Below are positions 1 through 64,000 of a stretch of 64,000 nt of DNA, piece by piece. Positions within the stretch are counted from its first letter, which is position 1. Each line of letters starts with the position of its first letter. This stretch comes from Pseudomonadota bacterium (GTDB lineage: Bacteria; Pseudomonadota; Gammaproteobacteria; Steroidobacterales; JBCBZW01), in assembly GCA_039193195.1 (NCBI GenBank), contig JBCCWS010000005.1, forward strand, positions 154,637 through 218,636, in the 5' to 3' direction. A model generated the notes under the pieces. It saw only the letters and a program-made list of their open reading frames with translations, was not told where the DNA came from and did no database searches. The position numbers and the translations under genes are program-made.

Positions 1-282
1 CCTTCCCCCGGCGCATCGTGGAAAGAAGTGGGGGTCCAAAGGCGCAGCTTCTAGTATTGGAGCGCTGCGCTCACGTTCCGCACCGTGAACGTCCGTCGGC
101 GCTATTGGCAGCGATCACCGAGTTCGTCGCTTCGGCTGAGCTGTAGGGCGAGCATCCTGACGCTCGCTGAGGATCGACCTCGGGCGGGGCGGCGGCGGTG
201 CATCGTTCGGGTCGAGCACTCAAGTCTCTCTCGGGTGCGCCAAGAGGTGATGTTGGTAGGTGGCCCTCGGGTCCTGCGGGGG

Positions 283-1164
283 TCACGGCGGCGTAAAGCG
301 CGACAGGAGTTGCTTCGCGAAGCGCTCCGCCGGTGGCGCGAGTTCGCGCCCGCTACGCCGCGCGAGGCCTATCGGTCGGGTGATCGATAAGCCCTTGACC
401 TCAAGCGGTGCGACGAGCGACTGGCTGAGCACACCCAATTGGCTAACGAATGCCATCGTTCCCGTTGTGGCCACCATGCGCAGGATGGCCGGTATCGAGC
501 GTAGCTCCATCACCACCTGCACTTCCACACCGGCGTTGCGCAGGGCCGTATCGACGATCTGCCGGATCGCGCTGCCGCGCTCGAAGCCGACGAAGCTGCG
601 CCCGTCCAGCTCGCCCACATCGATGCGTTGGGCGCGGGCGGTGGGAGAATCTGCAGCGGTCACGAGCACCACCTTGTCTTCGAACAGACGGCTGATCTCC
701 AGCCCCGCCGAGCGCACCGGTTCGGTCACCAGTCCGAGTTCCAGGCGGCCGTCGCCAACGTCGCGAGCAACTTCACTGCTGCTCGCTTCCTTTACGTGAA
801 AATGCACGCCGGGGTAAGCGCGTTGGAACTCTGCGATGGCATCAGGCAGCACGAAGGATACGGCCGTGGCGCCACCGCCGATGCGCACAGTGCCACCCTC
901 CAGATTGCGGTGGCTCGTAACCACGGTCTTCAGCTGGTCGTAGCGCTCGATCAACGCGCGCGCCTCGGTCACCACGATCTCGCCGAGGGTAGTGAGTTCG
1001 GCACCCTTGCGGCTGCGACTGAGCAGGGCCGCTCCGAACTCTTCCTCGAGCAGCTGGATCCGCCGGGTCAGGGCGGGCTGGGTAAGGCCGAGTCGCGCCG
1101 CGGCCTCGGTGATGGCACCCGCATCGGCCACGGCCACCAGAGAGCGCATGAGGTTCAGGTCCAT
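283..1164 (-). CDS. LysR-family transcriptional regulator, divergent from acnB
   Basis: ORF 283..1266(-). The N-terminal wHTH 'MDLNLMRSLVAVADAGAITEAAARLGLTQPALTRRIQLLEEEFG' is typical of LysR. I moved the start to the ATG at 1164 because the 34 upstream codons lie in AT-rich promoter-like sequence. Length (~293 aa) fits the family. Confidence 0.85.
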   Translation of the reverse strand: MDLNLMRSLVAVADAGAITEAAARLGLTQPALTRRIQLLEEEFGAALLSRSRKGAELTTLGEIVVTEARALIERYDQLKTVVTSHRNLEGGTVRIGGGATAVSFVLPDAIAEFQRAYPGVHFHVKEASSSEVARDVGDGRLELGLVTEPVRSAGLEISRLFEDKVVLVTAADSPTARAQRIDVGELDGRSFVGFERGSAIRQIVDTALRNAGVEVQVVMELRSIPAILRMVATTGTMAFVSQLGVLSQSLVAPLEVKGLSITRPIGLARRSGRELAPPAERFAKQLLSRFTPP

Positions 1165-1295
1165 GACAATACCGCTAGTCTTTATATTCGGAATATTAAT
1201 GCATCGTATGCAAAATATCGATTTTACGCATAAATAGGCCTGTGGTACTTTCCTCGACTGGTCCACCCCTCAGCCCACTCCTAGGAGGCAACACC

Positions 1296-3899
1296 ATGCT
1301 CGAGGCCTATCGCGCGCACGTCGAGGAACGTGCCCAGCAGGGAATCCCGCCCAAGCCCCTGAGCGCCGAGCAAGTCACTGAGCTGGTTGAACTTATTAAG
1401 GTATCTGGCGCAGGTGAGGAGGCCCTCCTGCTAGAGCTGCTCACCCATCGCGTGCCACCGGGCGTGGACGACGCTGCCTACGTGAAAGCGGCCTTCCTGG
1501 CGGATATCGCCAAGGGGATGACTGACTGCAGCTTGATCAGTCGGGAGCGTGCGGTCGAGCTGCTCGGCACGATGCTCGGCGGCTACAACATCATGCCGCT
1601 CGTTGAACTTCTCGAGGACGACGCCCTGGGCGCCCTGGCGGGCGAGCAGCTTAAGCGTACCCTGCTCATGTTCGACGCCTTCCACGACGTGGCGGAGAAG
1701 GCGAAGGCCGGCAATGCCAACGCCAAGGCGGTCGTGCAGTCTTGGGCAGACGCCGAGTGGTTTACCGCAAAGGCCGATGTGCCTCGGGCCATCAAGCTCA
1801 CCGTCTTTAAGGTGACCGGTGAGACCAACACGGACGACCTCTCGCCCGCCCAAGACGCCTGGTCGCGCCCGGATATTCCCCTGCACTCCCTGGCCATGCT
1901 CAAGAACGCGCGTGAGGGGATCACCGATGCGATTGCGCAGATCGAGGAGCTGAAGCAAAAGGGCAACCCCGTGGCCTACGTCGGCGACGTGGTCGGCACG
2001 GGCTCCTCGCGCAAGTCCGCCACCAACTCTGTGCTCTGGACCATGGGCGATGACATCCCCTACGTGCCGAACAAGCGCCAGGGTGGCGTGGTGCTCGGCG
2101 GTAAGATCGCGCCGATCTTCTTCAACACCGTAGAAGACTCGGGGGCCCTGCCGATCGAGGTGCCCGTCGACAACATGGCCATGGGCGATGCGATCGTGGT
2201 CAAGCCCTACGACGGCGTGGTCGAGAACGAGGCTGGCGAGGTCATCGCCGAGTTCACCCTGAAGACGGACGTGATCCTAGACGAGGTGAGGGCCGGTGGC
2301 CGCATCCCCCTGATCATCGGACGCAGCCTGACCGAACGCGCCCGTGAGGCACTCGACCTCGGGCCGACAGACGTGTTCCGTCGCCCCGTGGATCCAAACG
2401 ATACGGGCAAGGGCTTTACGCTGGCGCAGAAGATCGTTGGTCGCGCCTGCGGCTTGGCGCAAGGGCAGGGCATTCGCCCCGGCACGTACTGTGAGCCCCG
2501 CATGGGCACGGTCGGATCCCAGGACACCACGGGCCCAATGACCCGCGATGAGCTGAAGGAGCTGGCCTGCCTCGGCTTCTCAGCCGACCTCGTCATGCAG
2601 AGTTTCTGCCACACGGCGGCATATCCGAAGCCTGTCGACATCGAAACCCAGCACACGCTGCCAGATTTCATCCAGACCCGTGGCGGCGTGAGCTTGCGCC
2701 CGGGCGACGGCATCATCCACAGCTGGCTCAACCGCATGCTGCTTCCCGATCAGGTGGGCACCGGCGGCGATTCGCACACGCGCTTCCCCCTCGGCATCTC
2801 GTTCCCGGCCGGCTCAGGTTTGGTGGCCTTCGGTGCCGCCCTCGGCGTGATCCCCTTGGATATGCCGGAGTCCGTGCTCGTGCGCTTCAGCGGCGAAATG
2901 CAGCCGGGCATCACCTTGCGTGATCTGGTCAATGCCATCCCCTACGCCGCCCTGAAACGTGGCCTGCTCACGGTGGAGAAGAAGGGTAAGAAGAACGTCT
3001 ACAACGGCCGCATCCTAGAGATTGAGGGTTTGCCAAATCTCACCGTAGAACAGGCCTTCGAGCTCTCCGATGCCTCTGCGGAGCGCTCAGCAGGTGGTTG
3101 CACTATCAACCTCTCGGAAGAGTCCGTGGCTGAATATCTGCGCTCGAACATCGTGATGCTGCGCTGGATGATCGCCAACGGCTACCGCGATGTGCGCACG
3201 CTGGAGCGCCGCGCACAGGCGATGGAGGCCTGGCTCGAGAGCCCAAGTCTGCTGCGTGCTGACCCGGACGCGGAGTACGCACAAGTGATCGAGATCGACA
3301 TGTCGCAGATCACCGAGCCGCTGCTGGCGTGTCCGAACGATCCGGACGACATCAAGCCTCTCTCGGAGGTGGCGGGCACCAAGATCGATGAAGTGTTCAT
3401 CGGTTCGTGCATGACCAACATCGGTCACTTCCGCGCGGCCGGTAAGTTGCTGGAGGCGGCGAAGGAGGTGATCCCTACGCGCCTGTGGATGGCACCGCCA
3501 ACCAAGATGGACGAGCACCAGCTCATGGAGGAGGGCTTCTACAACACTTACGCCCAGGCCGGCGCGCGAACGGAGATGCCTGGCTGCTCTCTGTGCATGG
3601 GCAATCAGGCGCGGATCGCGGCGGGCTCAACGTGTGTCTCCACCTCCACGCGGAACTTTCCCAATCGTCTCGGTCAGGGCGCCAACGTTTTCCTTGCTTC
3701 CGCGGAGCTGGCAGCGATCTGTTCTATCCTCGGGCGGATTCCCGAGAAGGACGAGTACCTAGAGTACGCGGGCAAGATCGACTCCATGGCGCCGGAGATC
3801 TACAACTACATGAACTTCGATCAGCAGGAGGAGTTCTTGGATGCCGCCGCCCGGGGCAAGACCATGGCGGCTGAGCTCATCGAGAGCAAGGCGAGCTGA
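1296..3899 (+). CDS. acnB: Aconitate hydratase B (bifunctional aconitase / 2-methylisocitrate dehydratase)
   Basis: ORF 1242..3899(+). From '[22 protein letters not shown]' the protein is collinear with E. coli AcnB as I recall it ('[16 protein letters not shown]', '[15 protein letters not shown]', '[17 protein letters not shown]', '[11 protein letters not shown]', '[12 protein letters not shown]'). 867 aa against ~865 expected. Start set at the ATG at 1296. Confidence 0.95.
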
Positions 3900-4088
3900 G
3901 CGACGGCCACGCGCAAGAGGGGGGCCTAAGGGCCCGCCGCTTTTCGTTTCGCTTTCGCCAAGGCGGCGAGTGTCGCACGGGTGCTTCGACTTGGCATAAC
4001 GACGGACACTGTTCCAACTCCAAGGCATAGAGCCTCAATCTTGTAGCACCACTGCCGACTCTCGAGGGAGGAACCTCGGGAGTCGGTG

Positions 4089-4628
4089 ATGTACGGATTG
4101 GTCAACAAAGGGATCCGCGACTACGCCCTTACCAACGGCGGTGACGCCGTATGGCAGCGCATTCGAGCCAAGGCCGAGTGGGCCGAAGACGATTTCCTTA
4201 GCATGCAGGATTATGACGACGCCGTCTCCGTGCGCCTGATCGGGGCAGCTGCCGAGGTGTTGGAGACCACACCCGACGACATTATGCGTGGCTTCGGTCG
4301 GCACTGGGTGCTGTTCACGGGCCAGGAGGGCTACGGTCCGCTGATGTCCCTCTCCGGAGCCACCCTGCCTGAGTTTCTGAAGAACCTGGACGCCATGCAC
4401 GGGCGCCTCAAAAACTCGATGATGGGGCTGAAGCCGCCGAAGTTCACCTGTACTCAGCTCAGTGATTTCACTTACGAGGTGTCCTACTTCTCCGAGCGGG
4501 AGGGGTTGGCTCCGATGGTCGAAGGGCTACTCGGCGGGCTCGCGGAGCGCTTCGACGTGGCGGTGGCAATCACGTGCGTCGAGGTGAGCGAAGCGAAAAA
4601 CTCGGCCGTCTTTCGTCTCACTCTCTAG
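4089..4628 (+). CDS. hnoX: H-NOX (heme nitric oxide/oxygen-binding) sensor protein
   Basis: 'MYGLVNKGIRDYAL...' parallels the sGC beta1 / bacterial H-NOX N-terminus (MYGFVNHALELLV). The proximal His context 'LDAMHGRL' and the Y-x-S-x-R heme-propionate motif 'YFSEREG' are present. ~179 aa stand-alone domain. ATG at 4089 is preceded by GGGAG. Confidence 0.9.
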   Translation: MYGLVNKGIRDYALTNGGDAVWQRIRAKAEWAEDDFLSMQDYDDAVSVRLIGAAAEVLETTPDDIMRGFGRHWVLFTGQEGYGPLMSLSGATLPEFLKNLDAMHGRLKNSMMGLKPPKFTCTQLSDFTYEVSYFSEREGLAPMVEGLLGGLAERFDVAVAITCVEVSEAKNSAVFRLTL

Positions 4629-4636
4629 GTGTTTGA

Positions 4637-7120
4637 GTGAGCGCCGACGCGCTAGCGCACGCCTTCGTTACCCTGTTTCCTTTCCACCTCGAGGTGGATA
4701 GCGCGCTCGTGGTGCGGGGCTGCGGCAGCTCTGCGCCGAAGCTGTTTGGGGAGCCTCTCATTGGTCGGTCGCTCGTCCAGCTGATCGATCCTCCGGCTGA
4801 CGGGCCGGCCCTCAGCTTTGCCGCGATCCGAGAGATGGCGGGCGAGCGGCTTGAGTATCCGCTGAAAGACACGAGCGCACGACTTCGCGGCCAGGTGCAT
4901 CCGCTGGCCCACGACCGCCTCGCGCTGCTAGTCACTCCATGGTTTGAAGAGGTGGAGGGTCTGCTGTCGCTCGGGCTCGCGGAATCGGACTTCGCTCCGC
5001 ACGAGGCCTCCTTCGACTTCTTGTTCATGACCCACGCGCGCGCCGTGCAGGCGCGAGAGCAGCTGGCGCTAAGTGAGCGCCTCCAGCGTACGCTGGAGGA
5101 AACTCGCCGTCTCGCTAGACTGGAGCAGGAGCTCAATCGAGGCTTGGCCCTGGCCGCGGACCTTCGGGTTCGCATGGAGAATGGCTGCATTACCGATCTT
5201 GCTATTAATAAAGATAGCCTAGCGCCGTTGGAGAAAGAAATTTCGATCGGCGCGTGCCTTTCTACGATGCCCAGCTGGTTAGCACGCATGTTGCCCAAGA
5301 GTCAGCGCGCGCGCGAGGGTGCGGTGACTTCGCTCACGCACGCGATCGAGCTCGAGGGAGTGTTGCACACCCTAGACCTGCGTGTTTCGGGTGATGCGCG
5401 GCGCAGCGCAATGATCGTTGGCAGAGATGTCACCGAGGAGCGGGCGGAACAGGTGTTGCTCTTGCAGACCCTTGAGCACGCCCTGGAGGCGGTGTTGATG
5501 GCCGATCAGGATCATCGCATCGTGTTCGCCAACCGAGCGGCCGAGCGAATGTTCGCTTACCGTCGCGAGCAACTTGTCGGCAAGCCGCTGGATTTCCTCT
5601 GCGTCAAAGCCGCAGCCACGACGCTCTCGACCATCACCAGCGGGGACATCGTCCTGCATCGACGCGACGGCGTGAGCCTTACCTGCAACGTCTCGACCTC
5701 ACGGGTTAGGCAGGGCGAGCGGGAGCTGGTCACCGCGTTCCTCGAAGATGTAACGGAGCGGCGTGCAGCAGAGTCGCGCATCGAGTACCAAGCGAGCCAC
5801 GACCCCCTCACCGGCCTCGCCAATCGAGCCCAGTTCATGCGGACCTTAGACCGCCTGCTCATGCGCAGCCGCGAGCCGCTAGCCGTGGCCTTGATTGACA
5901 TGGATGATTTCAAGTCAGTGAACGACCTTCACGGTCACGCGGCTGGCGATGAGTTCCTGTGCTGCGTTGCCGATCGCATCCAGCGCAGCGTGCGCCCGGG
6001 TGACATCGCCTGTCGCCTCGGCGGCGATGAGTTCGCCATCATCTTGGCCGAAGTTAGCGGCGCCCGGGACGCGGAGCGAGCCCTGCAGCGAATGCTCGAG
6101 ACCCTCTGCTTGCAGTTGGACATCGCCGGCGCGTCATTCGTGCCTAGCGCCAGTGTGGGCGTGGTAGTGACCGCACCCGGGCATGAGCATTCCGACGTGC
6201 TGCGCCACGCAGATCTGGCGATGTACCAGGCCAAGGCGCGGGGTAAGAACCAGATCGCGCTGTTCACCGAGTCGATGCAACGCGAGGTCATCCAGCGCAT
6301 TGAGACGCAGCGTGATCTAGCGCTGGCGATTGCGAGTGATGAAATCAAGGCCTACTACCAGCCCATTGTCGATCTGGAGACTGGCCAGCCGGTGGCGCTT
6401 GAAGCGCTCGCCCGTTGGGAGACCGACGAGGGCCGGGTCGTGCCGCCCGGGCAGTTCATCGAGGTGGCAGAGCAATCGGATCTCATCGTCAGGATCGGCG
6501 AGGCCGTACTGAGGCAGGCGATCGATACAGTATGTGTGGCTAGAGAGCAGTGGCCGCAGATGCGCGTGAGCGTGAACTTCTCCGCACGTCATTTCCTAGA
6601 GTCCGATCTGCTCGACCGTCTCGATCGAGTGCTGCGAGAGGCTGCTCTGCCGCCCTCAGCGCTCACCATGGAATTGACCGAGAGTATGCTATTGGCGGAC
6701 CAAAGCGCCGTACGTGAGCGCTTCGCCGCTTTGCGTGCTCTCGGCGTGCGCATCGCCCTGGATGACTTTGGCACGGGGTACTCATCGCTGTCGTACCTGG
6801 ACCGCTTTCGCTTCGATCTGCTGAAGATCGACAAGAGCTTCGTCCGCGGCCTCGCCTCGCGTAGCGTGCGCAAGGAGCTTGCGCAGACGATCGTCGCTGT
6901 GGGCGGGATCATCGGCATCGACGTGGTGGCAGAGGGCATCGAGGAAGCTTCAGACGAGGCGATCTTGAAGGAGATGCGCTGCCAGTACGGCCAGGGATAC
7001 TTCTATGCCAAGCCAATGCCGCGTGAGGAACTCCGCCGCTACCTCAGCCAGCAGTGTGCTCGCCTATCGCCCCATCCGCCGAGTCGTAAAGAAAACAGGC
7101 TAGTGCATTCGAAAGTCTAA
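4637..7120 (+). CDS. H-NOX-associated c-di-GMP enzyme (HNOBA-like N-terminus, PAS, GGDEF, EAL)
   Basis: Starts 8 nt after the hnoX stop (GTG). The N-terminus 'FVTLFPFHLEVDSALVVRGCG' resembles the HNOBA domain of sGC. A PAS-like region follows ('ALEAVLMADQDHRIVFANRAAERMF'). The GGDEF is intact ('RLGGDEFAIIL'), as is the EAL set ('EALARWE', 'DDFGTGYSS', 'AEGIE'). Confidence 0.9.
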   Translation: MSADALAHAFVTLFPFHLEVDSALVVRGCGSSAPKLFGEPLIGRSLVQLIDPPADGPALSFAAIREMAGERLEYPLKDTSARLRGQVHPLAHDRLALLVTPWFEEVEGLLSLGLAESDFAPHEASFDFLFMTHARAVQAREQLALSERLQRTLEETRRLARLEQELNRGLALAADLRVRMENGCITDLAINKDSLAPLEKEISIGACLSTMPSWLARMLPKSQRAREGAVTSLTHAIELEGVLHTLDLRVSGDARRSAMIVGRDVTEERAEQVLLLQTLEHALEAVLMADQDHRIVFANRAAERMFAYRREQLVGKPLDFLCVKAAATTLSTITSGDIVLHRRDGVSLTCNVSTSRVRQGERELVTAFLEDVTERRAAESRIEYQASHDPLTGLANRAQFMRTLDRLLMRSREPLAVALIDMDDFKSVNDLHGHAAGDEFLCCVADRIQRSVRPGDIACRLGGDEFAIILAEVSGARDAERALQRMLETLCLQLDIAGASFVPSASVGVVVTAPGHEHSDVLRHADLAMYQAKARGKNQIALFTESMQREVIQRIETQRDLALAIASDEIKAYYQPIVDLETGQPVALEALARWETDEGRVVPPGQFIEVAEQSDLIVRIGEAVLRQAIDTVCVAREQWPQMRVSVNFSARHFLESDLLDRLDRVLREAALPPSALTMELTESMLLADQSAVRERFAALRALGVRIALDDFGTGYSSLSYLDRFRFDLLKIDKSFVRGLASRSVRKELAQTIVAVGGIIGIDVVAEGIEEASDEAILKEMRCQYGQGYFYAKPMPREELRRYLSQQCARLSPHPPSRKENRLVHSKV

Positions 7121-7570
7121 TCGATTTGCCTTGAGGTAAGTTGGTAGTTGCAGAGGAGCGTTTGACTGCCTCCAGGTTTCCGGCTCGCACACTAGGACGA
7201 TATCCTCTGGCCTTAGGGGCTTGGTGATGACGTGCTCCACCACGGAGCAAGCGAACGCTCGGGCCGCATCCGCGTGCGATAGCGCGGTGGCGAGTATCGT
7301 GACGCTACCGAGGCAGCCGGCCCCCAGCTCCTGGGTAACTACCTCGAGGAAGTCGATGCCGTTTAGGCGGGGCATATTGAGGTTGAGGAAGGTGACGTCT
7401 ATCGCCGGGCGCTGTTTGCGTCGGAGAAAATCCAGCGCTTCGTCGGGATAGAGAAAGCAGATCACCCGGTCGATGAGCCCTGAGCTCTCGAGAGTTCGCT
7501 GCGCCCACTGCTGGTCGATCAGGTCGTCGTCAACGATCATCGCGGTCGTGCTCGGGGGGAGTCGTGTCAT
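7100..7570 (-). CDS. Single-domain response regulator (CheY-like receiver)
   Basis: ORF 7100..7759(-). Receiver core 'AMIVDDDLIDQQWAQRTLE...DVTFLNLNMPRLNGIDFLEV...VTILATALSHADAARA...ITKPL'. The start is placed at the ATG at 7570 (MTRLPP...), since the upstream part of the ORF does not look protein-like. The 3' end overlaps the convergent HaCE gene by 21 nt. Confidence 0.75.
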   Translation of the reverse strand: MTRLPPSTTAMIVDDDLIDQQWAQRTLESSGLIDRVICFLYPDEALDFLRRKQRPAIDVTFLNLNMPRLNGIDFLEVVTQELGAGCLGSVTILATALSHADAARAFACSVVEHVITKPLRPEDIVLVCEPETWRQSNAPLQLPTYLKANRLDFRMH

Positions 7571-7946
7571 TGGCCAGGTGGCCCTCGTCTCGCTGTGCAT
7601 GAGCGGCGTGCTGCCACGATCGCGGGAGGTCGGCCATGGCCCCTGCCGTCGGAGCGTGAATCCTAGGGGCCCTTGCCCCGGTCGGGGTGTGACCTGGTTC
7701 ACAAGGTGCTCGCGGGCCGACGACAGGGATTTAGCGGTACCAGAAGTCGCGGTTGGCAATTCGCTCAGTGCCCAAGGCGCCAGCCTGGAGCTTTAGAGGC
7801 GCAGCTCTAATCGGGGCAGTCCTCTGCGCTGGCGTCGCGCCCCCTAACCACGTAAACGGCCCTCATTCTTCCTAAAGCTTTTAATTGGCGAATTTCTTTC
7901 GATCCATGGGTGACTTTGGGCAAGTTGTTCGATCGTTCTGGCTTCT

Positions 7947-8111
7947 CTAGTGTCCTGAGTTAGAAGTTCGTTGATGGCTTCGCGGCACCTTTTCGCGCCT
8001 GAACACGTTGCTCCTCCTCCCGTGGAACCTGCCACGCTCGTCGTCGCGCCGCGCTCAGGGACAGAAACTCGCGTGCGAACTCATCAACGAACTTCCAACT
8101 CAGGACACTAG
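7947..8111. mobile_element. MITE copy A (165 bp, non-coding, 30-bp terminal inverted repeats)
   Basis: Termini are 'ctagtgtcctgagttagaagttcgttgatg' and 'catcaacgaacttccaactcaggacactag', inverted with 1 mismatch. The whole element matches the reverse complement of 19963..20127 with 9 differences in 165 positions (manual alignment). It has no credible ORF. The ends are embedded in CTAG words, with an extra ctag at 8112-8115. Confidence 0.8.
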
Positions 8112-8150
8112 CTAGGGGAGATCTTCAATTATTCGCCAGGAGCAAGACGC

Positions 8151-8513
8151 TCATGTCACCTCTCCTCGGACGCCGTATCGCGTCGCCCCGCTGCGCGCAT
8201 GATGCGGCGTATTCCTTCGACCTTCGGCGAGGCGCGCAACGCGCAAAAGCGCGGCGGCGGTCAGGTGGCACTCGCGCTCGATGAGGCCCTCATCTCCCCC
8301 CCCCCCGATGGGGACGTTCGGCTACAGGATCTCGACGCGGCCATCACGCGCTTGGGCCTGATCGACGAACGCCACGCGGAGCTAGTGGAGCTGAACATCT
8401 TCGCGGGTCTCACCTTCGCCGAGATGGCTCAGGTGACGGGCCTGTCGACGAGCACCATCGACCGAGACTGACGCTTTGCCAAGGCTTGGCTCAAGCGCGA
8501 GCTGGATCGCTGA
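8151..8513 (+). pseudogene. ECF sigma-70 factor relic (regions 3/4 only, in-frame TGA)
   Basis: The frame reads '...AARMMRRIPSTFGEARNAQKRGGGQVALALDEA...ELVELNIFAGLTFAEMAQVTGLSTSTIDRD*RFAKAWLKRELDR*'. This matches the C-terminal half of the ECF family with '...MRRILVD.AR.R.A.KRGGG...RDW..ARAWL..EL' (TIGR02999-like, from memory). The TGA at 8469-8471 sits where the conserved Trp (TGG) is expected. Region 2 (~100 aa) is missing, and the MITE lies ~40 bp upstream. Confidence 0.65.
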
Positions 8514-8537
8514 CGCGACAAACACCGGTGGACCCCC

Positions 8538-9383
8538 TCAAGGATTGATGGTGAGGACGTCGATTCGATTCAGCGCGACGTAGGGCACGATCAAGCGCTT
8601 GCGCTTGGTGTCAACGCCCAGGTCTGCCGGCTTGCCCGCCAGAGCGATGGTCATCCTGTCCACTCCCTTGGAGATCACATGCAGGCTCTCATCCTGCTGG
8701 CTCGCGACGTAGATCCTGCCGTCCACCACTTCCAGGCCATCGAAGTTGCCGCCGCCCTTTAAGGTAGCCACCGTGGAGAAGCCCTCGCTGCCGGGTTGCC
8801 AGGCAGCTAGGTGATCGGCGCCGCTCCAAGGGGCGAGCAGGAAGCGGTCCGCGCGTGGGGCACGGGTGATGCCGTTGGCGCGAAACGGGGTTTGCGCCGC
8901 GATCATCGCCTCGCCGTCGATGATTCGGTAGAGGACGGAGGTGCCCGTATCGGTGACGTAGAGGGCGCCGTCATCCCCTTCGGCGATGTCGTTTGGGAAC
9001 CCGGGCTCAAAGGCCGCCAGGGAGACGAAGCTCAGGTGCTTGCCCGTGCGCCTGTCGAACTCGTGGACACCTTGCGCATCAGCTACCCACAGGCTGGCGC
9101 CGGTGATGAGCATGCCGCGGCCGGCGTGAAAGGGGTACCGTTGGGTGCCGGTCATGAATTCGAGCTCGAGGATCTCACCGCCCGGGGAAACCTTGGAGAC
9201 GAAACCGTTGCTGTCGCCGTCCACGTCGCCGTTGAAGTTGGCGACGAAGTAGACGTCCTGATCGGGGTCGTAGCGCACGGCTTCGGGGCCTTTGAACCCC
9301 TCCACGGAGACGACGAGTTCGCCGCCGACTGCGGCGCGTGTAGCTAAGGCTAGAAGACTTGCGACGCGAACCAAGGTGTTCAT
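8538..9383 (-). CDS. Secreted beta-propeller protein (SMP-30/gluconolactonase/LRE- or NHL-like)
   Basis: ORF 8538..9464(-). The start is set at the ATG at 9383, preceded by GAGGAG. Signal peptide 'MNTLVRVASLLALATRAAVG'. Repeated blade-like motifs are present ('VYFVANFNGD', 'LWVADAQGVHEF', 'ALYVTDTGTSVLYRI', 'RIYVASQQDESLHVI'). Confidence 0.7.
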   Translation of the reverse strand: MNTLVRVASLLALATRAAVGGELVVSVEGFKGPEAVRYDPDQDVYFVANFNGDVDGDSNGFVSKVSPGGEILELEFMTGTQRYPFHAGRGMLITGASLWVADAQGVHEFDRRTGKHLSFVSLAAFEPGFPNDIAEGDDGALYVTDTGTSVLYRIIDGEAMIAAQTPFRANGITRAPRADRFLLAPWSGADHLAAWQPGSEGFSTVATLKGGGNFDGLEVVDGRIYVASQQDESLHVISKGVDRMTIALAGKPADLGVDTKRKRLIVPYVALNRIDVLTINP

Positions 9384-9572
9384 AGGAAACTCCTCAAGCA
9401 AATAGCTCAAGTTTAGGCTGCGTCTGGCAAGTTGCGAGCTGTTTGCTCTCGGATGGCCGTTCACCAGGGAAGACGCAGGCGGGGCACCACTTGCGGCGCA
9501 CTCAGGTCCCGACCCCTGATCGGCACTCCTTCGCGTAGACTGATCGCTGCTGTCGGAGCGAGTGGTGAGCAG

Positions 9573-10046
9573 GTGAAGGCGCAGAGTCAGGCGCAGGTTT
9601 GGAGCGGCCTTAGGCGCGAGGCCAAGTGGGCAGGCGCGATCTCCCTACTCTTGGCGCCCCTCGTATTCGTCATGTTCGCCACCCAGCTCGGCACGCGCGA
9701 TGACCTGCGCTACGTGCGGGGCGAGCTCGGCGTCGTGGAGCGCTCGGGGCGTTGGGTTCAGTTCGTACTGGATGAGAAGCCTCCGCCCGTTCGCTACTCC
9801 GCGCGCTTGGGTCGAAGCCGCGTGCTGGTCGATCAGCTCCTGGCCTCGAAAGGGGCGATCGCCTGCCTGGTCGATGAGCGCAACTACGCGTGGGAGCTGA
9901 CGATCGACGGCGAGCTATTCGTGTCCTTCGAGTACGCGCAAGCTCGCCTGCGCGGGGATCGCATGATCGGTTGGTCGCTCGCAACCGTGCTGGTGTTGGC
10001 GGGGGGTGTGCTGCTCTGGTACTCGCGGCGGTTGCCGGTGCCGTGA
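9573..10046 (+). CDS. Hypothetical membrane protein (two predicted TM helices)
   Basis: ORF 9432..10046(+). Hydrophobic segments 'AGAISLLLAPLVFVMFATQL' and 'IGWSLATVLVLAGGVLLWY'. The start is uncertain (TTG 9432 or GTG 9573). I recognise no family. Confidence 0.4.
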   Translation: MKAQSQAQVWSGLRREAKWAGAISLLLAPLVFVMFATQLGTRDDLRYVRGELGVVERSGRWVQFVLDEKPPPVRYSARLGRSRVLVDQLLASKGAIACLVDERNYAWELTIDGELFVSFEYAQARLRGDRMIGWSLATVLVLAGGVLLWYSRRLPVP

Positions 10047-10081
10047 AGCCTGCTAGGGCATGGGTGCGCTCAGCTGGCTAA

Positions 10082-10103
10082 CGCCCGCTCCTAGGTGCGG
10101 GCG
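10082..10103. terminator. GC hairpin between convergent genes (possible bidirectional terminator)
   Basis: Stem 'cgcccgc' (10082-10088), loop 'tcctaggt', stem 'gcgggcg' (10097-10103). It lies between the stop of 9573..10046(+) and the stop of the GT4 gene, which it overlaps. There is no U-tract, so the call is weak. Confidence 0.3.
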
Positions 10104-11281
10104 GTCCTCTCGCCGGCGAGGATAGCGCGGAACAGGTCGAGCTGGCCGGCGGTCGTGTCATCCCAGGAGAATCGCTCAGCGTAGGCGCGCGTTTGTGCTC
10201 GCTCGGGGGGATCTGCCAGCAGTTCGCGCACGGTCTGCGCGATGGAGTCCCCGCTGCGTTCGGGAATCAGCCGGCCAGCCGCCGCTTCGGCCACCACCTC
10301 GGGCGTGCCCCAGATGGAGGTTGCCGCCACCGGCGTGCCGCAAGCCATCGCTTCTAGTAACACGTTCGCCCAGCCCTCACGCGAGGAGGCGAGGATCAAC
10401 GCGTCCGCGGCAGCGTAGAGCCTGCGCAGCTCATCGTGCGCCACGCGACCCAGGAATTGGGTTCGGTCTGCTACGCCCAAGGCCCTCGCCTGCGCTTCCA
10501 GGCGACTGCGCTCCGGGCCATCCCCGGCGAGCAGCAGGGTCATGTCGGGCAGCTCGGGCATGGCCTCGAGCACCAGGTGGTTGCCCTTGCGCTCGATCAG
10601 GTGCCCCACTGTGAGCAGAACCTTGCCCGCCACCCCGAGTTCCTGCCGCGCGCCATCGCGATCGTCGACCGGTTGAAACTGGGACAGATCGACGCCGTTG
10701 CGCAGGGTGTGCACGTGATCGGCGGACACGCCTAGCTCCACCAGACTATCGTTGAGTGCCTGGCACACGGTGATGCAGGCCGACGCCGAGTTGGCGGTCC
10801 AGCGGATCATCCTGCGCGGCAGGGTGTATCGGGGGATCAAGGAGATGTCCGTGCCGCGGGCAGTCACCACGAAGGGCTTGCCCAGGGCCCTTGCCAGCAT
10901 GGCGATAGCGACCCCGTCGGGGTAGAAGTAGTGCCCGTCGATGAGATCGAACTCGAGCCCCTCTCGCATCAGCTTGCGTACGTGCTTGGCGAGGCTCCAA
11001 TACATGAATAGGGGCGCTGAGTGCATGCCCACCTTGGGCAGCAAGGCGTAGCGCGGGTGGGTGATCCTCACTCCGTGGCGCGTCTCCGCGGCCATGACCC
11101 GGGCGTGGGCGGCGTAGGTACCGAAGCGTGGATGAGTGCTCGGGAACCACGGAACCGGTGCCACGACCCTCGCCTCCACCTCGCCGCTCGTCAGCATGTG
11201 GCGCAAGCGGTTCTCCACGAACACACCGTGCGAGGGCTGCTCGTTGTTCGGGTACAGGGTGGAGATGGTCAGGAGCTTCAT
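10091..11281 (-). CDS. Glycosyltransferase family 4 (GT-B fold)
   Basis: 'MKLLTISTLYPNNEQPSHGVFVENR' N-terminus. C-terminal GT1/GT4 signature region '...LLLAGDGPERSRLEAQARALGV...ILASSREGWANVLLEAMACGTPVAAT'. 396 aa. Confidence 0.85.
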   Translation of the reverse strand: MKLLTISTLYPNNEQPSHGVFVENRLRHMLTSGEVEARVVAPVPWFPSTHPRFGTYAAHARVMAAETRHGVRITHPRYALLPKVGMHSAPLFMYWSLAKHVRKLMREGLEFDLIDGHYFYPDGVAIAMLARALGKPFVVTARGTDISLIPRYTLPRRMIRWTANSASACITVCQALNDSLVELGVSADHVHTLRNGVDLSQFQPVDDRDGARQELGVAGKVLLTVGHLIERKGNHLVLEAMPELPDMTLLLAGDGPERSRLEAQARALGVADRTQFLGRVAHDELRRLYAAADALILASSREGWANVLLEAMACGTPVAATSIWGTPEVVAEAAAGRLIPERSGDSIAQTVRELLADPPERAQTRAYAERFSWDDTTAGQLDLFRAILAGERTART

Positions 11282-11470
11282 GGTCGCCGGACGCTACACG
11301 AGCGATCCCAGAATTGCGACTGACTGGGTAGCCTGCGCGCAAGTACTCCCATGTGTGGGCGAGCAGATCTGCAGCGCGCTGGCGAGGGTGCGTCAGGCCG
11401 TTTCTCAGGTCCAGGCTCAGGCAGTAGCATAGGTGCAGCGACCAACCTCCTCATCGCGCGGTAAACGACT

Positions 11471-12589
11471 ATGCACATCGAACCCTTCGGCGTAGAAATC
11501 TGGATGAACGAGTGGGAGACGAAGTGCGCGTTGAACCTCGCCGAAACGTGCGTCGAGAGCATGACTATCGGGCAGCTGCTCCAGCTCGTGGGGCAGGGCG
11601 AGGGGGCGCTCAACCCTCTGCTCGATATGAAGATGACCTACGGCGCCATCGAGGGATCTGAGCGCCTTCGCGAGGCGATCGCCGGGCTCTACACCAGCCA
11701 GCAGGCGCGCAACGTCGTCATCACTCACGGCACGATCGGCGCCAACATGCTGGTGCACCGAGCCCTGGTGGAGGCGGGTGACCGGGTGATCGCCGTGGTT
11801 CCCACCTATCAGCAGCACTACTCCATTCCCGCAAGCCTCGGGGCCGAAGTCCACCACCTATGGCTTCGCGAGGCAGATCGCTGGCTACCAGACCTCGATC
11901 GCCTGGGCGAGCTAGCCGCCCCAGGTGCGCGCCTGATCGCCCTGACCAACCCCAACAACCCGACCGGTGCGCTGATTCCTCGCGAGATGCTGGAGGAGAT
12001 CGCAGCCATCGCCCGCAAGGCGGGCGCCTGGGTGCTGTGCGATGAGGTGTATCGGGGCACGGACCAGGAAGGAGAGGGCGCGACCGCGTCGATGGCCGAC
12101 CTCTACGAGCGGGGGATTTCCACCGGTGGCATGTCGAAGGCGTTCTCTCTCGCCGGCTTACGCTTGGGTTGGGTGACGGCACCGTCGCAAGTGCTTGAGG
12201 CGGTGATGATTCACCGCGACTACGACACGATCAGCGTGAGCATGATCGATGACTACTTTGCCACCCTAGCGGTGGAGCACCACGCCCAGGTGCTCGGCCG
12301 CTCGCGCGCCATCACCCGCGGAAATTTGGCCGTGCTGGCGGACTGGCTCGACGGTCAAGCTAGCCTGTCCTGGGTGCGCCCGTCGTCCGGCACCACGGCG
12401 CTAGTCAAAGTGGATACGGACAAGTCGTCCCGTGACTTCTGCATTGAGCTTCTCGAGGACACCGGCGTCATGCTTACGCCCGGGTCGGCCCTCGCCATGG
12501 AAGGCTACCTGCGCTTCGGCTACGCCAACGGGCAGCAGATTCTGCGCGAGGGGCTCGAGCGCCTGAGTGGCTTTCTCGCGCGCACTTAG
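11471..12589 (+). CDS. PLP-dependent aminotransferase, class I/II
   Basis: 'NLAETCVESM', 'NPNNPTGALI', 'DEVYRG', and the Schiff-base lysine context 'GGMSKAFSLAGLRLGW'. 372 aa. Confidence 0.85.
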   Translation: MHIEPFGVEIWMNEWETKCALNLAETCVESMTIGQLLQLVGQGEGALNPLLDMKMTYGAIEGSERLREAIAGLYTSQQARNVVITHGTIGANMLVHRALVEAGDRVIAVVPTYQQHYSIPASLGAEVHHLWLREADRWLPDLDRLGELAAPGARLIALTNPNNPTGALIPREMLEEIAAIARKAGAWVLCDEVYRGTDQEGEGATASMADLYERGISTGGMSKAFSLAGLRLGWVTAPSQVLEAVMIHRDYDTISVSMIDDYFATLAVEHHAQVLGRSRAITRGNLAVLADWLDGQASLSWVRPSSGTTALVKVDTDKSSRDFCIELLEDTGVMLTPGSALAMEGYLRFGYANGQQILREGLERLSGFLART

Positions 12590-12685
12590 GCCTAGGAGGA
12601 CGCTTCTCGCCCGCCCACGCTGCGAGATATGCACGTGAGAACTTTGCCGCAAGCTCCTCGCATACCCATCTGTGCGGAGAAGCGC

Positions 12686-14062
12686 ATGACCCACCGTCTC
12701 CTGCTGGCCGTGCTGCTCGGTGTGCTGGCGACCATAGCGGCGATCTCGACGGCAACTCCCTCGCCGCAAGGCGAGTCGAACGCCCCATCGGCCGTCGGCA
12801 CCTACCTGGAGGTGCTCACGCGTTTCACGCCGCAAGACACGCACGCCTACCTCGACGATCTCGAGCAGGTTTGGCACCCAGGCTACACGCCGATTCTGCT
12901 GGAGCTCGCCCGTTTCGCTAATGGCCGCGTCGCCGCCGTGATTTTCGAGCGCCTGGCGCAACGCTCTGGCGAGAACTTCGGCTACGATATGAACGGCTGG
13001 TACCAATGGTGGTGGAACGCGCCGGATGGGGGCGAGCTTACGGCCGACTACGCCGACTTCAAGGCAGAGTTGTACCGGCATATCGACCCTAAGTTTCGCA
13101 CCTACTTCCGCGGTCGCCAGGACACGGCGCGCATTCGCCTCGACGAGATCCGCTGGGGCGGCGTCGTGCAGGATGGGATCCCACCGCTGCGCGACCCGCA
13201 GATGGTGGCGGCGGCGGATGCGACCTACCTCGACGCGGACAACATCGTGTTCGGCATCGAGATCAACGGCGATGCGCGCGCTTACCCAAAGCGGATCTTA
13301 GCTTGGCACGAGATGTTCACGGACACGGTGGGCGGCGTGGACGTAGCGGGTGTCTACTGCACGCTCTGCGGCACGGTGATTCCCTACAAGACCGCGGGCC
13401 ATCGCCTGGGGACTTCCGGCTTCCTGTACCGATCCAACAAGCTCATGTACGACCAGGCCACCCAGTCTCTCTGGAACACGATCCTGGGCGAGCCGGTCCT
13501 GGGGCCGCTCGTGGGCAAGGGCATCAAGCTGGAGCACCTCTCGGTGGTGACGACGACCTGGGGCGCGTGGCAGGCCCGTCATCCGGACACCAGCGTGCTG
13601 TCGCTGGACACGGGGCATAGGCGCGACTACGCGGAGGGCGCTGCGTACCGACAATACTTCGGCACGGATGTGCTGATGTTCAACACACCTTTCGCTGACG
13701 ATCGCTTGCAGAATAAGCAGGAAGTGCTCGCGCTGCGACTCCCTGGTGCGCCCGATGATCAGCTGGCGATCGACACGGCGTACCTTCGCCAGCATCCGAT
13801 CTACACGGATCGGGTGGGCTTTCAGGACGTCCTCGTGTTCACGGACCACTCGGGCGCCAACCGAGTCTACAACCCGCAGGATGTGTCGTTCGTGGCCTAC
13901 GATGGTGACCGCATTGCCACCGACTCGACAGGTGTTGCTTGGCGAGTGGAGGAGGAGCAGCTACTGTCGCAAGACGGACGGACGCTCGATCGCTTGCCCT
14001 ATCATCGAGCGTTCTGGTTCGGTTGGCATGCCACCTTCCCGCAAACTAGGCTCGTGCGCTGA
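12686..14062 (+). CDS. DUF3179-domain secreted protein
   Basis: ORF 12629..14062(+). The start is set at the ATG at 12686 (signal-like 'MTHRLLLAVLLGVLATIAAIS'). DUF3179-type blocks: 'DGIPPLRDPQM', 'VFGIEINGDARAYP', 'LAWHEMFTDTVGG', 'YCTLCGT', 'SGFLYRSNKLMYDQATQSLW'. Confidence 0.75.
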   Translation: MTHRLLLAVLLGVLATIAAISTATPSPQGESNAPSAVGTYLEVLTRFTPQDTHAYLDDLEQVWHPGYTPILLELARFANGRVAAVIFERLAQRSGENFGYDMNGWYQWWWNAPDGGELTADYADFKAELYRHIDPKFRTYFRGRQDTARIRLDEIRWGGVVQDGIPPLRDPQMVAAADATYLDADNIVFGIEINGDARAYPKRILAWHEMFTDTVGGVDVAGVYCTLCGTVIPYKTAGHRLGTSGFLYRSNKLMYDQATQSLWNTILGEPVLGPLVGKGIKLEHLSVVTTTWGAWQARHPDTSVLSLDTGHRRDYAEGAAYRQYFGTDVLMFNTPFADDRLQNKQEVLALRLPGAPDDQLAIDTAYLRQHPIYTDRVGFQDVLVFTDHSGANRVYNPQDVSFVAYDGDRIATDSTGVAWRVEEEQLLSQDGRTLDRLPYHRAFWFGWHATFPQTRLVR

Positions 14063-14073
14063 GTGGAGCATCC

Positions 14074-16434
14074 TCAGCCGGCGGTGGAGAAGGGGCGGGC
14101 GTCTCGCCGCCGCTCCTGCAGATCGATTGGTTCGAAGGCATCGGCCCATCGTTCGAAGTCTTGGCGGGGTACGGGCTTGCTGAAGAAATAGCCTTGGACG
14201 TAGTCGCAGTCGAGGCCGGCTAGTGTTCTCACGCTGTATTCATCTTCCACGCCCTCGGCCACGACGAGCAGATTCATGCTATGCGCAAGGTCGATGGTCG
14301 TTCGGACGATCAGCTCATCCTGTGGATTGCTGGCGAGCTCTCGGACGAAGGCTTGGTCGATCTTCAGCTCATCCAGCGGCAGGGCTTTCAGGTGCGCTAG
14401 GGACGAGTGCCCAGTGCCGAAGTCATCGATGGCGACATGCACGGACAAGGCTTGCAATGCTTGCAGCACGGTGCGGGCAAGGGTGATGTCCTCCATTACC
14501 GAACTCTCGGTGACTTCGAGCGCTAGGGCGCTGCCATCGACGCCGTGTTCACGCAGGGTCGAGGCGACGAACTCTGGGAGACCTTCGGTCACATCTTGAG
14601 TGGATAGATTGACCGCCACGCGAAGGTGCGGATACGGACGTTTCCATTCGGCGAGATCGGCGATCACCGCCTCGATCATATAGCGCGTTAGGTGAACGAT
14701 TGCGCCTGATTCTTCCGCCGCGCCGATGAACTCGTCGGGTGCCAGGAAGCCGAGCGTCGGGTGGATCCAGCGGGCGAGTGCTTCGGCGCCACCGAGGGCT
14801 CCTTTGCGCAGGTCGATCTTCGGTTGGTAGTAGACCTGAATCTCCCCTTGCGCAAGTGCTCGCGGCAGGTCGTTGATCACCTGCAGGCGTCGGGTGAAGT
14901 GATCCTGGCGTCCGCAGCGATACTCGCTCACCGATTTGTTCGACGTCAGTGCATCAGCTCGCGCCACCAAAGCGCTGCGGAGCAGGGTGTCGGCGTCCTC
15001 GCCGTGCGAGGGAAATGCGGCCACACCTATGTGCGCATGCATGGGCATCTGCGTCGCCTCGAACGGCACGCCAGCGCCCAATCGCTGGTCTAGCGCCGTC
15101 GCCACTGCGGTGGCCGTCGTCACATCTGCGCCCGGGAGTAGGAGCGCGAACTCATCGGTGCCCGTGTGAGCGACGAAGGAGTCTTCCGGCGCATAGGCTT
15201 GCAACAGCTTGGCCGTGTTGCAAAGGAGAGTATTGGCGTGGGTTTGGCCGAGACTGGACGCGATGTTGTCCATCCGCGCCAGAGTGACCGACAGCAGCCC
15301 ACAGCCCGCTGAAGGATCGGTCGTGAAGGTGTTGATCGCCTCCAGGAGGCCGCGTTGGTTGGGCAGATCCGTGAGCGGGTCGTGGGTGGCGTGGTGGCGG
15401 ATCTGTGCCTCGCGGTCCGCGATGGCGCTCTGCATGCGAGAGAAGCTGCTGGCGAGCCGTGCCAGTTCGTCATCGGAACGAACGTGCAGCGTCGCCTCGT
15501 AGTCGCCTCTGGCGACCCGTTCCGCCGCCGTGGTGAGCGACGAAAGGCGTCCCGAGAAGGTGGATGCGAGCCACGCGCTAACGAGTGCTACCAGGCCCAG
15601 CAGTCCAAATCCCACGCTCAGCAGCGTGCGCTCCGCGGAGTGGTAGGGTGCCATTGCTCGTGCCGTTTGCTGGTACAGCAAGAGCGTAGCGTCGGCCTGC
15701 CCGGCGACGAGGGGCAGGCTGGCCACCAGCGTGCGATCGCGCCCCTCGCCAACGACCTTGACCATGCTGGCGGTATCGCTCGGTGCAGCAATACGTAGGA
15801 TGGCTCGGGGAACGATGTCATCGATCGTGCTCGCTGCAATTGAGCGATATTCAGCGCCTGCCGCTTGCGCCACGGTCACGTTCACGCCTGTCAGCGACTG
15901 CAGTTTGTCGGTCAGGCGTTGATCGATGCGAAACCCGAAGGTTAGATGGCCGATTGTCGTCGGCGCGCGTACGGGCGCAGCGACAATCTGAAAGCTCGTG
16001 TCGCCTAGCTGCTGTACCGACACGGAGGTCTGCTCGCGTCTGCTAGCGCCTTCGCTGATCACTGGCATCAGCGCCTCACGAGTGCTGACGGGCGTGCCCT
16101 GATCTAAGGCGATGAAGGCCCCGAAGTCGGCGCCGATTCGCTGGGCGTGGTTGTCGAGCGCGGAGCGTATGGAGGGGGCGTCGGCGGTGGCCAACACCTC
16201 TCGCAGGGCGAAGTCCGACGAAAGCACTTCTACGGTTCGAGAGATATCGCTCTGACGTGAGCGCAGGAACTGTCCGACCACTTCGCCACCCACGCCAAGA
16301 TCGCGCTTAGCGTCGGCAAGCACCTCTCGCTCTGCGGTGCTCGTAACCAGGAACATTGTGATGGTCTGCGCCATCGCCAGAGGAGCGATGGTCAACAGCA
16401 GGAGCTTCTGCAGAAAACTCAGACGCCAGGGCAT
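14074..16434 (-). CDS. Membrane sensor with periplasmic domain, HAMP, degenerate GGDEF (GTDEF) and EAL
   Basis: ORF 14074..16545(-). The start is at the ATG at 16434 ('MPWRLSFLQKLLLLTIAPLAMA'). A second TM is followed by a HAMP-like 'RVARGDYEATLHVRSDDELARLASSF'. The GGDEF position reads 'HTGTDEFALLL'. The EAL set is intact ('EALARWIHP', 'DDFGTGHSS', 'AEGVED'). Confidence 0.85.
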   Translation of the reverse strand: MPWRLSFLQKLLLLTIAPLAMAQTITMFLVTSTAEREVLADAKRDLGVGGEVVGQFLRSRQSDISRTVEVLSSDFALREVLATADAPSIRSALDNHAQRIGADFGAFIALDQGTPVSTREALMPVISEGASRREQTSVSVQQLGDTSFQIVAAPVRAPTTIGHLTFGFRIDQRLTDKLQSLTGVNVTVAQAAGAEYRSIAASTIDDIVPRAILRIAAPSDTASMVKVVGEGRDRTLVASLPLVAGQADATLLLYQQTARAMAPYHSAERTLLSVGFGLLGLVALVSAWLASTFSGRLSSLTTAAERVARGDYEATLHVRSDDELARLASSFSRMQSAIADREAQIRHHATHDPLTDLPNQRGLLEAINTFTTDPSAGCGLLSVTLARMDNIASSLGQTHANTLLCNTAKLLQAYAPEDSFVAHTGTDEFALLLPGADVTTATAVATALDQRLGAGVPFEATQMPMHAHIGVAAFPSHGEDADTLLRSALVARADALTSNKSVSEYRCGRQDHFTRRLQVINDLPRALAQGEIQVYYQPKIDLRKGALGGAEALARWIHPTLGFLAPDEFIGAAEESGAIVHLTRYMIEAVIADLAEWKRPYPHLRVAVNLSTQDVTEGLPEFVASTLREHGVDGSALALEVTESSVMEDITLARTVLQALQALSVHVAIDDFGTGHSSLAHLKALPLDELKIDQAFVRELASNPQDELIVRTTIDLAHSMNLLVVAEGVEDEYSVRTLAGLDCDYVQGYFFSKPVPRQDFERWADAFEPIDLQERRRDARPFSTAG

Positions 16435-16641
16435 GAGGGATGTTCCAAGGCTGGGCCGGGCACAAGGGGTAGCCGATCGAGCGCTCGGCGACTCCCAACG
16501 CCTACTGTGCGAGTTGGCGCGTTGACCGGACACGTCCCAGCTCACAGTTTGGTGCTAGCGAGCGACGCGCGCCGGCGATTACCTCAAGGGCGTGGGCGTT
16601 CCCGTCGATAGGGAGGTCGGGAAACTGAGGGAGTGGTGCTA

Positions 16642-17301
16642 ATGGGTGGTAGAGGTCAGCTGCAGATCGGTCCGATCGGCGGGCTGCTGCTGGTGTTGTG
16701 GCCACTTCTCGCCAGCGCTGGGACGCTCAGCGTGACCGTGCTCGATCGACAGGGCAACCCCGTGTCCGACGTTGTGGTCTACGCCCAGCATGCAGCGGCC
16801 GCCGGCAACTCCTCCCAAACGAGATCGGCCATTCTGGATCAGGTAGATCGACGCTTCGATCCTCACGTTCTCGTCGTATCGCGCGGAACGCAGGTGCACT
16901 TTCCGAACAGCGATATCGTCGCCCATCACGTTTACTCCTTTTCGCGCCCGAACCAGTTCAAGCTTCCGCTGTACAAAGGGGCTCCACTGGCGCCAGTGAC
17001 CTTCGAACACGAGGGCCTCGTGACCATCGGTTGCAACATCCACGACGACATGCTGGCCTACATCGTGGTCTTGGATACGGAGGTCTTCGCCAAGACCGAC
17101 GCCCAAGGGCATGCGACCTTGGCCTACGGCGATTGGCAGTTCCCCGCCGAGGTCACGTTTTGGAGTCCAAGATTTCGTGGCGCGAAGGGGTACCTTACAA
17201 AAACGATCGCGAGTGGAGCAGCACTCGAAGTGCGCCTCGACAAAGCGCTCAAACGCCCCCATCGCCAAAGCGCCTGGTCTGCGGGCGACGATGAGTACTG
17301 A
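16642..17301 (+). CDS. Periplasmic cupredoxin-like protein (family often annotated 'methylamine utilization protein')
   Basis: ORF 16633..17301(+). The ATG at 16642 is preceded by GAGGGAG. Signal peptide 'LLVLWPLLASAG'. N-terminal beta-sandwich 'LSVTVLDRQGNPVSDVVVYA'. Candidate type-1-copper ligand pattern 'HHVYSF ... GCNIHDDM' (C-x2-H-x2-M spacing, as in amicyanin). Confidence 0.65.
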   Translation: MGGRGQLQIGPIGGLLLVLWPLLASAGTLSVTVLDRQGNPVSDVVVYAQHAAAAGNSSQTRSAILDQVDRRFDPHVLVVSRGTQVHFPNSDIVAHHVYSFSRPNQFKLPLYKGAPLAPVTFEHEGLVTIGCNIHDDMLAYIVVLDTEVFAKTDAQGHATLAYGDWQFPAEVTFWSPRFRGAKGYLTKTIASGAALEVRLDKALKRPHRQSAWSAGDDEY

Positions 17302-18551
17302 TGCCGAGCGCGCGCTACGCAGCGGTCGGCCTTGTTGTCCTGTGGCTTTCAGGGGTGGCGCTCGGGCAAGGGCGGGGTGATCCCGAGCGCCTGGCCCTAG
17401 GCCTCGATCTGGGCCTGGCGAGCGTGTCCGGTCATCTAGCGTGGACCGATGGCAACGCGGGCAAGCTGCGCCGCTTCAACGGTGATCTGCCCGTCCGCGC
17501 CTTCGCCCAGCTGCGCCAACCGCTTGGCGACACCTTGAGCCTGGTGGCAGCGGCGGAGTTCGGCAACGATGGCACCTCGCGCGAGACGGGCCTAACCCAG
17601 CTGTTCTTGCGTTGGCGACCCGTGCCCCGAAGCCGCGTACGCCATCGGCTCACGGTCGGCGCGTTCTACCCCCGCATCTCCCTGGAGCACTCGCAGGTCG
17701 GCTGGAGCAGCAAGTACTCCCTCAACCCCTCGGCGATCGGCGCCGGGGTGGGGGAGGAGCTGCGCACCGTCGGCGCCGAGTGGCAGTTGAGTACGCGCGT
17801 CAGCGCACTGGGCGGCGAGGGTGTGGTCTCGCTCGCGCCATCTGTCTTCGTCAACAATGATCCGACCGGGGCCTTGATCGCCTGGCGAGGTTGGTCGATC
17901 CACGACCGTCAATCCACCCTGTTCGATCGCCTTCCCCTAGCGCCGCTGCCCCTCACTCAACCGGGGGAGAGATTCGATCGCCAGGCCCCTTACCACGCAC
18001 CGTTCCGCGAAGTGGACGGGCGCCCGGGCGTCTCCCTCGCGGCGGACTACAAGCGCGGCGCGTCCCTTTGGCGCGCAGGCTACTTTGACAATCGCGCCCA
18101 ACCTGAGGCGATCGAGCGCGGTCAGTACGGGTGGCGCACGCGGCTACATCATGTGGGCGTACGGCAGCGCCTACTGGGTAAGTTTGAGCTCTTGGCCCAA
18201 TGGTTGCGTGGCTCCACTCGGATGGGATCACGCATTGACGGGCAACGCCGTGCGGTCGACGCGAAGTTCGCGAGCCAGTACATCCAACTTTCACGCGTCA
18301 CTGCGCAGCAAACGCTGACGGCGCGTATCGAACGCTTTCGGGTGGTCGACCGAGACGCCCTAATGGAGGATGACAACAACGAGCGCGGGCATGGCCTCAC
18401 GCTGGCCTATCGCTGGTCCTTCACGCCGCACACGCATCTGGCAGCAGAATGGCTGCGCATCCGTACCGAACGCCCAGGTTGGGCGTTTACCGGTCTGGCG
18501 AGGCAGCGCAATGAATCGCAGCTGCAGCTGCGGGTGCAGCTGCGCTACTGA
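17301..18551 (+). CDS. Putative outer-membrane beta-barrel protein, translationally coupled to the cupredoxin-like gene
   Basis: The ATG overlaps the upstream TGA (ctgATGcc at 17299-17303). Signal peptide 'AAVGLVVLWLSGVALG'. The sequence alternates amphipathic segments and ends in the aromatic terminus '...LQLRVQLRY', typical of OM barrels. I recognise no family. Confidence 0.55.
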   Translation: MPSARYAAVGLVVLWLSGVALGQGRGDPERLALGLDLGLASVSGHLAWTDGNAGKLRRFNGDLPVRAFAQLRQPLGDTLSLVAAAEFGNDGTSRETGLTQLFLRWRPVPRSRVRHRLTVGAFYPRISLEHSQVGWSSKYSLNPSAIGAGVGEELRTVGAEWQLSTRVSALGGEGVVSLAPSVFVNNDPTGALIAWRGWSIHDRQSTLFDRLPLAPLPLTQPGERFDRQAPYHAPFREVDGRPGVSLAADYKRGASLWRAGYFDNRAQPEAIERGQYGWRTRLHHVGVRQRLLGKFELLAQWLRGSTRMGSRIDGQRRAVDAKFASQYIQLSRVTAQQTLTARIERFRVVDRDALMEDDNNERGHGLTLAYRWSFTPHTHLAAEWLRIRTERPGWAFTGLARQRNESQLQLRVQLRY

Positions 18552-18558
18552 GGCTCTC

Positions 18559-19302
18559 TCAGCCTAAGGTGTTGACGGGCGAGGTGCCGAGCGGTCCGCG
18601 GGGGAGGAGGAGGTAGACGAGTTCGCCCTCGCGCAACACCTGCACATGGATGTACTCCCCGCGCTCACCTTGCACGCTGAGGGCGCGGAGCTCGTGGAGG
18701 TGGAACACGCGTTGACCGTCGTAGTGGGTGACTCGATCACCTCCCTGAAGCCCGGCCGCGACGGCGTCGCTACCTTCGCCGACGGAGCCTACGAGTACCG
18801 AGGTGCTACGCCCGAGGGAGCCTAGGTAACGCTCGTACATCTCATCGCCCAGCTCGGCGCGCAGGGGATTGAGCACTTCCAGACGGAATCCCGCCGGCGA
18901 GGCGAGGAAGGCCTCCCGGCGTCGTTGCCAGGTCTGCATGGCGCGGTCCGCTGAGATCTGCGCCAGCGAGTCATGAATTTGCTCCGCCTCAGCAGCCGCC
19001 AAGGGCGCGGTCTGCGCGCGCGGCGGGACATTGCGCGCTGCGACGGTGCTCAGCTCCGTCGGGGCTTGCGGCGCCGTGTGCTCGGCCAGCGGCCGCAACG
19101 CATTCGCAAGCTGTCGGCGCGCTTCGATTTCCTGCGCGAGATGGTGCTCCATCTCTCGAATCGCATAGCGTTGGGCGTCGAGAGCGCGCGCCAGCGATTC
19201 GAGGCGATCGTTGGCTTGAGCCGCTTCACCTCGCAGGTGGGCGAGGCCAGTAGTGACCAAGATGGATGCGATCGCTGCGGCTAATAGGGTGGTTCTCAAC
19301 AC
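18559..19302 (-). CDS. Membrane-anchored coiled-coil / PDZ-domain protein
   Basis: GTG start. N-terminal TM 'LLAAAIASILVTTGLA'. Coiled-coil-like 'LESLARALDAQRYAIREMEHHLAQEIEARRQL'. C-terminal PDZ-like 'GLQGGDRVTHYDGQRVFHLHELRALSVQGERGEYIHVQVLREGELVYLLLP'. Confidence 0.65.
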   Translation of the reverse strand: MLRTTLLAAAIASILVTTGLAHLRGEAAQANDRLESLARALDAQRYAIREMEHHLAQEIEARRQLANALRPLAEHTAPQAPTELSTVAARNVPPRAQTAPLAAAEAEQIHDSLAQISADRAMQTWQRRREAFLASPAGFRLEVLNPLRAELGDEMYERYLGSLGRSTSVLVGSVGEGSDAVAAGLQGGDRVTHYDGQRVFHLHELRALSVQGERGEYIHVQVLREGELVYLLLPRGPLGTSPVNTLG

Positions 19303-19320
19303 TGCGGTAGCTTCAGATGG

Positions 19321-19848
19321 CTATAGGAAGGCGCTGCCGGTGAGCAGGCAGTCTTGGCGCGTGGTGCCCGGGCCGAAGGGATTAATGACTAGCGTAAGCC
19401 CGTCCGACTGCTCTACCCATTCGACCAGGAAGCGCTCGATGGTGCCGGTGACTTTGGTGAAGTCCGCAAACTGATTCTCACCGGTAAAGATGTAAGAGGC
19501 GGCGGACGACACCAACTCCCCAGAGGTGAAGACAGTGACATCACCAGTGCCGATCACTGCCGTGATGTCTGGGTTGGGGCCTGGGCCGAAGACGACCCCG
19601 GCGTTGTTGAGGATCTCCACATCGAGGGTCAGCACGCCGTGGATGCCCTGGAGGTCGCAATCGAAGGTGAAACGCGCCTTGTTGGAGGGAGCTGTGCCAC
19701 CACCAGCATCGGCCTGCTGGTTGTTGGCGACGTTCGCGTTGGCGGGGTTGGCGCTGCCGCCATCGCCGCCGCAGGCACTTAGCGCGGCGGCCGCCGTCAC
19801 CAGTAGCAGCAGGCGCGCCAAGTGCCCAGTCGTGTGCCGCATCATCAT
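19321..19848 (-). CDS. Hypothetical lipoprotein
   Basis: Signal plus lipobox 'LLLLVTAAAALSAC|GGDGGS'. 175 aa. No recognised domain. Confidence 0.6.
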   Translation of the reverse strand: MMMRHTTGHLARLLLLVTAAAALSACGGDGGSANPANANVANNQQADAGGGTAPSNKARFTFDCDLQGIHGVLTLDVEILNNAGVVFGPGPNPDITAVIGTGDVTVFTSGELVSSAASYIFTGENQFADFTKVTGTIERFLVEWVEQSDGLTLVINPFGPGTTRQDCLLTGSAFL

Positions 19849-19962
19849 GATCGTCTCTTCCCTAACGCGTGATCGACGCAGAGGAACGCCGGTTCAGGCG
19901 CCTGCAGGAGTGATACGGGAGATGAGAAAAAAGTGATCTACGGGCCAGCGGCGGCGGGGGTG

Positions 19963-20127
19963 CTAGTGTCCTGAGTTGGAAGTTCGTTGATGAATTCGCA
20001 CGCGAGTTTTTGTGCGTGAGCGCGGCGCGAGGACGAGCGTGGCAGGTCCCACGGGAGGAGGAGCAACGTGTTCAGGGGCGAAAACGTGCCGCGAAGTCAT
20101 CAACGAACTTCTAACTCAGGACACTAG
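19963..20127. mobile_element. MITE copy B (inverted relative to copy A)
   Basis: Same 165-bp element as 7947..8111 in reverse orientation (9/165 differences by manual alignment) with the same 30-bp TIRs. It is followed by 'ctagctag' and lies 4 nt from the stop codon (20132-20134) of the CHAT gene. Confidence 0.8.
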
Positions 20128-20131
20128 CTAG

Positions 20132-22765
20132 CTAGTGCGTCATAACCACGAAGGCGGCCCAGAAGTACGGATGGGCGTAGGGAGCGCGTGGGTCATCAAA
20201 GCGCCGTGTGGCTGCACCGATCGGGCGATCGCCGTAGATCGCGTCAAGCTGAGCCGTACGCAGGGCGGCGGCACCCGCCTCGCCCCTGGCGCGCTCTTGG
20301 TAGAGCCGACGCATGAAGGTGGAGGTCGCTCGGTCGGACACGCGCCACAGGGAGGCCAACACGGCGTTGGCGCCACGGGCCCTGGCCAGGGCCCCGAGGC
20401 TGGCAATCTCGATGCCGCGGCCTTGGGCAGCGGCACCGAGGGCGGTCTCGCACGCCGACAACGCTAGCCAGTCGACGCCAGAGAAGTCCAGCTCGGCGAA
20501 CTCCGGTAGGGTGATCCGCTCGCTGTTGCCGATCAGCATGTAGGAGTCACTGACCCGGCCAGGGCTGAAGACGAAATGACTGGCGATGTGCAGGTTTGGC
20601 ACGCGTTGGTCGGTGGCCCGCGTGAGCGCGCCCAGGGAGAAGCGTTCGTTCAGGTAGATCTCACCGGGCATCGTGCCGTCGGGGTCCGTCTGGTCCCGCC
20701 GTATGATGGTCTCCAGTTCCTCTTCCACGTAGGGCAGGGGCGGCAAGGCGAGGGCCTCATCCACTTCGGTCACGCCGAAGGCCACGGCGCGCGCCGGCGC
20801 AGACTCGAGATCTGAGGCGGGCACGTCACCGTGGGAAGTACGCGCGATCGCGTAGCGTTCGATGAGAAACCGTTCCCCGTCGTAGAGGGCCGTGAACGGT
20901 ACGTAGCGCAGCGCGCCGTCCAGCGAGAGCTGCAGGCGGGTCACCTCGTGGTTCTCCAGCTGACCTAGCACGGGCGCCAGGAGAAGCTGGTAGAGCGCCT
21001 GGCCCGCCTGGCGCGGATCCTGGTGCGGGTCGCGTATCTGGCGACGGTACTCGAACACGCGCTTGTTGAGCTCACGAGCCGAGATGGAGACCTGATGCTG
21101 AAACGCATGGTCCGACAGGTTCACCACGACGCGTAGACGTTTGGCATCGAGCACGAAGGTTAGCTTGGCTGTGCTGCGGGCTGGCGGTTCGGTCGGTGGC
21201 GTCGCAGTCGTGGGCGGTGCGGGCACGTGGCCTATGCGATCGGCGGTGAGACGCTCGACGAGCTTGGCCAGAGCCTCGGCGTAGGCCTGCTGGAGGCGTT
21301 CGCTATCGCGCTCATCATGGGGGTTGCGAAGGGCACGGCGCGCGTCGAGGAACGGCTCCGCTAGGGCGCTCTCTGCCTCGGAAAGCGCGATGCGAGCGTT
21401 GGTCATGCGCTGGATCAAACCGCCGCGCGTGAACTGGTACAGCTCCTCGTTACGCACGAGGTCGAGTACGGCGGAAGCCTCCGGTAAGCGTCCTAGGTCG
21501 ATCAGCAGGGTGCTCAGGGAACGGTAGATGGGCTCGCGCCTAGAGGTGTAGCCCTGTTCGAGATCTTCGGGCAGCGGGTAGAGCTTGTCGCGCACCTCCT
21601 GCACTTCCGTCACGGCCAGCTTACCGAGTACCACGGCTGCGTGACCTAGGCCCTGGCGCGCGAGCGCCCGCGTGAGGCCGTCGTAGGCGTCGATGATCAA
21701 CGGGGGTTCGTTGGCACGCTCACTGATCAGTAGCGACTCCACCCACTGCTGGCGTGCTAGCTCGGGTAAGTCGAGATCGAGCTGAGCCTCGGCGATGTTG
21801 TTTAGGGACTCGGCCACGAAGGGGTCGTTGCGATCGAGGCGCTCGCGCCGCAGGGCGAGGGCCTGCTCGTGCAGATCGAGAGCGACCGCGCTGCGCCCCT
21901 GCATGCGCCGGGCTCGGCCGAGGGCATCGAGGGCGATGGGCTCTACGGGACCCCCTACCGCGATCTCGGTCGCCGCCTCGTAGCGCTGTGCAGCGCCGGC
22001 AGCATCACCCTGGGCTTCGAACACCGAGCCGAGGTTGACCAGTGCGGAGAGCAGCATCGGGTGCTTTGGCGGCAGCACCTTGCGGCGGATCGCCACGGCT
22101 TCCCCGTAGAGCATCTCCGCGCGCGCCATGTCGCCGAGCTCGTAGTAGACGCCGGCGAGGTTGTTGAGCCCTATGGAGATATCGCGCGGAGGCGCCTCGC
22201 TTTGGCGCATGCGTCGTAGAGCCTGCTCGTACAGATCCGCAGCGACGGCGAAGTCCGCCTGGTAGAAAGCGATGCCGGCAAGGCCGTCCAGGGCCGTGGT
22301 CTCGCCGCGCCTGTCGCCGTTGCCGCGGTATAGTGCTAACGCCCGCTTTAGCTTTGCCCGTGCTTGGTCGTACTCGCCGAGGTCGCGATGGCTAAGGCCC
22401 ACGCGGTAGGCGAGCAGCGCGGCACGCTCCACATCATCGGGAGGCAGGAGCTGGCGGGCTTGGTCGTAGAGGTGGAGCGCTTCCTTGCTCGCGCCGAGCA
22501 GGCCGTGGGCCCAGGCGAGGCGATTGAGGATGTCGCTGCGAAGAAGGGGGTCACGCGCGTTCGCGAGGGCGCCGGAGAGGACGTCGATGGCGTCGCTGTA
22601 CTGGCCGTCGCTGATCAGGGCCTTACCCTGTTCGAGGCCCTCGCTGGCCGCGGCGTGCAGCGGGTTGTCCACACCCGGTTGTGCATGCCCCGCTAGGGCA
22701 AGGCACGCGATCGAGACGAGGGCCAAGGCGGGCGAAATGCGCTGAGCGCATGTGGAACGGGTCAC
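20132..22765 (-). CDS. Exported TPR-repeat / CHAT-domain (caspase-fold) protease
   Basis: ORF 20132..22885(-). The start is placed at the GTG at 22765 (GAGGAA 7 nt upstream, 11 nt after the upstream gene's TGA). Signal peptide 'ISPALALVSIACLALAGHA'. Many TPR units follow ('LNRLAWAHGLLG...', 'LNNLAGVYYELGDMARAEMLY', 'LVNLGSVFEAQGD'). The C-terminal CHAT domain has the dyad contexts 'NLHIASHFVF' (His) and 'WLALSACETA' (Cys) intact. Confidence 0.85.
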   Translation of the reverse strand: MTRSTCAQRISPALALVSIACLALAGHAQPGVDNPLHAAASEGLEQGKALISDGQYSDAIDVLSGALANARDPLLRSDILNRLAWAHGLLGASKEALHLYDQARQLLPPDDVERAALLAYRVGLSHRDLGEYDQARAKLKRALALYRGNGDRRGETTALDGLAGIAFYQADFAVAADLYEQALRRMRQSEAPPRDISIGLNNLAGVYYELGDMARAEMLYGEAVAIRRKVLPPKHPMLLSALVNLGSVFEAQGDAAGAAQRYEAATEIAVGGPVEPIALDALGRARRMQGRSAVALDLHEQALALRRERLDRNDPFVAESLNNIAEAQLDLDLPELARQQWVESLLISERANEPPLIIDAYDGLTRALARQGLGHAAVVLGKLAVTEVQEVRDKLYPLPEDLEQGYTSRREPIYRSLSTLLIDLGRLPEASAVLDLVRNEELYQFTRGGLIQRMTNARIALSEAESALAEPFLDARRALRNPHDERDSERLQQAYAEALAKLVERLTADRIGHVPAPPTTATPPTEPPARSTAKLTFVLDAKRLRVVVNLSDHAFQHQVSISARELNKRVFEYRRQIRDPHQDPRQAGQALYQLLLAPVLGQLENHEVTRLQLSLDGALRYVPFTALYDGERFLIERYAIARTSHGDVPASDLESAPARAVAFGVTEVDEALALPPLPYVEEELETIIRRDQTDPDGTMPGEIYLNERFSLGALTRATDQRVPNLHIASHFVFSPGRVSDSYMLIGNSERITLPEFAELDFSGVDWLALSACETALGAAAQGRGIEIASLGALARARGANAVLASLWRVSDRATSTFMRRLYQERARGEAGAAALRTAQLDAIYGDRPIGAATRRFDDPRAPYAHPYFWAAFVVMTH

Positions 22766-22776
22766 GAGGGCGTTCC

Positions 22777-23238
22777 TCAGCGATCGGAGCGATAGTCCGG
22801 GTGCAGCTGATTGAAGGCGTGCAGGTGCTCTTCCGCCAGGGCGAAGTCGCCGCGGTAGATGAGCTCCTGAATGTAGCGGTACCACACGGCGGGATCCGCC
22901 TCGGCCACGGCCACCTCGACCCCGCCGCCAGCAGAACGAGTGGCATCGGCTGGCAAGATGAGACCGGCTCCCGGGATAGGGCTCGCGGGGCCTCCGGAGG
23001 GCGCAGAGAATGGCGACAACACGGCGCCGGCCACCAGGCCCGCGGCCAGGGCGATAGGCCAGCTCGCCAGGGCGCGGCGATCGGTGGGGCGCAGGCGCCC
23101 GGCAGCTGCGTCGGCGGCACTCGCCACCGCTGTGTCTTGCACGCTAAGGCGTGAGGTGTCCGCTGCCTCCTGCAGGACGGAGGCGAACTCATCGCCATCA
23201 TCCCAGTCGTCCAGCTCGCCATCGTGCTGTTCAGCCAT
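22777..23238 (-). CDS. Single-pass membrane protein (candidate anti-sigma factor, unclassified)
   Basis: It overlaps the upstream sigma gene by 8 nt (ATGGCTGA). Acidic N-terminus 'MAEQHDGELDDWDDGDEF'. One TM 'WPIALAAGLVAGAVLSPF'. No zf-HC2 motif. The position between an ECF sigma gene and its likely target is the only functional evidence. Confidence 0.55.
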   Translation of the reverse strand: MAEQHDGELDDWDDGDEFASVLQEAADTSRLSVQDTAVASAADAAAGRLRPTDRRALASWPIALAAGLVAGAVLSPFSAPSGGPASPIPGAGLILPADATRSAGGGVEVAVAEADPAVWYRYIQELIYRGDFALAEEHLHAFNQLHPDYRSDR

Positions 23239-23950
23239 CGAGTAGTGACCTCGCTGTGGTCCCCAGGGACTCTTTGAGTTTCTTCAGGGCGTAGCGCTTA
23301 CGGCTCAGCACCGTATTGCGGGGTGCTCCGGTCGCGCTAGCCACCTCTTCAGCCGACATGCCCGCCGACCACATGGCGATGACCTCGCGCTGCTCGAGCG
23401 GCAGTTCGGCGAGTGCCGCTAGTAGGCGCGCACGCCCCTGCTCGGCGGCGGCGCCACCGAAGGCGGCATCCTCGCTCGCGAGCGTCTCCTCAAGTGCTTG
23501 CCCCCCGGCGAGCTTCTCGCTGCGCACCGGCTGCGGTCGGCGGCAGTAGTCATCTATGTAGCGATTGCGCGCCATCGTGTAGAGATAGGCGCGGAAGCTA
23601 GCGCCCGCGCCCGGCGTGAAGGTGCCGCGCTCGGTCGCCTCGAGCAGCTGCAGCCAGGCTTGCTGAGAGACCTCCTCGGCCACGGCCTGGTTACCCGACA
23701 GGCCAACCGTGAAGCTCAGCAAGGACTTGCGATATCGCTCGTAGACGACGTCGAACGCGCGGCGATCCCCGTGCCGTTGAAAGCGGAGCAGCAGCGCTTC
23801 GTCGGTGTCGTTGCTGGAAGTTATACGGATGATCCCCTGGAAATGATCTAACGCTGGGGATTCTAGCGGGGACCGGCCCTGGTGGCAGCGCCCACGGACA
23901 CGCGGCGTCGGCACGGATCTGCGCCGGAAAGCCGCATCGTTGCGTGCCAC
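23231..23950 (-). CDS. ECF-type RNA polymerase sigma factor
   Basis: Region 2 'LLLRFQRHGDRRAFDVVYERYRKSLLSF...EEVSQQAWLQLL...FRAYLYTMARNRYIDDYR'. Region 4 'LAELPLEQREVIAMWSAGMSAEEVASATGAPRNTVLSRKRYALKKLKE'. GTG start at 23950 gives a ~45-aa Arg-rich N-terminal extension, so the true start is uncertain. Confidence 0.85.
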   Translation of the reverse strand: MARNDAAFRRRSVPTPRVRGRCHQGRSPLESPALDHFQGIIRITSSNDTDEALLLRFQRHGDRRAFDVVYERYRKSLLSFTVGLSGNQAVAEEVSQQAWLQLLEATERGTFTPGAGASFRAYLYTMARNRYIDDYCRRPQPVRSEKLAGGQALEETLASEDAAFGGAAAEQGRARLLAALAELPLEQREVIAMWSAGMSAEEVASATGAPRNTVLSRKRYALKKLKESLGTTARSLLDG

Positions 23951-24044
23951 GCGCGAGACCTCTCACCGAGAGTCATCGGCGCGGCTCCCGGGTGATACCT
24001 CGATCGAGAGCCGATTCGTGCGCGCTCAGTATCCGGGGATGGCG

Positions 24045-26108
24045 CTACCAGTGAACCCCGCGCATCACCTGCACGAACAGGCGCTGCGCCAGGCCGAGGG
24101 CTGACGAGGGTATCTCCGCTTTCTCCTTAGCCGCCTCTTCATCGGACAGGCCCCGGGCGGCTGCCGAGTCGGGGAATAGTGCGTAGGCCTGGCTAAGAAA
24201 GGCCTCGGTGACGTTGGGCACCGTGGCCTGTGCGACGGCGCCGGTCACGCCCAACGGGGTTGATACGCGACGCGGCTTGGACACGATGGATTTGATCACC
24301 AGGTCTCGCGCCTGTTCCGGAGAGAGGGTCGGAAAGGCCTTATACAGGCCCGTGGGGGCGATCATCGGCGTGCGGACGAGGGGCATATGGATGGTGGTGA
24401 AGGTGATGTTCTCCGCTGCGTACTCCGGGGCTGCGCAAAGGCTGAAGGCATCCAGTGCTGACTTCGAGGCCACGTAGGCGGAGAAGCGCGGCGGGCTGGT
24501 CAGCACACCGATGGAAGAGATGTTGATGATGTGTCCGCCGCCGTTGGCCTCCATAGACGGCAGGAACCCCAGGATTAGGCGCAGGGCCCCGAAGTAGTTC
24601 AGGTTCATTGTGCGCTCGAAGTCATGCACACGCTCGTAGCTGTAGCGCACGGAGCGGCGGATCGAGCGTCCCGCATTGTTGATTAGAACATCGACATGGC
24701 CGTGCTCGCGAAGGATGTCCGCAACTAGCTGGTTGCAGGCCTCCTCGCTGGAGACATCGCAGGAGTGTACCTGGGCGCTGCCGCCCATTTGCTGGATCTC
24801 CGCCAGCGTCTCGTCGAGCTTCTCGACGGTGCGGGCAACCAGCTGCACCTTGGCGCCAGCCTCGGCAAGGCGCAGGGCGCATGCCTTGCCGATGCCACTC
24901 GTGGCGCCGGTCACCACCACCACCTTGCCCCGCACCTTGCGCCGCAGGGCGGAGAGCGTCGGGCGACCGATCATCTGGTTGAACAGGCCATCGACCTCGC
25001 GGATCAGGCTCTGCTCACCGCCTGGGCGCAGGAATTCCTGCCAGTATTCCCAGAGCACCTCGGCGTAAGACTCGAAGGGCGGACACTCGATTCCCTTCTC
25101 AGCAAGCAGCGCTTGGGTCTTGGTGGAATCAAAGCGCGTCGGATAGTGCAGGTAAGCCATCACTTCGGGCGGGATGCCCATGCGTGCCACTGCCTGCTCG
25201 CCAAGGGCTTTCAGGGGGCCAGCCATGCTGATGCCTTTGCCTGCTAGGCGCGTGGCCGAGTCGAGGGCGGCGACATCGATGGCGAGTAGGCTCGGACCGC
25301 GGGACACCTTCATCAGCACCTTGAGCAGGTCGCCCACGCGGATGCCTTCGGGGTCGGTGATGAAGAAGCACTCGCGGTCATGGTTCGGCACGTGGGCCAG
25401 GTGGTCGATGGCGTTGGCGACGAAGTCCACCGGCACGATGTTGAGCAGGCCGGCCTTGCTCAGCAGCAGCGGGAACCCCTGAGGCACCACCTTGCTCAGG
25501 TTCTTCAGGGCTTCGAAGAAGTAGTAGGGGCCGTCCACCTTGAGCATCTCGCCGGTCTGCGAATGGCCGACCACCATGCCGGGCCGGTATATCCGCCAGT
25601 TGAGATCGTTCGCCTCGCGCACCAGTCCTTCAGACTCGTGCTTGGTGAGAAAGTAGGGATGATCGAGGGCGCCGGCCTCTTCGAACATGTCCTCAGTGAA
25701 GGTGCCCTTGTACAGTCCAGCGGCGGCGATTGAGGAGACCTGGTGGAAGCAGCCGGCCTTCAGGGCCCGGGCGAGGTTGATAGCCTGGGCCGTGCCTTGC
25801 ACGTTGGCCGTGCGCTGGCTCTCGGCATCTGCCTGCAGGTCGTAGATGGCGGCGAGGTGGAAGAAGTGGTCGATCTTGCCGCCGTGCGCGTTCGCCCAGG
25901 CTTCGTTGACCCCTAGATTTGGCTCTGCGAGGTCTCCCTCGACCGCCAGCAGCTGCTCCTTGCTCGCCCCCCAGAGCTCGCGCAAGGCCTCCAGTTTGGC
26001 GACGGAACCCGGGCGCACCAGCAGGTGTACCGTACCGCCGCGATCCAGCAGCTTGGGAACGAGGAAGCGGCCGATGAAGCCGGTACCGCCGGTAACGAAG
26101 TAGTTCAT
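24045..26108 (-). CDS. Two-domain fatty acyl-CoA / fatty aldehyde reductase (extended-SDR + classical SDR)
   Basis: ORF 24045..26168(-). The ATG at 26108 is preceded by AGGAGA. N-terminal Rossmann 'MNYFVTGGTGFIGRFLV', then 'YRPGMVVGHSQTGEMLKVDGPYYFF'. Second Rossmann 'VVVVTGATSGIGKA', with 'NNAGRSIRRS' and 'SAYVASKSALDAF'. The architecture and many blocks match my recollection of the Marinobacter Maqu_2507-type reductase. Confidence 0.85.
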   Translation of the reverse strand: MNYFVTGGTGFIGRFLVPKLLDRGGTVHLLVRPGSVAKLEALRELWGASKEQLLAVEGDLAEPNLGVNEAWANAHGGKIDHFFHLAAIYDLQADAESQRTANVQGTAQAINLARALKAGCFHQVSSIAAAGLYKGTFTEDMFEEAGALDHPYFLTKHESEGLVREANDLNWRIYRPGMVVGHSQTGEMLKVDGPYYFFEALKNLSKVVPQGFPLLLSKAGLLNIVPVDFVANAIDHLAHVPNHDRECFFITDPEGIRVGDLLKVLMKVSRGPSLLAIDVAALDSATRLAGKGISMAGPLKALGEQAVARMGIPPEVMAYLHYPTRFDSTKTQALLAEKGIECPPFESYAEVLWEYWQEFLRPGGEQSLIREVDGLFNQMIGRPTLSALRRKVRGKVVVVTGATSGIGKACALRLAEAGAKVQLVARTVEKLDETLAEIQQMGGSAQVHSCDVSSEEACNQLVADILREHGHVDVLINNAGRSIRRSVRYSYERVHDFERTMNLNYFGALRLILGFLPSMEANGGGHIINISSIGVLTSPPRFSAYVASKSALDAFSLCAAPEYAAENITFTTIHMPLVRTPMIAPTGLYKAFPTLSPEQARDLVIKSIVSKPRRVSTPLGVTGAVAQATVPNVTEAFLSQAYALFPDSAAARGLSDEEAAKEKAEIPSSALGLAQRLFVQVMRGVHW

Positions 26109-26289
26109 GCTGGAGCTTCTCCTGGAGCCGGACGTCCACAGGCACCGGTGCGATGCGGCAAAAGGCATGATGGACGTCTATCGAGGCCGCCAGGGTATCG
26201 GCACCGCTAGCGCTTCGCCAGCGTTGAGCCGTCGGCATCGAGATTGGCGCCTGCGTTAGCGACCTGCCCTGCTACGAGGATCACTGCCC

Positions 26290-26700
26290 TGACCGCTACG
26301 CGCCCCCTCGACTCGTGGACTCTGCCCCCCAGATCTTCCGCGGCCTACGGATGGCCCGTCGCCACGCCCGCGCTGCGTCGCCTGGGCGCCCATCTCTGGT
26401 CATCGCCTGGGCCAATGATGTGCTCTCCTTCGAGAAGGAAAAGCGGGCGAGTGATCCGGTCAATCTGGTGAGCGTGGGTCGCAGCCCAGCACAACTTGAG
26501 CGACCAAGCGGTACTCGCTTCGGTCAACGGATGTCCACCACGAGGATCTCGTCGCGATGAGGTGCGTCGCTTCGACCGCGCGCCCCGGCACCGGATTTGA
26601 GCGCCGACTTGGACGGCATCCTCGGCTGTGCCTACGGACGCCTGGCCTGGTCCGAAGGTTGTCAGCGGTACGCACTCGAGCGCCGCGCGGGGCCCGCAGC
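26290..26700 (+). pseudogene. Terpene synthase (class I cyclase) C-terminal relic, frameshifted
   Basis: '...LVIAWANDVLSFEKEKRASDPVNLVSV' carries a perfect NSE/DTE metal-binding triad (N-D-x-x-S-x-x-x-E). Upstream homology continues in another frame ('TPALRRLGAHL'). Downstream pieces 'DEVRRF' and 'GRLAWSEGCQRYA' (W...W...RY terminus) appear in shifted frames. No DDxxD-containing N-terminal half exists, because the reductase gene promoter occupies that space. Confidence 0.5.
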
Positions 26701-26781
26701 ATTGCGTTAATCGAATCGATCGCTAGCGTTGCCCGTCAGCTCGAACGCGTACGGGGCGCAGTGGCGCGTCTTCGCCCTGGG

Positions 26782-27552
26782 TCACAGCCAGCCCTTGTCG
26801 CGCACACGTGCCGCTCCGGCCCGCGAGACGGGCACGGACGCCCCCGACTTCAAGCGCAGGTCGAGTTTGCCCCCAATCCTAGCAATGGAGGCCACGCCTC
26901 GGCGCGCCACCCACCAGGAGCGGTGTACGCGCACGCCGTCGAGGGTGGCGAGGAGCTGTTCGGCGTCGGACAGGCGCTGCAGGACCAGGGAGGTGCCCGC
27001 CGCCGTGTGCACGCGCACGTAATGGTCCTCAGCGGAGACCGCATAGAGCTCGGCGTCGCGGTGGGCTAAGGGAAGGCGGGCCCGAAAGGCGCGCACTGCA
27101 TCAGCCTCGCGGTCGGATACTGGGGCCTCGAGTGGCGAGGCGCCGGACGGCGTAAACGGCAGCGGACGCAGGGCCCAGAGGGCAGCCACGATCACCCAGG
27201 TGTACGCCCAGAGTTGGCCGTGGAAGCTCTGCGGCACGGGCCGACCGATCAGCTGCTGGGTGCCCAAGATCAGCAGGTACGGGAGCGGCGTTGAGAGGAG
27301 CGTCTCCAGGGCAAAACGGGCCCACTGGGCGCGCACCCGTGCGCGCAGGGCGCGTGCGGCGGTCCACTGCACCGCCACCACGGCCACGACCAGCATGAAC
27401 CAGTAGCTAGCGCGCGCCCAGAGCGGCAAGTACGTCACGGCCCCGTAGGGCGATACGGTGCCGAAGAACACCGCGACGGCGAGGAGGATGGCCGTGGCCC
27501 GCCCCAGCGGGTGGGTCAGCAGCTGCGCGACCTTGGGCATTCCCCTGTTCAC
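26782..27552 (-). CDS. Membrane-associated LytTR-domain DNA-binding protein
   Basis: The N-terminal ~150 aa contains 4 hydrophobic helices. The C-terminal LytTR reads 'YAVSAEDHYVRVHTAAGTSLVLQRLSDAEQLL...GVRVHRSWWVARRGVASI...LRLKSGASVPVSRAGAARVR'. The start is GTG 27552 or ATG 27540. Confidence 0.75.
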   Translation of the reverse strand: MNRGMPKVAQLLTHPLGRATAILLAVAVFFGTVSPYGAVTYLPLWARASYWFMLVVAVVAVQWTAARALRARVRAQWARFALETLLSTPLPYLLILGTQQLIGRPVPQSFHGQLWAYTWVIVAALWALRPLPFTPSGASPLEAPVSDREADAVRAFRARLPLAHRDAELYAVSAEDHYVRVHTAAGTSLVLQRLSDAEQLLATLDGVRVHRSWWVARRGVASIARIGGKLDLRLKSGASVPVSRAGAARVRDKGWL

Positions 27553-27698
27553 TCACGATTCGCCAGTGGTCTTCGCTTAGCCACTCGCGAACTTCTCCAA
27601 TGTTTTCACGTATCTGCAGGCTGGTGGGTGGGCCCCTGGGTAGACGCTTCTACGGTCGCGGCGCCGCCCGCATACCTCCTGAGGACCGAACACAAGTG

Positions 27699-27929
27699 AT
27701 GAAAAGCTCCCCAACTTGCCTACCCCGTCGCCTTCGGCGCACCACGCTAGTCGCCTGCGCCTTCGTGCCGCTACTCGGCGCGTGCACGAACGTGTGCGCA
27801 CCGCCGACCAGCGGTGTCGCCGTGTTCCCTACGCCCTCTACGGTCACTGAAGAGGGGCGGGCGACGCAAGTCGCGCGCAGCGCTTGGCCGTCCCCTGAGC
27901 GCGCCGCGCAGCCGCTGTCGTTACAATGA
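27699..27929 (+). CDS. Small putative lipoprotein
   Basis: 'MKSSPTCLPRRLRRTTLVACAFVPLLGAC|TNV' (signal plus lipobox). The stop overlaps the next gene's ATG (ATGA at 27926-27929), which supports translation. No homology recognised. Confidence 0.4.
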   Translation: MKSSPTCLPRRLRRTTLVACAFVPLLGACTNVCAPPTSGVAVFPTPSTVTEEGRATQVARSAWPSPERAAQPLSLQ

Positions 27930-28645
27930 GGGCAGCTGGAGGCTTGCGAGCGCTAGGCTCGACAGCGCTGATGCTGATCGCTGCGGCCCTCGTACTCGGC
28001 CTATGCGTTGCCGTTGCGCGTTACCTCGTCGTCCCCCCTGAGGAGTATTCGTTCGTTCAACAGCGCGCTATCTATGCGTTGAAGCAGCCGATTTTGATGC
28101 TTCATGTGGGCGCGGGGATCGCCGCGATGCTGCTGGGTCTGGTGCAGTTCATGGGGCACCGCTGGCCCATGACGCTGAGCCAACACCGCACACTGGGGTG
28201 CGCCTATGTGGGTGCCGTATTGCTCAGTGCCGGCGCAGGCTTGAACCTGTCGATGACCACTTTCGAAGGACCCCCCACGGGCGTCGCCTTCGCTACCCTG
28301 GCTATCCTCTGGTCGGGGAGCACGTTGATGGCCTTGGTTCATGCGCTGGCGGGCGACCGCGAGGGTCATGGTCGCTGGATCATCCGTTCCTACGCCCTAA
28401 CCTGCACGGCGCTCACAATGCGCACGCAGCTGGGGCTACTGATCTACGGCGCCGGCTTGAGCATGTCCGATGCGTACGTCATCGCCGCGTGGGGCGGTTG
28501 GGTGCTGAATCTCGTGGTGGTCGAGTGGTGGGTGTTGCGCCGGCAGCCTCAGGGCGTCACACGCTCGCCTCATTTGCAGCAACTGCGCGAAGACCGCCAG
28601 GCCGTGCACCACTCGGAGTCACTCATCGCCTATCGTACTGACTAG
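27926..28645 (+). CDS. DUF2306-family integral membrane protein
   Basis: Six hydrophobic segments. Blocks 'LMLHVGAGIAAMLLGLVQF', 'HRTLGCAYVGAVLLSAGAGL' and 'HGRWIIRSYALTCTALTMR' resemble DUF2306. Confidence 0.6.
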   Translation: MRAAGGLRALGSTALMLIAAALVLGLCVAVARYLVVPPEEYSFVQQRAIYALKQPILMLHVGAGIAAMLLGLVQFMGHRWPMTLSQHRTLGCAYVGAVLLSAGAGLNLSMTTFEGPPTGVAFATLAILWSGSTLMALVHALAGDREGHGRWIIRSYALTCTALTMRTQLGLLIYGAGLSMSDAYVIAAWGGWVLNLVVVEWWVLRRQPQGVTRSPHLQQLREDRQAVHHSESLIAYRTD

Positions 28646-28921
28646 GCTAATCGGCCCGGAGTGCGCGAAGCTCTAGTACGTGGGCGCGCGCTCCGGGGCA
28701 CCGCTCGAGCTGTCTACGCGCTCTTGAGCGCGCACGTTGGGCATCTGTGCTGGTCTCTCGCGCCTTGAAAACGAGTGGAGTCTCGATAGGTGGCCGGGCT
28801 CACTCGGCAAATCGCGGCGCTCGACTTTGTCTCTTTTCGGATGATGGTGTATTGATGTCGCCGTCAATGGCCCCATACGGAGGCTGACGCGGGCAATCCA
28901 ACTGCCACCTACGATCCAGCC

Positions 28922-29815
28922 ATGAGCACTCCCTCCAAGCACTCCCTTCGCGGCCTGCGCACCTTCTGCGCGGCCGCGCGCCACGAGAGTTTTCGTCTAG
29001 CGGCCGAAGAACTCTTCGTTACGGCATCCGCCGTGAGCCACCAAATCAAAACCTTGGAGGAAGAACTGGGTGCGCAACTGTTCGATCGCAATGCGCGCCG
29101 CCTGCGTCTGACGCCGCTGGGGCGGGCGCTTTACGAAGACGTCCACCCGCTGATCGAGCAGTTAGAGGCGGTGGTTGCCAAGCACCGCGCCACGCCCGCG
29201 AACAGTACGGTTCGGATCTCCGTGCAGCCGTTTTTCGCCAGTGAGCTGTTCGCGCCACGCCTGCCCGAGTTCACGACGGCCAACCCACACATCGATATCG
29301 AGGTGGGCACCAGTGATGAGTCCTCGGAGAAGCACCCGTCCGATGTAGACCTGTCGATCCGCCTATTCCGCTCGCCACCGGCCAATCTGCCGTACAACTT
29401 ACTCCTGCCCTTGCGGGTGGTGGTGGCGGGTTCGCCAGACTTCGCCAAGGGCGTGCGCGTCAAAGGCGCCAAGGTAGTCAGCGAATTCCCGATGATCGTG
29501 CACAACACGAATGCGGATGGCTGGCAGCGGTGGTCCGCAGCGTCAGGAATCGAGTTGCCGAGGGGGAGCAAAACCATCCGCTTCGACTCGATGATCGCAG
29601 CGGTGCGGGCGGCCGAGCAGGGGGTCGGTGCTGCCCTCGTGCCCGTGCCTCTGGCCGATCTGTGGTTTCACCAGGGCAGCATTGTTCGCCTTTTTGATCA
29701 GGAGCTTGTGACAGATGCGAGCTACTATCTCGTATACCGCGTTGACCGCTTGGAGGATGATGAGGTGCGTCGCCTGCGGGACTGGATCTTGGCCACCTTC
29801 TGCTCTGACAGCTGA
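28922..29815 (+). CDS. LysR-family transcriptional regulator (GcvA-like)
   Basis: 'LRGLRTFCAAARHESFRLAAEELFVTASAVSHQIKTLEEELGAQLFDR' wHTH. 297 aa. Confidence 0.85.
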   Translation: MSTPSKHSLRGLRTFCAAARHESFRLAAEELFVTASAVSHQIKTLEEELGAQLFDRNARRLRLTPLGRALYEDVHPLIEQLEAVVAKHRATPANSTVRISVQPFFASELFAPRLPEFTTANPHIDIEVGTSDESSEKHPSDVDLSIRLFRSPPANLPYNLLLPLRVVVAGSPDFAKGVRVKGAKVVSEFPMIVHNTNADGWQRWSAASGIELPRGSKTIRFDSMIAAVRAAEQGVGAALVPVPLADLWFHQGSIVRLFDQELVTDASYYLVYRVDRLEDDEVRRLRDWILATFCSDS

Positions 29816-29948
29816 ATTTTTCTCATCTATCGGGTGAGTTTTTCCCGCTTTTCTCCGCCAGGGGTATCCGCATATTGTGCATGTGCACATCGAAGCCAGC
29901 CTCGCTGGAAGCGACGTGCCCTAACTTCGCTTTTGAGGAGCGACAACC

Positions 29949-30176
29949 ATGCACAAGACAATTGAACGCAACCCCTCCACCTTCGCTGCCCTGGGTCAGC
30001 GCGCCGCCGCTGGCGCGATCGGCGTCGTGCAGGTGCCGCTGGCTGGCGGTGATGAGCTCAACCGTGCGATCGCCGAGCGACTGCTACGCAGGCGACAAAA
30101 GTCCCATCGCAAGGCGCACCCGGACGCCGCCACGCCCTACGTGCCCGCCCGCCCAGCGCACGCTGGCGAAGGTTGA
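29949..30176 (+). CDS. Small hypothetical protein
   Basis: 75-aa ORF with a good RBS (GAGGAG 8 nt upstream of the ATG). No recognisable domain. Confidence 0.35.
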   Translation: MHKTIERNPSTFAALGQRAAAGAIGVVQVPLAGGDELNRAIAERLLRRRQKSHRKAHPDAATPYVPARPAHAGEG

Positions 30177-30506
30177 TCCGCCCGCGAGTCGCGCGTCCCG
30201 CGACTCGCCCGTTCACAAGTGCCGCCGTCCCAAACCCCCCCCTCCTCCGGGGCGGTGGCGCTTGCCCTCCCTCCCTCGACTGCCCGCCCTAAGCGCCAAA
30301 TCCGCGTAACGCTCTGGCGCGCGGCGGCAACCGCAGAGGGCGCAGCTCTGTAAGCACTGAAAGAAGGTGCCGAGCGCGGTGGCCCTGTCGCTGATGGGCG
30401 ACCTAGGCCGCAAGGTTTAGAGAGCTCCGGCGCCAGGTGCTGGTGAATACGCACGGGCGCCCCCATTACAGTGCTAGCGGTCGTAGCGGAGTGAGGTGAC
30501 GGAGCG

Positions 30507-31247
30507 ATGGAGATTGAGGGAGTGGGCGCGCGCGCGAGACTCGGCGCCTGGCGCCTTAGGGCTTTGCTGACGGTCGGTGCATTCGTCTTGCTGAGCGGCT
30601 GCGCGAGCGTAGGCGGCACCGGCGAGCCGTCGCAAGACCCTCTGGAGGGCATCAACCGAAAGGTTCTGGCCTTCAACGACGGCGCAGATCGTGCGCTGCT
30701 CAAGCCCCTTGCGCGCGGCTATCAGTTCATCACGCCGAATCCGCTCGAGACTGGTGTGTCGAATTTCTTCCTGAACCTGCGTACGCCGTGGACAGCGGTC
30801 AACCAGCTGCTTCAGGGCAAACCAAAGCTGGCCTTGGCAGATACGGGGCGGTTTTTGCTGAACTCGACGGCCGGCATCGGTGGACTATTCGACGTCGCCA
30901 CCGACTCGGGCTTAGAGGCGCACCGGGAGGATTTCGGGCAAACCCTTGCCGTTTGGGGCGTGCCGTCCGGAAACTACGCGGTGGTGCCGTTCGCCGGGCC
31001 CTCTACCCTGCGAGATGGGCTCGCCGGCATCGTCGATACGCTGCTTTACCCGGTGAGGTTCATCGAGGACGATACGGTTCGCTGGTCCCTGCTCGCCACC
31101 GATGTCGTGCAAACGCGAGCGAAATTCCTGAGCGCGGAGGCTCTCCTGCGTGGTGATCGATACCTGTTCGTGCGCGATGCCTACCTGCAGCGTCGCGAGT
31201 ACCTGATCAATGATGGCGAGATTGAAGAGGACCCTTTCCTTGACTGA
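30507..31247 (+). CDS. mlaA: MlaA/VacJ-family outer-membrane lipoprotein
   Basis: Lipobox 'FVLLSGC|AS'. VacJ blocks 'DPLEGINRKVLAFNDGADRALLKPLARGY', 'VSNFFLNLRTPWTAVNQLLQGK', 'NSTAGIGGLFDVA', 'GQTLAVWGVPSGNYAVVPFAGPSTLRD'. Confidence 0.85.
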   Translation: MEIEGVGARARLGAWRLRALLTVGAFVLLSGCASVGGTGEPSQDPLEGINRKVLAFNDGADRALLKPLARGYQFITPNPLETGVSNFFLNLRTPWTAVNQLLQGKPKLALADTGRFLLNSTAGIGGLFDVATDSGLEAHREDFGQTLAVWGVPSGNYAVVPFAGPSTLRDGLAGIVDTLLYPVRFIEDDTVRWSLLATDVVQTRAKFLSAEALLRGDRYLFVRDAYLQRREYLINDGEIEEDPFLD

Positions 31248-33723
31248 GTCCGCGATCCACGCGGGCCTCGCGGCCCTGTGGCGTCGCACGGTGAAGGGGT
31301 GTTACCGCGGGTGCCTGCGCAACGCGCGATTGATTCAGCTAGCGATTTTGCTGGCCTGTGTGGCGGCCCTCGCCTTCGTGGGTCGCTTCAGCTTTGACGC
31401 GTCTTCGGACACCTTGGTGGCCCAGGGTGACCCGGAACTCGCCTATTTTCAGCAGCTCGTGGAGCGCTTCGGCCAGCGCGAAGCCTTGTACCTCACCTAC
31501 ACGCCGCACGAGGGAGAACTCTTCTCTGAACAGCACGTATCGGTGCTGAAGCGGATGCAGGATGAGCTGGCGGGGGTGGCCGGCGTGCTCCAGGTAACCT
31601 CATTTCTGGACGTGCCGCTCTTGCGCAGTCCGCCCGTGGCGCTGTCAGAACTCGCCGAGGGCTACGGCACGATTCGCGAAGGTGCGGATCTCGGCCTCGC
31701 TCGCGACGAGCTCACGGGCAGCCCGCTGTTCCGCGATCTTCTGGTGTCCGCAGACGGCACCACCACGGCCCTGCAGGTGGAGCTCGAAGACAACGTGCCC
31801 CTGCGCGAGGCCAAACGCGAGCTCGATGCGCTGCGTGAGGCCGAGGGTGGCGGCGTGGACATGATCGAGGAAGCGGTGGCCGCCGATCGCTACCGGGAGC
31901 TGAAGACAGCCCATCAGGTGGCGCGCGCCAAGCTGATCGCCAACGTCCGCACGATCCGCGCCGCCTACGAAGACTCTGGCCGCCTGTATCTGGGTGGCGT
32001 GCCCATGGTAAGCGCGGACATCATCGACTTCGTTCGCCGCGACATGCGACTGCTGAGCGGCGCGGTGGTGATGCTGATGGCAGGGGCGCTGTACGCCTTC
32101 TTCGGGCGGTGGCGCTGGGTGCTGATCCCCCTCGGCACGGTGTCGGTGACCGTGCTGATCATGCTCGGGCTGCTGGGCTTGCTGGGTCAGCCAGCCACGG
32201 CGGTGTCCTCCAACTTCATTCCCCTGCTCGCCATCACGACGATTTCCTTCACCATCCACCTGATCGCGCGCTATCGCGAGCTGTGCATCGTCGGCTTCTC
32301 GAATGACCACATTGCCCTGGTGTACGAGACCATGCGCTCGAAGCTCGCCCCGTGCCTGTACACCGCCTTGACCACAGCGGTGGCCTTCGCCTCACTGATG
32401 GTGAGCGACATCCGCCCGGTGGCCGAGTTCGGCTTCATCATGGTGCTCGGGATCGCCGTGGGGCTGGTGGTGACCTACAGCTTCTTCGCGGGAATCTTGG
32501 TGATGATCCCGTACGGCAAGAAGCCCAAGCCGCAGGCGCAGGCCGCGCTGCTAACGGGAGCGTTCTCCAAGATTGCAACGGCGCGGCCTGCGGCTATCCT
32601 GGTCTTGTCCGTAGCGTTGGCCGCCGCGGGGTGGGCTGGAATTTCGCAGCTGAGCGTCAGCAATCGCTTTGTGGACTACTTCCGCAGCGGCAGTGAAATC
32701 CGCGACGGCATGGTGTTCATCGATGAGAATCTCGGCGGCACCATCCCCTTCGAGGTGGTTCTCGAGTTGCCGCCCTGGCAGCCCGAGGAGACGGACGAGG
32801 ACGACGACTTCGCCGCCTTCGAAGACGAAGAGCCGGACGCTTTCCCCGAGCGCTACTGGTTTACGCCGGCGCGCGTTGCGCTGCTCGATCGCCTGGAGAC
32901 CTATCTCGGCGAGCGAGCCGAGGTCGGCAAGGTCATCTCGATCTCCACCCTCGAGCACATCGCCCGCGCCTTCAATGACAACCAACCGCTCGATTACCTG
33001 CAGATCACGGCAGTGCTCGCCCTCATGCCCGAGGAGATCAAGGCCTCGCTGATCCGCCCGTACGCCTCGCCCACCACCGGCGAGCTGCGCCTGTCGGCGA
33101 GGATCCACGAGACAGGGCCGAAGTTCTCTCAGGAAGAGCTGTTTGCGGATATCGAGAGCTTCGCCGTGCAGGAGCTCGGCCTGGAGCGTGAGCAGGTGCA
33201 CGTGACGGGCATGGCCGTGCTCTTCAACGACATGCTCAAGCGCCTATTCAGCTCGCAGCAGTCGACGCTATTCGCTGTGCTTGCCGCGATCCTGCTGACC
33301 TTCGCCGTGCTCCTGCGCTCGGTACGGCTAGCGATACTCGGGATTCTGCCGACGGCGTTAGCTGCGGAGAGCGTGCTGGCTGTGATGGGCTTGGTTGGCA
33401 TTCCGCTCGACATCATGACGATCACCACGGCGGCGATCATCGTCGGCATCGGCGTGGACGACGCCATTCACTACCTACATCGGTTTCGAGAGGAACGTGC
33501 CCTGGGGCACGATACGTTGACCGCCGTGCGCAACAGCCACGCGAGCATCGGCAATGCGCTCTACTTCACTTCGATCACCGTGGTCGTGGGCTTCTCCGTT
33601 CTCGCCCTGTCGAGCTTTGTACCCACTATCTACTTCGGCGTGCTAACGGCCCTCGCCATGGTGCTCGCGCTAGTGGCCAACCTGGTGGTGCTGCCGGCGC
33701 TACTTATCAAGTTCTATCGTTAA
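31210..33723 (+). CDS. RND-superfamily MMPL/HpnN-like transporter (12 TM, two periplasmic loops)
   Basis: 837-aa ORF with two 6-TM bundles, each after a large soluble loop. SSD/MMPL-like blocks 'IPLLAITTISFTIHLIARYRE' and 'IIVGIGVDDAIHYLHRFREE'. The start is uncertain: ATG 31210 overlaps mlaA by 38 nt, and an in-frame TTG near 31240 is an alternative. Confidence 0.8.
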   Translation: MMARLKRTLSLTESAIHAGLAALWRRTVKGCYRGCLRNARLIQLAILLACVAALAFVGRFSFDASSDTLVAQGDPELAYFQQLVERFGQREALYLTYTPHEGELFSEQHVSVLKRMQDELAGVAGVLQVTSFLDVPLLRSPPVALSELAEGYGTIREGADLGLARDELTGSPLFRDLLVSADGTTTALQVELEDNVPLREAKRELDALREAEGGGVDMIEEAVAADRYRELKTAHQVARAKLIANVRTIRAAYEDSGRLYLGGVPMVSADIIDFVRRDMRLLSGAVVMLMAGALYAFFGRWRWVLIPLGTVSVTVLIMLGLLGLLGQPATAVSSNFIPLLAITTISFTIHLIARYRELCIVGFSNDHIALVYETMRSKLAPCLYTALTTAVAFASLMVSDIRPVAEFGFIMVLGIAVGLVVTYSFFAGILVMIPYGKKPKPQAQAALLTGAFSKIATARPAAILVLSVALAAAGWAGISQLSVSNRFVDYFRSGSEIRDGMVFIDENLGGTIPFEVVLELPPWQPEETDEDDDFAAFEDEEPDAFPERYWFTPARVALLDRLETYLGERAEVGKVISISTLEHIARAFNDNQPLDYLQITAVLALMPEEIKASLIRPYASPTTGELRLSARIHETGPKFSQEELFADIESFAVQELGLEREQVHVTGMAVLFNDMLKRLFSSQQSTLFAVLAAILLTFAVLLRSVRLAILGILPTALAAESVLAVMGLVGIPLDIMTITTAAIIVGIGVDDAIHYLHRFREERALGHDTLTAVRNSHASIGNALYFTSITVVVGFSVLALSSFVPTIYFGVLTALAMVLALVANLVVLPALLIKFYR

Positions 33724-33741
33724 TCGCTTGCACATGAGGAT

Positions 33742-34401
33742 GTGATGATGCAAACGAATATTCCTGCGCACAGCACTGGTTGGCTCGCGGCGCTGTGGTG
33801 CCTCGGCGCGCTGACCGGGCTGTCGCTGGCGGCAGTGGCCGGCCCCGCGGACGACACGGTGCGCGAGGCGACTGACCTGGTCGTGAGCGCGCTGGATGAG
33901 CAGCGCGCGACGTACGCGGAAGATCCTGCGCCGCTGCATGATCGAATGACCGAGATCCTGGAGCAGTACGTGGCCTTCGATCGCATCGTTAGCGGAGTGG
34001 TGGGCAAGCACAAAGCCGCCCTCAACGACGACCAGCGCGCGCGCTTCCGGAGTGTCTTCGTGGCTTCCTTGGTCGATCTCTACGCAGACTCGCTCATATC
34101 TCTCCAGGCGAAGACCATAGAGGTGCGAGAAGCGAAGATTCGCAAGAAGGGGCGGGCCCAGGTGAGCATGGACGTCACCACCACGAACGGTAGTGACTTC
34201 ACCCTCGAGTACTCCATGGGACAGGAGGATGATGGCCGCTGGTTGATCCGCAACATGATCGTGGGCGGTATCAACCTGGGGCTCACCTTTCGCAACCAGT
34301 TCGACGCGATGATCGGCGAGCAGGCAGGCGATGTAGAGGCGGTGCTCGTGCGCTGGCGTGAGACCACGACCGAGGATAACGCCAACGCCTCGACTCGCTG
34401 A
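33742..34401 (+). CDS. MlaC/Ttg2D-like periplasmic lipid-binding protein
   Basis: Signal peptide 'LAALWCLGALTGLSLAAVAG'. Tol_Tol_Ttg2-type blocks 'ILEQYVAFDRIVSGVVGKH...LNDDQRARFRSVFVASLVDLYADSL' and 'GRWLIRNMIVGGINLGLTFRNQFDAMI'. Confidence 0.8.
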   Translation: MMMQTNIPAHSTGWLAALWCLGALTGLSLAAVAGPADDTVREATDLVVSALDEQRATYAEDPAPLHDRMTEILEQYVAFDRIVSGVVGKHKAALNDDQRARFRSVFVASLVDLYADSLISLQAKTIEVREAKIRKKGRAQVSMDVTTTNGSDFTLEYSMGQEDDGRWLIRNMIVGGINLGLTFRNQFDAMIGEQAGDVEAVLVRWRETTTEDNANASTR

Positions 34402-34814
34402 GGCGTGCCCTCTCGCGTGCCGGTTGTTGATCGTCGACGCGCGCGAAACCTTCGAAGCGCTGGCATCGTGCCGGCGCGGCACGGCACGATTCCAATCAGC
34501 TAGGCGGTAGCGACCGCTTCGACAGCTAACCACTAGGTGCTGCCACCCACCTGCCCGTGCTCAATACGACCTTCGCGGGAGCGTAGAACGATGCGCTCAG
34601 CACCACGCAACAACCCTTAGGACACCGCCAGCCCTTACGCGACGCCAACGCTGACGCCGCGATGCAGAACGGTTCTAGCAGTTGTTGATCTGGGATCTGG
34701 TCACCTTGACTTCGCAGTGGTGCTCGCCTCATAACTGGAGCGGGTGGCTGCGGCGGGTCGCAAGGGAAGCGGAAACCGTCGTCGGAGTTCGTCCGTAGCG
34801 AAAGGGGAATAGCG

Positions 34815-35264
34815 ATGGAGATAACGCGAGTCATTCTGACGGTGGTGTGTTTGTTGTTCGTGCCCTCGGCCGGCTTTGCCGAGTGCGAGCGCCAGGGAGG
34901 CTGTGCGGATGTCGCAGAGATGTCGGCGGTGGCGTCAGACGTCGCGGAAGAAGCGAAGCCCGCGAAATCGGGGTATACGTGGGAGGAGTTGGTAGAGGCG
35001 ATTCCTCAGCTGAAGGAGTACGAGTTGGGGTTTCAGCGCTCCGATCGAAAGGGCGCTTCCAAAGACGAGGGCACCTACATGGTGTGCCAAAAAGTTAAGG
35101 GCCCTGATAGCCGTATCAAACGTCGTGCGTGCATGCCGCTGAATGAGTACTTGGCGTACGTGACACGAGAGCGAACAGCTGCAGAGCAAGCCCGTTTGGA
35201 GTTTCTGTCGCGGCCAAGCCAGCGGCCGGTGACTCGGCTTCAGTCGCGTTGTCCTGGCTGCTGA
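34815..35264 (+). CDS. Hypothetical secreted protein
   Basis: Signal peptide 'MEITRVILTVVCLLFVPSAGFA'. 149 aa, 6 Cys. No family recognised. Confidence 0.45.
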   Translation: MEITRVILTVVCLLFVPSAGFAECERQGGCADVAEMSAVASDVAEEAKPAKSGYTWEELVEAIPQLKEYELGFQRSDRKGASKDEGTYMVCQKVKGPDSRIKRRACMPLNEYLAYVTRERTAAEQARLEFLSRPSQRPVTRLQSRCPGC

Positions 35265-35272
35265 GTGCGCCG

Positions 35273-35578
35273 CTACAGGGCGCTGAGCACCCAATAGGTC
35301 GCCATGGCGGCGACTAGCGTAACCACGTGGCTACGCGTGAAAGACGCTACGGCGACGGTGGTGGCTAACCCCACGAGGGCCGGCCACCCAACGATTTGGG
35401 CTTCGCCATCTCTCACCAGCATCGATACGACCAGCGCGGCCATCACCGCCGGGGCCACATAGCCTAGCACTCGCTGCGCTAGGGCGGGGAATTCGCGTTC
35501 GGCTAGCAGCAGGATGAAAAGTGCGCGCATCAGGTAGGTGCCCGCACCTGTCACCACGATGGCCACTACAATGCTCAC
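35273..35578 (-). CDS. azlD: Branched-chain amino acid export accessory protein AzlD
   Basis: 101 aa, hydrophobic, 'GTYLMRALFILLL'. There is a 4-nt ATGA overlap with the upstream azlC. Confidence 0.8.
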   Translation of the reverse strand: MSIVVAIVVTGAGTYLMRALFILLLAEREFPALAQRVLGYVAPAVMAALVVSMLVRDGEAQIVGWPALVGLATTVAVASFTRSHVVTLVAAMATYWVLSAL

Positions 35579-36279
35579 CGTGGGCCCTGCCGCCGCAGCT
35601 CCAGAGCGATGCCAAGCGCAATTCCTACCGCTGCCCCTACCAGTAGGCCCACTCGATTGGGAAATCCGCTAGCGAGCAGCGCGCAAAGGGCGGCGACCAA
35701 TGCGACTACCGCCTTTTCCCAACGATCAATAGCCATCACCAGCAGCGCGGTGAATAGAACCGGTGCGGCGAAAGCAAGATCAACGGTCTTCGGTAGCAGA
35801 GGGCCCACGTAGATTCCGACGGCGGTCGATAGCATCCACAAGGTCCAGAAGCTGAAGCCGTTCGCTAGGTAGTAGGCACGGAAGGTCGCCGGGTCTTCAT
35901 CATCATCTCGCACGGTGCTGAGGGCGAAAACCTGGTCGACTAGCACGTAGGGCCCGATCCAGCGAAACCAACGAGGTTGGCCGTGGAAGCGCGGCGCGAG
36001 CGCCACCGAGTAGAGCAGATGCCTCGCGCCGACGATCAGCGCAGCTGTCACCGCGGCCGCCAGCGACGCGCCCTCGCCGAGCAGGCTCAGGAGCGTCAGC
36101 TGGGCCGCGCCCCCGAAGATGATCGGCGAGGTCGACCAGCCCAGCCAGTGCCCGACCCCGGATTCCACCACGACCACGCCGAAGACGAAGGCGAAGGGCA
36201 GCACGGGGGCGAATAGCGCAATGCAGTCGCGGATGCCGTCACGAATCGGGTGCCGAGACGCACCGGTGGCCTTAGACAC
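35575..36279 (-). CDS. azlC: AzlC-family branched-chain amino acid permease subunit
   Basis: 234 aa, polytopic. 'PIIFGGAAQLTLLSLL', 'ARHLLYSVALAP', 'YLANGFSFWTLW'. Paired with azlD. Confidence 0.85.
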   Translation of the reverse strand: MSKATGASRHPIRDGIRDCIALFAPVLPFAFVFGVVVVESGVGHWLGWSTSPIIFGGAAQLTLLSLLGEGASLAAAVTAALIVGARHLLYSVALAPRFHGQPRWFRWIGPYVLVDQVFALSTVRDDDEDPATFRAYYLANGFSFWTLWMLSTAVGIYVGPLLPKTVDLAFAAPVLFTALLVMAIDRWEKAVVALVAALCALLASGFPNRVGLLVGAAVGIALGIALELRRQGPR

Positions 36280-36296
36280 GACGCGTCGCTGCCGGG

Positions 36297-36959
36297 CTAA
36301 TCGCGGAAGACGACGCTGTTGGTGAGGGGCTCGCGATCGGTGCGCGCACGATTGGCCAGGGCCTCCTCATCCGCGTAGCCGAAGGACATGCCGAACAGCA
36401 CGCCGCGCCCTTGCGGCAGGGCGAACATCGCACGGATCGGATCCGGGAACTGGCCGAGGGCACCCTGCATGCAGGTGGCGAGACCGCGCTCGTGCATGAG
36501 CAGGCTCAGCGTTTGCGCATAGATGCCCACATCGACGGCGCCCATGATGTCGAGGTAGGTGTCCATGGTGAAGATCGCCACGTGGGGCGCGTCGAAGAAC
36601 TGCCAGTTGCGCAGCATCGCCTGCTGGCGGGCGGGCTTATCCTGGCGGTCGATGCCGAGCGCGCCGTAGAGGGCATTGGCAGCGCCGAACTGCCGCTCGC
36701 GGTGTTCGTTCTCGTAGGCCACGGCCCAGTTGAAATCGGGGTTTGGCGTTTGCCGGGTCATCACCTCTTTGACTAGCGCGGACTTGAGCTGCGCGGTGGC
36801 CTCGCCGGATGCCACTAGCACCTGCCAGGGCTGGACGTTGCAGTTCGAGGGGCTGCGCTGAGCGTCGCTGAAGATCTGCCTCAGCAGTTCGGGCGCGACG
36901 GGCGCCGGGCGAAAGCCACGGCATGAGTAGCGCGAGGCGAGGATCTCGGGAAGGGTCAT
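36297..36959 (-). CDS. Nitroreductase-family FMN oxidoreductase
   Basis: 'ILASRYSCRGFRPAPVAPELLRQIFSDAQRSPSNCNVQPW'. 220 aa. Confidence 0.85.
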   Translation of the reverse strand: MTLPEILASRYSCRGFRPAPVAPELLRQIFSDAQRSPSNCNVQPWQVLVASGEATAQLKSALVKEVMTRQTPNPDFNWAVAYENEHRERQFGAANALYGALGIDRQDKPARQQAMLRNWQFFDAPHVAIFTMDTYLDIMGAVDVGIYAQTLSLLMHERGLATCMQGALGQFPDPIRAMFALPQGRGVLFGMSFGYADEEALANRARTDREPLTNSVVFRD

Positions 36960-37167
36960 GGCAATCGGCGGTCATGGTGGGCGGTGAAGAAGCGCATCCT
37001 GCGGCAACGAGTGGCGCAAGTCATCCCTCGCCGGCGCAGACATCGTGACCTGCGGCGTCCTCGCTTGCCGACACCCCTTGCTATGATCGGCTGCCTCGCG
37101 CGTGCGGCACCGTGTGTCGGGTCGCGGCGCAAACCCTCAAGACCAATCCGTCGGACGCCACCTTCCC

Positions 37168-38775
37168 ATGAGCACTCCCCCAGCTGGCGATGCCGTGCGT
37201 CTCTCGCAGAGCGATCTGTGGCAGCGGCAGAAATCCTTCTACTGCCGTGAGGGTGTTGCTGCCTGGCAGGGCAAGGTGCCCTTCTACGCCACCAGCAACG
37301 CCTTCATCGCCAACGCCTACGCGCAGATGATTCTCGCCTACATGCAAGACACGGCGGCGCGCACGCCCGGCGAGGTTCACCTCACCTTCCCGATCGTAGA
37401 GGTGGGGGCGGGGCCCGGGATCTTCGCGTTCCACCTCGTGCAGCGCCTCAAGGACCTCCTGGCGTTGCTGGACGATCCTCGCCTGCGTTTCACCTACGTG
37501 CTGACCGACGTCGCCCAGCGCAACCTGGACTTCTGGTGCCACCACCCCGCTTGGGAGAGTCACATCGAAAGCGGCCTGGTCGATTTCGCCGCCCTCGATC
37601 TACTCACGGACACGGACCCGCCTCTGGAGCTCGCCGGTGCTCCCCTGTCCAGCCTCATCGCCCAGGGCGATGGGCCACGGACGCCGATGATCGCTTTGGC
37701 GAACTACGTGTTCGACTCTATTCCCACCGACGTCTTCCGGGTGGAGAGCGGCGTGCTCGAGGAAGGCCGCGTGCCACCATCACCCACCTTCGAAGCGGAC
37801 TATCCCGAGAACTACTCGGTCACGCTGGAGGACATCAACAGTCCGCTCACCTTTCAGCGCGCGACCCTGCCGTACTACGCCGACCAAGCGAAGGATGCCG
37901 TGGTCCAGCGCTACCTCGACAGTGGGCGCGAGGGCTACCTCTGTATGCCGATCGCGGCTATGGAGGTGATCGACAAGCTCACCGCGCTGGCCGAGCGCGA
38001 GCTGCTGCTGATCAGCAGCGACAAGGCCTACTCGGGCCACGCGGCGCTATACGCTGCCCACGAGCCCGAGCTTGCCTTCCACAACGAAGCGCACTCGATC
38101 ATGGTCAACTTCGAGGCTCTCGGCGAGTACTGCCGTGCGCGCGGTGGCGACGTCTACCACCAGCGCACTCAGCAAGGGCTGGCGACCTCTGCGTTCCTCC
38201 TAGGCAAGCGGCTCGACGCCCTGCCGCGCACGAGGCTAGCGGTGGAGACGCACCTCAACGGATTCAGCCCGGGAGATCTATTCCGTGTCTCAGCACACCT
38301 CGCCGACACCTCCGGCGATTGCCCGCTGGAAGTGCTGGTCGCCCACATGAATCTCTTGCGCTGGGATCCGGAGCTGTTCAACCAGCATTTGGAGTTGATC
38401 TTGAGCGAGGTGCGTGAGGTGGATGCGAGCGTGTGGAAGGACCTCGCCGATGGCGCCCGCTACGCAGCCACGCAGGTGTACCAGGTGCCCGAGACGCCAG
38501 ACACGTTGATGAGCATCGGCTGCGTGCTGCAGGAAATGGAGCTTTACGACGATGCCCTAGCGTGCTTCGAGCGCTCGCGCGCCGAGAACGGCGAGAACGC
38601 GCTGGCCAGCTACCACATGGGCCTGTGTTACCTGGGACTTGAGGACAACGCCCGCGCCGTCAGCGCTCTCGAGGCCTCGGTGGCGATGAATCCCGATGAC
38701 GTGACGGTGAAGGGCTGGCTGATGCAGGCCCGAGAGTGGCTGGCTGAGCAGGAGCAAGCGCCGCCCCGGGCCTAG
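37168..38775 (+). CDS. Hypothetical protein: SAM-methyltransferase-like (MidA-like) N-terminal region + C-terminal TPR
   Basis: ORF 37102..38775(+). ATG at 37168. A GxGxG-type Rossmann strand 'IVEVGAGPGIFAFHLV' follows 'FYATSNAFIANAYAQMIL'. C-terminal TPR-like 'LQEMELYDDALACFERS...YHMGLCYLGLEDNARAVSALEASVAMNPDD'. The functional assignment is tentative. Confidence 0.6.
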   Translation: MSTPPAGDAVRLSQSDLWQRQKSFYCREGVAAWQGKVPFYATSNAFIANAYAQMILAYMQDTAARTPGEVHLTFPIVEVGAGPGIFAFHLVQRLKDLLALLDDPRLRFTYVLTDVAQRNLDFWCHHPAWESHIESGLVDFAALDLLTDTDPPLELAGAPLSSLIAQGDGPRTPMIALANYVFDSIPTDVFRVESGVLEEGRVPPSPTFEADYPENYSVTLEDINSPLTFQRATLPYYADQAKDAVVQRYLDSGREGYLCMPIAAMEVIDKLTALAERELLLISSDKAYSGHAALYAAHEPELAFHNEAHSIMVNFEALGEYCRARGGDVYHQRTQQGLATSAFLLGKRLDALPRTRLAVETHLNGFSPGDLFRVSAHLADTSGDCPLEVLVAHMNLLRWDPELFNQHLELILSEVREVDASVWKDLADGARYAATQVYQVPETPDTLMSIGCVLQEMELYDDALACFERSRAENGENALASYHMGLCYLGLEDNARAVSALEASVAMNPDDVTVKGWLMQAREWLAEQEQAPPRA

Positions 38776-39821
38776 GGCGTCTCCTGTGGTGCGTAGCGCG
38801 CGGCCAGATTCGCTCGTTCCCAGCGCGCGTACAAGGTGGCGAGTGCTGCGCGCGCCTCACGGGTGGCGTCGTGCGCTTCACCGAGCGATGCCGTCAGGCC
38901 CTCGTAGGCGGTGAGCTGTAGGGGTTCGGCCTCAGTGTAGTGCTCCGACAGCGAATGAAAGGCTCCTAGTCGACGGCGTACGTCGTGGCCGATCCAATGC
39001 TCCGGTAAGGTCTCATCTAGGATCGCAAGCGAGGTGGTGAAGGCCTATAGGGCCGCGTCGATCTGTCCCGCATTGCTCTCCAAGCGCCCCACGTTGGCGA
39101 GCGTGATGCCGATGTCCGGGTGCACTTCGCCGAAGTTTGCGCGCAGGATCTCTAAGGCGAGATGGAAGCTATTCCGAGCCCCCTCCACGTTCCCCAGGCG
39201 TTGCTCAGCGCGCGCCAGACCGTTGCGTAGAAACGCGTTGGTCTGGTGCTTTGGGGAGAGGTGTTGGTCGGTGATCGCGAGAGCGCGGCGGTATTCTGCC
39301 GCGGCCTCGTCCCAGCGTTGGGCGCTGGCGAGGGCGTTGGCGAGGTTGTGGAGCGGCTCGGCGAGGCGGATGTCACCGGACCCGTGGTCACTTGTCAGAC
39401 GCTCAATCCCCTCGCAGCTCAAGGCGATGGAGGTCTGCGCGTCGCCGTCGCTCAGGGCAAAGCTAGCGAAATTGATGACCGCATCGGTTAAGAAATCTGG
39501 GTGCTCCGCAGCGTTCTTGTGGGCTGCGTCCAGTGCTCGTTGGGACAGCGGCCTCGCCTGATCCAGCTCACCCTGGCGGTGCAGGATGCGGGCCCGCAGT
39601 TGATCGCTCTGGGCACGCGGCACGGCATCGACGTGGCCCGTGTAGGTGGAGATTGCCCCCTCGGGATCGTACTGCCGGATTCCGAGTACTGCGTCGATGG
39701 CGTCTGCACCGTGGATCTGTTGCCCAATGCAGGGGTCTTCGATCTTATCCCACGTGCGGAGGGATCGAACTTCTTCATTGGCTGGGTCGATGAGCAGTGC
39801 GACACGTAGAACTTCTTCACC
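38772..39821 (-). pseudogene. TPR (TPR_12/kinesin-light-chain-like) protein relic: no start codon, in-frame TAG
   Basis: The reading frame of ORF 39045..39623(-) continues in frame past the TAG at 39045-39047: '...RLESNAGQIDAAL*AFTTSLAILDETLPEHW...YTEAEPLQLTAYEGLTASLGEAHDATREARAALATLYARWE'. It also stays open for ~66 codons upstream of the GTG at 39623 without any ATG/GTG/TTG. TPR units present: 'AEPLHNLANALASAQRWDEAAAEYRRAL', 'HPDIGITLANVGRLE'. Confidence 0.5.
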
Positions 39822-39978
39822 GGTGCTTGCACCTCGATCCTCACCGGTGACCGGACGGTGACGGCGGAGTTCTTGAGCGAGTGAGCGTCCGCTGTTTGAG
39901 GGCCGCTGGGTGTGGCGCTCAGCGACCCCTTGCGCGATGGGGGACCGGTGTTGCTGCGCCCAGGGATCTCCTTGACGT

Positions 39979-40896
39979 CTACTGCCAGAGGTAGATCACC
40001 TCGCCGGGTGCCTCCCGCGGCAGCGCGTCCCCGCGCGCATAGGCCCGCGCCACGGGCGACCGACGCGCATGGGTATCGAGAAACATCATGGTGGCCGAGC
40101 GCGTGATGTCCAGCTGACGGGGGTCGTCCGCGAGGTCACAGGTCTCGATCGGCAGGTCGCCGAAGATGCCGCCGAAGGCATGATCGCCACCTACCAGGAT
40201 AGGGAGGTACTTCAGTGGCGAGCTGGCGAGGAAGTATGGGTCTGTGCGTTCGTACCAGGGAAAGTCCTCCTCGCCATCCTCCGTGCCGGTCATCACCATC
40301 AAGGGGAGGGAAACGCCAAGATGTGAGCCGTCGTCAAACAGTCCCACATTCGTGCCGACGGCGGAGAGCAGTAGGGCGGCGATGGGCTTGGGGTCTTGGA
40401 AGTCGCGGCCGTCGAAGGGTCTGGCGCCGGCGATCAGCTGCATCGTGAGCGCGCCCATGGAGTGGCCGCCGATGACCACGCGATCGCCATCGAAGCTCGC
40501 GTCCGCGAGCGCCTCGATCGTGTCCAAGCGATTTAGCACATAGCGCACTTGGTAGGCGCGCTCGTCCCAGTTGGAGAAGTCGAACTGCTGGGAGCAGCCA
40601 TCGGCGGGCAGCTCGTCCTGCTGCAGGTAGGAGTCGCTGTGGTCGATCTGCACGATCGCGTAGCCCCAGGAAGCCCAGTGTGCCACCAGAGGCACGTAGG
40701 CTTGCCGGCTGCCGCCGTAGGCGTGGGACCAGACGATCACCGGGGTATCGCTGACGCCCTCGGGCACGGTGACGCGCAAGACGAGATCGTCGATCGTGCC
40801 TGCCTCGTTGCCGGGCAGGATCAGCGGGTCGTGCGTCTCAACGTTGAGCGGGCCGGCGCTGGCGAGATAGAGCGAAGCGAGGATAGTGCTGAGCAT
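39979..40896 (-). CDS. Secreted alpha/beta hydrolase (dienelactone hydrolase / PAF-acetylhydrolase-like)
   Basis: Signal peptide 'MLSTILASLYLASAG'. Nucleophile elbow 'VIGGHSMGALT' (G-x-S-x-G). 'VIVWSHAYGG...LVAHWASWGYAIVQIDH'. His near the C-terminus 'VGGDHAFGG'. Confidence 0.75.
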   Translation of the reverse strand: MLSTILASLYLASAGPLNVETHDPLILPGNEAGTIDDLVLRVTVPEGVSDTPVIVWSHAYGGSRQAYVPLVAHWASWGYAIVQIDHSDSYLQQDELPADGCSQQFDFSNWDERAYQVRYVLNRLDTIEALADASFDGDRVVIGGHSMGALTMQLIAGARPFDGRDFQDPKPIAALLLSAVGTNVGLFDDGSHLGVSLPLMVMTGTEDGEEDFPWYERTDPYFLASSPLKYLPILVGGDHAFGGIFGDLPIETCDLADDPRQLDITRSATMMFLDTHARRSPVARAYARGDALPREAPGEVIYLWQ

Positions 40897-40934
40897 GTTG
40901 CCTTCCTTGACGATGGCTCGTGCGCCAGCATACG

Positions 40935-41461
40935 TCAGTTGTTCGCTCGCCGCCCGCGGGGCAGGCTTTCAAGGGGCGGAAGCGTCGCCACGAGGGCCTC
41001 GATGCTGGCGGCGATATGCTCCGGCGTCACATGATGCAGTGCGTGGCTCTGTCCTGGCAGCACCTGCGAGGTCCTGGATTCGATGATCGCTTCAAGTCGC
41101 TGGCCATGATTCCAGTAAGGCACGATGTCATCCTGGTCGCCGTGAATCGCCAGCATAGGATGGGCGATTGAGCGGTAGCAGCCACCTGCGGTATCGCAAG
41201 CGTGGGCTGTGGCCACAGCCTGGACGATCGAAGCAGAGCACCCGATGGCGACGGGCGAGCAGCGGGGCGATCGAGCTTTCGAACTCCAATAGACTGGAGC
41301 TGGCGCCGTGGGTGAGCACGACCGTGGGCCCTGCCCCTCGGTCGGTGTAGTGGAGGCGCTGCGAACCTACCTCGAGGAAGGCTCTCACAGGGTGGTGCAC
41401 GCCGCTCGGCAAGGCGTACGCCCACCGCGGTGACCAGTGCCAAAACGATCGCCGTCGTCAC
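40935..41461 (-). pseudogene. Alpha/beta hydrolase relic (internal deletion + frameshifts)
   Basis: The N-terminal piece 'FLEVGSQRLHYTDRGAGPTVVLTHGASSSLLEFESSIAPLLARRHRVLCFDRPGCGHS' (ORF 41128..41412) and the C-terminal piece 'PMLAIHGDQDDIVPYWNHGQRLEAIIESRTSQVLPGQSHALHHVTPEHIAASIEALV' (ORF 40935..41216) are in different frames and overlap in coordinates. The ~130-aa core carrying the G-x-S-x-G nucleophile is absent. Confidence 0.55.
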
Positions 41462-41503
41462 TAGGCCGGCGACGAGCAGCCCGAGGAATACGACCTACAA
41501 GCG

Positions 41504-41914
41504 CTAGGCGAGGTAAGGATCTTCCTTCGAGGGTACGGGCTCCCACAGTTCGATCTTGCGACCCTCAGGATCGAGGATCCAGGCGAAGCGGCCGTTGGGT
41601 TGAGCGTCCACGTCGCCCACCACGGTGATGCCTTGTTCGCGACAGGCGCAAAGTATCTCGTCGAGGCCCTGGACGCGGAAGTTCATCATGAACTCTTGGC
41701 TTGAGGGTTCGAAGTAGTTGGTGTCGTCCGGGAAGGCGCTCCACACGGTGTAGCCAGTCTCCGAGGGCGTGTCCTTGTCGGTCCACTGGAAAGCGAAACC
41801 TCCCCAATCAGCAGCGTCGATACCTAAGTGCTTTCGGTACCACTCGATGGTGCTCTTGGGGTCCTTGCTGCGAAAGAATAGGCCGCCGAGACCGGTCACG
41901 CGTGCGTTTGCCAT
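41504..41914 (-). CDS. VOC-family (glyoxalase/bleomycin-resistance fold) protein
   Basis: 136 aa. 'GLGGLFFRSKDPKSTIEWYRKHLGI' and 'GRFAWILDPEGRKIELWEP'. Confidence 0.85.
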   Translation of the reverse strand: MANARVTGLGGLFFRSKDPKSTIEWYRKHLGIDAADWGGFAFQWTDKDTPSETGYTVWSAFPDDTNYFEPSSQEFMMNFRVQGLDEILCACREQGITVVGDVDAQPNGRFAWILDPEGRKIELWEPVPSKEDPYLA

Positions 41915-42064
41915 GGTCGCCTCTCCCGAGTGTTGCTAGCAATGGACGCACAGTATGCGCCATCGCAGATCGCAGCGGGGACCATGCAGTCAGGGCTCGC
42001 AAAGAGAAAAGGGAGCAGTGTTGCCGCCCCCTATTCGGTCGTTCAAGCCCGATCGACCGTTTGC

Positions 42065-43978
42065 CTAGTCGTCGTCTTGCATCAGGACGCTCGATGCACC
42101 AGTGCCTTGGTACAGGGGGTCGCCTTCGGTCACGGCATCGCTCCACAGGTAGCCGTCGGACCAGAGGTAGCCATCGCTCCACAGATAGCCGTCGGACCAG
42201 AGGTATCCGTCGCTCCACAGATAACCGTCGGACCAGAGGTAGCCGTCGCTCCACAGATAACCGTCAGACCAGAGGTATCCGCTGGCGAAGGCCGCATCGC
42301 CCCAGAGATTGGCGGTGTCTTCCACTAGCACGCCCGCTTGCCCAGGCACGTGCAGCATCAGCGGCGAGAGGGCTTCGCCGGTGACCACGGCGGTGTCGTT
42401 CATCGCCGCTTCCACATCGAGTAGACCGGCGCCGGCAGCTGTAGGATCGGCGCTGAGCTTGCGTGCGGAGCGCATCAAGCGGGCCTTCACGGTGGCGGGG
42501 CTCAGGCTAGGGTCCTTCTGCAGCATCATGGCAGCAGCAGCCGCCACCATGGGCGCGGCCATGCTGGTGCCAGACAGGGCCAGGTAGTCGTCGTGGCAGT
42601 TCGTCCGAGTACAGTTGACAATACGGTTAGGTAGATCGCTACGTAGCTGGGCCACGTCCGGGATCGGTGCGACCACGCGGTTGCCCGGAGCTACCAGATC
42701 TGGCTTCAGCACATGATCGATGAGGGTCGGACCACGGCTCGAGAAGGTCGAGATAAAGTCGTCGCTGAAGTCATCGCCGGTGCCATGATCAGTTATGGAT
42801 CCGACTGTGATGATCTTGCGCGAGGTGCCGGGGCTCTTGATGGTGAAGTTGCCATTGCGGCCAAGGTTGCCCGCCGCTGCGACGACCACCATACCCTGAT
42901 CCCAGAGTGCCTCAGCGGCGGCGACTAGGGGATCGGTGTCCACGGACTGGCTGACGCGCTTGCCCAGGGACAGGTTGACCACCTTGATGTCGAAGTAGCT
43001 GCCGTAAGTAAGCAGCCAGTCCATCGCCGCCAAGGCATCGGAGACGCCGCCGCGGCCCTGACCGTCGAGTACGCGTAGGGACAGCACCTGGGCCCCGCGG
43101 GCGGTGCCACGGAAGTCCCACCCGGAGTTGCGACCGCGGCCGTTGATGATGCCCGCCACGTGGGTGCCGTGGCCGTTCACGTCCTCGCGCGGGCTGCCGT
43201 TGTAGGCCGCGACCTGACCGTTGAGGATCGTGGGCGTGGGGTATTGGCCGCCGACGAAGTCGTACTGCAAGACGATCTTATGGCTCAGGTCATCGTGGGC
43301 AGCAACGCCTGTGTCGATTACGGCCACCTTCACGCCGGAACCGTTGAACGGAAAGTTCGCTGAGTTGACCGTCGGCAGCCTGGCCGCCTTGCGCGAGGCT
43401 ACCGAGCTCACGCTAATCGCCTCGTCTAGCGCCAGGTGGTCGACGTTGCTGTCGATCGCCAGGCGGTCGATCGCTCCCGCGGGCAGGCTGACCGTGCGCA
43501 TGTCGAGGGTGCGGTAGCTGTGGGTTACCGTGCCGCCCAGCTGGGCCACCTTCGCATCGTCGAACAGCTCCGGATGCGCCTCGTAGCTCACCACTACGCT
43601 TACGGGCGCGGTTCCGCCAGCCGCAGCCATCTGGGCCAGGGGCGGGACCATCTTGGCGCGCGCGACGTCGATCTGCGACCGCGTGAGCGCTTCAGGCACG
43701 CCGATCGTGGCGGCCACTGCCGCCGATGCGTTGGCGCTCTGCATGGCTGGGATGGCTCCCTCACTGTCCACACGCAACCCGTACTCGTCGACGGCTAGCG
43801 CCTCAGCTGGGCGGAGCCCGTCCGCGCCCGCTGGCGATTGCGCGTTGGCGCCGAGGAGCATGCCCTGGGGCGAAGGGGCGAGCGATGCGCCGTCGAGAGG
43901 CCTTTCAGTGTGGATGGACCACACGTACCCAGCGACAAGGGCGGTGGAGATCGCGGCGATCTGCATGGTGGGCTTCAT
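42065..43978 (-). CDS. S8 subtilisin-like serine protease with C-terminal (GYLWSD)x8 array, paralog 1
   Basis: ORF 42065..44107(-). ATG at 43978 ('MKPTMQIAAISTALVAGYVWSI' signal/anchor). I9-like propeptide 'VSVVVSYEAHPELFDDAKVAQLGGTVTHSYRTLDMRTVSL'. Catalytic triad contexts 'VKVAVIDTGV', 'HGTHVAGII', 'LSGTSMAAPMVAAAAAMM'. The C-terminus is '...WGDAAFAS(GYLWSD)8AVTEGDPLYQGTGASSVLMQDDD'. Confidence 0.9.
   Translation of the reverse strand: MKPTMQIAAISTALVAGYVWSIHTERPLDGASLAPSPQGMLLGANAQSPAGADGLRPAEALAVDEYGLRVDSEGAIPAMQSANASAAVAATIGVPEALTRSQIDVARAKMVPPLAQMAAAGGTAPVSVVVSYEAHPELFDDAKVAQLGGTVTHSYRTLDMRTVSLPAGAIDRLAIDSNVDHLALDEAISVSSVASRKAARLPTVNSANFPFNGSGVKVAVIDTGVAAHDDLSHKIVLQYDFVGGQYPTPTILNGQVAAYNGSPREDVNGHGTHVAGIINGRGRNSGWDFRGTARGAQVLSLRVLDGQGRGGVSDALAAMDWLLTYGSYFDIKVVNLSLGKRVSQSVDTDPLVAAAEALWDQGMVVVAAAGNLGRNGNFTIKSPGTSRKIITVGSITDHGTGDDFSDDFISTFSSRGPTLIDHVLKPDLVAPGNRVVAPIPDVAQLRSDLPNRIVNCTRTNCHDDYLALSGTSMAAPMVAAAAAMMLQKDPSLSPATVKARLMRSARKLSADPTAAGAGLLDVEAAMNDTAVVTGEALSPLMLHVPGQAGVLVEDTANLWGDAAFASGYLWSDGYLWSDGYLWSDGYLWSDGYLWSDGYLWSDGYLWSDGYLWSDAVTEGDPLYQGTGASSVLMQDDD
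42137..42280 (-). repeat. 8 x 18-bp in-frame tandem repeat encoding GYLWSD (organised as 4 x 36-bp super-repeats)
   Basis: Units begin at 42137, 42155, 42173, 42191, 42209, 42227, 42245 and 42263. On the coding strand they strictly alternate G-Y-CTG-W-AGC-D and G-Y-CTC-W-TCC/TCT-D. All eight translate to GYLWSD. Confidence 0.95.
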
Positions 43979-44092
43979 AGTTCGGTTCCCGGTCTGGAGG
44001 TTAGCTTCATGCGACTCAGTTTGCTGGAGCCATTTCACCCGTTTGCCGGCCAGCCGGCGTGTATCTCTCAGGGGCGGTGTGGTGCGAGAGTG

Positions 44093-44121
44093 TGATGTGA
44101 TCCGCATAACGAATGCGTCAA
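44093..44121 (-). promoter_or_regulatory. Conserved leader/promoter-like block upstream of S8 paralog 1
   Basis: On the minus strand it reads TTGACG-N17-ACATCA, inside a block ('TTATGCGGATCACATCACA') conserved with the paralog-2 upstream region. It lies ~115 nt upstream of the ATG. The -10 match is poor, so the promoter assignment is tentative. Confidence 0.3.
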
Positions 44122-44362
44122 GTCCGCTTTCTCAGCATCGGCGGCGCGAGATGTGCGTTACGCTCGATGGAAATTGCTAATTGAATAAATAGCTAGAAAT
44201 GGTACGCGGTGCTTCAGGGTGGGCGGCTCGCGCACTGGGGCGGGCAGGCGGGCGGGGCGGCTTCAGAGGCGCCGGGCGCACCGATGTCGGATACACGGAA
44301 ACAACGAAGGAGGGGCGGCTTGCGCCGCCCCTCCTTCTAGGGTGGTGGTAGGCGGATCTTGC

Positions 44363-46258
44363 CTAGTCGTCGTTCAAGATCAGGCTAGAGGCCCCGGTGC
44401 GCTCGTAGAGTGGGTCGCCGTTACCGACTGCGTCGCTCCAGAGGTAGCCGTCGGACCACAGATAGCCGTCGCTCCAGAGGTAGCCGTCGGACCATAGGTA
44501 ACCGTCGGACCACAGATAGCCATCGCTCCAAAGGTAGCCGTCACTCCAGAGGTAGCCATCGGACCACAGGTAGCCCGAGGCGAAGGCAGTGTTGCCCCAG
44601 AGGTTGGCGGTGTCCTCCACCAGCACGCCGTCTTGACCAGGCACGTGCTGCATCAGCGGCGAGAGGGCTTGGCCGGAGACCACGACGGTCTCGTTCATGG
44701 CCGCGTCGATATCGAGCAGTCCTGCGCCGCCTTCGGTCGGGTCCACGTCCAGCTTGCGAGCGGAGAGCATCAGGCGTGCTTTCACGGTGGCTGGACTCAG
44801 GCTCGGGTCCTTCTGCAGCATCAAGGCAGCTGCGGCGGCAACCATCGGGGCTGCCATGCTAGTGCCCGACAGGGACAGGTAGTCGTCGTCGCAGCCGGCT
44901 ACGTTGCAGGCGACTACGCGGTCCGGCAGATCCGCACGCAGGGCGGCGCCATCGGGGATCGGAGCCACCACGCGGTTGCCCGGCGCCACCAGATCCGGCT
45001 TCAGCACGTGGTCGATGAGGGTCGGCCCGCGGCTGGAGAAGGATGAGATGAAGTCGTCGCTGTAGTCGAGGCCAGTCCCCATGTCGGTCAGAGAGCCGAC
45101 CGTGATGATCTTGCGCGAGATACCTGGGCTCTTGATGGTGAAGTGCCCGTTGTTGCCCAGGTTGCCCGCAGCGGCGATCACCACCATGCCGGCATCCCAG
45201 AGTGCCTCGACGCCGGCCACCAGCGGATCGGTATCGATCGACTCGGTGACGCCCTTGCCGAGCGACATGTTCACGACTTTGATATCGAAGTACTGGCCGT
45301 AGGTCAGCAGCCAGTCGATGGCGGCTAAGGTGTCGGATACGCCGCCCTGACCGGTACCGTCGAGGACGCGAAGGGAGAGTATGCCGGCACCTTCCGCGGC
45401 GCCGCGGAATACGTCACCGGAGTTGCCGCCATGGCCGGCGATGATGCCTGCCACGTGGGTGCCGTGACCGTACACGTCGGCTCGGCCCGTATCTTCGTAG
45501 TCGTCGATCTCGCCGTCGTCGATCTCGGGCGCGGGATAGTTACCGCCAACGAAGTCGTACTGCAAGATCTGGGCGTCGAGGTCCGCATGTTGGGACACAC
45601 CGGTGTCGATCACCGCGACATTGACGCCGGTACCCGAGAAGGCGCTGTTGGCCGAACTGGTGTGCGGCACTTTGGCGGCGTTGCGAGAGGCTACCGACGC
45701 GACGCTCACCACCTCGTCGAGGGCGAGATGGTCGACGTTCTCGTCGATCGCGAGACTATCGATCACGTCAGCTGGCAGGGTAACTGCGCGCATGTCGAGC
45801 GTGCGATAGCTGTGGGTCACCGTGCCACCGAGCTGCGCCACCTTGGCGTCGTCGAACAGCTCCGGGTGCGTCTCGTAGCTCACCACCACGCTCACGGGGG
45901 CGTTGCCACCGGCAGCCGCGAGCTGGGCGAGGGGGGCGCTCATCTTCGCGCGAGCCGCGTCGATCTGCGACGGTGACAGGGTGCTGTGTAAATCGATGGA
46001 CACGGGCGCAGAGACCGTCGCGTTAGCCGTCTGCATGGCGAGAGCGACGGTGTCGGCGTCGACGCCAATCGTGTTGGAAGTGTCAGGTGCACCACCGACA
46101 GGCGCCACTGCGTTGGAGGGCACCGTTACGGTGCTGCCAAACAGCGGACCGTGCAGCGGACCGGCGAAGGACTCGTTGGCGGGCGTGTGAGCGATGGACC
46201 ACACGTATCCGGCAACAAGGGCGGTTGAGACCGCGGCAATCTGGAGTGAAGTTTTCAT
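44363..46258 (-). CDS. S8 subtilisin-like serine protease with C-terminal (GYLWSD)x8 array, paralog 2
   Basis: ORF 44363..46369(-). ATG at 46258 ('MKTSLQIAAVSTALVAGYVWSI'). Same architecture as paralog 1, roughly three-quarters identical by eye. Triad contexts 'VNVAVIDTGV', 'HGTHVAGII', 'LSGTSMAAPMVAAAAALM'. The C-terminus is '...WGNTAFAS(GYLWSD)8AVGNGDPLYERTGASSLILNDD'. Confidence 0.9.
   Translation of the reverse strand: MKTSLQIAAVSTALVAGYVWSIAHTPANESFAGPLHGPLFGSTVTVPSNAVAPVGGAPDTSNTIGVDADTVALAMQTANATVSAPVSIDLHSTLSPSQIDAARAKMSAPLAQLAAAGGNAPVSVVVSYETHPELFDDAKVAQLGGTVTHSYRTLDMRAVTLPADVIDSLAIDENVDHLALDEVVSVASVASRNAAKVPHTSSANSAFSGTGVNVAVIDTGVSQHADLDAQILQYDFVGGNYPAPEIDDGEIDDYEDTGRADVYGHGTHVAGIIAGHGGNSGDVFRGAAEGAGILSLRVLDGTGQGGVSDTLAAIDWLLTYGQYFDIKVVNMSLGKGVTESIDTDPLVAGVEALWDAGMVVIAAAGNLGNNGHFTIKSPGISRKIITVGSLTDMGTGLDYSDDFISSFSSRGPTLIDHVLKPDLVAPGNRVVAPIPDGAALRADLPDRVVACNVAGCDDDYLSLSGTSMAAPMVAAAAALMLQKDPSLSPATVKARLMLSARKLDVDPTEGGAGLLDIDAAMNETVVVSGQALSPLMQHVPGQDGVLVEDTANLWGNTAFASGYLWSDGYLWSDGYLWSDGYLWSDGYLWSDGYLWSDGYLWSDGYLWSDAVGNGDPLYERTGASSLILNDD
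44432..44575 (-). repeat. 8 x 18-bp in-frame tandem repeat encoding GYLWSD
   Basis: Units begin at 44432, 44450, 44468, 44486, 44504, 44522, 44540 and 44558. Leu is encoded by CTC, CTG, CTA and CTT. Ser is encoded by AGC, AGT and TCC. All eight translate to GYLWSD. Confidence 0.95.
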
Positions 46259-46371
46259 TGTTCGGTTCCCGGTTGTCTTGCTGGCAGCCACGTTTGCTGC
46301 AGGCCGTTGTATTTCAGCGCCTCGTGCGGGAACTGGCGCGGACGTTTCGCGATGGAGTTTCGGGTCCATTG

Positions 46372-46400
46372 TGATGCGCTCCGCATAAGCAAGGGGTCAA
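46372..46400 (-). promoter_or_regulatory. Conserved leader/promoter-like block upstream of S8 paralog 2
   Basis: On the minus strand it reads TTGACC-N17-GCATCA within 'TTATGCGGAGCGCATCACA'. This is the same arrangement and distance from the ATG as 44093..44121. Confidence 0.3.
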
Positions 46401-46559
46401 GTCGATTTGGCGGGTCCGGCGCCGGCGTTCTGGAAAGTCAACCGCTCGCTTATGACGAGTAGCAGGCCGAACGGGCTAGTGAAAGCAATCGGTATAGAGT
46501 GAACTCTCTGAAGAACGACCCGAAAGTCCAGAGGTAGTGAATGGAGAAGGTGCGGGAGT

Positions 46560-47075
46560 GGATGTTGTGCATTGCGCTTGAGGTGCTGGATGGTTCCGGC
46601 GCCAGTCACCAGCGTTTGGCCGTGTCGGTGCACTCACCGCCAACCGTGGAGGCGGGGTTCTTACGTCGCATCGCCTCGACTGATCTGGCTGCACAGTACG
46701 ATCACCCAAGCTGGCGGCTACCGAAGCGGCGCGATCTCGTGGCGGAGGGCCTCGCCTTGTTGGCGTGTTCCGCGCAGGCCTACGGCGCTCGCCTGCCCTT
46801 GGCCGAGCGAGCAGCTGGACTCTTCGGGCGGAGATCCGGCGAGGCCTAGGCGAGGATAAACCATCACCGGCATCGTGCCGCTGCACGATGAAGACCTCGA
46901 TTCGACCACGGTCGCCGCGCCGCCGGGGACATGGCGGGCCCTCGTGACCGCAGGGGCAGCGCCTTGCGGCGTACGAGCACGACGGGCATGTCCGGCTGCG
47001 CCAGGCGGTCGAGCACGGCCCCCGCTTGCGGGCCCGCGCGAGCGTGCGCGCCGCGGGCTTCCCGACTATCTTCCT
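46560..47075 (-). pseudogene. Possible decayed toxin-antitoxin pair (Phd/YefM-like antitoxin + PIN/VapC-like toxin)
   Basis: Minus-strand fragments in shifting frames. 'AVLDRLAQPDMPVVLVRR' resembles the antitoxin core '...L(L/I)DRV..GE.VVITRRGK'. 'HGQTLVTGAGTIQH' resembles the VapC C-terminal 'HG.TLVTRN..DF'. No intact ORF of either remains. This is weak, by-eye evidence. Confidence 0.3.
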
Positions 47076-47221
47076 GGAAGTCTGTAACTCACTGAGTTGA
47101 AAAAGACGCTGAGTGGCTTGTTCCAAAGCGAGGAGCCTGGAAGTCGAGTGTTCGCGGCGGAGGGATGCTTTTGCGCAGTCGCCGTGCTGTGCCCGTTCGT
47201 TCCACCAGGAGGAATCCCCTC

Positions 47222-47455
47222 GTGCTGACCTCGTTCACCTACTTCGTCTACCTCACGCTGAGCATCGTCGTCACTGTATACGTCTCGCGCACGCTCCGTT
47301 ACAGCGGGCTCGCGTTTCTCATCGAGGGGTTCGGTGGCAACGTCGAGCTGGCGAAGTCCACCCTTCATCCCCATGCCTCCTACCGGGAGCTGCAGGAGGC
47401 TCGCCGGCGTGTCAACGAGCAAGCCACCCTCGAGGCCGCGCCGACAACACGCTGA
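47222..47455 (+). CDS. Small membrane protein (one TM)
   Basis: The GTG at 47222 is preceded by AGGAGG at 9 nt. 'VLTSFTYFVYLTLSIVVTVYVSRTL' TM helix. 77 aa. Confidence 0.45.
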   Translation: MLTSFTYFVYLTLSIVVTVYVSRTLRYSGLAFLIEGFGGNVELAKSTLHPHASYRELQEARRRVNEQATLEAAPTTR

Positions 47456-47570
47456 GGCCGTGTCGTCATTCTGGCGCGGTCCGAGGGCGAGCGGATCAAC
47501 GGAGCGGTCAGCCTTACGCATGCGGGGTATAATTCGAGGGTCCGCTAGCCCGTGACCGCCAAAGGATGGC

Positions 47571-48272
47571 ATGCGCTTCACCTGTTTACCCTGTCCTCGC
47601 GCGTTGCTTGGTGCGACCGCGCTGCTTTCGATCACGCCGATCGCCGCGTCCGCGCCGCCAACGCTGCTGCTGCAGGCCACCACCAGCTTGCAGCATCGCG
47701 GCCTGAGCCGTTCCGCAGGGCACCCTGCCGCAGCCATCAGCATAGATCAGCCCTTGGGGGATGCGGCGTACCTAGGCGTGACATTTGCCACCATCGACCT
47801 GCCGGGCCGGCCTGACGAGATCCGTCGCACGCTGGTGGAGAGTTATCTCGGTCGAAGCGTAAGCGTGGGCGACAACTGGCGTTTGCGCGGTGATCTGGTG
47901 CGCTACGACTTTCCCAACGCGCTCGAGTTCAGCTACACGGAGATTGCCCTGGGCTGGAGCTTTCGCCAGGCCATCTCTGGCCGCTTGACCTACACGCGCG
48001 ACGCCCTCGGGGAGAACGAGCCGGGCGGTGCTGTAGAGCTGAGCGGCCACTATCCGCTCGCCGATCGTTGGCGCCTCACGGCCACCGGTGGCGCCCAGTT
48101 CTTCGATCGTGATACCTGGAACAATCACGGCTTCTGGCGCCTGGGCGTGCAGTGGCTGCACCAGCGGGTGGCCGTGCAGCTGGCGGGCGAGGGCACGCTG
48201 GGAGATGTGAACGGTATCCAGGGCGATCGCGGGGATGCGCGCCTAGTCCTGAGTATCAGCTACGCCCGCTAG
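47571..48272 (+). CDS. Putative outer-membrane beta-barrel protein (TIGR02001/Gcw_chp-like)
   Basis: Signal peptide 'ALLGATALLSITPIAASA'. 'LQHRGLSRSAGHPAAAISIDQPLGDAAYLGVTFATID' resembles the Y/F-R-G-x-S-x-T...pAlqg block of that family. The sequence has alternating beta-strand character. Confidence 0.5.
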   Translation: MRFTCLPCPRALLGATALLSITPIAASAPPTLLLQATTSLQHRGLSRSAGHPAAAISIDQPLGDAAYLGVTFATIDLPGRPDEIRRTLVESYLGRSVSVGDNWRLRGDLVRYDFPNALEFSYTEIALGWSFRQAISGRLTYTRDALGENEPGGAVELSGHYPLADRWRLTATGGAQFFDRDTWNNHGFWRLGVQWLHQRVAVQLAGEGTLGDVNGIQGDRGDARLVLSISYAR

Positions 48273-48285
48273 CGCCGCTCGATCC

Positions 48286-49530
48286 TCACTCGCAGGAGGT
48301 GCCCGCAATCGAATCGAGGGCGCGGCAAGCGTTCACGACGGCGCCCGCCGGTACCGTGTCGGCACTCGACCTAAGAGCTTCGTAAACTGCGCCGGGTGAT
48401 GCGTCCGGCTGTCGCTCGCGGATGAGGGCCACCACGCCACTGACGTGTGCGGTGGCGAAGGACACGCCCTGCATGAAGTCGAAGGCATCGCGGGGCACGG
48501 TGGTGAGGACGTCGGCGCCCGGGGCGGAGATCGCGCCGTCCACGGGCGCCGATGTGACCGCGATGACGCCGTCGATCGCGGTGGGGAACTGGGCGCGAGT
48601 GTCCGCCACTTGGGGGCCGACCACGACGATTCCTTTCGCGAGCGCCTCGTCCACGAGGCGGGTCAGCAACGGATCGGCTGGCCCCGCCAGGCTCAAGTTC
48701 ACCACGTCAACGGACTTGTCGATGGCGCGGTCCAGGGCCCGGGCTAAGGTGAAGGAGTCGCAGCGACCCACGCTGCCTGCCGAGCCTGGCGCGTCCCAGC
48801 ATGCGCGGTAGGCGAACAGCGCCACGTCCGGTGCCACGCCGTAGCCGCCTAGGCCGTTGCCTGCGATGGCGCCGATGACCCCTGCCACGGCTGTGCCGTG
48901 GACCTCTGCCGCGTGCTCGCCAGGCACGAAGTTGCGCGACTCGCGGATGCGCTTGCGCAGATCGCGATGGCGCGCGTCTATTCCCGTGTCGATCACGGCG
49001 ACGCGCACGCCCTTGCCCGTGGCCCAGCGATGCGCCTTGTCGATGGCCATGGCTGTATGGGCGGCTTGTAGGGCGGCGTACGGATCGTCGGGCGCCATCG
49101 TGCCGCGCACGTCAAAGGCATTTAGCGGTTGTGCCGACTCCACCTGTCGATCCGCGCGCAGGGCCTGCAGCACTTGTTGGCGCGTGCGCACAGGTTCGGC
49201 CTTCGCCTCCACCAGCGCGCAGTACACGCCTAGGGAGGCCATTTGCCAGCCATCTATGATCTGCAGTGCGTGGCGGCGGGCGATGCCGCGCAAGCGCCTT
49301 TGCACTAGTGCCGAGGGTTCATAGCCGCGGCGCACGGCGTAGGCACCCGTCTCGCCGGGAATCGCCACGCGCTGGTTGTGGTGGGGATCGACGATAGTGA
49401 TCAGCATGCGACCGTCGCCGTCGTTCTGCGGCTGGTGGGGCTCCACAGCCCCGGCGAAGGCGGTCACCTGCCCCAGGAGGAGCAGTAGGCTCGCCATGAG
49501 CGTGCGCGGGAACATCTTAAGGACGTCCAT
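48286..49530 (-). CDS. S8 subtilisin-like serine protease (third S8 in window, no GYLWSD repeats)
   Basis: Signal peptide 'LMASLLLLLGQVTAFAG'. Propeptide-like region. Triad contexts 'VRVAVIDTGIDARHRDL', 'HGTAVAGVIGA', 'MQGVSFATAHVSGVVALI'. The start is ATG 49530 or ATG 49515, the latter 1 nt after the upstream TAA. Confidence 0.85.
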   Translation of the reverse strand: MDVLKMFPRTLMASLLLLLGQVTAFAGAVEPHQPQNDGDGRMLITIVDPHHNQRVAIPGETGAYAVRRGYEPSALVQRRLRGIARRHALQIIDGWQMASLGVYCALVEAKAEPVRTRQQVLQALRADRQVESAQPLNAFDVRGTMAPDDPYAALQAAHTAMAIDKAHRWATGKGVRVAVIDTGIDARHRDLRKRIRESRNFVPGEHAAEVHGTAVAGVIGAIAGNGLGGYGVAPDVALFAYRACWDAPGSAGSVGRCDSFTLARALDRAIDKSVDVVNLSLAGPADPLLTRLVDEALAKGIVVVGPQVADTRAQFPTAIDGVIAVTSAPVDGAISAPGADVLTTVPRDAFDFMQGVSFATAHVSGVVALIRERQPDASPGAVYEALRSSADTVPAGAVVNACRALDSIAGTSCE

Positions 49531-50161
49531 CGTTGCCGTCGCCGCTGCCGCGGGCGTCGGTCACCGGCTCGGCGAATACGACGCGATCGTCAGCACGCAA
49601 GCTCTCTAAGGCTACCTCCACAGCGCGATCATCCGCACCGGCGAGGGAGAGATCAAAAACACCGCCCGAGGTGGGGCCTGCGCTTACCTGGGCGTCTATC
49701 GACTGCAGCAGCGAGCGCAATTCCGCGAGCGAGGTGTCGGGGTTGAACACCACGCGCAGCTGTGTGCTCGGCGCAGGTCCCTGCTGATCCGAATACGTCT
49801 CGTAGCCGATAGTCGGGCCCTGCAGACTCGGGAGCCAGAGGGCGACGACGGCGAGGGAGGCGGCGAGGGCGACGATGGCCGCCGTCTGCGTGCGCACGAT
49901 CCACCAGGGCGCCCCCTCGCCCGGTGAGGGTTGCTCCTCGGTGGGGAGAGTGCTCGTGGTTTCGGCCGGCGCCTGTGTGTCGATGCGCGACATCAGGTTC
50001 TGAAGCCCGTGCTCGGCGCTCATGCCGGCGGCCTCGCTGCGCGCCATCTCCTCATCGCTGCGCTGGTGCAGGGAGCGGGCCAGCAGGTTCCATCCTGCAT
50101 CGTCTGCCAGCTCGGGCGCTAGGCGGGCGCGATTCGTGTCGTCGTCTTGTGGGTTGCTCAT
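49517..50161 (-). CDS. Single-pass membrane protein (candidate anti-sigma factor, no zf-HC2)
   Basis: ORF 49517..50275(-). The ATG at 50161 is 2 nt after the sigma gene's TGA. TM 'TAAIVALAASLAVVALWL'. The periplasmic C-terminal domain 'LRVVFNPDTSLAELRSLLQSIDAQVSAGPTSGGVFDLSL...ESLRADDRVVFAEPV' resembles the C-terminal domain seen in many proteobacterial anti-sigma factors. Confidence 0.6.
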   Translation of the reverse strand: MSNPQDDDTNRARLAPELADDAGWNLLARSLHQRSDEEMARSEAAGMSAEHGLQNLMSRIDTQAPAETTSTLPTEEQPSPGEGAPWWIVRTQTAAIVALAASLAVVALWLPSLQGPTIGYETYSDQQGPAPSTQLRVVFNPDTSLAELRSLLQSIDAQVSAGPTSGGVFDLSLAGADDRAVEVALESLRADDRVVFAEPVTDARGSGDGNDGRP

Positions 50162-50163
50162 CG

Positions 50164-50790
50164 TCAGGCTCCCAGGGCGTCTGCCAGGTCGGTGCCCAGG
50201 CCGGTCGCTTTGAGCGCATCGCGCATCCGCTTCCGAGCGTGGAACATGCGTGTCTTCACCGTGTTCACCGGACAATCCGCCATCTCGGCAATCTCCGGAT
50301 ACGAGTGACCCATGACCAGGGCGAGCTCCACCATGAGTCGCTGGTCGGCGGGTAGGGACTTGAGGGCGACGTTGGCCACTTCCTGCTGGACGAGGGCGTC
50401 GTCAGGGAGGGGGCCATCGTCTTCGGCGCTCTCCAGGTACTGGTCCGGTTCATCGCGCTCGCCGCCGCCTGAGGCGACGAGGCGAAGGCGACTCGTCTCC
50501 CGGCGCAGGTGCTTGAGCGCCCGGCGGTAGGCGATGCCCATGAGCCAGGTGGACACGCGGGAGCGTCCCTCGAAGGTGCCGGCGTCGCGCCAGACCACCA
50601 TGAATACATCATTGACCACTTCCTCCGCGTCTTCGGGCCGGCGGACTACGCGCAGCGCGAAGCGCATCAATTTTCCGTGGTAGGCCAGGTACAGCGCCTG
50701 CAGCGCCGCCTTGTCCTGGCGGGAGATCCTCGACATCAACTGGTTGTCGTCGCCTGCGTCTCGCCGGGTCATCCCTTCGCTACCACTCAC
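50164..50790 (-). CDS. ECF-type RNA polymerase sigma factor
   Basis: Region 2 'ALQALYLAYHGKLMRFALRVVRRPEDAEEVVNDVFMVVW...STWLMGIAYRRALKHLR'. Region 4 'LPADQRLMVELALVMGHSYPEIAEMADCPVNTVKTRMFHARKRMRD'. Confidence 0.85.
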   Translation of the reverse strand: MSGSEGMTRRDAGDDNQLMSRISRQDKAALQALYLAYHGKLMRFALRVVRRPEDAEEVVNDVFMVVWRDAGTFEGRSRVSTWLMGIAYRRALKHLRRETSRLRLVASGGGERDEPDQYLESAEDDGPLPDDALVQQEVANVALKSLPADQRLMVELALVMGHSYPEIAEMADCPVNTVKTRMFHARKRMRDALKATGLGTDLADALGA

Positions 50791-50973
50791 GTTGCTGGTT
50801 TGCTCGTAGGTACCGCCCCACCCCGAAAAGGTTCAAGCGACCGTTCATCGCCGCTCGACGCGGCGTTTGAACCGCCGACGAGTGGGCTGGGACATAACGG
50901 GTAAGCGTGGGCGAGCAGCGCAGTGCGCGCGCCCACAGGTCCATCCGCATTCACTCGAGTGAGCCCTGACATC

Positions 50974-52134
50974 ATGGTTGCCTCCGCCGCCCTCGCCCTG
51001 CAATTGGTCGACGATCAGTACACGCAAACCCAAGTGTTCCCTGCCGGTACCGAGTTGGCCAGCACTTGCGTTCACCTTCCCGCGCGCCCGAGACGCAAGA
51101 CCGCGGCCGTGGGCGATGAGATCAACGGCCGTTTCCTGTTGCAGGCAGAGATCGGTCGCGGCGGCATGGGGAGGGTGTTCAAGGCCCTGGACAAGCGCAA
51201 GCTGGAGGCCCACTCGCGAGCCCCGCATGTGGCGATCAAGGTGATGACCGTGGCGGAGATCGGGGTCGAGGCGGCGACCGTCGCGTTGGAGCGTGAAGTA
51301 CAACGCTCTCAGTCGCTTACGCACCGTCATATCGTGCGAGTCAACGACTTCGATCGCGATGGTGACACGGTGTTCGCCACCATGGAGTTGCTCGAGGGCG
51401 ATTCCCTGCGCAAGCGCATCGACGCCGCCGGCCCAGGTGGGCTGGCCCCCACGCTGGCGCGGCGCCTCGTGCGCCAGGCCGGCGAGGCGCTGGCCTACGC
51501 GCACGCCAACGGCATCCTCCACGCGGACTTCAAGCCCAGCAACGTGTTCGTGACCCGCGACGCAGACGCGAAGGTGATCGACTTCGGCATCGCCCGCGCC
51601 TACCAACCTAACGCCGCAGCCCTGGAACAGACCCGCTTCGATCCTCGGGCGCTGGGTGCGATGACCCCTGCCTACGCCAGCCCGGAGATGCTCGAGCACA
51701 AGGCCCCCGATCCGCGCGACGATGTTTACGCCCTTGGCTGCGTCGCCTACGAGGCGCTCACGGGCACCCATCCCTTCGGTCGAATGCCTGCCAACCAAGC
51801 GCGCGACTTAGGCCATCGCCCGCCTAGGCCAGCAAAGCTGAACCGCCGTGAATGGGCGGCGCTCGAACGCACCCTGCGTTTCGATCGCGCCTCGCGCACG
51901 CCAACCGTCGCCCAGTTTGTCGAGGCCTTCGTGCGCGCGAGTGGGCGCCGCCCGACCCGAACGCGCCGGCGCCGCTTGCCGGTCGTAAGCGTGCTCCTGG
52001 CCATGGCAGGGATGGCGGTGGCGGCGCCCTGGGCCCTGCTCCCCTCGCCCGCTGACGAGGCGATGGCGGGCGCTTCGCCCTCGACCGTAGCGATGTTCGA
52101 AGCGACAGAACTCAGAACACTAGATGTCCGCTAG
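50974..52134 (+). CDS. Hanks-type Ser/Thr protein kinase with C-terminal TM anchor
   Basis: ORF 50923..52134(+); the start is uncertain (GTG 50923 or ATG 50974). 'IGRGGMGRVFKA', 'VAIKVM', 'HRHIVRVNDF', 'ILHADFKPSNVFV', 'KVIDFGIA', 'TPAYASPE'. C-terminal TM 'LPVVSVLLAMAGMAVAAPWALL'. Confidence 0.85.
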   Translation: MVASAALALQLVDDQYTQTQVFPAGTELASTCVHLPARPRRKTAAVGDEINGRFLLQAEIGRGGMGRVFKALDKRKLEAHSRAPHVAIKVMTVAEIGVEAATVALEREVQRSQSLTHRHIVRVNDFDRDGDTVFATMELLEGDSLRKRIDAAGPGGLAPTLARRLVRQAGEALAYAHANGILHADFKPSNVFVTRDADAKVIDFGIARAYQPNAAALEQTRFDPRALGAMTPAYASPEMLEHKAPDPRDDVYALGCVAYEALTGTHPFGRMPANQARDLGHRPPRPAKLNRREWAALERTLRFDRASRTPTVAQFVEAFVRASGRRPTRTRRRRLPVVSVLLAMAGMAVAAPWALLPSPADEAMAGASPSTVAMFEATELRTLDVR

Positions 52135-53967
52135 GCGAGGCGATGCCCTCTGCTCCCCCGCCCAGCGCTCGGCGAACCGCGAGGCGATCTCTCGCGCGCG
52201 CTCCTGATCCCCCGCGGCCTTGAGCGCTTGCGACAAACCGAACAGCAACAGGACCTGGTCTGGGTCTTGCACGAGTGCCTGCTCGAACACGTCGACCGCT
52301 TCGCTGGGGCGCTGTGCTTCCACCAACGCAGCGCCCAGGGATTGGCGCACCGGGTAGTACCACATGGCCGGTTCGAGGTAGGGCAGCTCGTCCTGCAGCG
52401 CGACGGCCGCGCGGTACGCGTCGATCGCGCCCTCCGAGTCGCCTTCCGCGCGCATTAGACGTCCCTCGATCACGTAGGCCGCGAGGTTGAGCAGGGCCTG
52501 GCCCGGGGTGTCGGGCAGCAGCGTCTCCCAATCGTGCACCGCGGCAATCTCGCGCAGGGTGGCGACCTCAGCGCGTGCCTCCTCGCGCCGTCCGAGCGCC
52601 GTGAATGCATGGGCCCGCGCGTAGTGCCACGCGCCGGTGACGTACACCAGGGCTTCATTCGGTGGCGCCAGCGCCAGCACGTCTTCCGGAGCACTGAACT
52701 GCGCATGGGCGAAGTAGGGTGCGGCGTCCATCAGCTGCGCCCACGGCAGGGTGAGGGACATCTCCAGGTCGGTCAGCTTGCCGAGCTTCTCCGCCGCGCT
52801 CAGGGCACTCGCGCTATCGCCACTTAAGCGTGCAGACTCGAGCACAAAGTGCACGTTGTGAGGGTAGTAGGTGTAGCGGTAGGGCGTGTCCTCGTCCTTC
52901 TGCGCGAGGTAGGCCTCATCCGCCACCATGGCAAGGCGATTGACTCGAATCGAGTCCTCAAATCTTCCTAAGCGAATGAATAGGTGAGAGGGCATGTGCA
53001 CGAGATGGCCAGCCCCTGGCGCCGCGGTGACCAGCTTGTCGGCGTGGGGCGCGGCGAGCTCGGGGTGGTTGGAGGCCTCCACGGCGTGAATATAGAGATG
53101 GATTGCCATTGGGTTGTCTGGGTCGAGCGCGAGGGAGCCTTCGAGCGTCGGCACCAGGGCTTGCAAGTTTGGATGCGCGGTCTTGCCGTCGGCCTCCCAG
53201 TAGTCCCAGGGCTGGGTGTTCATCAGGGCGTCGGCGTAAATTGCGAGGACGTCGGCGTCCTCGGGAAAGCGTTTGGCGACCTGTGCCATCGCCTCAGCGA
53301 AGCGCCGGTTGAGCTCGCCTTGGTCCGCTTGCGGTGAATCGTCATAGCGGCGGGTCATGGCGGTGACGAGCGCGCGTTCGACTGGAGTAGCACCCTGCGC
53401 GGCGGCCTGCGCGTGCTCGAGGGCGGCGATCGCCGGGCCGGCGGCCTGCGGCTCCATGGCGGCATTGATGTTGGGGCCTAGGGCGTAGGCCTCACCCCAC
53501 CAGCACAGAGCGCACTGGGGATCGATGCGCCGCGCTTCGCGGAAGGACGCGACCGCCTCGGGGTGATTGAACGCGTACGCAAGGAGAAGGCCCTGATCGA
53601 AGTAGCGCTGGGCGAGGGGGGCGTTCGTCGTGATGTCGCGATGGTAGACGCCCATGCCCTCTAGCAGTGGGGGGCGTGCAGGCGCGAGTGTGTCCACGGC
53701 CCGTTCGGCCTTGGCGAGTAGGAACTGCGCGAGGTCGAGGCGGCGCTGAAACCCTCGATCGTTAGCCCGCCCGGGCATTCCGCAGACGGCCGCTATTAGG
53801 TGGGCGGGGATTTGCTCGCCGGCGTGGTCGATAAGCGGTGCCAACGCGGGGGCGTGGTCCCCATCATCGTGGGCCATGCCTGGGGCGGCGATGAGCGTTA
53901 GGAGAAGTAGCGCCGCGGCCGCGCGGTCGAGCGTCTTTAGAGGGGTAGTGAGCGAGTGGGCGTGCAT
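52120..53967 (-). CDS. Exported TPR-repeat protein
   Basis: Signal peptide 'AAAALLLLTLIAAPGMA'. 615 aa with multiple TPR-like helical pairs ('AVASFREARRIDPQCALCWWGEAYAL', 'AIDAYRAAVALQDEL', 'AVDVFEQALVQDPDQ'). The 3' end overlaps the convergent kinase gene by 15 nt. Confidence 0.7.
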   Translation of the reverse strand: MHAHSLTTPLKTLDRAAAALLLLTLIAAPGMAHDDGDHAPALAPLIDHAGEQIPAHLIAAVCGMPGRANDRGFQRRLDLAQFLLAKAERAVDTLAPARPPLLEGMGVYHRDITTNAPLAQRYFDQGLLLAYAFNHPEAVASFREARRIDPQCALCWWGEAYALGPNINAAMEPQAAGPAIAALEHAQAAAQGATPVERALVTAMTRRYDDSPQADQGELNRRFAEAMAQVAKRFPEDADVLAIYADALMNTQPWDYWEADGKTAHPNLQALVPTLEGSLALDPDNPMAIHLYIHAVEASNHPELAAPHADKLVTAAPGAGHLVHMPSHLFIRLGRFEDSIRVNRLAMVADEAYLAQKDEDTPYRYTYYPHNVHFVLESARLSGDSASALSAAEKLGKLTDLEMSLTLPWAQLMDAAPYFAHAQFSAPEDVLALAPPNEALVYVTGAWHYARAHAFTALGRREEARAEVATLREIAAVHDWETLLPDTPGQALLNLAAYVIEGRLMRAEGDSEGAIDAYRAAVALQDELPYLEPAMWYYPVRQSLGAALVEAQRPSEAVDVFEQALVQDPDQVLLLFGLSQALKAAGDQERAREIASRFAERWAGEQRASPRLADI

Positions 53968-54144
53968 GGGGAACCCTCCCTGGGGGAATCGAAGCGCAAG
54001 GAATGTATGCGATCAATGTCGTAGAAAGTGTGCCGCAGGCGTAGCGCCGGCGCTACGCAGGGGCGAGCGGGAGCGGGGCGGCGTGCGACGTCCGACCTCA
54101 GAACGAGCACTCGGGTCAAACGTGATCTAAGTCGTGTTGGTCCT

Positions 54145-54215
54145 CTGATTAGGAACTTATTTATAGAATATTAGTTCTAGGAATAAATTAGGTAATTCAG
54201 CGAAATATTACTTTC
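54145..54215. promoter_or_regulatory. 70-bp AT-rich island with repeated TTAGGWA words
   Basis: 'ctgattaggaacttatttatagaatattagttctaggaataaattaggtaattcagcgaaatattacttt' contrasts sharply with the GC-rich surroundings. The words are 'ttaggaac' (54149), 'ctaggaat' (54177) and 'ttaggtaa' (54188). There is an imperfect inverted repeat TAGGAACT...AGTTCTA. It lies just after the stop (54233) of the pseudo-caspase gene and ~180-250 nt upstream of the TPR gene start (53967). Confidence 0.4.
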
Positions 54216-54232
54216 TGGCGTGCTCGAGATGG

Positions 54233-56329
54233 CTAGGGGCCATCCATTCGACCCGTCGTCCGGATCTGCCGAGGCGTCGCGAGAAGGCCCGTGGCCGTGG
54301 ATGCGCGCCCGTTGCCCACTAGCGCCCCCGCTCGGAGCGATACCCCGAGACGTGCTGCGTCCGCGTTCATCTGCTCGGCGAGGTCCTGCAGGGTCACCAA
54401 CCCGTCGTGGCGACCGCCCAGTTCGCCCTGGCGGCGCAGGCTGCGGGCAAAGAAGTAGGCGAAGGGGCCTGCACCGATCGAGACGCGCGGTGCGTCGGGT
54501 GGCGTGATGTTGGCGAGGAGATCGCCCTGATCCAGGGGCAAGGCCCGCAGCAGGGGCGGCCCCAGCGGTGGGGCGAGGACCAGAGTGCGATGGCCGTGCC
54601 CCGTGGCCAGCGTGGCGAGGGTAACCGCGTCGGCCGTGTGCGGGGCAGTGGGGTCGAAGCTAGGTAGCAACAGCGATGGCACCTCATCTACGGCGCGTAC
54701 GTAGCCGGTCACGAAGATCACCACCTCCGCGTCGCTGGCGTGGGCGCGTACCCCGGCGATTACCTCGCGCTTCGATGGGTTGATAAGCAGGTCCGTTCGG
54801 TAGCCGCTGTCGCCGAGCACCGTCGCGACGCGCCGGGCATCTTCCACCGAGTGCTGGCGCGCGTTGAGATGCGCGTAGTCGGCTACGCCGATCACCAAGG
54901 CCCATTTGCGCTGGGCCAAGAACGCCTGGCGCTCGGTGCTCGCCTTCCATGACTGGGGCCCCTCGCCGCTGCTGCTGGGGACAGCATCGGCGAGCACGCG
55001 CAGGTTGCGGCTCGCTTCCGGCGCGTAGGCGCGCAGCGAGGCCAAGGTGTCGGCTTGGGCCATCAGAGTGGGCGTGTCCACGGTGCTGGCGGTGCGCAAG
55101 CGCTCGGCCAGCTGGGCCACTGCAGCCATGTTCGCGAGGCCCGCCGCTTGGCTTCGCGGTGCATCGCTGCGCTCAGCGCGCGCTTGCACTGCCGCGTAGT
55201 CCGTTCGCTCCAGTGCATGCAACGCTGAAAGTTCTTCGAAGACGATCTTGGTGTCAGCGCTCAAGGAGGCGGCCGGTGCGCGCGGCGCCAGCCCTGCGCC
55301 CGCCGCGACCAGTTCGCTGGCGAAGGCCACCGCATCGAGAAGCGCGCTGCATTCGCCCCGGCATGGCGCGCGCACGGAGGTCCACCCGCCGGCACCACCG
55401 CGCACCTGCAGGCGCACCCAGTCGCCAGCAGCCTCGGCGATGTAGTGGGGTGCCTTGTCCGTGAGCTTGCCGACGCCTCGGGCGTCCAGCTGCGGGTCGG
55501 CGCGAAGGGTACGGGTCTGCGCTGCGATGGCCGGCAAGCGCTCGACGAAGGCTTGCGGCAGGATCACATCCAGGAGTTTGAAGCGATCGTGCGTGAGCTC
55601 CGCGGTGAGCCACTGGCTGCCCTGGGCCGTGGGCATCGCAACGCGGTGGGCGAAGCGCGTGCGCTCGCCCATCTTGGGGAAGGCCTGGGCGAAGAGACTG
55701 AGCCGCACGCCGTCGCGCGCGCGGACCAGACGGCCCCACAGGGCGATCGAATAGTCTTGATCCCGCGTGAGGCGCTCCACCTTGTCGAAGTAGCCGAGGT
55801 CACCCGCTCGCGCCGGGGTCACCCCTTGCTGGAAGTTGACCACGGCGAAGGATGGCGCGCGGGCGGAGAACAACAGCTGCTTGGCGATCAGGAAGCTGAG
55901 GTCATCGCCCAAGCCCAACCCGTCTGGATCGTCCAGGGTGAACACCGCCACGCGGTTGTCTGCCTTGGGAAAGTAACGGGTCACCTCATCGCGCAGCTGC
56001 TCCACGTCTGAGGAGAGCGCGTCGAGCGCCTCCCCCACGTTGACGATCCTGCGCGCGCGCCGCCGCGCGGAGCCGCTCTCCGCTCGATCGAGATCGCGGC
56101 GCACGGACTCCCAGCGCCGTCGCAGGTCGCGTAGATCCTCTTCGCTGTGGGCGGCTTCGATGTCCTTCAGGAGCGACTCCAACGTCTGCAGACGTTTGAT
56201 CTCATCGTCCATCGGTACATCGACTGCGGCGTCGCTAGGTGCGACGCTCATCATCAAAGCCGCCACCAACGCTAGCGCAAGGTGGATGCGGTGAGGCTTG
56301 GACAGCGGTAGGCGGTGTAGCGCGCTCAT
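54233..56329 (-). CDS. Exported multidomain protein: coiled coil, LpoB/TolB_N-like module, SH3-like, C-terminal caspase (C14)-like domain lacking the His/Cys dyad
   Basis: ORF 54233..56869(-). The start is set at the ATG at 56329, which forms ATGA with the upstream gene's stop. Signal peptide 'HRIHLALALVAALMMSVAPSDA'. 'NRVAVFTLDDPDGLGLGDDLSFLIAKQLL...ALWGRLVRARDGVRLSLFAQAF'. 'GDWVRLQVRGGAGGWTSVR'. The caspase-like block is 'KWALVIGVADYAHLNARQHSVEDARRVATVLGDSGYRTDLLINPSKREV...AEVVIFVTGYV...RTLVLAPPLG', where the consensus would be ...sGHG... and ...DaC... Confidence 0.75.
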   Translation of the reverse strand: MSALHRLPLSKPHRIHLALALVAALMMSVAPSDAAVDVPMDDEIKRLQTLESLLKDIEAAHSEEDLRDLRRRWESVRRDLDRAESGSARRRARRIVNVGEALDALSSDVEQLRDEVTRYFPKADNRVAVFTLDDPDGLGLGDDLSFLIAKQLLFSARAPSFAVVNFQQGVTPARAGDLGYFDKVERLTRDQDYSIALWGRLVRARDGVRLSLFAQAFPKMGERTRFAHRVAMPTAQGSQWLTAELTHDRFKLLDVILPQAFVERLPAIAAQTRTLRADPQLDARGVGKLTDKAPHYIAEAAGDWVRLQVRGGAGGWTSVRAPCRGECSALLDAVAFASELVAAGAGLAPRAPAASLSADTKIVFEELSALHALERTDYAAVQARAERSDAPRSQAAGLANMAAVAQLAERLRTASTVDTPTLMAQADTLASLRAYAPEASRNLRVLADAVPSSSGEGPQSWKASTERQAFLAQRKWALVIGVADYAHLNARQHSVEDARRVATVLGDSGYRTDLLINPSKREVIAGVRAHASDAEVVIFVTGYVRAVDEVPSLLLPSFDPTAPHTADAVTLATLATGHGHRTLVLAPPLGPPLLRALPLDQGDLLANITPPDAPRVSIGAGPFAYFFARSLRRQGELGGRHDGLVTLQDLAEQMNADAARLGVSLRAGALVGNGRASTATGLLATPRQIRTTGRMDGP

Positions 56330-57261
56330 GGGTTCATCCCGCAGTTGCCTTCCATCAGGGCGGTGAGGGCGGAGACGTCTTCTCCGAGCGCTTCGGCGGC
56401 AGCGATCACCGTGAGCGCACCCGGGCAGTCGCGCCGGCTGGCGATGCCGGCCGCCACGGCCATTAGGACCGCGCCGTAGGTCTGCGGATTCAACTGCGCC
56501 GCGCTCGGGTTGGCCAGGTCTACGGCCGGGTTCTGTGTGGTCACCGGTACCGATACGATATCGTAGGCGTCGCTCACGTGAGAGCGGACCAGAAACTCGC
56601 CCGTGCTTCGGCTCACATCGCCGTGCACCACCGCGTGGGCGCGCAGGGCGCGTGCTAGGGTGCCAGCCTGGGTGATCACACGCGGTTTGGCGTCGCGGCA
56701 GGGGGCGAACACGGGCTGTAAGGCTGGCGGCAAGTGCAGCTGTTGCATCACCGTGAGTAGATCGAACTGCAGCGCTTCGGCCAGGCGGTCCGGGAGATCC
56801 GGAATGTCCTCGCCAAGTGGCGAACGGAAATGCCCGACCACCACCAGGTTGTCCTTCTTCAGCAGGCATTCGGCGAGGGCTGCGGGGAATAGATGCAGGC
56901 GGGTGATGGGGTCCTCGGGGACGCCGTCGACGATCGCCACCTCGAGGGTTTTCGCTGCGAAACGAGGGTGTTCCGCGCTCACCTGCACGATGTGTAGGCG
57001 TTGCTCGCCCGGCAAGTCGATCGTCGCGCTGAAGTGGCCTTGCTCATCGCTGGCCACCTGCCAACGCTCGTCTTCGAAGCGCACGGTAAGCGTGGCGCCC
57101 ACCACCGGTTGGCCGGTCGCGGCGTTGGTGAGGTCGCCGGCGAGCAGGGCGTCGATCGCATAGGCGTTCACGCAAGCGCCCAGGAGCACGCCTGCAGCGA
57201 GCGCAATGGTAAGCTCGCGGCGTCGCCTAGAGCGTGGTGATGCGTAGTCTTGCCAGTCCAT
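56326..57261 (-). CDS. Putative lipoprotein: CarboxypepD_reg-like beta-sandwich + LpoB/TolB_N-like module
   Basis: ORF 56326..57327(-). ATG at 57261 ('MDWQDYASPRSRRRRELTIALAAGVLLGAC|VNA', lipobox-like). 'GQPVVGATLTVRFEDERWQVASDEQGHFSATIDLPGEQ'. 'NLVVVGHFRSPLGEDIPDLPDRLAEALQFDLL...ALRAHAVVHGDVSRSTGEFLVRSHVSD'. It overlaps the upstream TIR gene by 35 nt, so the start is not certain. Confidence 0.65.
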   Translation of the reverse strand: MDWQDYASPRSRRRRELTIALAAGVLLGACVNAYAIDALLAGDLTNAATGQPVVGATLTVRFEDERWQVASDEQGHFSATIDLPGEQRLHIVQVSAEHPRFAAKTLEVAIVDGVPEDPITRLHLFPAALAECLLKKDNLVVVGHFRSPLGEDIPDLPDRLAEALQFDLLTVMQQLHLPPALQPVFAPCRDAKPRVITQAGTLARALRAHAVVHGDVSRSTGEFLVRSHVSDAYDIVSVPVTTQNPAVDLANPSAAQLNPQTYGAVLMAVAAGIASRRDCPGALTVIAAAEALGEDVSALTALMEGNCGMNP

Positions 57262-58087
57262 CGTTGGAGACTTCCTCGCCGCTCTCGCAGCCGTTGCGTA
57301 CCGGAAACTGAGACTGTGTGCCGTCATCCCACCGCACGCTCACGCGCCACTTGCTCAAGGCCTGTCGCTCAAGGCTGGTGGTGGTCACTCGGGCCTGCGT
57401 TTGCGGATCGCGCTGGAGAGGCAGGGCGCGGGATCGATCCGCTTCGTCGGTAAGCTCCAAGGCGCGCGGCGTCACGCGCGTGCCGGTGCTGTCTACGGTG
57501 AACCGGATGATGCACTCTCCGCTCTCGCCCCCACCGTCGATCCAGCTCCAGGCGAGTGCGGTCGCCAGGGCCAGGGTACTGATGCTAGCGATTACAAAGG
57601 TTAGGCTCTGGTTGCGTCTAGGCGGATCGATGACCAGTGGAGGATCGGTGTGTCCGGTTGCGTTGGGTGGCGTTCCGATGTGCGGCTGCAGATCGCGCTG
57701 CAGCAGGGCGAACTCCGGCGTGTCGACTTTCCCCGCCCAGCGCGAAAAATCGAGCGTGTGTAGCCCCTCGAAGCGGAACGGCAACGGGCAGTCGTCGAGC
57801 CGCACGGGCACGAGCTTCCTTTCCTTTAGGCCAAAGGATGCCTCGTCGCGTATGTAGCGCGACTCGACGGCCGCTCGCGACCAAAGCACCACGACGCAGC
57901 CGCTGCGCGTCAGCGCGTCGCCGATCACATCGTCGAAGTGCTCGCCGCCGCGCAGATCCGGATCCCACCATACATCCCAGCCCACCTGCTCGAGGGCCTG
58001 AGCCATGGCGCTGGCCTCGCGGCGTTCCTCGCGCTTGTAGCTCAGGAAGATGTCGGGGCCAGCGGTCTCGTCCGTTGGGGTGCGCAC
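57227..58087 (-). CDS. Membrane-anchored TIR-domain protein (N-in TIR, one TM, ~100-aa extracytoplasmic tail)
   Basis: 'PDIFLSYKREERREASAMAQALEQVGWDVWWDPDLRGGEHFDDVIGDALTRSGCVVVLWSRAAVESRYIRDEASFG' is a TIR_2-type pattern: (D)IF(L/I)SY, ...vvvl.S...v.S.W...E. TM 'LTFVIASISTLALATALAWSWI'. The C-terminal tail has two Cys ('GESGECIIRF...VRNGCESGEE'). Confidence 0.85.
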   Translation of the reverse strand: MRTPTDETAGPDIFLSYKREERREASAMAQALEQVGWDVWWDPDLRGGEHFDDVIGDALTRSGCVVVLWSRAAVESRYIRDEASFGLKERKLVPVRLDDCPLPFRFEGLHTLDFSRWAGKVDTPEFALLQRDLQPHIGTPPNATGHTDPPLVIDPPRRNQSLTFVIASISTLALATALAWSWIDGGGESGECIIRFTVDSTGTRVTPRALELTDEADRSRALPLQRDPQTQARVTTTSLERQALSKWRVSVRWDDGTQSQFPVRNGCESGEEVSNDGLARLRITTL

Positions 58088-58423
58088 CGGGTGATCCTTC
58101 GGGTCCTTAGAGCAACAGCGCTAGGGGCTGACATGATCCCTCACAGGGCAGCTGTACAACGCACGATCCCGTGTGCTGAGCGCGATAAAATCCGATGTTA
58201 CGTTGCCCGACGGGCCTGACAAGCTGCGCGGGTGTTGGCGAGCACACACCCCCGTGGGTACCTCCCAGCCTCTTCGAGGGTTCACCGGGTTTCGAGAAGC
58301 CAGAGAGCCGCCCGCTTGGAACGACTCCAGGGGGTAGCGATCCAATCCGTGTCGGGCTAGTGTCCGCAGCGGTCACCCGCCGCGCCACGCTGCGCTAGCC
58401 GCCAAGGTGCAAGATCGAACATC

Positions 58424-58840
58424 GTGCAGTTGCAGCACTCCCCCATCATCCGCTCGCTCGCGGCGGCCGCCGTCGCGTTCACCTTCTACGCCCTGTGGGC
58501 GTGGTGGGCGAATCGCCTGCATTCCCCCAGCGCACAGCAGACCGCTGCCCTCACGCAGGGGGCGTACAGCGCCTCGGTCACCCTAGCGCTCACCTCGGTG
58601 GTTGAGTTGCTCTACCGAGGGCGTCAGCCACGGCGCCTGCGATTCGCGCGCTGCGTAATCGGCAGCGTGGCGCTGCTGGTGGTCTCCTCCGTGGCCATCC
58701 ATCTCCTCGCGGGCACAGCCGAGCTGTGGTTGACCGTGTTGCCGAGCTGGATCTTCGGCTCCGCTTACGCGGTGGCCTACGCCCTGGCCCTGACCCGCAG
58801 CGACCGCGAGTGCGAGCCGTCGTTGGGTGAGCTGTCATGA
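58424..58840 (+). CDS. Hypothetical 4-TM inner-membrane protein, coupled to the OlsF-like gene
   Basis: GTG start. Hydrophobic segments 'LAAAAVAFTFYALWAWWA', 'ASVTLALTSVVELLY', 'VIGSVALLVVSSVAIHLL', 'LTVLPSWIFGSAYAVAYALAL'. The stop overlaps the downstream ATG (ATGA at 58837-58840). Confidence 0.55.
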   Translation: MQLQHSPIIRSLAAAAVAFTFYALWAWWANRLHSPSAQQTAALTQGAYSASVTLALTSVVELLYRGRQPRRLRFARCVIGSVALLVVSSVAIHLLAGTAELWLTVLPSWIFGSAYAVAYALALTRSDRECEPSLGELS

Positions 58841-60549
58841 GCGCGAACGCGCCTGCTTCCCAACGCGTCTCCCTCCGCGCAGTGGCCAACTCCTCAACGC
58901 AACTCGGTCGGCGTCTGAGCACCTTCGCGCCGTTGCTCGATCGGGTGCTGGGCATCCAGGCCATCGATCGCTTCTGCCAGCAGCATCGTCTGTACGGCTT
59001 GGCGCCTGCCACCTTTGCCGATCGGGCGCTCGAGGCCCTTGCGGTGAGGGTGGATGACGGCGGTGCCCTCTCGAGGCTGCTGCCCCGCGAGGGGCCGGTG
59101 ATCGTCGCTTCCAACCATCCGCACGGCGGGATCGAGGGGCTTGTGCTGGTTCACCTCCTGGCCGCCCTGCGGCCGGATGTGAAGATCCTCGCGAACACCG
59201 CACTGCGCGTGTTCTCAGAGCTCGCGCCCCTGTCGATCTACGTCAACCCGCTGGCGCCGGGCGATCCCGCTAATCGCAAGGGCCTGCGCGCGTGCCTCGG
59301 TCACCTGAGCGACGGCGGCGCGCTCGTGATGTTCCCGGCCGGCCGCACCTCCTTTCACCAGCCCGATCTCGGCTACATCGCGGACAGCCCGTGGAGCACG
59401 GCCTTGGGGCGCCTGGCGAGGCGTACCGATGCACAGGTGCTCCCCATCCGCTTCATGGGCAAGAACAGCCGGTTGTTCTACGGCCTTGGCAGCCTCTGGT
59501 ACCGCTTCCGCCTGCTGATGCTGGCGCGCGAGGTGATGAATAAAGTGGGGCAGACAATCGCACTGCGCGTAGGCCAGCCGATCGCGGCGCGCGATGTCGA
59601 TCGGCTGGATGGCTCCACGCTGACCCAATACCTGCAGGTGGAGAGCGCCGCACTGGCCGCCCCAGTAGCTCTTGGCATCGCGGCGGTGCGCGAGAGAGCG
59701 TTAGCCCCTGCGCGATCTCCCGCCGTGCTCGAGCGAGAAGTGGCCGCGTTACCCACCGATCAGCGCCTGCTCGATGCCCACGACTGCATCGTCGCCTATG
59801 GGCGTGCCGCGCAGCTGCCTGAGGTGGTGGCGCAGATCACTCGCGAGCGGGAGCGCACCTATCGCGTCGAGGAAGAGGGCAGCGGTGAGCCGGTCGATAC
59901 GGATCACTTCGATGAGCGCGTCACTCATTTGTTTTGTTGGAATACGCAGGCTCAGGCCCTAGTTGGCGCTTATCGTATCGCCTGTCGCGACACCCTTGCG
60001 GCCGAAGGAGGTACGTACCTATCGGGAGTGTTCGCTTTTGAAGAGTCGTTTGTTGCGGCGAGACAGCCGGCGATCGAACTGGGTCGCTCCTTCGTGGTGC
60101 CCGAGTACCAGCGCAGTCGCTACGCCTTGGACCTGCTCTGGCGCGGCATCGGTGCTTTCCTGAGGGCGCATCCTCGCTATTCGCTGATGTACGGCACGGT
60201 CTCCCTGACCCGGCGCTACGACCCCGTATCCATCGCCATGATGTGCGATGTACTCATCGATGCGCCGCAGGGCGTGAGCGCCCGCGTGCCCTTGCCCGAT
60301 GTGTTGCCGGCGGAGTGGCATCAATACCGGCGCCAGCATCCGGTGGATCTCGCGACCCTCAACGCGCTGATTGCTGCCCGCGAACCGGACGGCAAGGGCG
60401 TGCCGGTGCTCCTGCGCCACTACGTCGGCCTCAACGCTCGCTTTCATGCCGTGGCCGTGGATCAGACCTTCGCCGCGACGCCGGGTCTGCTGCTCAGCGT
60501 TTCGCCGGCGGATCTGCCGGCGACCAAGCGGCGCCGCTACCTGGGTTAG
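58837..60549 (+). CDS. Bifunctional acyltransferase, OlsF-like (PlsC/LPLAT-type N-terminal domain + OlsB/GNAT-type N-acyltransferase C-terminal domain)
   Basis: N-terminal 'VIVASNHPHGGIEGLVLVHLL...ALVMFPAGRTS' (lysophospholipid acyltransferase-like). C-terminal 'RERERTYRVEEEGSGEPVDTDHFDERVTHLFCWN...LVGAYRI...IELGRSFVVPEYQRSRYALDLLWRGIGAFL...YSLMYGTVSL' (OlsB/PF13444-like). 570 aa. Confidence 0.8.
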   Translation: MSANAPASQRVSLRAVANSSTQLGRRLSTFAPLLDRVLGIQAIDRFCQQHRLYGLAPATFADRALEALAVRVDDGGALSRLLPREGPVIVASNHPHGGIEGLVLVHLLAALRPDVKILANTALRVFSELAPLSIYVNPLAPGDPANRKGLRACLGHLSDGGALVMFPAGRTSFHQPDLGYIADSPWSTALGRLARRTDAQVLPIRFMGKNSRLFYGLGSLWYRFRLLMLAREVMNKVGQTIALRVGQPIAARDVDRLDGSTLTQYLQVESAALAAPVALGIAAVRERALAPARSPAVLEREVAALPTDQRLLDAHDCIVAYGRAAQLPEVVAQITRERERTYRVEEEGSGEPVDTDHFDERVTHLFCWNTQAQALVGAYRIACRDTLAAEGGTYLSGVFAFEESFVAARQPAIELGRSFVVPEYQRSRYALDLLWRGIGAFLRAHPRYSLMYGTVSLTRRYDPVSIAMMCDVLIDAPQGVSARVPLPDVLPAEWHQYRRQHPVDLATLNALIAAREPDGKGVPVLLRHYVGLNARFHAVAVDQTFAATPGLLLSVSPADLPATKRRRYLG

Positions 60550-63500
60550 GCACCGCGGTCGACCCTCGCCGTTGGCGGCCGGCAACGCCGTACACGAGCC
60601 CCAGTACCGCGGGCAGGAAGAACAGGGTGACCACGGCCGAGGACAGCAGGCCGAAGAGCACTACGGCGCCCACGCCGCGGTACAGCTCCGTGCCCGCGCC
60701 GGGAATGAACACGAGCGGCGAGATGCCGATCACCGTGGTGATCGTCGACATGAGCACGGCGCGCAGGCGCGAGTGCGTGGCGTCGAGGATGGCCTGACGG
60801 GGCACGAGTCCTGCCTGCACCCCGCTCATGGTCTTCTCCACGATGAGAATGGGGTTGTTCACCACCGTGCCCATGAGGATCAGGAAGCCGAGCATGGTGA
60901 TCATGTCGAAGGGCTGCGTGAAGCCCTCGAGTCCCACTAGCGGCAACGCCGCGCCGAATTGATTCAGTAGCCACAGGCCGACGATGCCGCCAGAGATCCC
61001 GATCGGCACTACCAGCATGATGACCAGCGGGAAGCCCCAATGGCGCAGGATCGCCACCAGCAGTAGGTAGGCGATTATGGCGGAGATGGCGAAGTTGCTG
61101 GCAAGGGCGCGCTGGGTTGCCGCGAGGCGATCGCTGGCGCCGGACAGGCGCATGTCCACGTTGCTGGCGATGAGTCCCTCGGCGCGCAGGGACGGGATCA
61201 GCTTCTCCTCCACGCGCGCGACGGCGCCTTCCAGGGGTACGTCTCGGGGCGGCACGATGGAAACGGTGACCGTGCGGAAGCCGTCCACGCGGCGGATCAC
61301 GTCCGTGCTGCGGGTCTCGCGCACCTCAGCGATCGCGTTGAGCGGCACCACCGCGCCGACGGGGGCGAACACAAGGATATCGGCGAGGTCCTGCGGTTGG
61401 CGAACGGTGCCCTGGGTGCCGTAGAGGTACATGTCGATCTTGTCGTCTTCGAGGAAGAACTCGTCGACGAACGCGCCGTCCGTGAGCGCCCACACGGCGT
61501 AGCCAAGCTCCGGCGCGGTGAAGCCGAGTTCGGCGGCTCGAGTCCAGTCCGGATGCACCTCGAGTACCGGTTGGCCCAGGGTCAGCCCTGAGGGCTCCGC
61601 GCGGACTTGGGGTTGGCGAAACGCCGCCTTGGCCCCGTTGAACAGGGCCAGGGCGGCGTCGTAGAGACCGGCGAGATCCGGGCCAGTGATGTCCACGTTG
61701 ATGCTCCGCGTGCCGCCCTCGTTGCCGGCGAAGATAGAGCCGCGGCTGACGAACCCGTTCATCCCCGGCACCTGCTCGAAGCGCGCCGTGAGCTTTTCGA
61801 TCAGGGCGCCCATGTCCTGGCGGCGAGTGGTCTCGATCACGAAGGTGACGCCGGTCTGGCGGGCGAACTGGAACATGTAGTCGATCGCTGGGTAGTCCAT
61901 CTCGCCGCGATCGAACTCACTGGGATCGCGGCCGAGGTGGGGTTTGAGCTCCTCGCCGATCTCATCCATCACCAAGCGGATCTCTTCAAGGTTGGTACCC
62001 GGCGGTGGGAACAGGCGGGCGAAGGCCTTCTTCTCCTCTCCCTCGGGCAGATATTCGGCCTGGGGCGTGAGGAAAGCGAGTACAGCACCTGTGGTGGCGA
62101 GCAGAGCGATCATGAGCGTTAGCTGTCGAATGGGGCGATCGGCGACCCAGCGCGCGTTGGCCAGGACCAGGGCGGTGAGGCCTCTCGCCTCGCCCGAATC
62201 GTCTGGGGGCTGCCTCGGACGGAAGCTCAGGGCCTTAGCGGCTGAGGGCACTACTGCGATCGCCACCAGCATCGACATGAGAATGGAGCTGGAGATAGCC
62301 ACGGCGATGTCCGAGTAGAGTTGCCCCGCCTCCTCGCGGATGAACAGGACCGGTAAGAACACGAAGACGGTGGTGAGCGTGGAGGCGAGGACGGCGCGCC
62401 ACACCTCGCTGACCCCCTCTAGAACGGCTTGCATGCGGCGCTGCCCACGCGCCAGATGGCGGGCGATGTTCTCCAGCACGACGATTGAATTGTCGAGGGT
62501 CATACCGATGGCGAAGGCGACTCCCGCTAGGGAGATTACGTTGACCGTGCGCGCGCTTAGGAGCAGGCCGATAAACGCCGCAAGGGTGCAGACGGGGATG
62601 CCGATGGCGCCCACCACCGTGGCGCCGATCGAGCGTAGGAAGGCGAATAGTACGAGCGTTGCGAGCACGCCGCCGAGGGCGAGGTTGCTGCGCACGTTGA
62701 CGACCGCATCTTCCACGTAGCGCGCATCCTCGGTGACGATATGCGCCTGTAGGCCGATGCTGCCGAGGTAGCCCTCGTTGAGGCGCTCGAGCTGATCGCG
62801 CACGGCGTTGCGCACGCCCACCACGTTGGCGCCGGGGATGCGGCGCACGGCCATGCTGAGTACCGGGCGCGTATCGACGCGGTTGACGTAGCGCAGCTCC
62901 GACTGATCCAGGGAGACGCTTGCCACGTCGCGCAGGTAGACGGGGGCGCCGTTGCGCTGGGCGACGATCATGTCCTCGATGTCGTTCAGAGACTCGAAGC
63001 GACCTATAGTGCGAATAAGGTAGCGGGCCTTGCCGGCGTCGAGATCGCCGCCGGAAGTGTCGCGGTTGCGGTTGCGAATCGCCGTGCGCAGGGCTGCGAG
63101 GCTGATGCCTCGCTCGGCGAGGCGCGCCGGATCGATGCGGATGTGGATTTGGCGTTCAGCGCCACCGCGCAGCTCCGCTTCGGCTACCCCTGCCACCCGC
63201 TCCAGGCGCGGGCGCACGTTGTCATCGAGATAGTCCCGCATGGAGTAGAGATCGAGGCCGAAGGGGTTGCTCGCCAGGGTGGTGATACCGACGAAGATGA
63301 AGGGGCTATTGGAGTAGGCGTCGGCAACGATACGCGGCTCGTCCACGTTCTCCGGGTAGGAGGGTACCTGAGAGAGGCTGTTGTTGACTTGGATCAAGGC
63401 CTCGTTGAGATCCGTGCCGCGGGCGAGCTCGAGTTCGATCTCGGCGCGGCCCATGGAGGCGCGGGAGGTCATGCGCTCGATGCCCGTGATGCCGCGCAGG

Positions 63501-63703
63501 TAGTCTTCCTGTTCGATGAGGATCTCGCGCTCTACGTCCTGCGGCGTGGCGCCGGGCCAGCCGGTGACGATAGAGATGACGCGCACGTCGAGGTCGGGGA
63601 TCAGCTGGATTGGCACGCGCACTAGGGCGAGCACGCCGAACAGGCAGGCGAGGAGCGTGCCGACGGCGACCAGAATGGGATTGCGCAGGAGAAACTGGAA
63701 CAC
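60494..63703 (-). CDS. RND efflux transporter permease (AcrB/HAE1-like)
   Basis: 1069 aa. 'MFQFLLRNPILVAVGTLLACLFGVLAL', 12-TM/two-loop architecture. 'VGAIGIPVCTLAAFIGLLL', 'AFAIGMTLDNSIVVLENI', 'LGFLILMGTVVNNPILIVE'. The 3' tail overlaps the convergent OlsF-like gene by 56 nt. Confidence 0.9.
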   Translation of the reverse strand: MFQFLLRNPILVAVGTLLACLFGVLALVRVPIQLIPDLDVRVISIVTGWPGATPQDVEREILIEQEDYLRGITGIERMTSRASMGRAEIELELARGTDLNEALIQVNNSLSQVPSYPENVDEPRIVADAYSNSPFIFVGITTLASNPFGLDLYSMRDYLDDNVRPRLERVAGVAEAELRGGAERQIHIRIDPARLAERGISLAALRTAIRNRNRDTSGGDLDAGKARYLIRTIGRFESLNDIEDMIVAQRNGAPVYLRDVASVSLDQSELRYVNRVDTRPVLSMAVRRIPGANVVGVRNAVRDQLERLNEGYLGSIGLQAHIVTEDARYVEDAVVNVRSNLALGGVLATLVLFAFLRSIGATVVGAIGIPVCTLAAFIGLLLSARTVNVISLAGVAFAIGMTLDNSIVVLENIARHLARGQRRMQAVLEGVSEVWRAVLASTLTTVFVFLPVLFIREEAGQLYSDIAVAISSSILMSMLVAIAVVPSAAKALSFRPRQPPDDSGEARGLTALVLANARWVADRPIRQLTLMIALLATTGAVLAFLTPQAEYLPEGEEKKAFARLFPPPGTNLEEIRLVMDEIGEELKPHLGRDPSEFDRGEMDYPAIDYMFQFARQTGVTFVIETTRRQDMGALIEKLTARFEQVPGMNGFVSRGSIFAGNEGGTRSINVDITGPDLAGLYDAALALFNGAKAAFRQPQVRAEPSGLTLGQPVLEVHPDWTRAAELGFTAPELGYAVWALTDGAFVDEFFLEDDKIDMYLYGTQGTVRQPQDLADILVFAPVGAVVPLNAIAEVRETRSTDVIRRVDGFRTVTVSIVPPRDVPLEGAVARVEEKLIPSLRAEGLIASNVDMRLSGASDRLAATQRALASNFAISAIIAYLLLVAILRHWGFPLVIMLVVPIGISGGIVGLWLLNQFGAALPLVGLEGFTQPFDMITMLGFLILMGTVVNNPILIVEKTMSGVQAGLVPRQAILDATHSRLRAVLMSTITTVIGISPLVFIPGAGTELYRGVGAVVLFGLLSSAVVTLFFLPAVLGLVYGVAGRQRRGSTAVPNPGSGAAWSPADPPAKR

Positions 63704-63738
63704 GAGCGGCGACCCTCCCGGCCGAGTGATCGAAAGCG

Positions 63739-64000
63739 TTAGCTGCTGCCGGACGGCGTGTTAACAAGTCGCACGGACTGCCCTGCGCGAAGCGTCTCAT
63801 TGCCGCGGATGACCACCTGCTCACCAGCCTGCAGCGGATCGCCGCCGATGACCTCCACCAGGGCATCGAAGCTTCGTCCAAGGCGCACGGCGACTGGCTG
63901 GACCGTGCGATCACTGTTGGTAGCGGCACGGATCACCCAGACGCGGGTCACGCCGTCGGGCCCGCGCGACACGGCGTCGCGAGGAACGGCCACGGTCTCA
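63739..64000 (-). CDS. RND efflux membrane-fusion (periplasmic adaptor) protein, 3' part only (runs off the window)
   Basis: 'AVPRDAVSRGPDGVTRVWVIRA...VQPVAVRLGRSFDALVEVIGGDPLQAGEQVVIRGNETLRAGQSVRLV' is a typical MFP C-terminal beta-barrel/MP domain. It lies immediately upstream of the RND permease. Confidence 0.8.
   Translation of the reverse strand, partial: ETVAVPRDAVSRGPDGVTRVWVIRAATNSDRTVQPVAVRLGRSFDALVEVIGGDPLQAGEQVVIRGNETLRAGQSVRLVNTPSGSS

Follow-up and report, generated by a model that had tools for sequence, protein, structure and literature searches.

Three minus-strand genes that overlap end to start, here designated G1, G2 and G3, encode a membrane TIR protein and two exported partners, and we lean, if only slightly, towards reading their locus as a three-part, envelope-spanning conflict system of the abortive-infection type. 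The genes lie in a 64-kb window, by which we mean the whole stretch of DNA that was analysed. From sequence comparison, the conserved core of the wider family consists of the G2 module and G3N (the N-terminal half of G3), while the effector varies, and because these two partners recur with different cell-killing domains the locus may represent an immune-type receptor, so far undescribed, that reads the cell envelope. Neither the G2-G3N family nor the receptor layout is described among the PADLOC models or in the literature that was searched, in agreement with the initial annotation, which had matched the locus to no named system, and the constant components (the G2 C-module, G3N and the G1 tail) have no Pfam model.

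Layout and surroundings of the operon

The coupling of the three genes, as first read from their overlapping stops and starts, was borne out at both junctions.

57227-58087, minus strand: G1, 286 aa; starts at GTG, preceded by an AAGGA motif
57683-58051, minus strand: TIR domain of G1, residues 13-135, predicted cytosolic (Pfam TIR_2)
57842-57844, minus strand: Glu82 of G1 ('YIRDEA'), putative catalytic residue, invariant in homologues
57539-57607, minus strand: single TM helix of G1, residues ~161-183 (hydropathy), predicted N-in/C-out
57230-57535, minus strand: tail of G1, residues ~185-286, predicted periplasmic, with a C...W...GC pattern
56326-57261, minus strand: G2, 311 aa; starts at ATG and overlaps the end of G1 by 35 nt
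57157-57261, minus strand: signal peptide of G2
56887-57156, minus strand: transthyretin/CarboxypepD_reg-like sandwich of G2 (Pfam and Foldseek)
56329-56886, minus strand: alpha/beta plus helical module of G2 (AF2 model; no characterised match)
54233-56329, minus strand: G3, 698 aa; ATGA stop/start overlap with G2 at 56326-56329
56225-56329, minus strand: signal peptide of G3
55976-56212, minus strand: coiled coil of G3
55511-55966, minus strand: alpha/beta module of G3
55370-55510, minus strand: SH3-like domain of G3 (SH3_3/SH3_4)
54917-55348, minus strand: helical region of G3
54281-54910, minus strand: caspase-fold (pseudo-caspase) domain of G3 (Pfam C14, Foldseek)
54701-54703, minus strand: Tyr543 of G3, at the catalytic His position
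54566-54568, minus strand: Pro588 of G3, at the catalytic Cys position
58088-58423, no strand: divergent intergenic region upstream of G1, 336 nt
58222 to 58195, minus strand: sigma-70-like site in the G1 upstream region, a candidate promoter (consensus match only)
54144-54213, no strand: AT-rich island just 3' of the operon

The upstream intergenic region and the 70-nt island, both pointed out initially, are real. The island has a GC content of 24% as compared to 65% for the window, only two 70-nt stretches as AT-rich as this occur within the 64 kb, and it falls in a 227-nt stretch that is absent from a syntenic relative. Around the operon, both in the window and in L001 and L008, its closest relatives, lie genes for an OlsF-like acyltransferase, RND pump, TPR protein, kinase and ECF sigma factor, a stable chromosomal context with no obvious defence island, which counts against a conflict system. 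This syntenic context, with its ECF sigma/anti-sigma pair, Ser/Thr kinase, TPR protein and lipid-modifying genes, would suit an envelope-homeostasis or developmental complex, e.g., a monitor of the cell wall in bacteria with a social or symbiotic life, whose TIR, CHAT or EAD domains would serve, under regulation, programmed cell death or kin discrimination instead of phage defence. The cell wall is hinted at by the SH3-like and TolB_N/LpoB-like elements, and Kaur et al. (PMC7159879) tie such effector sets to a multicellular habit. Both the homeostatic role and the outputs proposed for it nevertheless seem unlikely to us, given that no housekeeping partner is kept across the loci and that the traits seen here, namely patchy distribution, effector swapping and co-location with gasdermin, patatin and TIR clusters, typify conflict systems. 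The family occurs rarely and sporadically, in Pseudomonadota, Acidobacteriota and metagenomes from soil or wetland, and in four of its loci (L002, L003, L005 and L011) there are additional genes for TIR, pYEATS-TIR, CHAT, gasdermin, patatin, trypsin and TIR-NB-ARC-WD40 proteins.

The membrane-anchored TIR protein

The initial annotation had recognised an N-terminal TIR domain in G1 that keeps a Glu, and both observations held: Pfam TIR_2 matches with E=2.6e-22 (80 bits versus a cut-off of 28), and Glu82 is unchanged across 29 homologues. The [YF]-x3-E pattern is likewise kept in 14 of 14 TIR-fused relatives (11 counted by regular expression, and P0148, P0179 and P0219 by eye from their sequences). 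The profile of the family matches AbTIR, PdTIR, SARM1 and RUN1, in alignments to solved TIR NADases that end just short of the Glu82 position, and it is from this one conserved residue that we infer a probable NADase activity. The closest TIR sequences are those of bacterial TIR-TM-FGE-sulfatase proteins (50-58% identity over the domain), and the nearest PADLOC models are effector TIRs, namely TIR-APAZ and TIR-SAVED. A weak NCBIfam match to the Thoeris type III TIR (33 bits versus a cut-off of 220) would accord with a membrane TIR that makes a cADPR-type second messenger instead of depleting NAD+, the effector being encoded nearby or elsewhere. Many bacterial TIRs are such signal producers (10.64898/2025.12.03.692087; 10.1101/2024.10.24.620036), and a candidate effector exists in the 870-aa multi-TM patatin encoded directly downstream of G3N in L005-L007. 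We hold signal production to be decidedly unlikely here, as no signal-binding domain (SLOG, Macro, SAVED or similar) is encoded in the window, L001, L002, L008 or L010, and the CHAT, trypsin and hydrolase domains with which the TIR is swapped are terminal effectors and not signal makers.

Hydropathy windows above 1.5 occur in G1 solely at residues ~161-183, which are preceded by 'PPRRNQ' (with its RR) and followed by the acidic 'DGGGESGE'; together with two Cys in the tail, this supports the single TM helix and external, Cys-containing stretch of ~100 aa that had been described at the outset. The tail HMM finds matches in L001, L002 and L008, and the tails of L010, L025 and L024 align with that of G1, both Cys, the Trp and one Gly being kept. 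In L024 the G1-type tail is borne by a 3-TM protein without a TIR. We propose that the tail is a docking domain. Full-length homologues of G1 are P0019-P0023.

The exported pair and its exchangeable effectors

G2 is probably no lipoprotein, as had been suggested from a lipobox-like signal, because Cys30 of the lipobox is not conserved and the homologues carry ordinary AxA signal peptides; G2 is most likely a soluble periplasmic protein. The sandwich that had been noted in it was recovered in the AF2 model (pLDDT 83) as a transthyretin-like domain backed by Foldseek (TM-score about 0.7). The CarboxypepD_reg match of G2 itself (E=3.9e-6) is below the Pfam cut-off, and 59 of 77 family members match this model. 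Full-length matches to G2 comprise at least 76 clusters at 50% identity, and C132, C188 and C307 are invariant across the 77 sequences. An LpoB/TolB_N-like fold, as initially assigned, is weakly supported by a Foldseek match to LpoB (4q6z, E 9.5e-4, TM-score 0.42), a Pfam TolB_N match (E 0.049) found in 2 of the 77 members and a FlgO match (E 0.08); a module common to G2 and G3 was not substantiated, since hhalign of the G2 module with the alpha/beta module of G3 gave no significant match (E=0.25).

The AF2 model of G3 has a pLDDT of 77, and the fold of G3N is weakly assigned. The signal peptide, coiled coil and SH3-like segment first seen in G3 are all present, with SH3_3/SH3_4 matches in 10 of 12 family members, and C323 and C327 are invariant in the family. 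The invariant Cys pairs of these exported parts are in keeping with the oxidising conditions of a periplasm. The caspase-like block without catalytic residues also withstood scrutiny: Peptidase_C14 matches above its cut-off (E=4.8e-7, over profile positions 1-63 only), Foldseek with the AF2 model finds MALT1 and caspases 1/4/7 (E 3e-7, target TM-score up to 0.65), and the profile of the domain matches caspase-1/-4. The G-H-G position is occupied by G542-Y543-V544 and the D-A-C position by A586-P587-P588. Among the eight family members the catalytic His is kept in five and the catalytic Cys is missing from all, and because the domain has no Cys whatever in any of them, it cannot act as a cysteine protease. 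These eight proteins are limited to the clade of the window, and the pseudo-caspase is a clade-specific add-on and no core part of the system.

The core is seen in the linkage of its genes. The G2-module gene is followed by a G3N gene in every one of the 15 loci that reach far enough past it to be assessed (E 1e-57 to 1e-133), and a separate gene for the TIR-TM-tail protein is found in the window and, upstream of G2, in five other loci (L001, L002, L008, L025 and L010, the last from Ca. Thiosymbion), so that the conservation of the triad as neighbours, put as a question initially, was confirmed. Elsewhere the TIR is fused N-terminally to the G2 module via one TM helix (13 cluster representatives, and L005, L009, L011 and L015-19). 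The place of the TIR is taken in other fusions by CHAT-TM with its HG...C dyad intact (P0204, P0210, P0255) or by an EAD1-like adaptor-TM (P0260, and P0141 in L003, where an EAD1-Trypsin_2 gene lies directly upstream). In P0225, P0266 and P0154 a trypsin or alpha/beta-hydrolase is inserted between the signal peptide and the G2 module, on the periplasmic side, and the effector therefore need not be cytosolic.

These last fusions would also accord with a reversed flow, in which cytosolic TIR, CHAT or EAD domains sense or regulate and periplasmic G2-G3 executes, e.g., by perturbing the peptidoglycan or outer membrane; the periplasmic caspase fold of G3, in which five of the eight members keep the His, could derive from a periplasmic protease that was once active. 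Such a reversal seems very unlikely, as the invariant residues of G2 and G3N are Cys, Gly and hydrophobic residues with no conserved catalytic motif, TIR and CHAT domains are known as effectors in other systems, and the window encodes no active periplasmic enzyme. It is barely credible that the three genes are unrelated or degenerating, without joint function, as might be argued from the dead caspase domain and from the indel scar and AT-rich island at the operon's 3' end. The triad recurs in differing neighbourhoods with its reading frames unbroken and an identity of 41-75% (lower in Ca. Thiosymbion and L025), and the start/stop overlaps are conserved; family conservation, the fusions that tie the parts together and the G2-G3N linkage effectively refute chance or decay. 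The initial picture of an exported module joined to a cytosolic TIR therefore stands in its architecture, through the fusions and the linkage, but not in its inclusion of the pseudo-caspase, a lipoprotein and a common LpoB/TolB_N module.

Proposed model and comparison with known systems

For the conflict system that we favour, we infer physical contact among G1, G2 and G3, a direction of signalling, a trigger, NADase activity and a role in defence as follows. G2 and G3N, both exported, would form a periplasmic complex that is the constant core of the family, with G1 in the inner membrane and its TIR domain facing the cytoplasm. The disulfide-type tail of G1 would dock onto this complex in the periplasm, a role that the covalent TM-G2 fusion may play in relatives, and the SH3-like and TolB_N/LpoB-like elements hint that the complex touches the cell wall. 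An event at the envelope, for which the arrival of a phage (adsorption or genome injection), damage to the peptidoglycan and a competitor's attack are candidates, would alter the state or clustering of the complex and cause the TIR domains of G1 to gather at the cytoplasmic side of the membrane, where they would become an active NAD+ glycohydrolase and bring about cell arrest or death. The caspase fold of G3 may be an accessory binding or oligomerisation surface specific to the clade of the window.

Type IV Thoeris also combines a TIR protein with a caspase-fold protein in one operon, but there the TIR protein and the caspase-like protease ThsE both reside in the cytosol, with a TIR that produces N7-cADPR and a protease that is active (Rousset et al., 10.1101/2024.10.24.620036); here the caspase fold is exported, Cys-free and a part that most relatives can do without, the TIR is anchored in the membrane, and the constant partner is a third protein, the exported G2. 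The proposed passage from envelope sensing to a cytosolic effector resembles that of Zorya ZorAB and Kiwa KwaA, inner-membrane complexes with a periplasmic part that are thought to sense phage entry and activate a cytosolic effector (PMC11946911; review PMC13434031). The systems are unrelated in sequence and fold, however: those have a stator-like motor or a KwaA tetramer and act through nuclease or DNA-binding effectors, whereas here a periplasmic pair of soluble proteins is combined with TIR, CHAT or protease effectors. With the EAD-coupled and EACC1 'System 4' membrane-associated conflict systems of Kaur et al. (2020, PMC7159879), the family has in common its TIR, caspase/CHAT, trypsin and alpha/beta-hydrolase effectors, its EAD1 adaptors (in the L003 and P0260 variants) and the pairing of a constant component with swappable effectors; unlike those systems it has no NTPase, vWA-MoxR or EACC1 component, and the G2 C-module, G3N and tail were not found in the searched parts of that paper.

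TIR-SAVED, TIR-APAZ/SPARTA, SARM1 and AbTIR, which provide the best PADLOC and PDB-profile matches, share the Glu and, as we propose, activation by oligomerisation; these proteins are soluble, and what triggers them is a nucleotide, a guide-target duplex or NMN and not a link across the membrane. The TIR-TM-FGE-sulfatase proteins (C-type-lectin fold, 'FGS'), taken together with the FGS sensors of conflict systems (PMC7159879, PMC10907252), likewise begin with a cytosolic TIR and continue into a C-terminal part that varies, and for some DGR-diversified targets it has been proposed that an outside sensor acts on an inside TIR; the locus here differs in having neither an FGS domain nor a DGR and in its tail, which appears to recruit two separate exported proteins. 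The likeness to metazoan Toll-like receptors that was initially drawn holds for the extracytoplasmic recognition part, the single TM helix and the cytosolic TIR but not for orientation, which is reversed, the TIR being N-terminal here and C-terminal in those receptors. Instead of an LRR ectodomain, recognition would be left to separate exported proteins, and whereas the TIRs of Toll-like receptors are scaffolds, the TIR here keeps the NADase Glu.

Architecture of the operon and its three proteins

The initial annotation described three overlapping genes on one strand, bounded by a 336-nt upstream region and a 70-nt AT-rich island downstream, and this layout was recovered in full:

57227-58087, minus strand: G1, TIR-transmembrane-tail protein, 286 aa, GTG start with AAGGA upstream
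56326-57261, minus strand: G2, exported protein, 311 aa, its ATG 35 nt within the end of G1
54233-56329, minus strand: G3, exported protein with a C-terminal caspase-fold domain, 698 aa, overlapping G2 through ATGA at 56326-56329
58088-58423: 336-nt spacer between G1 and a divergently transcribed gene
54144-54213: 70 nt just 3' of G3, 24% GC as against 65% for the window

Only two 70-nt stretches in the 64 kb are as AT-rich as this island, and a terminator scan at the operon end yielded nothing convincing. The 227 nt that follow G3 and include the island (54043-54269) have no counterpart in the syntenic relative locus L001, where the same place is taken by 1.9 kb (9998-11931) that encode a protein of 187 aa, a 168-aa sigma factor of ECF type and a DUF805 protein, three genes in all; we see here an indel hotspot, or a scar, at the 3' border of the operon. 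Two of the homologous proteins, P0019 and P0012, are 100% identical to G1 and G2, respectively.

The N-terminal TIR domain of G1, with the Glu typical of TIR NADases, proved to be as first described. It matches Pfam TIR_2 (PF13676) over residues 13-119 with 80 bits, well above the curated cut-off of 28 (E=2.6e-22), and the G1 family profile, which was needed since a single-sequence phmmer search of the PDB gave no match, finds the solved TIR NADases AbTIR, PdTIR, SARM1 and RUN1. Glu82 ('YIRDEA') lies after strand C in the [WYF]-x3-E pattern of these enzymes and is invariant among 29 G1 homologues; it was placed by this motif and by the parallel with the catalytic E642 of SARM1 ('WVHKE'), which we take to be its counterpart; the HMMER alignments to solved NADases stop short of it. 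The single transmembrane helix and the Cys-containing tail of about 100 residues also stand: one hydrophobic helix spans residues ~161-183, and the Arg-Arg that precedes it and the acidic residues that follow fit an N-in/C-out orientation. The tail contains two Cys and forms a small domain that is conserved and follows the pattern C...W...GC. A kinship of the tail with the transthyretin-like domain of G2 was considered and dropped, the two appearing unrelated (hhalign probability 0.8%).

G2 begins with a signal peptide, followed by the CarboxypepD_reg-like sandwich that had been anticipated. The window copy matches CarboxypepD_reg at E=3.9e-6, with a score under the Pfam cut-off, and 59/77 family members match the profile (best 4.7e-11); Foldseek aligns the N-domain with 5aq0 (target TM-score 0.68-0.71), and the family profile matches SusC N-terminal domains and transthyretin-like proteins, which together place the domain among the CarboxypepD_reg/transthyretin-like sandwiches by profile and by fold. 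The remainder is an alpha/beta plus helical module of ~185 residues for which Pfam has no model, and its matches are all weak, being confined to LpoB (Foldseek 4q6z, E 9.5e-4, TM-score 0.42), TolB_N (E 0.049 in two members) and TolB in the PDB (E 1.3). Of the initial annotation, one particular was given up here and a second went unsupported. The 'LLGAC' lipobox (Cys30) that had marked G2 as a lipoprotein is found in the window copy only, and in A2, a narrow G2 alignment, the homologues have no Cys in the corresponding column. Most signal peptides of the 54 stand-alone homologues are of AxA type, a lipobox-like motif turning up occasionally; G2 is thus most likely a soluble periplasmic protein, to judge from these sequences. 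The proposal that G2 and G3 contain the same LpoB/TolB_N-like module drew no support from hhalign of the two alpha/beta modules (E 0.25). Residues 1-17 of G2 (window 57210-57261), within the signal peptide, contain an Arg run, 'SPRSRRRRELT', that is loosely twin-arginine-like and is not kept in homologues.

Domain layout of G3, read from an AF2 model (pLDDT 77)
Residues 40-118: three long helices, after the signal peptide
Residues 122-273: alpha/beta domain
Residues 274-320: small SH3-like strand cluster, a beta-barrel-like strand run
Residues 328-471: helical region
Residues 474-683: caspase-fold domain (Pfam C14, Foldseek, AF2)

The SH3-like segment of G3 (274-320), part of the original description, reaches E 0.075 in the window copy; as a family it belongs with the bacterial SH3 domains by profile, SH3_3/SH3_4 matching 10/12 members (best 6.6e-6 / 2.4e-5, all below Pfam cut-offs). 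Taken with the weak TolB_N/LpoB-like signals, it suggests contact with the cell wall, though as a lead only. A profile of the N-terminal half of G3 (G3N) has no match in the PDB outside the caspase part.

The C-terminal domain had been read as a caspase fold that has lost both catalytic residues, a reading that the searches support. It matches Peptidase_C14 with 30.1 bits (cut-off 21.4, E=4.8e-7) over profile positions 1-63 only, and Foldseek returns MALT1 and caspases 1/4/7 (E 3e-7, target TM-score up to 0.65); the family profile matches caspase-1/-4, and the domain thus belongs to the caspase-hemoglobinase fold. In the window the G-H-G position reads G-Y-V, with Tyr543 for His, and D-A-C reads A-P-P, with Pro588 for Cys, so that the His-Cys dyad is lacking. 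Among eight full-length family members the His is kept in 5/8, the residue in place of the catalytic Cys is R, Q, A or P, and 0/8 of the homologous domains have a Cys anywhere. On these sequences the domain is a pseudo-caspase, and not a peptidase, across its family. It is limited to the clade of the window (the window, L001, L002, L008 and four short contigs), and its candidacy as a core component was dropped since it is missing from most G3 relatives. The reading that we prefer is an accessory domain for binding or assembly; the domain may be what is left of a once active periplasmic protease, comparable to the trypsin and hydrolase variants described below. In P0003-P0007, the caspase-like domain has an EF-hand-like DxDxDG...E loop near its end (Pfam EF-hand_5 E 5.7e-4 in 3 members; calmodulin-loop matches in the PDB), which may be a Ca2+ site and is degenerate in the window G3 (54281-54400 region, 'ELGGRHDGLVTLQDL').

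A constant exported pair joined to different effectors

Word-indexed searches found 7 full-length and 4 short homologues of G3 and 7 of G2, and a locus search with A2 gave no more than 2 loci from genomes and 8 from metagenomes, for which reason our census rests on an exhaustive HMMER search and 12 contig look-ups. With the G2 profile, the exhaustive search found at least 76 clusters (50% identity) that span the whole G2 module, i.e., the G2-type periplasmic part; 54 of the 76 are stand-alone exported proteins and 22 bear an N-terminal extension.

N-terminal extensions of the G2 module (clusters of 22)
TIR-TM-G2: 13
CHAT-TM-G2, HG...C dyad intact: 3
EAD1-like-TM-G2 (Pfam EAD1 E about 1e-3): 2
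Signal peptide-trypsin-G2: 2
Signal peptide-alpha/beta-hydrolase-G2: 1
Unclassified extension: 1

The catalytic-motif Glu is kept in 14/14 TIR-G2 fusions (11 by regex, 3 by eye). We fetched 25 relative loci (L001-L025) and annotated them with local HMMs, and at all 15 that extend beyond the G2-module gene the very next gene is a G3N homologue (E 1e-57 to 1e-133). The split form of the window, with TIR-TM-tail protein, G2 and G3 as separate neighbours, recurs in L001 (75% identity, syntenic), L008 (58%), L002 (41%, different neighbourhood), L010 (Candidatus Thiosymbion) and L025, and the triad is to this extent a conserved neighbourhood, a point on which the initial annotation had called for a check. 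The exported G2 module and G3N are the constant pair, which effectors join in three ways: by covalent fusion through one TM helix, by fusion on the periplasmic side, or as a separate membrane protein that bears the tail.

At L024 (801-1517), upstream of G2 and G3N, a three-TM protein that has no TIR domain bears a G1-type C...W...GC tail, which hints at a portable role of the tail in docking and at the existence of membrane-only effectors. At L003, an EAD1-Trypsin_2 gene precedes the EAD1-like-TM-G2 gene and the two proteins resemble each other at the N-terminus (BLASTP E 2e-4); the N-termini of the L003 and P0260 G2 proteins match EAD1 itself at E about 1e-3, under the cut-off, and the window locus has no EAD domain.

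Gene neighbourhoods and a proposed route across the inner membrane

Several of the relatives lie among further genes of conflict-system type:

L002: pYEATS-TIR, TIR-LD_cluster2 and CHAT genes
L003: CAP12-PCTIR TIR, pYEATS-TIR, patatin, bacterial gasdermin, trypsin
L005: three ThsB-like TIR genes, TIR-NB-ARC-WD40, TM-patatin
L011: two more TIR genes

Unlike these, the window, L001 and L008 have a stable chromosomal context in common, composed of an OlsF-like acyltransferase, a small membrane protein, an RND pump, a TPR protein, a Ser/Thr kinase and an ECF sigma/anti-sigma pair. A non-immune role in envelope or developmental signalling seems to us unlikely. The genes on the G3 side of the operon, all syntenic in L001, are:

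49517-50275: putative anti-sigma gene, overlapping the sigma gene
50164-50790: ECF sigma factor
50923-52134: membrane Ser/Thr kinase
52120-53967: exported TPR protein, 615 aa

On the other side (58424-60549, plus strand), a 138-aa small membrane protein overlaps the start of a 570-aa Acyltransf_2 plus Acetyltransf_5 protein with the look of a two-function synthase of ornithine lipids; this pair is kept beside the triad in L001 and L008, and the 3' end of the 570-aa gene overlaps that of the convergent RND-pump ORF (60494-63703) by 56 nt. In two neighbourhoods that differ in other respects (L002 10128-11500 and L003 10615-12040), the stretch immediately downstream of the system encodes a 223-227-aa protein with no Pfam match and then a pYEATS-TIR protein, and the two may form an associated two-gene module. 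Directly after the G3N gene of L005 (8170-10782; also L006 and L007) is an 870-aa many-TM protein with a patatin-like phospholipase motif, GGGIR...GVSGG, possibly an extra effector in the TIR-TM-G2 subtype.

We propose that the G2 module and G3N form a periplasmic complex whose state would be altered by an envelope-level event, and that the altered complex would cluster the cytosolic TIR domains, which would then work as an NADase. Clustering is how SARM1, AbTIR, TIR-SAVED and TIR-APAZ are known to be activated, and TIR-SAVED and TIR-APAZ are the best PADLOC matches of the G1 TIR. An outside-in conflict system is the reading that we favour, with a modest degree of confidence; inside-out action, i.e., the reverse direction, appears improbable, and chance is hardly credible. 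The core of what the initial annotation had envisaged, periplasmic partners that control a cytosolic TIR, is strengthened by the fusions and by the 15/15 linkage of G2 and G3N; several of its details are corrected.

To our knowledge, the bacterial TIR systems described so far sense infection in the cytoplasm. It is possible, and we suggest it tentatively, that the G2 module, G3N and the tail make up an unrecognised, modular family of outside-in immune receptors of diderms, in which a soluble periplasmic two-protein sensor of envelope attack signals across the inner membrane to interchangeable death effectors. If so, the signs of attack would be phage entry, cell-wall damage or a competitor's toxin, the signal would cross by covalent fusion or through a small docking domain, and the swappable outputs would include TIR NADase, CHAT protease, EAD1-recruited trypsin and membrane-disrupting helices. 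In such a family bacteria would have their own counterpart of the logic of Toll-like receptors, with a TIR that is an enzyme, and surveillance outside the cytoplasm would be tied to cell death of the TIR type in bacteria, too. Three new domain families (the G2 C-module, G3N and the tail) would gain a role, and the switching of a TIR NADase through one TM helix would have a tractable test case. As an exported caspase fold without cysteine, the G3 domain is a pseudo-caspase of a kind rare in bacteria and may illustrate how a lost enzyme is retained as a binding or assembly surface.

Comparison with known systems

Judged from its predicted domains, the system would be a conflict system of the TIR or caspase type in which the periplasmic two-protein module and the docking domain are new. 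That it is not a named system, as first surmised, agrees with PADLOC-DB v2, in which no system has all of its components matched: G2 has no match at E<=1, and the matches of G1 and G3 are all generic TIR or caspase models of unrelated systems (G3 against 'caspase', E=0.0026 only). Type IV Thoeris, which consists of a cytosolic, active caspase-like ThsE and a soluble TIR, is ruled out, as G3 lacks the dyad and begins with a signal peptide; the type IV TIR is soluble whereas that of G1 is membrane-anchored. The sole NCBIfam Thoeris match has 33 bits against a cut-off of 220, and Thoeris-like signalling to an unlinked effector is, in our estimate, a rather poor prospect. TIR-TM-FGE-sulfatase proteins belong to the same TIR clade as G1 (50-58% identity over the TIR).

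Keyword literature searches found no description of the G2-G3N pair, nor does it appear in the term matches and one section of Kaur 2020 (PMC7159879), in term matches to Kaur 2021, Dore 2024 and a 2026 review (PMC8195603 and PMC10907252 among the texts covered), or in those to a 2025 systematic Thoeris survey. The conflict systems of Kaur et al. (PMC7159879) have their effector repertoire and, if the below-cut-off EAD1 matches of L003 and P0260 are genuine, their EAD1 usage in common with the G2-G3N family but are built on NTPase, vWA and EACC1 cores, which this family does not have. Zorya and Kiwa (PMC11946911, PMC13434031) are known envelope-level sensors whose machinery and effectors are unrelated to those of the present system, to which they offer functional analogies only.
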